Shown here in pieces: positions 1 through 32,000 of a stretch of 32,000 nt of DNA. This DNA comes from Raphidiopsis brookii D9 (GTDB lineage Bacteria > Cyanobacteriota > Cyanobacteriia > Cyanobacteriales > Nostocaceae). Below the pieces are notes generated by a model. The model saw only the letters and a program-made list of their open reading frames with translations, was not told the origin of the DNA and did not search any database. Every line of letters starts with the position of its first letter. Position 1 is the first letter of the stretch. A program made the position numbers and the translations under genes. The DNA is taken from NCBI GenBank assembly GCA_000175855.1, contig ACYB01000035.1:300001-332000 (forward strand), read 5' to 3'.

Positions 1-3000
1 AATCCACCGTAACCAATATCATAGGCCCAACCGTCACCTCCAATAATCCATACACTCTTTTTCACCAGGTAGTCAGCTAGGGATTGGAGATTTTTGACCT
101 GATTGCTGATTTCCGATTCCCCTAGTTCCTCCAGTCTTTGTTTGAGAACTGACACCCGTTCTCTTTGCTCGTAAATATCCGCTTCAGTTTTTTGTTCACA
201 GTTGAGAATTTCACTAACTAAATTTTCCCCTATACCTATATGGGATATATGGGATGCTAATTGTTGTAGCAAATAAGCTGCTGTTTCCTGTTGTTTATTT
301 ATAGAAACCCGAAAACCTAGACCAAATTCCGCATTATCTTCAAATAGACTATTAGACCAAGCTGGACCTCTTCCCTGGGAGTTTTTTGTCCAAGGTGTGG
401 TGGGTAAATTACCACCATATATAGATGAACAACCCGTCGCATTGGCCACAACCATGCGATCGCCAAATAATTGACTCACTAATTTAATATAAGGTGTTTC
501 ACCACATCCTGCACAAGCACCTGAGAACTCAAATAGGGGTTCTTGCATTTGTTGTTGATTAATATGGTGCAAATTTAAACCCCTCCGGTCTGGATTGGGT
601 AAATTCAAGAAGAAATCCCAATTTTCCCGTTCTTGTTCTCTTAATGGTCTTTGCTGTACCATATTGATAGCTTTTTTCTTCGGTTCGGCTTTATTTTTAG
701 CTGGACACACATCAACGCACAAAGCACAACCTGTACAGTCTTCCGCTGCAACCTGAATGGTAAATTTCAATTCATGCCAATCGTGTTCTTTAGCATTAGC
801 GGTTTTAAAAGTAGGAGGTGCATTTACCAGCTCTTCAGGTTGATAAACCTTACTTCTAATTACGCTATGAGGACAAACCATGACGCATTTACCACATTGA
901 ATACAAACTTGGGGATCCCAAACTGGTATTTCCTGAGCAATATTGCGTTTTTCCCATTTTGATGTTCCCGTGGGATATGTACCATCTACAGGTAAACAAC
1001 TAACTGGTAAATCATCCCCTTCTCGAGCTATCATTTTGCCTAACACATCTTTGACGAATATAGGTGCATGATCGGGGATAGTTGATTGTAGGGGGGAGGT
1101 AGCTAATGCTGCTTTTGGGGTAATTTGGTGTAAATTGTCTAGGGTTTTATCCACTGCTTGTATATTCATAGCCACAATTTCTTCACCCTTTTTACCGTAG
1201 GTTTTGCGAATGGATTTTTTAATCTTTTCTATGGCTTCTTCCCTAGGTAAAATACCAGAAACAGCAAAGAAACAGACCTGCATGACGGTGTTAATATATC
1301 CACCCATACCGGAATCTCTGGCAACTTTGTAGGCATTAATTACATAGAATTTGATTTGTTTATTGATAATTTCTGCTTGTAAAGAGTTGGGTAGTTTATC
1401 CCATACTTCTTCTGGGTTATATGGTGAATTGAGGAGAAATGTCCCACCGGGAACAAGGTCTTTCAACAGGGGAAATTTTTCCACAAATTCCCATTGATGA
1501 CAACCTAGGAAATTAGCTTTGGTGATTAAATAAGTGGCACGAATTGGTTGAGAACCAAATCGTAAATGAGAAACGGTAACTGAGCCAGATTTTTTAGAAT
1601 CATAGACGAAGTAACCCTGGGCATAATTGTCAGTTTCCTCGCCAATAATTTTGATTGAGTTTTTGTTAGCACCAACCGTACCATCAGCACCTAAACCATA
1701 GAATATGGCTCTCACAATACTATCCGATTCAATGTTAAATTCAGAATCGTATTCTAAACTACTATGGGTCACATCATCCCTGATACCAACTGTAAAATGG
1801 TTTTTAGTAGATATATTCTGATTTGAATCATTGACTCTGGGGAGTAAATGGTCAAACACAGCTTTTACCATAGCAGGTGTAAATTCTTTTGATGATAGCC
1901 CATATCTACCACCTACCACCTGAATTTTATGCAGTTGGGCTTCTCTTAATGCGGTAACAACATCTATATATAGAGGTTCACCAATTGCTCCCGGTTCCTT
2001 AGTTCTATCTAAAACTGCCATACTTAGGGTGGTTTCTGGTAGAGCATCAATAAACCTCTGGGTGTCAAAAGGTCTATATAGTCTTACTTTAACCACGCCC
2101 ACTTTTTCTCCCTGTTGATTGAGATAGTCCACTGTTTCATGGACTGTTTCACAACCTGAACCCATCAGAACAATTATTCTCTCAGCTTGTGGATCCCCAT
2201 GGTATTCAAACAGTTGATATTGACGACCTGTCATTTGACCAAACTCATCCATTACTCTTTGGGTAATGTCCGGACAAGCTAAGTAAAATGGATTCACTGT
2301 TTCCCTTGCTTGAAAGTAAACATCAGGGTTTTGGGCAGTTCCCCTTAATACTGGATTATCAGGTGTTAAAGCTCTTTTACGATGGGCTATAACTAACTCT
2401 ATGGGAATAAAACTTTTTAACTCCTCATTGGTCAGGATTTCTATTTTATTTACCTCGTGGGAAGTACGAAAACCATCGAAAAAGTGTAGAAATGGTATGC
2501 GAGACTCTAAACTAGTGCGGGTGGAAATCACTGCCAAATCCTGTGCTTCCTGCACTGATGCTGCACATAACATAGCAAAACCAGTACTTCTGGTGGCCAT
2601 GACATCACTATGATCCCCAAAAATTGATAGTGCTTGCGCTGCGAGCGATCGCGCTGCGACGTGGAATACTGTGGAGGTAAGTTCACCAGCAATTTTATAC
2701 ATATTGGGGATCATTAACATTAATCCCTGGGAAGCGGTAAATGTGGTGGTCAGGGAACCGGTTTGTAAAGCTCCATGTACAGCACCCGCAACACCACCTT
2801 CACTTTGTAACTGCACCACTGTGGGAACAATCCCCCAAATATTTGGTCGGTTATCGTTCATCCATCCATCGGAGGATTCGGCCATGGGTGAAGATGGTGT
2901 GATTGGATAGATGGCAATCACCTCATTCAGTGGATAGGTAACTCTAGCAACTGCTTCGTTACCATCTATTATGGCGTGGATTTGATTTTTACCTTTATTT

Positions 3001-3008
3001 TTGGGCAT
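1..3008 (-). CDS. nifJ: pyruvate:ferredoxin/flavodoxin oxidoreductase (PFOR), first ~1000 codons; gene runs off the left window edge
   Basis: Absent from the ORF track because no stop lies in the window. My minus-strand translation from ATG (complement of 3008-3006) reads MPKNKGKNQIHAIIDGNEAVARVTYPLNEVIAIYPITPSSPMAE... Two 4Fe-4S motifs: CIQCGKCVMVCP (870-905) and CTGCALCVDVCP (702-737). TPP-site GDGWAYDIGYGG at 3-38. The + strand ORFs at 651-2910 are antisense shadows. Confidence 0.9.
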   Translation of the reverse strand, partial: MPKNKGKNQIHAIIDGNEAVARVTYPLNEVIAIYPITPSSPMAESSDGWMNDNRPNIWGIVPTVVQLQSEGGVAGAVHGALQTGSLTTTFTASQGLMLMIPNMYKIAGELTSTVFHVAARSLAAQALSIFGDHSDVMATRSTGFAMLCAASVQEAQDLAVISTRTSLESRIPFLHFFDGFRTSHEVNKIEILTNEELKSFIPIELVIAHRKRALTPDNPVLRGTAQNPDVYFQARETVNPFYLACPDITQRVMDEFGQMTGRQYQLFEYHGDPQAERIIVLMGSGCETVHETVDYLNQQGEKVGVVKVRLYRPFDTQRFIDALPETTLSMAVLDRTKEPGAIGEPLYIDVVTALREAQLHKIQVVGGRYGLSSKEFTPAMVKAVFDHLLPRVNDSNQNISTKNHFTVGIRDDVTHSSLEYDSEFNIESDSIVRAIFYGLGADGTVGANKNSIKIIGEETDNYAQGYFVYDSKKSGSVTVSHLRFGSQPIRATYLITKANFLGCHQWEFVEKFPLLKDLVPGGTFLLNSPYNPEEVWDKLPNSLQAEIINKQIKFYVINAYKVARDSGMGGYINTVMQVCFFAVSGILPREEAIEKIKKSIRKTYGKKGEEIVAMNIQAVDKTLDNLHQITPKAALATSPLQSTIPDHAPIFVKDVLGKMIAREGDDLPVSCLPVDGTYPTGTSKWEKRNIAQEIPVWDPQVCIQCGKCVMVCPHSVIRSKVYQPEELVNAPPTFKTANAKEHDWHELKFTIQVAAEDCTGCALCVDVCPAKNKAEPKKKAINMVQQRPLREQERENWDFFLNLPNPDRRGLNLHHINQQQMQEPLFEFSGACAGCGETPYIKLVSQLFGDRMVVANATGCSSIYGGNLPTTPWTKNSQGRGPAWSNSLFEDNAEFGLGFRVSINKQQETAAYLLQQLASHISHIGIGENLVSEILNCEQKTEADIYEQRERVSVLKQRLEELGESEISNQVKNLQSLADYLVKKSVWIIGGDGWAYDIGYGG

Positions 3009-3251
3009 AATTCCCTAACCTAATTGATTATTGACTTTAGTAAACACTAGTAAACATAGGCGCTTACGCTTAATAGATATATGTAATACCTTGTAGGCAT
3101 TAATACTTCCAGACTCCCTTTTAGGATATGGGAAAAAGTTGGGGAACTTGTGAGGATAAAGAGCAATTTAATGTAAAATCAGTGCGATCGCCCAAATAGA
3201 TTTTATACGGGTTTCGCACCAAAGGATTTCATAGATTTTTACAGGAGATTG

Positions 3252-3509
3252 TTAAGAATGACTATTGATTGTCTCTAATGCTTCTTGTGGGATGGGAATA
3301 GCTGTGGTGACCACTGGGTTGTTTTCTTTAGCGATTCGACTATAAGTACGCTGAGGTATATAGTGAAGCGGATTGTAGCCCATAGATCTTAAAATAAGGA
3401 CACAAGCCCAAGAATATCTACCATTGGAAATAGCAGTAAGTATCTGATTGAGTTCTTCCGGGGTAATCGGACTTTCGAAATTACTAGTGGAGGAAGTGGA
3501 GTAGTTCAT
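3252..3509 (-). CDS. HetP-family (heterocyst commitment protein-like) small protein
   Basis: 85-aa ORF. The core [38 protein letters not shown] matches the conserved HetP domain as I recall it from Anabaena HetP and its short paralogues (..G.YSWACVL.LR..GYNP.HYIP.RTYNRL.KEN). Confidence 0.6.
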
Positions 3510-3880
3510 AATAGCCCTTATATTATTTTGGTCGGATATGGGATCTGAATTTTCGCATGGAAGATTTAGCTATCCAAGAGAAGTCTTGATTTAATAGGAA
3601 AACAATTGTGATGATATGTAGAATACTATGTTTTTTGGTTTTTTTTAGCCACTCTGGCAAATTATATCAAAAGTCACAATCCTCAAGCTTATACTTCAAG
3701 AATTATTTTTAGGAAGTAATATTTTCATACTTGAGTCAGATGCAATTACTTTAATAATTTATTTACAATGACACAATATATATATTGTATATCGATCATT
3801 TTGTTGGCAAAAACGTTTACTATTTGAATTTTATTTCTCCTGAAGATAATGATCCTAAAAGAGCAATTTTTGACTAAAAA

Positions 3881-5920
3881 ATGGAAAAGAATCAAGATTT
3901 TATCTACACAGATTGGATTTTAATTGAAACTAATTTTAGATCAGAAAAACTACATAACAGAGAAACTATTTTCACTATTGGTAATGGTTACCTAGGGACA
4001 CGAGGTAGTTTTGAAGAAGGTTATCCTTGTGCTTCACCTGCTACCTTTATTCATGGGGTTTATGATCCTATTCCCCCCCTTCGTACAGAAATGGCTAACT
4101 GTCCAGATTGTCTACCATTAGTAATTACAATTGAGGGCGATCGCTTTGGTCTAGATCAAGGTACAATACTGCAGTACAATCGGGAACTTGATTTGCGTCA
4201 GGGAATTCTGAGTCGTTCTTTACAATGGCGCAGTCCCAGTGGTAAGACTATAGACATCTATTTTGAAAGATTTGCCAGCATGGCGGATCACCATGTATTA
4301 TGTCAACGTTGCACTTTAACTTTCTTAGACTTTCATGGTAGAATTGAATTGCAAAGTGGGATTAATGGGTATCCGGAAAACAGGGGGTTTAATCCTTGGG
4401 AACGATTGGAGCAAGGAAAGCTGGACCAGGGATTCTGGTTACACAGTCGCAATCGTCAAAGTCGACTTGATATGGGAATAGCGGGAAAAATTAGTCTTTT
4501 GGGAGTAGAAGGCCATTCACAAGTCAATGTTGCTCCCAGTTATCCCGGTATTAGTGCAACTTTTAGGTGTTCACCAAATCAGACCATCACCATTGAGAAG
4601 ATCATCACCCTATTTACCTCAAGAGATGTTCCAGATCCACTATTAGCTGCAAAGTCCAAACTCTATTATCTTCCAGACTATGTCACCCTATATAACGCTA
4701 ATCAACAAGAATGGAATCAAATTTGGCAACAAAGTGATATTTTGATTGAGGGGGATAGTAAAGCAGCTTTTGCGGTCCGGTATAATCTTTTTCAAATCCT
4801 AATTGCTGCTTCTAGTTACGATGATAAGGTTAGTATACCAGCTAAAACTATTTCCGCTTTTTTCCACCACAGTTATATATTTTGGGATACAGAAGTTTTT
4901 ATCTTGCCATTTCTGATCCTTACCCAACCAATTATGGCTCGTAATCTACTAAATTATCGCTACCATATTTTAGCAGCGGATTTGGCTAAACCTGATGAAG
5001 TATATCAAAGATTTATGCAAAAAGCAATGTTAGGTTTAGAAGAGATTATGGGAAATACCATAGATGCTATTCACAGCAGTAGCGCAGGTGCTGTTTGGCA
5101 AGCTGTAGTTTTTGGTTTTGGAGGTATTCAATTTATCGATGATCAACCCGTGGCCTATCCCCATTTACCCCCAGGTTGGACAAGACTACAGTTTAAATTA
5201 TACTGGCATGGTCAATGGCATAATTTTGATTTACACCCAGGAATAGTTACTCAAAAAAAATCTCGTCCCATAGGGGGGATTATTTTTGATTTGGATGGAG
5301 TGTTGATAGATACTTGTGAATATCACTACCAGTCTTGGCAAAAATTAGCCAATGAAGAAAAAATACCTTTTGACCGGGAAATTCATGAAAGTCTCCGAGG
5401 AATCTCCGATTGGGATTTTTTAATTTCCATAATAGGCGATCGCCAATATTCAGAATTCCAATTAAGGGAGATAATGGATCGCAGGAATAGATATTATATT
5501 CAACTCATACAAAATATTACCCCTGACAATTTACTCCCGGGGGTCAATTGTCTAATAGATGATCTACGTCGGGTGGGTTTAAAAATAGCTTTAGGTTCCT
5601 CTGGCAAAAATGCTCAATTACTTGTAGAGAAACTAGGAATTGGGGAAGAAATCGATTCTATTACGGATGGTTATAATGTAAGCAAACCAAAACCAGCACC
5701 TGATTTATTTCTATTTGCAGCTCAACAATTAGGAGTTATTCCGCGACAATGTGTAGTATTTGAAGATGGAGCATCAGGTATAGACGCAGCCCTAGCTGCA
5801 GGTATGTGGGTAGTAGGAATAGGATCACCGGAAAGGGTAAAGGGTGCCCACATTGTAGTACCCAATTTGGTGGGTATGACCTGGGAGAAACTGCAAGGGA
5901 AATTACAAGATCTTGCTTGA
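3881..5920 (+). CDS. glycoside hydrolase family 65 (kojibiose/maltose phosphorylase-like) N-terminal part fused to beta-phosphoglucomutase-type HAD hydrolase; the GH65 catalytic barrel appears internally deleted
   Basis: GH65 N-domain signature TIGNGYLGTRGSFEEGYP. Start of the barrel: YIFWDTEVFILPF...ARNLLNYRYH. End of the barrel plus C-domain: AGAVWQAVVFGFGGIQ...LPPGWTRLQFKL. From about aa 467 a complete HAD/beta-PGM module: IIFDLDGVLIDT, SKPKPAPDLF, FEDGASGIDAALAAGM. Confidence 0.75.
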   Translation: MEKNQDFIYTDWILIETNFRSEKLHNRETIFTIGNGYLGTRGSFEEGYPCASPATFIHGVYDPIPPLRTEMANCPDCLPLVITIEGDRFGLDQGTILQYNRELDLRQGILSRSLQWRSPSGKTIDIYFERFASMADHHVLCQRCTLTFLDFHGRIELQSGINGYPENRGFNPWERLEQGKLDQGFWLHSRNRQSRLDMGIAGKISLLGVEGHSQVNVAPSYPGISATFRCSPNQTITIEKIITLFTSRDVPDPLLAAKSKLYYLPDYVTLYNANQQEWNQIWQQSDILIEGDSKAAFAVRYNLFQILIAASSYDDKVSIPAKTISAFFHHSYIFWDTEVFILPFLILTQPIMARNLLNYRYHILAADLAKPDEVYQRFMQKAMLGLEEIMGNTIDAIHSSSAGAVWQAVVFGFGGIQFIDDQPVAYPHLPPGWTRLQFKLYWHGQWHNFDLHPGIVTQKKSRPIGGIIFDLDGVLIDTCEYHYQSWQKLANEEKIPFDREIHESLRGISDWDFLISIIGDRQYSEFQLREIMDRRNRYYIQLIQNITPDNLLPGVNCLIDDLRRVGLKIALGSSGKNAQLLVEKLGIGEEIDSITDGYNVSKPKPAPDLFLFAAQQLGVIPRQCVVFEDGASGIDAALAAGMWVVGIGSPERVKGAHIVVPNLVGMTWEKLQGKLQDLA

Positions 5921-5927
5921 CAACGGT

Positions 5928-6602
5928 TCAAAAATTGATACTATTGACATTGTGGATATCATTGGTTTTGTGTAGAATAAATAGACCTTGATCACCTCCC
6001 CTACCAATTCGGAAATTCTCATCCAGGTAAGTAATATCCAGACTGGGAACTCTTCCTTTAGGATTGTTAGCGGGTGCAACGTTTAATGGGTTGAGCATGG
6101 GAGTGCTAATACCCAAAATTTCATCAATGGCTAAATAACGTTTATCAAAATAGACATTGATACGTTGATTAGGTAAACCGGAGTTGTCCAAATGTGCTTC
6201 AAATCTAGCTGTCACCTTAACACCACCAGAGACAATTTTCCATGGGTGTTTCACCTGAGCAAGATTGAAAAATTCTGCCTGTGCTACATTAATCACCTGA
6301 AATACCTGACCTACCTGTAGTCCAAGGGGGAGAGAATCTAAAACCCTAATTTCTCTAGCTGTGGAGTATTCTAACTTCCAAGCTCCATTGAGCAGATTAA
6401 TAGCATTGCGCAGAGGTTGAGGATTGGGATTCAATTTTTCTAGTTCAACCGTCAACTCCTCCATTCGGGATGCTTGATTTTCCTCGATTTTTATATTGGT
6501 AATTGGGGCACTCATGGACTGACCACCGTTCTGTTTAGTCAGTGATTCACGTAGTGATTCAATTAACTCTTGTAATTGTTCCTTAACTATTTGATAATTC
6601 AT
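5928..6602 (-). CDS. PAP/fibrillin family (plastid-lipid-associated-like) protein
   Basis: 224-aa ORF with the fibrillin-type block LNGAWKLEYSTAREI...LGLQVGQVFQVI...FNLAQV and C-terminal LDITYLDENFRIGRGGDQGLFILHK. Recognised by eye only. Confidence 0.6.
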   Translation of the reverse strand: MNYQIVKEQLQELIESLRESLTKQNGGQSMSAPITNIKIEENQASRMEELTVELEKLNPNPQPLRNAINLLNGAWKLEYSTAREIRVLDSLPLGLQVGQVFQVINVAQAEFFNLAQVKHPWKIVSGGVKVTARFEAHLDNSGLPNQRINVYFDKRYLAIDEILGISTPMLNPLNVAPANNPKGRVPSLDITYLDENFRIGRGGDQGLFILHKTNDIHNVNSINF

Positions 6603-6864
6603 ATAATAAGTTAACTTAGGGAAAAATAGGGAATTGCCAAAACTCCCATACTTATAAGCGAGAGATGAAGCATCCCAGGACAGTTCTAACCGACTTTTTA
6701 TATATTGACATTTTATCTAGAACATGTCAATGTGAGCTTGTCCTAAGTTGACAATTTAATAGACAAACATTTACACTCATAGACAAAACCATGAGTGGCT
6801 TTATGTTTAAACCTCATGAATTTGCTAAAAAAATCGGAGTTTCAGGTTAAGAAATCCTAGTTTG

Positions 6865-7650
6865 TTAGCATCCCAAATACGCTTGCAAAACTTGCGGGTT
6901 AGTCTGAATTTCTGCAGGAGTGCCAACAGCTAAATTCTGACCTTCTGCTAGTACCCAAACACAGTCACATAGGGACATGATCACATCCATATTATGTTCA
7001 ATAATTAAAAAAGTTAGTTTTTCTTCCCGATTCCACTTAATAATGCGATCGCATATATCATCTATTAGTTTAGGGTTTACCCCAGCTGCTGGTTCATCTA
7101 ATAGTATTAGTTTAGGGTTTGTCATTAAGGCCCTTCCCATTTCCAATAATTTGCGCTGTCCACCGGATAGACTACCTGCATAATCATGAGCCTTGTGTGC
7201 TAAACCGACGGATGTCAACAAAGACATTGCTCTTTGGGTGATTTGTTTTTCTTGTTTGAGGACTATATGATGCTGGAATTGCACTCGCCAAAAATTCTCA
7301 CCCGTTTGTTTTTGTCCTGCTAACAACATGTTTTCCAGGACTGATAAACGGGAAAGGGTTTTAGCTACTTGAAAAGTGCGAGTTAGACCTTGTTGAGCAA
7401 TTTGAAAGGGTTGTAAGTTATGAATTGGTTCCCCATTAAAAATCACTCTCCCCCGATCTGGACGGATGAAGTTGGATAGTAAATTAAAGAGAGTTGTTTT
7501 ACCAGCACCATTAGGACCTATGAGTCCAGTAATACTACCCTGGTTAACTTCAATATTGGCATTTTTTACAGCTTGAACTCCACCAAAAGTTTTACAAAGT
7601 CCAGTTGCTGACAATAGGGGGAGTTGGGGGATTTTTATACTAGTTACCAC
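6865..7650 (-). CDS. ABC transporter ATP-binding protein, LivG/NatA-like (branched-chain or neutral amino-acid uptake type)
   Basis: Walker A GPNGAGKTT, signature LSGGQRKLLEMGRAL, Walker B LILLDEPAAGVNP and H-loop IIEHNMDV. EPAAGxNP and IEHxM are typical of the LivG branch. No permease gene is adjacent. Confidence 0.8.
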   Translation of the reverse strand: MVTSIKIPQLPLLSATGLCKTFGGVQAVKNANIEVNQGSITGLIGPNGAGKTTLFNLLSNFIRPDRGRVIFNGEPIHNLQPFQIAQQGLTRTFQVAKTLSRLSVLENMLLAGQKQTGENFWRVQFQHHIVLKQEKQITQRAMSLLTSVGLAHKAHDYAGSLSGGQRKLLEMGRALMTNPKLILLDEPAAGVNPKLIDDICDRIIKWNREEKLTFLIIEHNMDVIMSLCDCVWVLAEGQNLAVGTPAEIQTNPQVLQAYLGC

Positions 7651-7958
7651 AGTGATTTTCAGTTTCGAGTTAGTCTTGTTGTTAGCTTTTATCCACTGGT
7701 GGGAAATATCAGACGTTGGTCATGGGGAGTCAATTATATGGATATATGGGGGGTATATGGGGACACAGATTTTTACTATATAATTATGACATACAAGTAT
7801 ATCATCGTCAAATTCATCTGTCAACTCCCAGCAGTTCTAAATTTGAAGTAGTTTCCTAGCAATACTTTATACAATTTTCTAGAATTTCCGCGAGCTGACC
7901 AGCAAACCAGAGTTTAGAATGAAGATGATTAAGACTAAAAGCCGTAATTTTTACGCCC

Positions 7959-8561
7959 ATGAATACCCTAGATGCAATTGAGCAAAGACGATCAGTTAAG
8001 CATTACGATGCCAGCCATAGCATGACTGAAGCAGAAATTCACCAGTTAATGCAATTAGCGCTGCTTTCCCCTACTTCCTTCAATATCCAAAATTGGCGTT
8101 TTGTGGTGGTAACTGATCCCCAACTCCGTCAAGCCTTGCGGGCCGCATCCTTCAACCAAGCCCAAGTCACAGACGCATCTATTACCGTGATTTTATGTGC
8201 CGATCTGGATGCAGCTATTAAAGAACCAGGACGGTATTGGCGTACTGTCCCCCCAGAAGTCCAGGAAAGACTGATACCCATGATTTCCGGCTTTTATGAG
8301 GGAAAACAACAAATAAAGCGGGATGAAGCTATGCGATCATGTGGGATTGCGGCTCAAACGTTGATGTTAGCAGCAAAGGCTATGGGCTACGATAGCTGCC
8401 CGATGGTGGGCTTTGATGCTCAGAAGGTGGCAGAGTTAATTAAACTGCCAGAGGATCACATTATTACAATGATGATTACCATTGGCAAGGCCCTTAAACC
8501 GGCTCAACCCCGTGGTGGTCAATTGCCCTATGAGGAAGTTGTGATCAGTAACACGTTTTAG
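7959..8561 (+). CDS. nitroreductase family protein (NAD(P)H-flavin oxidoreductase-like)
   Basis: 200-aa ORF starting MNTLDAIEQRRSVKHYD..., with SPTSFNIQNWRFVVV and AAQTLMLAAKAMGYDSCPMVGFD, the classic nitroreductase-fold motifs. Confidence 0.8.
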   Translation: MNTLDAIEQRRSVKHYDASHSMTEAEIHQLMQLALLSPTSFNIQNWRFVVVTDPQLRQALRAASFNQAQVTDASITVILCADLDAAIKEPGRYWRTVPPEVQERLIPMISGFYEGKQQIKRDEAMRSCGIAAQTLMLAAKAMGYDSCPMVGFDAQKVAELIKLPEDHIITMMITIGKALKPAQPRGGQLPYEEVVISNTF

Positions 8562-8759
8562 TTTATCCACAGGGATATAAAATTACTGGGTTCCGCTGTT
8601 GTTCAGCTACACTGTATAATATAAACTAAATCAATCATGCGATCCCTCCCCTTAAATTAAGTGGAGGGTTAGTATCTGAATGAAAATATCTGGGTATATC
8701 TTGGCAAATCTTCGGGAATACCCATATAATAAAATGTATACTATATCAGAAACAACAAT

Positions 8760-9401
8760 ATGGAAGACATTCAATTAGTGACCATCAGCATTGGAGATGC
8801 TGCCAAAGAATTAGGAGTTTCAGTAGACACAATTAGGCGTTGGGCTGACCAAGAAAAAATTCGATATGAACGCGCTCCCAGTGGACATAGACGCTTCTAT
8901 CTAGCAGACATCAAACGAATTACACCACGAGACTTGAAACAATTAGATGACCGTATAACAATTAATTACGCAAGAGTTTCAAGTCATGATCACAAGAATG
9001 ATTTAACAAGACAAATCCAAGTCCTAGAAGCTTTCAGTGGTTCTAATGGTTGGCAGTTTGAAACCATTCAAGATTTGGGAAGTGGTTTGAACTACAACAA
9101 GAAAGGATTGAAAAAGTTACTGACTCGAATACTCAAAGGCGATGTAGGCAGGTTAGTACTAACTCACAAAGACAGATTGTTACGATTTGGTGCGGAGTTA
9201 GTATTTGCAATCTGCGAGGATATGGAAACCGAAGTTGTGATTATCAACAAGTCTACAGAAGAATTGAGTTTTGAACAGGAATTAGTCCAAGATATGATGG
9301 AGTTAGTAACTGTCTTTAGTGCGCGTCTTTATGGCTCTAGAAGTCCTAAAAACAAAAAGTTGATTGATGGAATATCAAGTGTAATTGATGAGGTGAAATG
9401 A
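8760..9401 (+). CDS. tnpA: IS607-family serine-recombinase transposase TnpA (MerR-like HTH plus resolvase catalytic domain)
   Basis: N-terminal HTH IGDAAKELGVSVDTIRRWADQEKI, followed by the serine-recombinase motif INYARVSSHDHKNDLTRQIQ. At 213 aa the length is typical. Confidence 0.85.
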   Translation: MEDIQLVTISIGDAAKELGVSVDTIRRWADQEKIRYERAPSGHRRFYLADIKRITPRDLKQLDDRITINYARVSSHDHKNDLTRQIQVLEAFSGSNGWQFETIQDLGSGLNYNKKGLKKLLTRILKGDVGRLVLTHKDRLLRFGAELVFAICEDMETEVVIINKSTEELSFEQELVQDMMELVTVFSARLYGSRSPKNKKLIDGISSVIDEVK

Positions 9402-9402
9402 T

Positions 9403-9819
9403 ATGGCAACTCTCACGTATGTTAAAGGATTAACGACACCAGCAGAAGAATTGAATAGTTTAGGACTCACTGAGTTTGAGATGTTTTTGACTGCTTATAG
9501 TCCGGTATTCCATAAAGCAGCGCGTGAGACAGCTAATCAACTTTTGACAAACAAGAACTTCAATAAATCCAGAAAGGTAAATCCTGCTTATACCAGCGTT
9601 ATAGCATTGGTCAAATACGCACGCCAATACGGATTAGCCAGTGATGAAGCAGCAGCTATGGCGATTGCCAGACGTGGTATGCGTTTAAAAGAAAAAATGC
9701 ATGACTCCATAACCGCCTATCTCTCCGTGAAGGATGGAAAGCACGTATGGAGTCAGTGGAATCAACTGAATAAAACTCTTAAGTCTCGTACTGATGTTAG
9801 CGGTAGTGTGAGTTTTTAA
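9403..9819 (+). pseudogene. tnpB: TnpB (IS200/IS605-IS607 accessory RNA-guided nuclease family) remnant with a large internal deletion
   Basis: Only 138 aa, against roughly 400 for intact TnpB. It keeps an N-terminal ~50 aa and the C-terminal RuvC-III block VNPAYTSVIALVKYARQYGLASDEAAAMAIARRGM. The junction lies at about 9550-9580. Confidence 0.6.
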
Positions 9820-9856
9820 AAATGGCGATCGCGAAACATTCACCTATCCCAAATTA

Positions 9857-12800
9857 TTAACTATCCTCTATCAATTCTAATGGTGGTAATTCTTTTACAA
9901 TTCTCACTGTCTCCATACTAACTTTGACTATCCTCTTGATTAAATCCACTATATAACGCGGATCTTCTGACCACTGGTTAGGATTATTGACTATTCCGCT
10001 ATCTTTATCCTTGGTGACTTTATATCTCTCCATTATCCATTCTAATGGTGATTTTCCATTGACTATATATTCGTAGCTTTCTAGGGGAATTTGAGAGAGG
10101 GTGATTTTACTATTATAAATAATGGTGGTTTTATCTATTCCGTTCTTGTTTTTACCAAATACCATTTTTCTACTTGGTAATCTTCATTATCTAAGTATAC
10201 TTCTACTGAAAATTCTTTGATTTCGTAAGGTTCTATGGTTTCATAGTTTAAATGATAGTGCGCTAGTTCTGCTCCTGCTTGACTGAATGACGAAAAGTCT
10301 TTTATGTAGGGAATTCTGGGTAACATCTTTTTTAGATCTGCTGCAAATCTTTGTTTATATTCGGGAGAGTGCAAAATTCCATATATGTAATAAAATATGT
10401 CTTCTTTTGTGATGCTTTTATCTTGGTATTTCTTTTGGAAGTCTTTTAAGATGTTATCTGGAATGTTTTCTTTTTTTGTGTATTCTTCTGTGGTTACTGT
10501 TGCAAATATTTCTCCTAGTTCGCTTTGTTTTTCGTATGTATATAAGGGGAAGCATTGACTCTTAGAAATTAGTTCTAAGTCAGGTAAAAAATTAGTTATT
10601 AAAGCCGAAAATTCTTTTGTTGAACCAACTCCGGTTACCGCAATTACTAAATTCTCAACATTTTGATTGGGGAATATTTTCGGCATTTGGTAAAGACGAT
10701 TATTTAAGTCTTTATTATAGTAATAGTTCTGTTTGCAGAAAGGACGGTAGATACTTCTGACAACTTCACTAGAATTAAAATTATGTATTATTAATTTACC
10801 ACAGTCTTCCTTTAGTTCTCCAGACCAACTTAATTTTTTTGGGATCAGTATCAATAAACCGTTCTACTTTTTGTTTTCTTTGTTCAGCATTACTTAAAGT
10901 TTGACCCTCTAGAAATTTCCTAAAACCTTCAACTTGTTGATTATAAAAATCAATCATTCTCGTCATATTATCAATAAGTGATTCCTGGGAGAAATTATAA
11001 ACCCAAGCATCACGATTTTGTTTTAACTCCACTTGAATACACATCAAAAATAGTTTTAGTAGTTCGGTCTTTCTTATCACCTAAAGAAATGAAATTTTCA
11101 AAATCAACGTTCCTTTGATTAATCCAATCATAATTTTTGTTAGGGGTGATTTCTTTCCACGGGATAGTAGAAATATTACCGAAGTCTTTAATAATATCTA
11201 GTTTTTCCGTTCTTTTTAAATAATCACCAATATCATAATATAATAATTGACATTTCTGTTTTTTATCAGGATTTTTAATAAGTATAGTAATAGCTATCGG
11301 TGCTAAACTTCCTCCTTTTCCGCCCAATGCAGCAAATAAAGGATGTCCTTCTTTGCGACAAATTTCTCCAGAAGTTCTTCCATTTTCTCTTAAATTAAAG
11401 TAATAAATATTTGTAAAGTCATCTACTAAGCATTTTCTTAACCCATCAGCAGAGTTACTATCTAAGAAAGAACCATTAGTAACAAAACAAACTATACCTT
11501 TTTCTTGTATTCTATCAGTTGCCCAACGAATAGCTCTGATATAAGAATCATAAAGACTGTTTTTTAATGTAGCACTAGAATATTTAGCGTAGGTACTTCT
11601 AATCTTATCATCTAACTTGGGATATGACAGATTTTTATTCCCATCATTTTCACTTTTCTGTCCAGCTGAGTAGGGAGGATTTCCAATAATTACGGTGATA
11701 TCTCTCTGCTTTTGTGATATGACTCTTTGATTGTTCTCTGGAAAAATATTCTCTAATAAATAACCCTCATTTTCAAACATCTGAAATGTGTCTGTTAAAA
11801 CAATGCCATTAAAGGGTTCATATTCCCCCTTTCTGGTGCTGAAAGAATTTGATTCTTCTTGTATACCAATCAAAAAATGGTAACTCTCTTCAATGTTTAT
11901 GGCTGCAATATAGTAGGCCAATAAAACAATTTCATTACAATGCAATTCATGGCTAAATTTCCGTTTTAGATCTTGTGGTTTTATTAGTCCACTTTGCAAT
12001 AGTCTTACCATGAAGGTACCTGTACCAGTAAAGGGATCTAAAATATGTACACCCTCATCCGTTAATCCTACTCCAAATTCTTGGTGCAGGGCAAAATTAG
12101 CACTTTTGATAATAAAGTCTACTACTTCTACTGGAGTGTAAACAATTCCTAGTCTTTCTACTAGTTTGGGGAAAGCTGTACGAAAGAATTTATCGTATAA
12201 TTCAATGATTATTTTCTGTTTGCCTTCTGCATTATCAATACCACTAGCACGCTCTCTCACACTTTTATAGAATTTTTCTAGGGTTTCTACTTCTTTCCCT
12301 AAAGATTCCTTCTCTAACGTGTCTAACATTCTTTGCATTGTCTGTGAAACAGGATTATTTTTCGTAAACTCATACCCTTCAAATAAGGCATCAAATACGG
12401 GTTTGGTAATTAAATGTTGTGATAACATTTCAATGGCTTCATCTTCCCTTACATTGGGATTAATATTTTTATGCAGTCCTGTTAAGAATTCTTCAAATGC
12501 TTTTCTAGGTCCTGATTGGGATTTTTCTAATAGTCCTTTGATTCTGGAAGTATGATTTTCAGCTATTTTGGCTACGTCTTTAGCCCAATCTTCCCAATAA
12601 CGACGATTTCCACATTTAGTTACTATTTTAGCATAGATGGCATCTCGCCATTCTTGAATGGGAAAGTTTAATTCTAGTTGTCGATTAAAATTTTTACTCT
12701 TTTTGGTTGATGAATTATCATTTCTCTCTCCACCAACTCCAACTATACTAATTTTTTGCGGTCGGTTTTTATTCAAATCAATTTTTATTGACTGTGTCAT

Positions 12801-14744
12801 TAAATCTGTCATCATGGGCACGTAAGGCTTGTAATACTTGCCAAATTACTTTATATTTCTCATTATCTTTTAAAGCAACATCGGGAGACATATCCGCAGG
12901 TATACCAACGGGTAAAATGATATAACCATATTTTTTCCCTCTGCTCTTCTCATAACTCTCCCCACAGACTGCACCACGTCTACTACGGAATTACGGGGTG
13001 TGAGGAATATCACCGCATCTAATGCTGGAACATCCACACCTTCGGATAAGCATCTTGCATTAGAGAGTATACGACAGATATTAGAGCTGTTTATTTTATT
13101 TATTTCTTTTGAGGAGGGTTCAGATTTTAACCATTCTAATTTTTCATTTCTTTCCAGGGCATTTTGTTTACCATCAACGTGGTCTAATTCGCATTGTAAA
13201 ACTGTTTCATCATCCGGGTTTTTGTATTGATAGTCATTGATAATACCGGCAAATAGGTTAACTATTCTCTGTGAATCTTTAATACTACGAGAGAAAGCAA
13301 CAGCTCTTTTCATAGGGGTACTATCTTCTATTTCTCCCCCTTGTATATCTTTAATTAACCGTTTTGCTAAACCATTCCAGCACCCAACGATTTTTACAGC
13401 ATCATCTAATTTTAGTTCGTTATCTGCATCTGCTAATTGTTGTTGAAATGTGGCACTAACAAATTTTTCATCTACTGCTAACACCATCACTTTATAATCT
13501 GTGAGTAAACCGGTGCTGACAGCTTCACCAAAACCTAAACGATGAAATTCCTTTCCGAAGGTATGTAGGTCGTCCATAGAATATAAGGAAGCATCATTTT
13601 CCTTAGCTTGCACTTTGGTGTCATCACTGTAAATTCTGGGAGTTGCGGTCATATAAAGCCGTTTTTTGGCTTTGAGAAAATCTTGGTCGTGAACTTTTGT
13701 GAAGTAAGATTCATCTGTTCCAGTAATAGTTATACCTGTGGTTCTATGTGCTTCATCACAGATAATTAAATCGATTTCTGGTAACCCTTTTTGTTGTGCT
13801 TCTGATATAGCTTGAATAGATTGGTAGGTGGAGAAGATAACAGTTAATTTTGGTGGGTTATTTTGATTTGTCTTTTGGATAGTTTGATAAGACTTAATAA
13901 TATCTTGGGCCTTAGTAGTGGGAGGGAAAGCCAGGTCATTGACTGTGATATCAGCAGTATCATCATTTTGAGATTTTGTCTTATTTTTACCCACATTGAC
14001 ATCAGAGCAAACTGCTATGCTATGAAAATCGATTTGCCTTTCAGCAGTCCATTCTCTTAAAGTTTGAGAAAGTAAGGAAATAGAGGGTACTAAAAAGAGA
14101 ATTAAATGACTATGTTTGGGAACATGCTCAGCGATTTTTAAAGCGGTAAAGGTTTTACCAGTACCACATGCCATGATTAATTTACCTCGGTCAGCGTGTT
14201 CAAATTGAGTGAGGACTTTTTCTAATGCTATTTGTTGATGGGGGCGAATATGCTTTTTAGGTTTTAGTTGTAAAATATCAGGATTTTGGAGACTATATTT
14301 ATTCCAATCTATAGGACTATTTTCTAAATCATAAATTGTGGCACGAATGACAGGAATTTGTTGATCATCTAATGCTGCTTGGGCGTGTTTGCTCCATTTT
14401 GCGGTTGTAGAGATAATCATCCGTTTTTTAAAAACCTTAGTTCCCGAGGCGGTAAAAAAGGAATCTATATCTGATTTTTGTAGTGTTTGGTTTAAATCAT
14501 AACATTTACATTGAATAGCACAGTAGTCTCCTGTATCTCGGATCATTCCTACTAAATCAATTCCGGTGTCTGGCATGTTTGCTCTTTTAGGAAAATCCAT
14601 CCACAACCAAACCTGACTAAAATACTCGTTGTAAATTGGGTCTGTTTTGAGATAATTCAACATTAACCTTTCAAATTTATCACCTTGTTCACGCGTTGAG
14701 GAGGAAGTTTGTTTGATTTCGTTGAGTATTTTTTGGATTGTCAT
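9857..14744 (-). pseudogene. Type ISP restriction-modification enzyme (LlaGI/LlaBIII-like single polypeptide: Mrr-type nuclease, SF2 helicase, gamma-class N6-adenine methyltransferase, TRD), interrupted by five 1-nt frameshifts
   Basis: Five consecutive minus-strand ORFs (12870-14744, 11010-12821, 10796-11080, 10135-10854, 9857-10165) read as one ~1630-aa protein. PD-(D/E)xK-like GIDLVG...YCAIQCK. Helicase motifs: I ACGTGKT (14151-14165), II DEAH (13746-13757), VI QSVGRVMRR. Methylase motifs: DPFTGTGTF and NPPY (11670-11681). C-terminus: IPLESYEYIVNGKSPLEWIMERY. Breaks at T6 12931-12936, T5 12782-12786, T4 11016-11019, T7 10834-10840 and T5 10165-10169 (plus-strand runs). Confidence 0.85.
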
Positions 14745-14955
14745 GTTTATATTTCTCCTGTGGTATCTGGCTTTTATAAGGTTTAGTATATTCTGTGGAT
14801 TCTAACTGGTTTTTGATGAAGTGAGTATGTAAGATATAAAAAAACATACTTTTTTATATTTATTAATATATCTACAAATAAAGTTGATTAGGGGACTGTC
14901 CCGTCTATTTTAATCCCTTACTCTGTCTATTGTCTAAACCCATGCCCTTAAGTAA

Positions 14956-17483
14956 ATGCCGTTCAGAGAGAATTTTGGTAAACTTTTGTTACAAAAGCAT
15001 TCTTTTTTTGCGCTTTACTGTACAGTGGTGACAATACACCTTACTTTTATTAGGCCTGTCAATGTGAGCAGCTTTCAGAACTCCTACGAAGTTTTCCAGT
15101 CAGTAGAAAGGAAAGCTAATTTTGTTAGTGCTTTTTGGCATCGATTCAAAACGGAGATTATTCAACATCTACCCCATTCTTATCACGATGAAATTTATCA
15201 GCTTTCTCAAAACTTACAAAAGGCTTTAGATATATTAATCGATGAGTTACGTAATCCTGTTCTTGTGTTGGCAACTACTGGTACGACTAGTAGTGGTAAA
15301 AGTACACTGGTAAATTTTCTGTGCGGGGCAGATGTTCTGCCAACGGCGGTGGGTGAAATGAGTGCAGGGTCTGTAACAATTGAATACAGTGAGCAAAGGT
15401 GTTTAACTATTGAAGAAACTCCAGGTGCTCTATGGGAATGTGGTCGATGGGAAAATATCACTGATGATCAAATCTGTAGAAAGTTGGAACAGGTTATGAT
15501 CACTTATCTTGATCATCAGAAAGACCAAGCTGTTCTGGCTTATCCAAGGTTTTTTCTCTCTTATCCTTTTAGGTTTTTTAAGGAGTATAAAAATATTTAC
15601 CGGAGGGAGTGAAAGTTAAGATCCTTGATTTACCAGGTTTATCTTATGTGGGTGATGAAACCAGTATGGAGGTAATTAGACAATGTCGTGAGGCTTTGTG
15701 TTTAGTTACTTATAATAGTCAGGAAACTGATCCTCAGAAGGTTAGGAGTCTTTTATTGCAGGTTGTAGAAGAGGTAAAAGGACTGGGGGGATCTCCTGAT
15801 CGAATGCTGTTTGTTTTTAATAAGATTGATGTTTTTAGAGATGATAAGAATTGGGAAGAGAGTGAAAGACGTTTTATAGAAAAAACAACAAAAAACATCA
15901 AGGATGAATTAAGGATACATTTAGGTGAGTATACTCAAGCGATTAAAAATTTAAAGTTGATTAAGCTAAGTACTTTGCCAGCACTGCTGTCCTTACAAAT
16001 TTTGAGTGATAATTATAATCATAGTAATACGGCTTGTAGGGATGCTGATCGTAAATTTAATAAATTGATTGAAGAAAGTATTTTAGAAGACTTACCGCGA
16101 AACGCAGAAAAATGGTCTGGTCAAGATAGACGACGTATAGCTCAGGATTTATGGCGAAAATCCTATGCTCAGGAATTCCAGGAATGTTTAAATGAGCATA
16201 TTGCTGAGCATTTTCCTAAGTTAGTGATTCCTCAAGCAATAGAAAGATTTAATACAAGCGCGGGAAATAGTATAACCCAATGGACAGTGCAAACCACTAC
16301 GGCAATTCTCAATAGCTCGGAAGAAAGTTATCAGCAAGAATGCCACAGAATCTCTCAAGTTAAGTCTGATTTAGATCACTTTATTCAAGTGAGTAGTAAC
16401 AGCTTGCGAAACCCTTTTGAGAAAATTAGTCAAGAGATCGGGGAGTATTTTGATAAAGAAAATAAGGATGTGCAGCATCTAAGTAAGACTTTAACGTCTG
16501 TGGTCATAGAACTTCAGAATACGGAACCTTGTAGAAATAATCCTGAAATTCAAGAGAAATTAGTTCCTTTGTATGATTGGAGAGATTCTTTATCTAGGGA
16601 AGTTAGTACCATTTTAGAAGCGGTAACATCTTCCTTGGAAAAAGGGACTGTCACCCTAGATCATCCCAACTTTAAAAAGGTTAATAGTTACCATGTAAAA
16701 TTATTGGAAGGTAATATTATAAGATTAATCAAACTTGGCTATAGTCATGATATTGCTAAACATGGCAAGACCATTGAAGCGAAAACCGAGCTGGAGAAGG
16801 AGAATCTTAGGCAAACAAATAATGAAATTAACGAATTATCTATCCATCTAAGTTTAATTATACCTCAAGTATTAGAGAAAACTTCTGAACAGGAGATCCA
16901 GCGAATATATGAAGCCGTTAATGGGTTATTTGCGTTTTATCTAGAGTTTTTAGAAGAGGAGTGTAATGAAATTGCTGGGAACAAGCTTGGGATCAATTTT
17001 TCTAAGTCAGAACTTGTGCAAGTTAAGAAAGATCTTAAATTCATTCAACCGAAATTTAAGTCTGACTTTGCAATTGAAACCCGAGAGTATACTGAAGAAA
17101 CAAGAAGTTGGGACTATTGGTTTTGGTTAGTTCCGAAACAGGTAGTATGCTCCAGTGATAATGCAAAAATTCCCAAGATGAGAGATATTCTCACCACTTG
17201 GGAGCTGGAAATCAAAAAGATCGATCCAGAGTTGTTAAAACCTTTCATAGAATGGTTGCTAGAACAAATTGACAACTTAAAAAAAAAGGTAGATAAGACT
17301 CAAAGTGAGATTATTAAGAGTTATAGAGATAGATTAGAAAAGGCTAGAAAGGAAGTTAATTTTGACTATGAACAACGGCAAAGTATTTGGCAACCCATGC
17401 AGAAAAGAGCTAAAGAATTAGAGTGGGAATTTTCCCAATTAGTCAATTTTGAAAAACCTCAGGTAAATAACAATGATAAATAA
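14956..17483 (+). CDS. bacterial dynamin-like GTPase 1 (Dynamin_N-type G domain plus long helical stalk); frame broken once at an A5 run; true start uncertain
   Basis: ORFs 14956-15612 and 15609-17483 join into one protein. G1 GTTSSGKS (15280-15303) is followed by TLVNFLCGADVLPT. G3 DLPG is at 15627-15638 and G4 NKID at 15819-15830. The frame switch must fall in 15589-15609, because a stop at 15588-15590 closes the downstream frame before that point. Restoring A5 (15589-15593) to A6 gives ...FFKEYKKYLPEGVKVKILDLPG. The first ~35 codons look non-coding; GTG at 15063 is an alternative start. Confidence 0.8.
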
Positions 17484-18357
17484 GCTGATCGAACCATTGT
17501 TTAACCGAATATACCCCCAAATCAAAAGTAAAGAGAAAGGGGTATTATATCAGATCATAAAGTTGATAATCCGTGAGGCTAAACTAGAGCAATTAGTCAA
17601 TTCTCAGGAAATTTATCTTAGCTTTGAAATACAAGAATCTTCCAAACTAGAAGATGATTTTCGCATTGTTTATGAAATACAAGAGTCCTTTCTAAATTCT
17701 CTGATACCTTTTACTCATGATATAAAAATGGTTATTGATGAGATAAAACAGCAGTTAAAATCCTATATAGGTATTTTTGAAAACTTAGGAAACCTAGTTT
17801 TCATAAACAATTGTTTTCAAGCAGAGGCAAAAAAACAAAAACAAATGGAAATTCTTACATTGACTGCTGTTTTTTTAATTGGACTAGCAGTTGTTGGGGT
17901 CTTAGTCTTACCAAACAGGAATAAACCTTCATCTTCCAAGGCAATTCCTGCTACCAAATCTACGGCAATATGTCTAGCACTTCCGGCATTTGCGGTCTTT
18001 GGTTTAAAGCAAAGGGAGATGGCAAGTGAGCAAGTTACTGACGATTTAGCGGAAGAAGAGATAGCAAGGGATAAAATTATTGAACTAGTTGAAGCGGCTA
18101 CAGAATTCCTATGCGTTGAAGCCGATAAGCAAATAGCTATGAAGACTACAAACCAGGAAGTTAAGCCAGACAGTCAACTTAAATTTTACATTTGCATTCG
18201 CATTGAAATTCCCAGTGAAAACGACATTCTAGAGGAAAAAACTAAATATGGAATTAAAGATAACCTTCGGAACCTTCACCCCGATACAAAAGGTAAAATT
18301 ATCCAACTGGGTCGTTTAACAGATCCTTCCAATCTTCGGTTGTTCAATCGGATTTAA
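17473..18357 (+). CDS. hypothetical membrane protein with a central two-helix hydrophobic hairpin, encoded between the two dynamin-like genes
   Basis: 294-aa ORF. The ATG at 17473 overlaps the dynamin-1 stop (17481-17483) by 11 nt. Hydrophobic segments are EILTLTAVFLIGLAVVGVLVLP (17848-17913) and STAICLALPAFAVFGL (17959-18006). Both flanks are acidic and helical. I recognise no family. Confidence 0.7.
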   Translation: MINKLIEPLFNRIYPQIKSKEKGVLYQIIKLIIREAKLEQLVNSQEIYLSFEIQESSKLEDDFRIVYEIQESFLNSLIPFTHDIKMVIDEIKQQLKSYIGIFENLGNLVFINNCFQAEAKKQKQMEILTLTAVFLIGLAVVGVLVLPNRNKPSSSKAIPATKSTAICLALPAFAVFGLKQREMASEQVTDDLAEEEIARDKIIELVEAATEFLCVEADKQIAMKTTNQEVKPDSQLKFYICIRIEIPSENDILEEKTKYGIKDNLRNLHPDTKGKIIQLGRLTDPSNLRLFNRI

Positions 18358-18369
18358 GAAGTTAATTTT

Positions 18370-20604
18370 ATGGATTGGAAATCTGCTTCATCTTACTATG
18401 AAACCAGTCTGAATAATGTTTTAAACATCCAACATTATGCGATTGAGTTAGCTAAACTTCCTTTAGCCCAAGTTCCTTCCAAACTAACAGAAATACTTAT
18501 CCAAGAAGCAATACCTGCTAGTCGTCAACTTGAAAGACTCAGAAAAAGAGAATTTCGTATTGCGGTGGTGGGTTTGGAAAAAGCTGGAAAGAGTACTTTT
18601 ATTAATGCTTGGCTAGAATGTGATTTGCTCCCTACTAAAGGTGCAAGATGTACCTTTACTACTACTCAAATCTATTCTGTTAAAAGTGAATCAGAACAAA
18701 GATTGGAAGTACAAACACGTACCCAAGAACAATTTGCTCATCTTTTAGCAGAATTAGCAAGTGTTGGTGCTAAAGAAGACCTAACAACTATTAAAGAAAA
18801 TGAACTGACTCTAGAAAAAGTGAGAAGGGAAGGTAATTTGACCATTCCCTTTTCTCGACTGGAAGATATTCGAGAACAACTGATAAAGTATGTGGCCAAT
18901 GAAAAATATGCCCATGCTGTTCTAGAAGCCAGACTTTATACAAACAAACTCGCTCAAGCAGAAGGAATTGTCTTTTATGATGTTCCTGGCTCGGACTCAG
19001 GGTTGGCTAAACATGTTGATGAAGCTCGAAAAATGCTCTCGGACTGTGATGCAGTAATCGTTATCCAGCGTTTTCGCAGTATTCGAGAAGCTGAATTAGA
19101 AATTATTAAATTTACAGAAGAGGGGGATAAAAATATCACTATTGCTGATAAACTCTTTGTCTTTTTAAGTCACATTGATTCTCTGGGTAGCCCACAAGCT
19201 GTTAAAACCCATGTTCAAGAAGCAGCTCAGGACTGGTTTAGACGTGCCAGTTTACCAAAAGAGCGTATTGCTTCTGGTTCAGCAGGAGCTTATTTAGTAT
19301 TAAATAATTTCGCGGAGGAACATACCCAGTTAGAAATCGGTCAAGCTAGTAATATTCGTGATAGGTTGAGCAATTTAACGGGAATTATAGACGATGAAAT
19401 TTTGAGAACTCAAGCAACGGGAATTCCTGACATTAAACAGAAAATTTTCAATTATATTAATACTGAGCGGGTTGCCATTCTCAAAAAGCGGTGTGAAAGT
19501 TCTATTAATAAAATTGTGGACACATCACAGAAAATTCACCACCTTGTCAGTCAAAAATTTCCTGAAAGTGCAGAAGAGGCGCAACGCTTAGAGGGGGAAA
19601 GAAAACGAATTACTTTTACCGAATGGTGGTATGGTAAATGGGAACAAGTTAAAGCTGATTTACAAAGGTTTTATGAATCATCGGTGATGAATAATCTCTA
19701 TGAAAACCTTGATACTACTTACGGTAGTGTTAAAAAGTTTAGAGAGCGTTATCTGGAGTTAGTAGAAATAGAAATGGAGGAATTAAGACAGGAAACTTTG
19801 AGAAAAAAGGAAATTATCTTTGATGCTAACTCTTTTCCTGACTTTGATAAGTTCAAAGCTAATTTTGCCTGGCGAGATGATTTATATGCAGATATTATAA
19901 TTGTTGTTGATAATTTAGCCCGACAATTGGCTCTAGAATTACAAGATGAAGCCTTGAAATTAGTTAACTATATGACTAGTTTATTGTGGGGAAGTTCACA
20001 AATTAAGGAAAGGCTAATTGGCAAATTAGAAAACGAATTTTTAATGCGGTTAGAAAATGGTTTAAGTGTCTTATTTTTGAGATTTGCTCGTCCAGTTGCT
20101 GAAGCTTTAATTCGCGGTCCGGTTAACAGTGACACTCGTACGCAAATTGTTAAATCACTTGGATCTGATATGGAATTAATTGATAATTACTATAAGGGGG
20201 AGGAACCCGCATTTAAGGTTTTAAAAAAATATGTCAAGTATGGACCCGATCTACTGTTTAACTCCAATCTTCGTGAACAAATACTAGGTGTTACAGGGAT
20301 AGCTAAGGAAGTTATTGGTATGGCCATACACAAAGAAATGAACTCTGAGGAATTAATTTCCCCCAGGGAGGTTGTGACTTTGGAAGTGATTAATGACATT
20401 AATGCTTTTCAGGAATACTTACGGAACGGTATTTTTGAAGCAGCGGGTTTTCAATCCTACTATACTCAAGAATTAAAAAGATTGGTGGATCTTTTTCGAG
20501 ACAAAGAAGGGACATGGACGGGAGTTGCTTTTAATGAGTGGTTAGAAGAAAATCCCCGACTTTTAGCGGAATTACCACCCAATTTGAAGTCACAGGAGTT
20601 TTAG
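18370..20604 (+). CDS. bacterial dynamin-like GTPase 2 (Dynamin_N-type G domain plus helical stalk)
   Basis: 744-aa ORF starting 12 nt after the previous stop. G1 GLEKAGKS (18571-18594) is followed by TFINAWLECDLLPT. G3 DVPG is at 18979-18990. The G4 position reads SHID (19168-19179) instead of N/TKxD. About 470 aa of helical sequence follow, with no hydrophobic segment. Confidence 0.8.
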   Translation: MDWKSASSYYETSLNNVLNIQHYAIELAKLPLAQVPSKLTEILIQEAIPASRQLERLRKREFRIAVVGLEKAGKSTFINAWLECDLLPTKGARCTFTTTQIYSVKSESEQRLEVQTRTQEQFAHLLAELASVGAKEDLTTIKENELTLEKVRREGNLTIPFSRLEDIREQLIKYVANEKYAHAVLEARLYTNKLAQAEGIVFYDVPGSDSGLAKHVDEARKMLSDCDAVIVIQRFRSIREAELEIIKFTEEGDKNITIADKLFVFLSHIDSLGSPQAVKTHVQEAAQDWFRRASLPKERIASGSAGAYLVLNNFAEEHTQLEIGQASNIRDRLSNLTGIIDDEILRTQATGIPDIKQKIFNYINTERVAILKKRCESSINKIVDTSQKIHHLVSQKFPESAEEAQRLEGERKRITFTEWWYGKWEQVKADLQRFYESSVMNNLYENLDTTYGSVKKFRERYLELVEIEMEELRQETLRKKEIIFDANSFPDFDKFKANFAWRDDLYADIIIVVDNLARQLALELQDEALKLVNYMTSLLWGSSQIKERLIGKLENEFLMRLENGLSVLFLRFARPVAEALIRGPVNSDTRTQIVKSLGSDMELIDNYYKGEEPAFKVLKKYVKYGPDLLFNSNLREQILGVTGIAKEVIGMAIHKEMNSEELISPREVVTLEVINDINAFQEYLRNGIFEAAGFQSYYTQELKRLVDLFRDKEGTWTGVAFNEWLEENPRLLAELPPNLKSQEF

Positions 20605-20816
20605 TTTGGAAGTCAGTGAACGTCTACGACAATTATCAATTGCTTTAAAGAGAACTGGGGATTAAATGGTCGATCGTTACCCCATACTTAAGTATGAACA
20701 GTGTGATTTAAAATATGCTATGCGATCTCCCGGGCGCGAGTCCAGTGCAAGTGCTTCACAAACGCACTTCCCTGAGTGTTTGCTTTACTAATGATCAGGT
20801 GATTGATCCCCCCAAT

Positions 20817-20831
20817 CCCCTTAAAAAGGGG
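20817..20831 (+). terminator. short stem-loop CCCCTT-AAA-AAGGGG with a T-rich tract about 10 nt downstream; possible operon terminator
   Basis: The inverted repeat is read directly from the sequence and TTTTT follows at about 20841-20845. It sits 213 nt after the dynamin-2 stop. The stem is weak and the function is inferred. Confidence 0.3.
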
Positions 20832-21140
20832 GCTAATACTTTTTATTTAGTTTATGATGAGTTAGAGCTGCTTGTACTGTAATTGATGGACTAAATCCTA
20901 GTGGAGAAAGAAAAAACCATAGTACAGAACCTACTAAATTTAACAGCCGTTAATGGGCGATCTCGCGTAGCGAGTACTTTGTAAACGCGCATATCCGTAG
21001 AAAAGATAGCATTATTATCTTACCCACATTAGACCCATTTTTTGGAGATGGAAGCTCAAACTTTAGGTGAGTTTTTACATATTACAGCAAGTATAGCTAT
21101 AACCATTAACGCTGTCGTAAGCGTTCTAGATAAATCCATA

Positions 21141-21678
21141 TTATAAACGGCTTTTTACTACTTTTGCTGGAACACCTAAAGCTACGGAATAGGGAGGAAT
21201 ATTTTTAGTTACAACTGCTCCCGCACCAATAACACTTCCCTTACCAATAGTAACCCCATCTAGTACGGTTACTCCGTGTCCCAACCAACAATCATCTTCA
21301 ATTACAATCCCCTGACAACTGACACCTTGCTTTTTGATGGGTAATGAACGTTCTGCAAAATTATGATTGTTAGCAAAAATACCACATTGGGCTGCTATCA
21401 TACATTCCCTAATAATTTACGGAGGTGAGTTAGGAATCAAGACCAGACATAACACTTTCAATGATGCTCTAGTTTTTATCAATTCTGACTGATCTCCACT
21501 AAATCACGAGATTATCGAGATTATATTTTTTATAAAACTTAGATAAAACTTAGGGTGGATTGTCACCTACTTCGGCCATAATGTTAAACTTGGCCATTGG
21601 TGCAAACAGGTAAGCACTTCCTCGACAGCTATGTCGTCTGTCTGGTAACAAATTTGTAGTGTATACTGCTTTAGTCAT
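21141..21678 (-). pseudogene. left-handed beta-helix (hexapeptide-repeat, WcaF/maltose O-acetyltransferase-like) acetyltransferase, decayed
   Basis: The 3' part (21141-21401) is clean: ...HNFAERSLPIKKQGVSCQGIVIEDDCWLGHGVTVLDGVTIGKGSVIGAGAVVTKNIPPYSVALGVPAKVVKSRL. A stop lies just upstream of its Met. A 42-codon ORF (21550-21678) begins where a ~180-aa gene of this family would start. The stretch between carries stops in all frames plus tandem duplications. The 5' extent is inference. Confidence 0.55.
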
Positions 21679-22247
21679 GCTGCACACAATCATCTATAGG
21701 CTAAAAGAACTGTTCCTGAACTAAATATTCTAAAAATGTAACCTACGCCCCATCATAACACATTTTTTTGGGTTGGACAGTTGCTTGGCAAAAATCCGTT
21801 AATCTACTTAAGATTGTATCTGTAATCTTTATTGCTTAATTTTTCATACTTTTGCATGGGCTTAAAATATAAAAAATATCATAAAAGTGATTGGTCAAAA
21901 ACGGCCTTTTTTAAAGGGTGGGAAATATGCAAGATAAGAAAAAATTGCTTGCAGCAGCGGTTATACTATAGCTAAAAATCTTAAGTAAGTGTATACATAC
22001 AACCCTAAGAGATTTTGTCGTGTTGTTGAGAGTTGACCAAATCTAAAACAATCCTTAAATTTAGTAAAATAATCAACAGTTAAGCATAGACGAAAAAACT
22101 ATTTTGGTGTAAATTAAGCCAATGTGCGAGAAAATAAATAGTTGGGTAAAGTGATCAGAGGTTCACAAACCACACTCTCAAGAAGCAATATTTAAGGTAA
22201 AACCAGTAAACAATTAACCATAGTTGAATTTAAATTCCTACCAGATT

Positions 22248-24812
22248 ATGCAACCAATACGCAAATTTAATGTTTCTCCCTCACTACCTCAACTGCTAGA
22301 ACCATTGAGAAAACTGGCATACAATCTCCATTTCGATTGGAATGTGGAGACTAAAGACCTGTTTCGTCGCTTAGACCCAGATCTGTGGGAATCTAGTCAT
22401 CATAATCCCGTTTTAATGCTAGGTACCATTAGTCAGGGGAGATTATTAGAAGTAGCCGAAGATGAAGGTTTTCTGGCGCAAATGGACCGTGCAGCTCGCC
22501 AATTGGAAGATTATTTACAGGAGCGCAGCTGGTATCAAAAACAACGTAATCAACCACTCAAGGAGTGCTACGCCTATTTTTCGGCGGAGTTTGGACTGGT
22601 GGATTGTTTACCTGTCTATTCGGGAGGTTTGGGTGTTTTGGCTGGGGATCACTTAAAATCTGCCAGTGATTTGGGATTACCCTTGGTTGGTGTGGGTCTG
22701 CTTTACCAACAAGGCTATTTTGCCCAATATCTCAATGCTGATGGTTGGCAACAGGAGCGTTACCCCATCAATGATTTTTATAATATGCCTTTGCATTTGG
22801 AACGTAATCCAGACGGTTCTGAGTTAAGAATCGCTGTGGAATATCCAGGACGCAAGGTATATGCTCGAGTGTGGCGAGTCCAGGTGGGAACAGTCCCTCT
22901 CTATATGTTGGACACGAATATTGAACCCAATAAAGCTTATGACCACGATATCACTGACCAGTTATATGGTGGTGATGTTGATATGCGTATTCATCAGGAA
23001 ATGATGCTGGGGATCGGTGGCGTGCAAATGTTGAAGGCACTGGGTTATAACGTTACCGCTTATCACATGAATGAGGGTCATGCTGCTTTCTCTGCTTTGG
23101 AAAGAATTCGTATCCTGATCCAGGAAGAAGGTCTAAGTTATGCCCAGGCTAAACAGGTGGTAGCCTCTAGTAATATTTTTACTACCCACACCCCCGTACC
23201 AGCAGGAATTGACTTGTTTGCACCTGATAAAATTTTACACTATCTGGGTTACTACGCTGATATTTTTGGTTTGCCTAAAGAGCAGTTTTTGGGACTGGGT
23301 AGAGAAAACACTGGTGATTTGTCAGGTCCCTTTAGTATGGCAGTTTTGGCCCTGAAAATGGCCACATTTTCTAATGGGGTGGCTCAGTTACATGGTGTGG
23401 TCTCCCGGCAAATGTTTCAGGGTTTGTGGCAAAAAGTACCTGTAGACGAAGTACCAATCACAGCTATTACTAATGGAGTTCATGCCCGCAGTTGTGTATC
23501 CAAGTCAACTCAGGAGTTATATGACCGCTACCTGGGACCTAATTGGTCATCAGCTCCCCCAGATAATCAAATCTGGGAACGGATGGATTCTATTCCTGAT
23601 GAAGAACTATGGCGCAACCACGAGCGATGTCGTCTGGATATGATTTTGTATGTGCGGGAACATTTGGTTAAACATTTACGAGATCGGGGAGCATCAGCTT
23701 CAGAAATTGCCCAGGCACAAGAAGTTCTCGACCCTAATGTTTTAACCATTGGTTTTGCTCGTCGCTTTGCTACCTATAAGCGTGCAACTTTATGGATGCG
23801 CGACATAGATAGAATAAAACACATACTATTAGCTAATAAGCACCGAAAAGTGCAGTTTGTGATTGCGGGTAAGGCACACCCCAAAGATATTCCAGGGAAG
23901 GAGCTGATTCAGGATATTAATCATTTTATCCGTGAGCAGCATCTGGAAAAGCAGGTGGTGTTTGTACCTAATTACGACATTCACATTGCCAGATTAATGG
24001 TAGCTGGATGTGATGTGTGGTTAAATACGCCTCGTCGTCCCCGGGAAGCATCCGGTACTAGTGGAATGAAAGCAGCTATGAACGGACTGCCCAATCTAAG
24101 CGTGTTAGATGGGTGGTGGGATGAAGCTGATTATGTTCGTACTGGTTGGGCAATAGGACATGGAGAAAATTATGAGGATCCTAATTATCAAGACCAAATA
24201 GAAGCTAATGCTCTTTATGAGTTGCTGGAAAAAGAGGTTGTCCCCCTATTTTATGACCACCGGGATGAAGATGGGTTGCCTAGACAATGGGTAGCAAAGA
24301 TGAAGGATGCAATCCGATTGAATTGTCCTTTGTTTAATACAGCACGCATGGTGAGAGAATACGCCCTTAGGGCTTACTTCCCAGCCAGCGATCGCCATCA
24401 TACCCTAACATCAAATCACTATACACCAGCCAAGGAGTTAGCTCACTGGAAATCGGTATTAAGCGAACATTGGTTCAATATTAGAATTAAGGACGTTGAT
24501 GTATCCACAGGGACAGAAATTGGGGTAAATCAAAAGGTGGGAGTAACGGCGAAAGTTGATTTAGCCACTTTAACTAACCAGGATGTGCGGGTAGAACTAT
24601 ATCAAGGAGCCATTGATGCTAATGGTGATATTGTCAATGCTGTACCCGTAGAGATGAGTTATAATGGGCAAGATGATAGTGGTTTAAGTATTTATACTGC
24701 CGATATTACCTATACCAGTTCTGGTTTACAGGGTTTGTCTTTGCGGGTTTTGCCCCATAACCAATACCTTTCTGGTCCATACGAAACTAGGTTAATCGCC
24801 TGGGCGGAGTGA
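22248..24812 (+). CDS. glgP: alpha-glucan (glycogen/maltodextrin) phosphorylase, GT35 alpha-glucan phosphorylase family
   Basis: The ORF is open from 22224 (TTG), but ATG 22248 gives the family-typical start MQPIRKFNVSPSLPQLLEPLRKLAYNL. Motifs: YFSAEFG, YSGGLGVLAGDHLKSASDLGLPLVGVGLLYQQGYF, and the PLP-lysine region REASGTSGMKAAMNG. Confidence 0.9.
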   Translation: MQPIRKFNVSPSLPQLLEPLRKLAYNLHFDWNVETKDLFRRLDPDLWESSHHNPVLMLGTISQGRLLEVAEDEGFLAQMDRAARQLEDYLQERSWYQKQRNQPLKECYAYFSAEFGLVDCLPVYSGGLGVLAGDHLKSASDLGLPLVGVGLLYQQGYFAQYLNADGWQQERYPINDFYNMPLHLERNPDGSELRIAVEYPGRKVYARVWRVQVGTVPLYMLDTNIEPNKAYDHDITDQLYGGDVDMRIHQEMMLGIGGVQMLKALGYNVTAYHMNEGHAAFSALERIRILIQEEGLSYAQAKQVVASSNIFTTHTPVPAGIDLFAPDKILHYLGYYADIFGLPKEQFLGLGRENTGDLSGPFSMAVLALKMATFSNGVAQLHGVVSRQMFQGLWQKVPVDEVPITAITNGVHARSCVSKSTQELYDRYLGPNWSSAPPDNQIWERMDSIPDEELWRNHERCRLDMILYVREHLVKHLRDRGASASEIAQAQEVLDPNVLTIGFARRFATYKRATLWMRDIDRIKHILLANKHRKVQFVIAGKAHPKDIPGKELIQDINHFIREQHLEKQVVFVPNYDIHIARLMVAGCDVWLNTPRRPREASGTSGMKAAMNGLPNLSVLDGWWDEADYVRTGWAIGHGENYEDPNYQDQIEANALYELLEKEVVPLFYDHRDEDGLPRQWVAKMKDAIRLNCPLFNTARMVREYALRAYFPASDRHHTLTSNHYTPAKELAHWKSVLSEHWFNIRIKDVDVSTGTEIGVNQKVGVTAKVDLATLTNQDVRVELYQGAIDANGDIVNAVPVEMSYNGQDDSGLSIYTADITYTSSGLQGLSLRVLPHNQYLSGPYETRLIAWAE

Positions 24813-24820
24813 GCCATTTA

Positions 24821-26272
24821 TTATTCAACCTTTTTTCCTTGAATCTTGGACAAAAGTTCTTCTTTAATCCGATTCAAAATAGAGGTCTCATCCAAATTGG
24901 ATAATATGCTGGTTACTACTGCTTTGGGACCTTCTGGACCCCAGGTGGCCCCATTAGCTAGGTAGGCTTTAGTTACTTGCCCAATTCCGTAAGATGATAC
25001 GCCTGCTACTCCTGCTTGAGTAATCGCTACGGATAGATAAGGGACTAAAGTTATTCCAGCTGTGGCAGTTGCGGACAAACCTAATATGGTTTTCAATCCA
25101 CTTAAACCTAGGTTTGCCAGCAACTCGCTTACTCCAATTCCACCCATGCTCAAGGCGATTTTTTGCAGCAGTTTTACAGCGCCACTCTGAGTCATTTCAA
25201 TGCCATAGAGCTTAGACAAACCTAAAATTATGGTTATGTCAATAGCTATGCTACTGACAATATCAACCACAGTAACGGGATTGAGCGCAATAGCTAAAGC
25301 TTTAATCATTACTGCTTTCCAAATCAACTGATTAGCACTTTCTTCTCTAATGACTAGCTTTCGCTTTACTATTTGTTCACTCACAGTACTAGCGTAGAGC
25401 ATGGAGTTTAAAGTTACTAATGCTTTCCCTTCTCGTTGCAAAATCTCCAGAATTTTCAGCTTTAATTCTTCTACTTGGGCCTTTCCTGCTTCTAACCTTA
25501 TAGTCCTAGCTCCATCAGCTTGAACTAGGGCGGTCTTAACTAGAGGTGAAGCAGCACACATGACTATTTCCTCAGGTGAAACTAATTCTTTAACCCTGTC
25601 ATCCCGAATTTTTTCATAAATTGCTAGGCGGTCATTTATAGGGTACTGGTCAATTTTATTGAAAACTAAAATAATCGGTTTACCTACTGTTCTTAACTGG
25701 GAAAGAGCTACCTGTTCGATCTTAGTCATATCGCCAGCAATAACAAATAAAATTAAATCGGCTTGTTTTGCTACCCTTTGTGCTAAAGCAGCACGAGTTT
25801 CTCCATCAACTTCATCTAATCCTGGTGTATCTACTAAAACTATTTGGGATTGATCTGGTGAGAGAAAAGTAGCTTTGAACGTACCCATAGCTTCTTGGGA
25901 GATAGTCCAGTTAACTTTTTGTTCCGCACGGGTAACCCCATGTAAAGGCCCAGTTTCAAATATTGGCTGACCGACCAAAGCATTTAGAAGAGAAGACTTG
26001 CCTCTTCCTACCATGCCAAAGGCTGCTATTTGTACCACCATGTCTTCTAATTTTCCCAACATGGTTTCCAAATCTGCTATTTCACTCTCTAGACCAGACA
26101 TTTCCTGGGAGGTTAGGTCAAGACGGGTTACTAAAGTTTTTAAAGCTGTTTTAGCTTGTCCATAGTTCAGTTCCGCTTGAATATTTCCAAAACTGAAAAT
26201 CGCCTCATCCAGTTCTGCGTCGGAAGAATTATTGTTTTCGGGTTGGGGTAATTTAGATGTGATATTTGTCAT
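24821..26272 (-). CDS. GTP-binding protein with a C-terminal hydrophobic membrane domain (DUF697/YcjF-like, as I recall the family)
   Basis: G1 [17 protein letters not shown]3 VDTPGLDE, G4 FNKID. The last ~170 aa are glycine- and hydrophobic-rich ([26 protein letters not shown]..., [19 protein letters not shown]...). Confidence 0.7.
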
Positions 26273-26359
26273 ATTATTTATTTTTGCTCCAAGGGGTCAC
26301 AAAAAGTAGTAGAGTTAGGAGTTGATCTGGTAGCGTTAGCATCTTATATAAAATCACCT

Positions 26360-27085
26360 GTGCGAAAAGTAGTTATTGCTGGTAACTGGAAAATGTTCAA
26401 AACCCAGGCGGAATCAGAGGAATTCCTGCGCGGATTTCTGCCTGAATTAGAGGAAACACCCTCTATAAGAGAGGTTGTATTGTGTCCTCCCTTTACAAAC
26501 TTAAATGTTATGTCCAAATACCTACATGGTAGTCGTGTGGGTTTGGGCGCGCAAAATGTCCACTGGGCAGAAAATGGAGCCTATACGGGTGAAATTGCCG
26601 CCCCCATGCTTTTGGAGATAGGTGTTCGCTATGTTATTATTGGGCATAGTGAAAGACGGCAATATTTTGGCGAAACCGATGAAACTGTTAACCTGCGCCT
26701 TAAAGCTGCCCAAAATTATGGGCTAACCCCAATTCTCTGTGTGGGTGAAACCAAACAACAACGAGATGCAGGGGAAACAGAAAAACTAATCTCTTATCAA
26801 TTAGAACATGACTTGGTAGATATAGACCAAACTAAACTGGTTATCGCATACGAGCCAATTTGGGCGATTGGTACGGGGGACACTTGTGAGTCCGCAGAAG
26901 CAAATCGGGTCATTGGATTAATTCGCTCTCAATTGACTAATGATAAGGTGCCAATTCAGTATGGTGGTTCTGTCAAACCCAATAATATTGATGAAATCAT
27001 GGCACAATCAGAAATAGATGGTGTTCTCGTTGGTGGCGCCAGTTTGGAACCGGACAGTTTTGCCAGAATTGTCAATTATCGATAG
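26360..27085 (+). CDS. tpiA: triose-phosphate isomerase
   Basis: GTG start. Motifs: [35 protein letters not shown]. Confidence 0.92.
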
Positions 27086-27113
27086 GTAAGGGGGGTTGGG
27101 GCCAGGGTCAATT

Positions 27114-27968
27114 ATGGCAAATCAAGCAAATAAATTAGTTATTCGACAAAGCTGTTTTAACTGGGGGACAAAAACCTATTTAATGGGGATTTTAAATGTC
27201 ACCCCCGACAGTTTTAGTGATGGTGGCGAATTCAACACAATTGCTAGTGCTCTAGCTCAAGCTCGCGCCATGATAGCTGCTGGAGCTGATATTATTGACA
27301 TTGGTGGACAATCAACTAGACCAGGGGCACAACAAGTCACCCTCACGGAAGAAATGGAACGTGTACTGTCAATAATAAAGGTAATTAGACCAGAAGTGAC
27401 TATACCCATTTCCATAGACACCACTAGAGCTAGTGTGGCTCAGGCTGCTGTCCAATTAGGTGCTGATATGGTTAATGATATTTCTGGTGGAACCTATGAT
27501 CCAGAAATGTTGTCAACCGTGGCCAGTTTAGATGTGCCCATTGTGTTGATGCACATCCGAGGAACTCCCCAAACTATGCAAGAGTATACTCAGTACCAAG
27601 ATATGATGGGTGAGATTTATGATTTTTTGTCAGAGCAAATAAATACTGCAATTACCTTGGGGATCAAACGAGAAAAAATAATTATTGATCCCGGTATTGG
27701 TTTTGCCAAAAATCATCAACAAAATTTACAAATCATTCGGGAATTGTCCAGGTTAAAAAGCCTTGAAGTTCCTATTCTGGTTGGTCCATCTCGGAAAAGC
27801 TTCATCGGTCAAATTTTGAACCAACCCAATGCAAAAGATCGTGTATGGGGAACGGCCGCAGCTTGTTGTGCAGCCATTTTTCATGGTGCTGATATCCTCA
27901 GGGTTCATGATGTTAGTGCCATACGAGACGTGTCCCTTGTTGCTGATGCTATCTACAAATGTAGCTAA
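27114..27968 (+). CDS. folP: dihydropteroate synthase
   Basis: The ORF is open from 27096; ATG 27114 (MANQANKL...) is the likelier start. Motifs: GILNVTPDSFSDGG, DIGGQSTRPG, VNDISGG, DPGIGFAK, GPSRKSFIG. Confidence 0.9.
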   Translation: MANQANKLVIRQSCFNWGTKTYLMGILNVTPDSFSDGGEFNTIASALAQARAMIAAGADIIDIGGQSTRPGAQQVTLTEEMERVLSIIKVIRPEVTIPISIDTTRASVAQAAVQLGADMVNDISGGTYDPEMLSTVASLDVPIVLMHIRGTPQTMQEYTQYQDMMGEIYDFLSEQINTAITLGIKREKIIIDPGIGFAKNHQQNLQIIRELSRLKSLEVPILVGPSRKSFIGQILNQPNAKDRVWGTAAACCAAIFHGADILRVHDVSAIRDVSLVADAIYKCS

Positions 27969-27978
27969 GTAGGATTTG

Positions 27979-28863
27979 TCACTTTTTGCCATTACCGGGT
28001 CTCTTACCCTCATCTTCTTGTCCTGGTTGAGAAATTAACTCCTCAAACATCCCTGTAGAATTAGCCGGATCTACAAAGACAATTTTGGCGTTATTGCTTT
28101 CTCCCAACTTTTGACTAGCTTGGACATAATCCTGGGCTACAAGATAGCGTAAAATATCTTTGCTTTCAGGATGGGCACGCAAGGCCTGGGAAATAATTTC
28201 CATAGATGTTCTAGTTCCCTCAGCTTTTTTGATTGCTGCTTGTCTTTCTCCCTCCGCTGCGGAAATCAGTGCCCGCTTTTTAATTTCTGCTGCACGTTCT
28301 TCTTCCATGGATTTTCTTACGCTTTCTGGTGGTGTAATTCTTTGGAAATCTAACCGCATCATTTCTACCCCCCAGGTCTGGGAGGTGAAGTTTAACTGAT
28401 CCAGTAGGGTACTGTCTATGTTTGACCTAGCCATGTTAGTTTCTTCTAGGGTATTCTGCGCCAAAATTTCTCGCACTGTGGTTACCGCTAAATTGTTAAG
28501 TGCCTCTTGTAGATCATCAACAGCATAAAAACTTTTCTCTATATCTACAATACGCCAATAAACTACCGCATCCACTTCTAGATAAATACCATCCTTGCTA
28601 ATGACATTTTGGGGACTAATATCTAAAATCTGTTCCCTATTGGTATCTTCCATAACGATTTGATCTAGTAGGGGAACTATAAAGTTAATTCCCGGTTTCA
28701 GTTTTCGATGATACCGCCCTAGACGTTCTACTAATGCTTCATTGCCTTGACTAACCAATTTTGTAGATCCAAAGGCATAGCCCATAAGGGCTAAAGCTAT
28801 AGCAATAATTGGCTCCATATATGCTCCTAAGATCTTGGAAAATTGAGTATAAAATGGCATCAT
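27979..28863 (-). CDS. SPFH/band-7 (stomatin/prohibitin-like) membrane protein
   Basis: N-terminal hydrophobic anchor EPIIAIALALMGYAFG, then the SPFH core GINFIVPLLDQIV...DAVVYWRIVD...VREILAQNTLEE and a Glu/Ala/Lys-rich coiled-coil tail. Confidence 0.8.
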   Translation of the reverse strand: MMPFYTQFSKILGAYMEPIIAIALALMGYAFGSTKLVSQGNEALVERLGRYHRKLKPGINFIVPLLDQIVMEDTNREQILDISPQNVISKDGIYLEVDAVVYWRIVDIEKSFYAVDDLQEALNNLAVTTVREILAQNTLEETNMARSNIDSTLLDQLNFTSQTWGVEMMRLDFQRITPPESVRKSMEEERAAEIKKRALISAAEGERQAAIKKAEGTRTSMEIISQALRAHPESKDILRYLVAQDYVQASQKLGESNNAKIVFVDPANSTGMFEELISQPGQEDEGKRPGNGKK

Positions 28864-29236
28864 ATCATATCGTTAACAAAAAAGTTAACCCATGTTCATT
28901 GCCAATAAGCAAGCTTTTTGAGTGACATCTCGGTAAATATTTTGCAAGTGTTTCATGATGGGTTCGCTTTGTTTAAACGGCTGCACTAAGGAACGCAATT
29001 AATTTAGGGATGCTACATCACCATATTTTTCAATGGGTATAGCAAATCGTCTTGGAAAAAATTGTTTATCACCCAAATAACCAGGATTCAGAAAATAAAG
29101 TCGCCAGATACCCCCCTAATCCCTTCCCCTTCACCTTGTATGAAACTAATATATCCAAAACCAAGTCGTCTACATTATATAAGTGTTAGGATTGCCACAG
29201 AGCGAGAATAGAGTGCATAGAAGGAAAAGAAACTGA

Positions 29237-31394
29237 ATGGCAGAAATTGATAAGTCAATATCCTTTGATGGACGGGATATTCGACTGAAGGTCGGATTGT
29301 TAGCCCCTCAAGCAGGTGGTTCGGTGTTGATAGAATCGGGGGACACTGCCGTTTTGGTGACGGCCACAAGATCAGAAGCCAGAGAGGGCATTGATTTTCT
29401 TCCCCTAACAGTAGATTATGAGGAAAGACTGTACGCTGCTGGAAGAATACCCGGTGGTATTATGCGCCGGGAGGGTCGTCCACCAGAAAGGGCTATTTTA
29501 ACTAGTCGTTTGATTGACCGCCCATTGCGTCCCCTGTTCCCCTCCTGGTTAAGAGATGACCTGCAAGTTATTGCTTTGACTCTTTCTATGGATGAGCTGG
29601 TGCCACCCGATGTGTTGGCTGTAACTGGAGCTTCTATTGCTACTCTGATTGCCCAAATTCCTTTCTATGGACCAATGGCAGCAGTACGTGTGGGTTTAGT
29701 TGGGGATGATTTTATTATTAACCCCACCTACGCTGAAATAGAAGCTGGTGATTTAGATTTGGTGGTTGCTGGCTCCCCCGATGGGGTAATTATGGTGGAA
29801 GCAGGAGCAAATCAGTTACCTGAACGGGATATTATTGAGGCCATTGACTTTGGTTATGAAGCAGTTAGGGATTTAATTCAAGCGCAACGAGATTTAATTG
29901 CTGAACTGGGTTTGACTATTGTTCTCCAAGAACCTCCAATACCCGATCAAAGTCTGGAAAACTATATCCGCGATCGCGCTAGTGAGGAAATCAAAAAAAT
30001 AACTCGCTCAGTTTGAGTTGACTAAAACTGAACGCGATGCTGCTCTGGATGTAGTTAAAAGTGCAATTGCATCTAGCATTGAGTCACTTGGGGAAGAAGA
30101 TCCTATTCGCACAGCTGCAACAGCTAATAGTCAAGTACTAACGAATACTTTTAAAGACATTACTAAGTACTTTATGCGTCGTCAAATTGTTGAAGACAAT
30201 GTGCGAGTAGACGGTCGTAAGTTAGATGAAGTACGTCCTGTTTCATCCCAGGTAGGACTCCTACCTCGTCGTGTTCATGGTAGTGGATTATTTAATCGTG
30301 GATTAACCCAAGTGTTATCAGCTTGTACCCTTGGCACACCGGGAGATGCCCAAAGTTTAAGTGATGATTTACAAGTGGATCAGTCTAAACGTTACTTACA
30401 TCATTACAATTTCCCTCCTTTCTCCGTAGGTGAAACTAAACCCTTGCGGGCGCCTGGAAGACGGGAAATAGGGCATGGAGCCTTAGCGGAAAGGGCAATT
30501 TTGCCTGTGCTTCCTACCAAAGAGCAATTCCCCTACGTCATTAGGGTGGTCTCGGAAGTTCTTTCTTCCAATGGCTCTACCTCTATGGGATCAGTTTGTG
30601 GATCTACACTAGCTCTCATGGATGCGGGTGTTCCCATTACTAAACCTGTCAGCGGTGCTGCTATGGGTTTGATTAAGGAAGGATCGGAAGTACGAGTACT
30701 AACTGATATTCAAGGTATTGAAGACTTTTTAGGCGATATGGACTTTAAAGTGGCCGGTACTGATACAGGAATCACCGCACTACAAATGGATATGAAAATC
30801 TCTGGCTTGTCTCTAGACGTAATTAAACAAGCCCTGGAGCAAGCTAAGGATGCTCGATTGCACATTTTGGATAAGATGTTGCAAACTATAGACAAACCAC
30901 GAACTGAAACTTCACCTTTTGCACCACGACTAGTCACAATTAAAATTGATCCTGATATGATTGGTTTGGTCATCGGTCCAGGTGGTAAGACCATCAAGGG
31001 TATTACGGAGGAAACCGGTGCTAAGATTGACATCGAAGATAGTGGTATTGTGACTATTTCCGCTATAGATGAAAGTAGAGCCAAACGGGCAAAAAGTATA
31101 ATTCAGGGCATGACCCGCAAGCTCCACGAGGGGGATGTGTACTTAGGTCGTGTAACAAGGATCATACCAATTGGGGCTTTTGTGGAATTTTTGCCTGGTA
31201 AGGAGGGCATGATCCATATTTCCCAGCTGGCCGATTATCGTGTAGGTAAGGTGGAAGATGAAGTAGCTGTTGGTGAGGAGGTAATTGTCAAGGTTCGTGA
31301 AATTGATAGTAAGGGAAGAATTAACCTGACACGATTGGGTATTCACCCAGATCAGGCAGCTGCTGCACGAGAGGCCGCAGCAACAAATCGCTAG
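29237..31394 (+). CDS. pnp: polyribonucleotide nucleotidyltransferase (PNPase); frame broken once near 30001-30016
   Basis: ORFs 29237-30016 and 30018-31394 together form a complete PNPase. Motifs: [65 protein letters not shown]1 [34 protein letters not shown]. Removing one base at AA 30001-30002 gives ...[22 protein letters not shown]. Confidence 0.9.
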
Positions 31395-31430
31395 TTTTAC
31401 ATAGCTTTGTCTACAAGGTTTAAGTAAAGA

Positions 31431-31464
31431 GGTGTTCTGGCTCACCCCCGGTGGCCGTGACACC
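31431..31464 (+). terminator. GC-rich imperfect stem-loop downstream of pnp (possible terminator or RNA-stability element)
   Basis: GGTGTTCTGGCTCACCCCCGGTGGCCGTGACACC. Outer arms GGTGT/ACACC; inner arms GGC(T)CACC/GGTGGCC around a CCC loop. It begins 37 nt after the pnp stop. No T-tract follows, so the function is uncertain. Confidence 0.3.
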
Positions 31465-31542
31465 TGGGTAATGGGATATTCTCCAGCAATTGTATAATTT
31501 TCTTAAGTCCAAGGAAAATTTAAAATTTACAGTTGTTATTCC

Positions 31543-31809
31543 ATGGTCAGGGCTAAACGTTTACCAGAAACTACTGCCCACGTGAGAATCACCCGTCAAT
31601 CCTGGCAACATGGCCTTCTTGAGGGTGATGTCAGTGCTGGCAATTTTGAATGGCATTTTGAATGGTATTTTCTCCGGGGAGAACTTTCCATTCAACCCTC
31701 TCGGGGAAGGGCCTTGATTAGGGATCCCCTGGGACGCTTTTTAGAAAAACAAGATTATCAGTTGGAACCGGGAGGAGATTATACTTTTATTATTCGCGCC
31801 GAAATATGA
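31543..31809 (+). CDS. hypothetical protein (88 aa)
   Basis: Uninterrupted ORF with non-repetitive, protein-like composition in core-type DNA (MVRAKRLPETTAHVRITRQSWQHGLLEGD...). I recognise no family. Confidence 0.45.
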   Translation: MVRAKRLPETTAHVRITRQSWQHGLLEGDVSAGNFEWHFEWYFLRGELSIQPSRGRALIRDPLGRFLEKQDYQLEPGGDYTFIIRAEI

Positions 31810-31860
31810 ATTATAGCCACTACAGGCAATTCATAAACACTCCAATACTATTGGTCACAA

Positions 31861-32000
31861 CTAGAGGTTTTTGTGACAAACTCCAGTTTCTTCAAGATAG
31901 CGTTCAATTAAGAGAATTGCCACAATATCATCTATAACTCGTGGTGGTTGACGTAAACCTTTGGGTACGAGATTTGTCAATCCTCTGGGAGGAAACATCT
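31861..32000 (-). CDS. 3' end of an unidentified gene that continues past the right window edge
   Basis: The minus-strand frame is open from the window edge to the stop (complement of 31861-31863): ...FPPRGLTNLVPKGLRQPPRVIDDIVAILLIERYLEETGVCHKNL. It faintly resembles the C-terminus of YqgF/RuvX-type nucleases, but I cannot support that call. Confidence 0.3.
   Translation of the reverse strand, partial: MFPPRGLTNLVPKGLRQPPRVIDDIVAILLIERYLEETGVCHKNL

What the first reader, a model, noticed from the sequence alone, without database searches (positions are those of the whole stretch)
14956..20604. Three-gene operon: dynamin-like GTPase, two-helix membrane protein, second dynamin-like GTPase, set inside a defence-type insert
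Seen: three same-strand genes packed with an 11-nt overlap (17473-17483) and a 12-nt gap (18358-18369). Gene 1 has Dynamin_N-type G1 GTTSSGKS+TLVNFLCGADVLPT, G3 DLPG and G4 NKID, then about 550 aa of K/E/Q-rich helical sequence. Gene 3 has G1 GLEKAGKS+TFINAWLECDLLPT and G3 DVPG, then about 470 helical aa. Neither GTPase has a hydrophobic segment; the only membrane hairpin is in the small middle gene. Established: paired bacterial dynamin-like proteins (Nostoc BDLP, B. subtilis DynA, C. jejuni DLP1/DLP2, ETEC LeoABC) remodel or repair membranes. DynA delays phage lysis. LeoA+LeoBC pairs were reported as an anti-phage system ('Dynamins', Millman et al. 2022, later named Eleos). Inference: this is an Eleos-related system partitioned differently, with the membrane anchor as a free-standing gene between two soluble GTPases. 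It sits head-to-head with a Type ISP restriction enzyme in an IS-associated, HIP1-free insert. A housekeeping thylakoid or cell-membrane remodelling role is the main alternative.
Basis: partly seen in the sequence, partly recalled or inferred. Interest (0 to 1): 0.85.

Follow-up and report, generated by a model that had tools for sequence, protein, structure and literature searches.

The report
Three-gene dynamin-like cassette, decaying here
Two dynamin-like GTPases with a small membrane protein between them form a three-gene unit found in at least 80 cyanobacterial and methanotroph species; it is distantly related to the Eleos anti-phage system but has not been described, and this window's copy appears damaged by frameshifts.

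Summary
The three genes are present at the stated junctions: an 11-nt overlap and a 12-nt gap. Two corrections apply.

- **Gene 1 is interrupted.** A one-base loss (A6 to A5 at 15589) breaks it. Its real start is probably GTG 15064.
- **The middle protein is not a two-helix hairpin.** It has a conserved N-terminal domain, one transmembrane helix, a variable linker and a conserved C-terminal alpha/beta domain.

Gene 3 is a true dynamin-like protein (AlphaFold2 pLDDT 87.5; best structural matches SynDLP, Nostoc BDLP, mitofusins).

The layout of an ~800-aa GTPase, a 250-300-aa membrane protein and a ~765-aa GTPase recurs in nearly all of 80 loci that have room for it. These span cyanobacterial orders and Methylococcales. 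The cassette has variable flanks, lower GC than its flanks in 53 of 55 loci, and 4.5-fold fewer HIP1 sites. It is inherited as one unit and is disrupted in about a quarter of loci.

At family level, gene 1 matches LeoBC and gene 3 matches LeoA only weakly. The window's own gene 3 fails both models.

Verdict: an accessory, horizontally moving, Eleos-like dynamin module with an extra conserved membrane subunit. A defence role is plausible but untested. Near-identical strains carry intact copies; this window's copy and the adjacent Type ISP enzyme are frameshifted.

The parts
15064..17483 (+). Gene 1: dynamin-like GTPase A (LeoBC-like), ~806 aa when repaired. In this window it is split into ORFs 14956-15612 and 15609-17483.
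   Evidence: ORFs. Dynamin_N 4.8e-8. The intact orthologue matches LeoBC at 8.6e-8. 38 of 43 family members match LeoBC. G1 GTTSSGKS, G3 DLPG and G4 N[KR]ID are invariant across the family. The start is inferred from the family consensus.
15584..15589 (+). Frameshift site in gene 1: A5 here against A6 in intact orthologues. It falls between switch 1 and the DxxG motif.
   Evidence: Alignments to L001 and L089. Three-frame translations. Inserting one A restores one continuous reading frame from 14956 to the stop at 17483 (842 aa from that upstream ATG).
15280..15303 (+). Gene 1 P-loop (GTTSSGKS).
   Evidence: Read directly from the sequence. Invariant in 43 homologues.
17473..18357 (+). Middle gene: 294-aa membrane protein of an uncharacterised family, with an N-terminal helical domain, one TM helix, a variable linker and a C-terminal alpha/beta domain.
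   Evidence: ORF. Alignment of 48 homologues. AF2 model pLDDT 69.9. No Pfam, PADLOC, NCBIfam, PDB or BFVD match.
17839..17913 (+). Transmembrane helix of the middle protein (residues ~123-147, ILTLTAVFLIGLAVVGVLV).
   Evidence: Kyte-Doolittle 19-residue score 2.8. AF2 helix at residues 114-141. A central hydrophobic helix is conserved in most homologues, including ones too diverged for sequence detection.
17950..18354 (+). Conserved C-terminal alpha/beta domain of the middle protein. It begins with the ALCLVVPAS-type strand and ends ...FNRI.
   Evidence: This is the most conserved part of alignment A3. AF2 strands and helices have pLDDT ~80-90.
18370..20604 (+). Gene 3: dynamin-like GTPase B (LeoA/BDLP/SynDLP-like), 744 aa here against 764 aa in intact strains.
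   Evidence: Dynamin_N 2.5e-14. AF2 pLDDT 87.5. Foldseek matches SynDLP 4e-13, BDLP 3e-11, mitofusin, Cj-DLP1/2, IniA, and LeoA at 5e-7. The family profile matches SynDLP at 1.5e-16 in PDB sequences.
18571..18594 (+). Gene 3 P-loop (GLEKAGKS).
20596..20599 (+). +1 T (T4 against T3) five bases before the stop. It removes the last ~20 residues of gene 3.
9857..14744 (-). Type ISP restriction-modification enzyme, divergent from the operon. It is broken into at least 4 ORFs by homopolymer frameshifts, and its target-recognition region differs from that of sister strains.
   Evidence: Pfam Mrr_cat_2, ResIII, ISP_coupler, Eco57I/N6_Mtase and Type_ISP_C spread over four ORFs. The gene is intact (1620-1624 aa) in L001 and L089. 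Indels listed.
8760..9401 (+). MerR-HTH serine recombinase (IS607-type transposase-like) at the left edge of the island.
   Evidence: Pfam Resolvase plus MerR. The same arrangement is seen in L089.
9826..21410 (.). Low-GC, HIP1-free island (Type ISP plus the trio plus a degraded right end). The D12 methylase present in some sister strains is absent.
   Evidence: GC 31-37% against 38-44% outside. HIP1 positions. In L001, HIP1 sites at 2394 and 14466 bracket exactly ISP, the trio and the D12 methylase. Alignment breakpoints.

Best explanation
The region encodes one copy of a conserved, self-contained three-gene cassette.

**The three parts**
- GTPase A (gene 1, ~806 aa): a very divergent member of the dynamin superfamily that resembles LeoBC.
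- A membrane protein of ~260-300 aa with one transmembrane helix.
- GTPase B (gene 3, ~764 aa): a full BDLP/SynDLP/mitofusin-type dynamin-like protein that resembles LeoA.

**Shown here**
- The layout, the tight gene junctions and the GTP-binding motifs are conserved across cyanobacterial orders and in Methylococcales.
- The three genes are inherited together.
- The cassette is accessory. It has variable flanks, lower GC, few HIP1 sites and frequent disruption.
- The Cylindrospermopsis copy is closest to Chroococcales copies for all three genes, which indicates horizontal transfer.

**Inferred**
- The two soluble GTPases lack any hydrophobic paddle. They probably form a heterotypic pair, as other operon-paired bacterial dynamins do.
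- The middle protein probably brings them to the membrane, acting as anchor or adaptor in place of a built-in paddle or transmembrane tip.
- The module probably works as an Eleos-like anti-phage or membrane-protection system, using GTP-driven remodelling or sealing of the cytoplasmic or thylakoid membrane.

**This window**
The module is probably inactive. Gene 1 is frameshifted, gene 3 is C-terminally truncated, and the neighbouring Type ISP enzyme is multiply frameshifted. Near-identical strains have all of these intact.
For: **Layout and conservation**
- The trio is intact in C. raciborskii-group assemblies and in Microcystis.
- Of 80 loci from species-representative genomes, nearly all with room show the same trio.
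- Where the middle gene escapes sequence search, the gap still holds a 247-305 aa ORF with a central TM helix.
- The gap from the middle-gene stop to the gene 3 start is 11-15 nt in 39 of 48 loci.
- G motifs are conserved in both families.
- Pairwise distances of the three genes are congruent (r 0.81-0.92, Mantel p 0.001). The nearest relatives are the same Chroococcales loci for all three genes.

**Dynamin identity**
- Pfam, AF2 plus Foldseek and profile searches against PDB sequences.
- Family-level LeoBC and LeoA matches.
- No hydrophobic segment or conserved tip loop in the GTPases.

**Accessory and mobile character**
- No flank family occurs in more than 9 of 80 loci.
- GC is lower than the flanks in 53 of 55 loci, and HIP1 density is 0.15 against 0.69 per kb.
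- Gene 1 is disrupted or absent in 13 of 62 loci, and gene 3 in 5 of 62.
- Neighbours are dominated by Uma2 and Rpn-like nucleases, MADS/RM methylases, AAA_15/21 ATPases, TnpB, Csx1, GmrSD and Type ISP.

**Precedent**
- A two-gene dynamin system (Eleos) protects against jumbo phages and needs both P-loops (bioRxiv 10.1101/2022.05.11.491447).
- DynA membrane binding is needed for phage defence (PMC12998192, title and abstract seen).

**Decay in this window**
Against: - There is no experimental or expression evidence for any member of this family. Literature searches found none.
- The Eleos HMM matches are weak (at most ~1e-13), and the window's gene 3 fails both models. LeoA ranks only 41st among structural matches.
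- Defence enrichment was judged only qualitatively. No genomic background was available, and cyanobacterial genomes are generally rich in nucleases and transposases.
- In Microcystis and Snowella the cassette sits at a fixed place just downstream of psaA/psaB.
- The host range is cyanobacteria plus type I methanotrophs. My own knowledge, not a test here, is that both groups have internal membrane systems. This fits a housekeeping membrane role equally well.
- Physical interaction of the three proteins was not tested.
- The topology of the middle protein is unresolved. A single TM helix would put its two conserved domains on opposite sides of the membrane.
- No structural model of gene 1 could be made.
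- Whether the window's frameshifts are real or assembly errors is not settled, because PNPase also carries one.
Confidence: 0.5

Rival explanations
1. The cassette is a housekeeping or stress module that maintains membranes, not an immune system as such. The dynamin pair plus its membrane adaptor would fuse, repair or shape thylakoid or intracytoplasmic membranes or the plasma membrane. Any effect on phage would be incidental, as with DynA-type membrane repair.
For: - Gene 3's closest solved relatives are SynDLP and Nostoc BDLP, which are cyanobacterial membrane-remodelling dynamin-like proteins, and the mitofusins.
- The family is concentrated in cyanobacteria and Methylococcales. My own knowledge, not a test here, is that both have extensive internal membranes.
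- In Microcystis and Snowella the cassette lies directly after psaA/psaB.
- Many cyanobacteria carry several dynamin-like protein clades that are thought to serve membrane dynamics (PMC5827413).
Against: - The distribution is patchy and the flanks are variable.
- GC is systematically lower and HIP1 sites are fewer.
- There is evidence for transfer between orders and between phyla.
- About a quarter of loci carry a disrupted copy.
- No membrane-biogenesis neighbour recurs.
- In C. raciborskii the cassette sits in a HIP1-free island with a Type ISP enzyme and a methylase.
Confidence: 0.3
2. The cassette is an abortive-infection system in which the middle protein is the toxic membrane effector, not an anchor. 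The GTPases would sense infection and release or assemble the single-pass protein to depolarise or permeabilise the membrane.
For: - The middle protein is the fastest-evolving component: mean pairwise identity 0.31 against 0.57 and 0.68 for the GTPases.
- It has one strong TM helix plus conserved soluble domains.
- It is translationally coupled to both GTPases.
- My own knowledge, not tested here, is that many defence systems use small TM effectors.
Against: - Some family members have a middle protein with no strong hydrophobic helix (Phormidium-type, 205-220 aa), and one variant has no middle gene at all (L049).
- The middle protein shows no similarity to known pore-forming or effector families.
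- Known dynamin-based defence (DynA) protects membranes and does not destroy them (PMC8844932 abstract).
Confidence: 0.15
3. The trio and the Type ISP enzyme form one composite system, so the head-to-head arrangement would be functional.
For: - They share a divergent intergenic region and one HIP1-free island in all C. raciborskii-group assemblies examined.
- Both are frameshifted in this window.
Against: Type ISP is not a conserved neighbour elsewhere. No flank family occurs in more than 9 of 80 loci, and ResIII/helicase-type neighbours are found in only 3 of 149 de-duplicated neighbours. Microcystis has the trio without it.
Confidence: 0.04

Closest known systems
Eleos (formerly 'Dynamins'; LeoA + LeoBC) anti-phage system
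   Same: - Both have two different dynamin-like GTPases in one operon. The LeoBC-like gene comes first and the LeoA-like gene second.
- Both are accessory and are found next to defence and mobile genes.
- The P-loops are conserved.
   Different: - The HMM similarity is only weak, and the window's gene 3 fails both models.
- The proteins are about 200 aa longer than the LeoBC model (601 positions) and LeoA (564 residues in 4AUR).
- A third, conserved, non-GTPase membrane protein sits between the GTPases.
- The GTPases have no paddle or hydrophobic tip.
- No phenotype is known.
ETEC LeoABC three-gene locus (PMC4159319)
   Same: Three genes with a membrane-anchored small product plus two large dynamin-type products.
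   Different: - LeoC is the N-terminal half of a GTPase domain (P-loop, switch 1) with a 22-aa anchor, and LeoB is the rest of the same dynamin-like protein.
- The gene order there is anchor-bearing fragment first.
- Here the small protein has no GTPase part and lies between two complete GTPases.
Heterotypic bacterial dynamin pairs: C. jejuni DLP1/DLP2, Nostoc BDLP1/BDLP2 ('Tandem A/B'), B. subtilis DynA
   Same: - Paired genes are encoded side by side.
- Gene 3 has the same overall fold (Foldseek 2e-9 to 3e-11).
- The likely mode of action is heterotypic assembly on membrane.
   Different: - Those proteins bind membrane through their own paddle or tip, and no dedicated membrane subunit is known for them.
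- Sequence similarity is confined largely to the GTPase domain.
- Gene 1 and gene 3 here are barely alignable with each other.
SynDLP (Slr0869) of Synechocystis
   Same: It is the best structural and profile match of gene 3 (4e-13 and 1.5e-16), and it is cyanobacterial.
   Different: In the SynDLP paper's title and abstract it is presented as one protein forming its own ordered oligomers (PMC10104851); no partner GTPase or membrane subunit is described there, though I did not read the full text. It is only ~14% identical to gene 3.
Mitofusin/Fzo1 and atlastin-type dynamins with built-in transmembrane anchors
   Same: In both cases a dynamin-type GTPase works from a permanent transmembrane anchor. 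Gene 3 matches mitofusin minimal domains (about 1e-9).
   Different: In those proteins the anchor is part of the same polypeptide. Here, if the inference is right, it is supplied in trans by a separate gene.

Membership tests
Dynamin superfamily / bacterial dynamin-like proteins | Dynamin-type GTPase domain with G1-G4 motifs | tested here: met
   - Pfam Dynamin_N scores above the gathering threshold for both proteins: 33.6 and 54.1 bits against a cut-off of 27.
- Gene 1 family: G1 GTTSSGKS, G3 DLPG and G4 N[KR]ID are invariant.
- Gene 3 family: G1 GxEKxGKS and G3 DVPG are conserved. G4 is atypical, with only the Asp conserved.
Dynamin superfamily / bacterial dynamin-like proteins | Helical neck and trunk (stalk) following and flanking the GTPase domain | tested here: met
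   - Gene 3: the AF2 model (pLDDT 87.5) has long helical bundles. It aligns over its full length to SynDLP and BDLP (more than 800 columns, E 4e-13 and 3e-11).
Only indirect support exists, from the LeoBC HMM alignment over residues 34-460.
Dynamin superfamily / bacterial dynamin-like proteins | Own membrane-binding element (paddle, PH domain or TM tip) | tested here: not met
   No hydrophobic segment is present (maximum Kyte-Doolittle 19-residue score 1.1-1.3). The low-confidence tip loops of gene 3 are neither conserved nor hydrophobic.
Dynamin superfamily / bacterial dynamin-like proteins | GTP hydrolysis coupled to membrane binding or remodelling | not testable with these tools
   Needs biochemistry.
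Eleos (LeoA + LeoBC) | One protein matching the LeoA model and one matching the LeoBC model | tested here: not met
   - Window gene 1 fragments match LeoBC at 1.4e-5 and LeoA at 0.0095. The intact orthologue matches LeoBC at 8.6e-8.
- Window gene 3 has only LeoBC at 0.42 and no LeoA match.
- At family level there are weak but consistent matches: 38 of 43 to LeoBC and 29 of 41 to LeoA, best about 1e-12 to 1e-13.
Eleos (LeoA + LeoBC) | [quoted passage not shown] | tested here: not met
   The two GTPase genes are separated by a conserved third gene in nearly all loci.
Eleos (LeoA + LeoBC) | Frequent co-localisation with known defence systems (60% in Millman et al.) | tested here: inconclusive
   Defence-type and mobile genes are the commonest neighbour categories. 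No background-corrected score could be computed.
Eleos (LeoA + LeoBC) | Anti-phage protection that depends on both P-loops | not testable with these tools
   Needs an experiment.
LeoABC-type split dynamin | The small gene encodes the N-terminal part of a GTPase domain (P-loop, switch 1) plus an anchor | tested here: not met
   The middle protein has no P-loop and no GTPase, Pfam or PDB similarity. In this window the frameshift happens to split gene 1 at the LeoC/LeoB-equivalent point, but intact orthologues show this is secondary.
Cyanobacterial BDLP 'Tandem A/B' clade (Nostoc BDLP1 type; Jilly et al. 2018) | Close sequence relationship to N. punctiforme BDLP1 or its upstream partner | tested here: not met
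   Single-sequence E-values to 2J68 are 0.02-0.05. The profile E-value is 4e-10 and is confined to the N-terminal helices and P-loop.
Type ISP restriction-modification enzyme (neighbour) | A single polypeptide with Mrr-type nuclease, SF2 helicase, coupler, N6-methylase and a Type_ISP_C recognition domain | tested here: not met
   All the domains are present in the right order but are spread over at least 4 ORFs in the window. The single polypeptide (1620-1624 aa) is found in L001 and L089. The window copy is a pseudogene or contains assembly errors.

The most novel reading that the evidence does not exclude
The trio could be a previously undescribed, widespread three-component immune module of cyanobacteria and methanotrophs. 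A fast-evolving single-pass membrane protein, with one conserved domain on each side of the membrane, would sense events at the cell envelope such as phage adsorption, DNA injection or membrane damage. It would then recruit or activate a heterotypic pair of paddle-less dynamin GTPases on the cytoplasmic face. This would be a membrane anchor and sensor supplied in trans, an arrangement not known for any dynamin.
Probability: 0.25. Interest if true: 0.75.

Novelty: new variant of a known kind. Interest (0 to 1): 0.55.

Why it matters
- **Bacterial dynamins.** They are almost always paired, yet how the pairs find and act on membranes, and how the Eleos defence system works, is unknown. This family keeps the pair, removes any built-in membrane-binding element and adds a dedicated, conserved membrane subunit. 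That gives a natural dissection of 'motor' from 'anchor or sensor' that could be tested directly.
- **Detection.** The cassette was found in 80 retrieved loci, and up to 370 species-representative genomes matched in the scan. These include the bloom formers Microcystis, Dolichospermum and Cylindrospermopsis. It is not covered by the PADLOC Eleos models at this locus, so cyanobacterial defence inventories may miss it.
- **This window.** The practical message is narrower. This copy looks inactivated, so intact orthologues should be used for any experiment.

Tried and rejected
- **Genome scan with exact peptides.** A scan using exact peptides of gene 3 found no relative. The alignment-based scan succeeded. 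No locus above 79% identity was returned, so I infer that the species-representative Cylindrospermopsis/Raphidiopsis genomes lack the cassette. This is an inference only.
- **Gene 1-middle fusion in Pseudanabaena L049 (1026 aa).** Rejected. Only the first ~470 residues are gene-1-like. The rest is a different Cys-rich region with no match to the middle-protein profile.
- **Phage or plasmid carriage.** No relative was found in IMG/VR contigs or PLSDB plasmids.
- **Promoter and terminator scan.** At or below chance level, so uninformative.
- **Island attachment sites.** Short repeats shared by the left and right borders in L001 are permuted in order and could not be interpreted as target duplications.
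- **Exact-protein look-ups.** The neighbouring DUF697 GTPase and the Band-7 protein were not on record.
- **Literature.** No paper links Microcystis with 'dynamin family protein'. Jilly et al. 2018 define six cyanobacterial dynamin-like protein clades but do not mention a membrane protein between two such genes. I could not map this family onto their clades with certainty. It is probably among their unclassified group, since Phormidium sp. OSCR and Phormidesmis entries are listed there.
- **Middle protein.** Fold searches against PDB and BFVD and a Pfam scan of all 48 family members gave nothing significant.

Full report
**1. What is in the window**

Between 14956 and 20604 the plus strand carries four ORFs, not three: 14956-15612, 15609-17483, 17473-18357 and 18370-20604. 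The first two are halves of one gene in different frames.

Alignment to intact orthologues shows the cause. One A is missing from an A6 run at 15589. Adding it back restores one continuous reading frame from 14956 to the stop at 17483 (842 aa from that upstream ATG).

Forty-three homologues begin with the residues encoded from GTG 15064 (consensus MS...YKVF). The real product is therefore probably ~806 aa, and the hydrophobic stretch encoded upstream of 15064 is probably not translated.

So are the quoted motifs.

**2. The two large proteins**

Both score above Pfam's Dynamin_N threshold.

For gene 3, an AlphaFold2 model built on 41 diverse homologues is confident (pLDDT 87.5). All of its top structural matches are dynamin-superfamily proteins:

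| Match | Foldseek E-value |
|---|---|
| SynDLP | 4e-13 |
| Nostoc BDLP | 3e-11 |
| Mitofusins, C. jejuni DLP1/2, IniA | 7e-10 to 1e-7 |
| MxB | 3.5e-8 |
| LeoA (rank 41) | 5e-7 |

A family profile gives the same order against PDB sequences: SynDLP 1.5e-16, BDLP 4e-10, Cj-DLP1 4e-7, and no LeoA.

Gene 1 is far more divergent. Its profile reaches only IRG-type GTPases at ~4e-3 and BDLP at 0.02. It aligns with the gene 3 family only over the N-terminal helices and P-loop (hhalign E 1.4e-5, 87 columns).

GTP-binding motifs are conserved in both families. Gene 3 has an atypical G4. Neither protein has a hydrophobic segment, and gene 3's trunk-tip loops are neither conserved nor hydrophobic.

**3. 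The middle protein**

It has no match in Pfam, PADLOC, NCBIfam, PDB sequences, PDB folds or viral folds.

An alignment of 48 homologues and an AlphaFold2 model (pLDDT 69.9) agree on its parts:

- a conserved helical N-terminal domain (~residues 1-76);
- a variable region;
- one strongly hydrophobic helix (~123-147, Kyte-Doolittle score 2.8);
- a variable Pro- and polar-rich linker;
- a well-conserved C-terminal alpha/beta domain ending ...FNRI.

The 'second hydrophobic helix' of the finding is the short conserved ALCLVVPAS segment. It is predicted with good confidence as the first beta-strand of the C-terminal domain. The protein is therefore better described as single-pass than as a hairpin.

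Charges flanking the helix weakly favour a cytoplasmic C-terminal side: 3.6 K+R against 1.9 D+E on the C-side, and neutral on the N-side. Topology remains unresolved.

**4. The layout is a family trait**

- The middle protein is 96% identical to Cylindrospermopsis raciborskii proteins.
- Intact trios lie at the same place in at least six assemblies of that group.
- Microcystis has the same trio (809, 263 and 768 aa) at a different locus.
- An exhaustive search found 92 clusters (at 50% identity) related to gene 3 at E<=1e-30.
- An alignment-based scan of species-representative genomes found 370 relatives. The best 80 loci span Chroococcales, Nostocales, Oscillatoriales, Moorena, Phormidesmis and others. 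They also include Methylococcales and a Competibacteraceae MAG.
- In nearly every locus with room, a gene-1 homologue and a 250-300-aa ORF with a central hydrophobic helix precede gene 3. This holds even where the middle ORF is too diverged for sequence detection.
- The gap from the middle-gene stop to the gene 3 start is 11-15 nt in 39 of 48 loci.
- Pairwise identities of the three genes across 37 intact trios are strongly correlated (r 0.81-0.92, Mantel p 0.001).
- The middle gene evolves fastest: mean identity 0.31, against 0.57 for gene 1 and 0.68 for gene 3.
- Variants exist. Phormidium-type loci have a shorter middle protein with no strong hydrophobic helix. One Pseudanabaena locus lacks the middle gene and has a different C-terminal half in gene 1.

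**5. Accessory and mobile character**

- No flanking gene family occurs in more than 9 of 80 loci.
- The trio has lower GC than its flanks in 53 of 55 loci (mean -6.4 points). It carries 4.5-fold fewer HIP1 sites (0.15 against 0.69 per kb). By my own calculation, composition alone would predict roughly a 2.6-fold difference.
- For all three genes the C. raciborskii copy is closest to Crocosphaera, Microcystis and Geminocystis copies, not to other Nostocales. For gene 3 this is 78-79% against ~67%. This indicates transfer between orders.
- Gene 1 is disrupted or absent in 13 of 62 loci, and gene 3 in 5 of 62.
- The cassette was not found on viral contigs or plasmids.
- In the window itself there is no HIP1 site between 9826 and 24387, and GC drops to 31-37%.
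- In strain L001, HIP1 sites at 2394 and 14466 bracket exactly Type ISP, the trio and a D12 methylase.

**6. Neighbours**

Recurrent neighbours are DUF2887/DUF4351 (Rpn-like) and Uma2 nucleases, DUF29, KAP NTPase, TnpB and ABC/AAA ATPases.

Among 149 de-duplicated immediate neighbours, the commonest PADLOC families are MADS methylase-type proteins, TnpB/Cas12f-like proteins, Csx1, and PtuA/GajA/AriA-type ATPases. The commonest Pfam families are Uma2, AAA_21, ResIII/helicase and SMC_N. No membrane- or thylakoid-biogenesis family recurs.

Microcystis has GmrSD, a GIY-YIG protein, AAA_15/21 ATPases and an ISL3 element just downstream, but psaA/psaB just upstream.

This is suggestive of defence islands. 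It is not a background-corrected statistic.

**7. Relation to Eleos**

The published system is two consecutive dynamin-like genes. It is found next to defence genes in 60% of cases and protects B. subtilis from jumbo phages, with both P-loops required (bioRxiv 10.1101/2022.05.11.491447). It was later named Eleos, comprising LeoA and LeoBC (bioRxiv 10.1101/2022.12.12.520048).

The PADLOC models give weak but directional matches:

| Query | LeoBC | LeoA |
|---|---|---|
| Gene 1 family (43 members) | 38 match, best 2e-13 | 9 match |
| Gene 3 family (41 members) | 19 match | 29 match, best 9e-12 |

The window's gene 3 matches neither model at 1e-3, so the locus fails the Eleos membership test while still being a distant relative.

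The ETEC LeoABC three-gene form is different in kind. LeoC is half a GTPase domain plus an anchor, and LeoB is the remainder of the same protein (PMC4159319).

**8. State of this copy**

Strain L089 (GCA_002114155.1) shares the window's left flank and has an identical middle protein. It has an intact Type ISP enzyme (1624 aa), gene 1 (819 aa as called) and gene 3 (764 aa).

Across the trio, the window differs from L089 by 8 substitutions plus the two homopolymer indels. All 7 single-base indels relative to L089 lie between 10165 and 21066. There are none in 8.4 kb of flanks that are 99.1-99.7% identical.

In the 10.6-kb right flank, the only coding frameshift is in PNPase at 30001. Homopolymer content is similar: 802 runs in the island against 691 in the right flank.

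The concentration in the island (about p 0.03 by a simple binomial of my own) favours real decay of a dispensable island. The PNPase lesion means assembly error cannot be excluded.

**9. Interpretation**

The shown facts support a self-contained, horizontally moving, three-gene dynamin-like module that is distantly related to Eleos.

Three further points are inferences from anatomy, context and precedent:

- that the middle protein anchors or regulates the two paddle-less GTPases at the membrane;
- that the GTPases act as a heterotypic pair;
- that the module defends against phage.

The main rival is a non-immune membrane-maintenance role. The host range keeps it alive: cyanobacteria and type I methanotrophs, which to my knowledge both have internal membranes. 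So do the SynDLP/BDLP affinity of gene 3 and the position next to psaAB in Microcystis.

I found no description of this three-gene family in the literature available to me.

Noticed in passing
window 10559-11700 (Type ISP gene, minus strand): The target-recognition and methylase-proximal part of the Type ISP gene is a highly divergent mosaic compared with strains L001 and L089, while the rest of the gene is 98-99% identical. It looks like a specificity-domain swap between strains.
   Followed up: partly
window 29237-31394, lesion at 30001: PNPase, normally a single 718-aa protein, is split by a one-base insertion (ATACT to ATAACT) next to an A7 run. It is either an assembly error or an unusual real lesion in a gene usually considered indispensable.
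   Followed up: partly
window 3881-5920: This ORF has the GH65 N-terminal domain, only the first 66 of 371 positions of the GH65 catalytic domain, a fragment of the C-terminal domain, and then a complete HAD/beta-phosphoglucomutase-type domain. It looks like an internal deletion or fusion of a disaccharide phosphorylase gene.
   Followed up: no
window 15589, compared with ETEC leoC/leoB: The frameshift splits gene 1 between switch 1 and the DxxG motif. This is the same point at which the Leo dynamin is naturally split into LeoC and LeoB. The downstream ORF starts at a GTG directly preceded by GGAGGGA. It is probably coincidence, but a split GTPase could conceivably still assemble.
   Followed up: partly
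L083-L088 (Methylococcales MAGs and Methylobacter psychrophilus), L082 (Competibacteraceae): The same trio, including a recognisable middle protein in L083 and L088, occurs in gammaproteobacterial methanotrophs at 42-45% identity for gene 3. This is a cross-phylum distribution shared by two groups that have internal membrane systems and freshwater habitats.
   Followed up: partly
L049 6786-9866 (Pseudanabaena MAG): This is a variant cassette. Gene 1 is 1026 aa, with only the first ~470 residues homologous, followed by a Cys-rich (zinc-ribbon-like) region. There is no middle gene before gene 3.
   Followed up: partly
L001 1741-2359 against 13292-13375 and 14569-14854: Short direct repeats (78-97% identical, order permuted, one duplicated in tandem) are shared by the intergenic DNA on both sides of the island. 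Part of this repeat is also at window 20805-21100. They could be dispersed small repeats or traces of the insertion event.
   Followed up: partly
window 24821-26272 (minus strand): A second GTPase with MMR_HSR1, partial Dynamin_N and DUF697 domains lies 4 kb downstream. It is conserved and intact in all related strains. It appears to be a housekeeping gene unrelated to the cassette.
   Followed up: no
gene 1 family alignment A4 (loci L009-L088): 13 of 43 gene-1 homologues also give weak hits (best 4e-6) to the PADLOC 'mad8' model of the MADS defence system. Neighbours in several loci hit mad2, mad3 and mad8. The meaning is unclear.
   Followed up: no
L005/L009/L010/L011/L013/L079 (Microcystis, Snowella): In Microcystaceae the trio sits at a fixed position directly after psaA-psaB and a DUF29 gene. 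In Microcystis (L005, L006), defence-type and mobile genes lie between it and rbcLXS.
   Followed up: partly
window 20605-21410 against L001 13211-14578: The D12 (Dam-type) methylase that follows gene 3 in L001-L003 and L091-L094 is absent from the window and from L089. In the window the hexapeptide-transferase gene next to it is reduced to an 86-aa ORF (21141-21401) by a G3-to-G2 change at 21066.
   Followed up: partly
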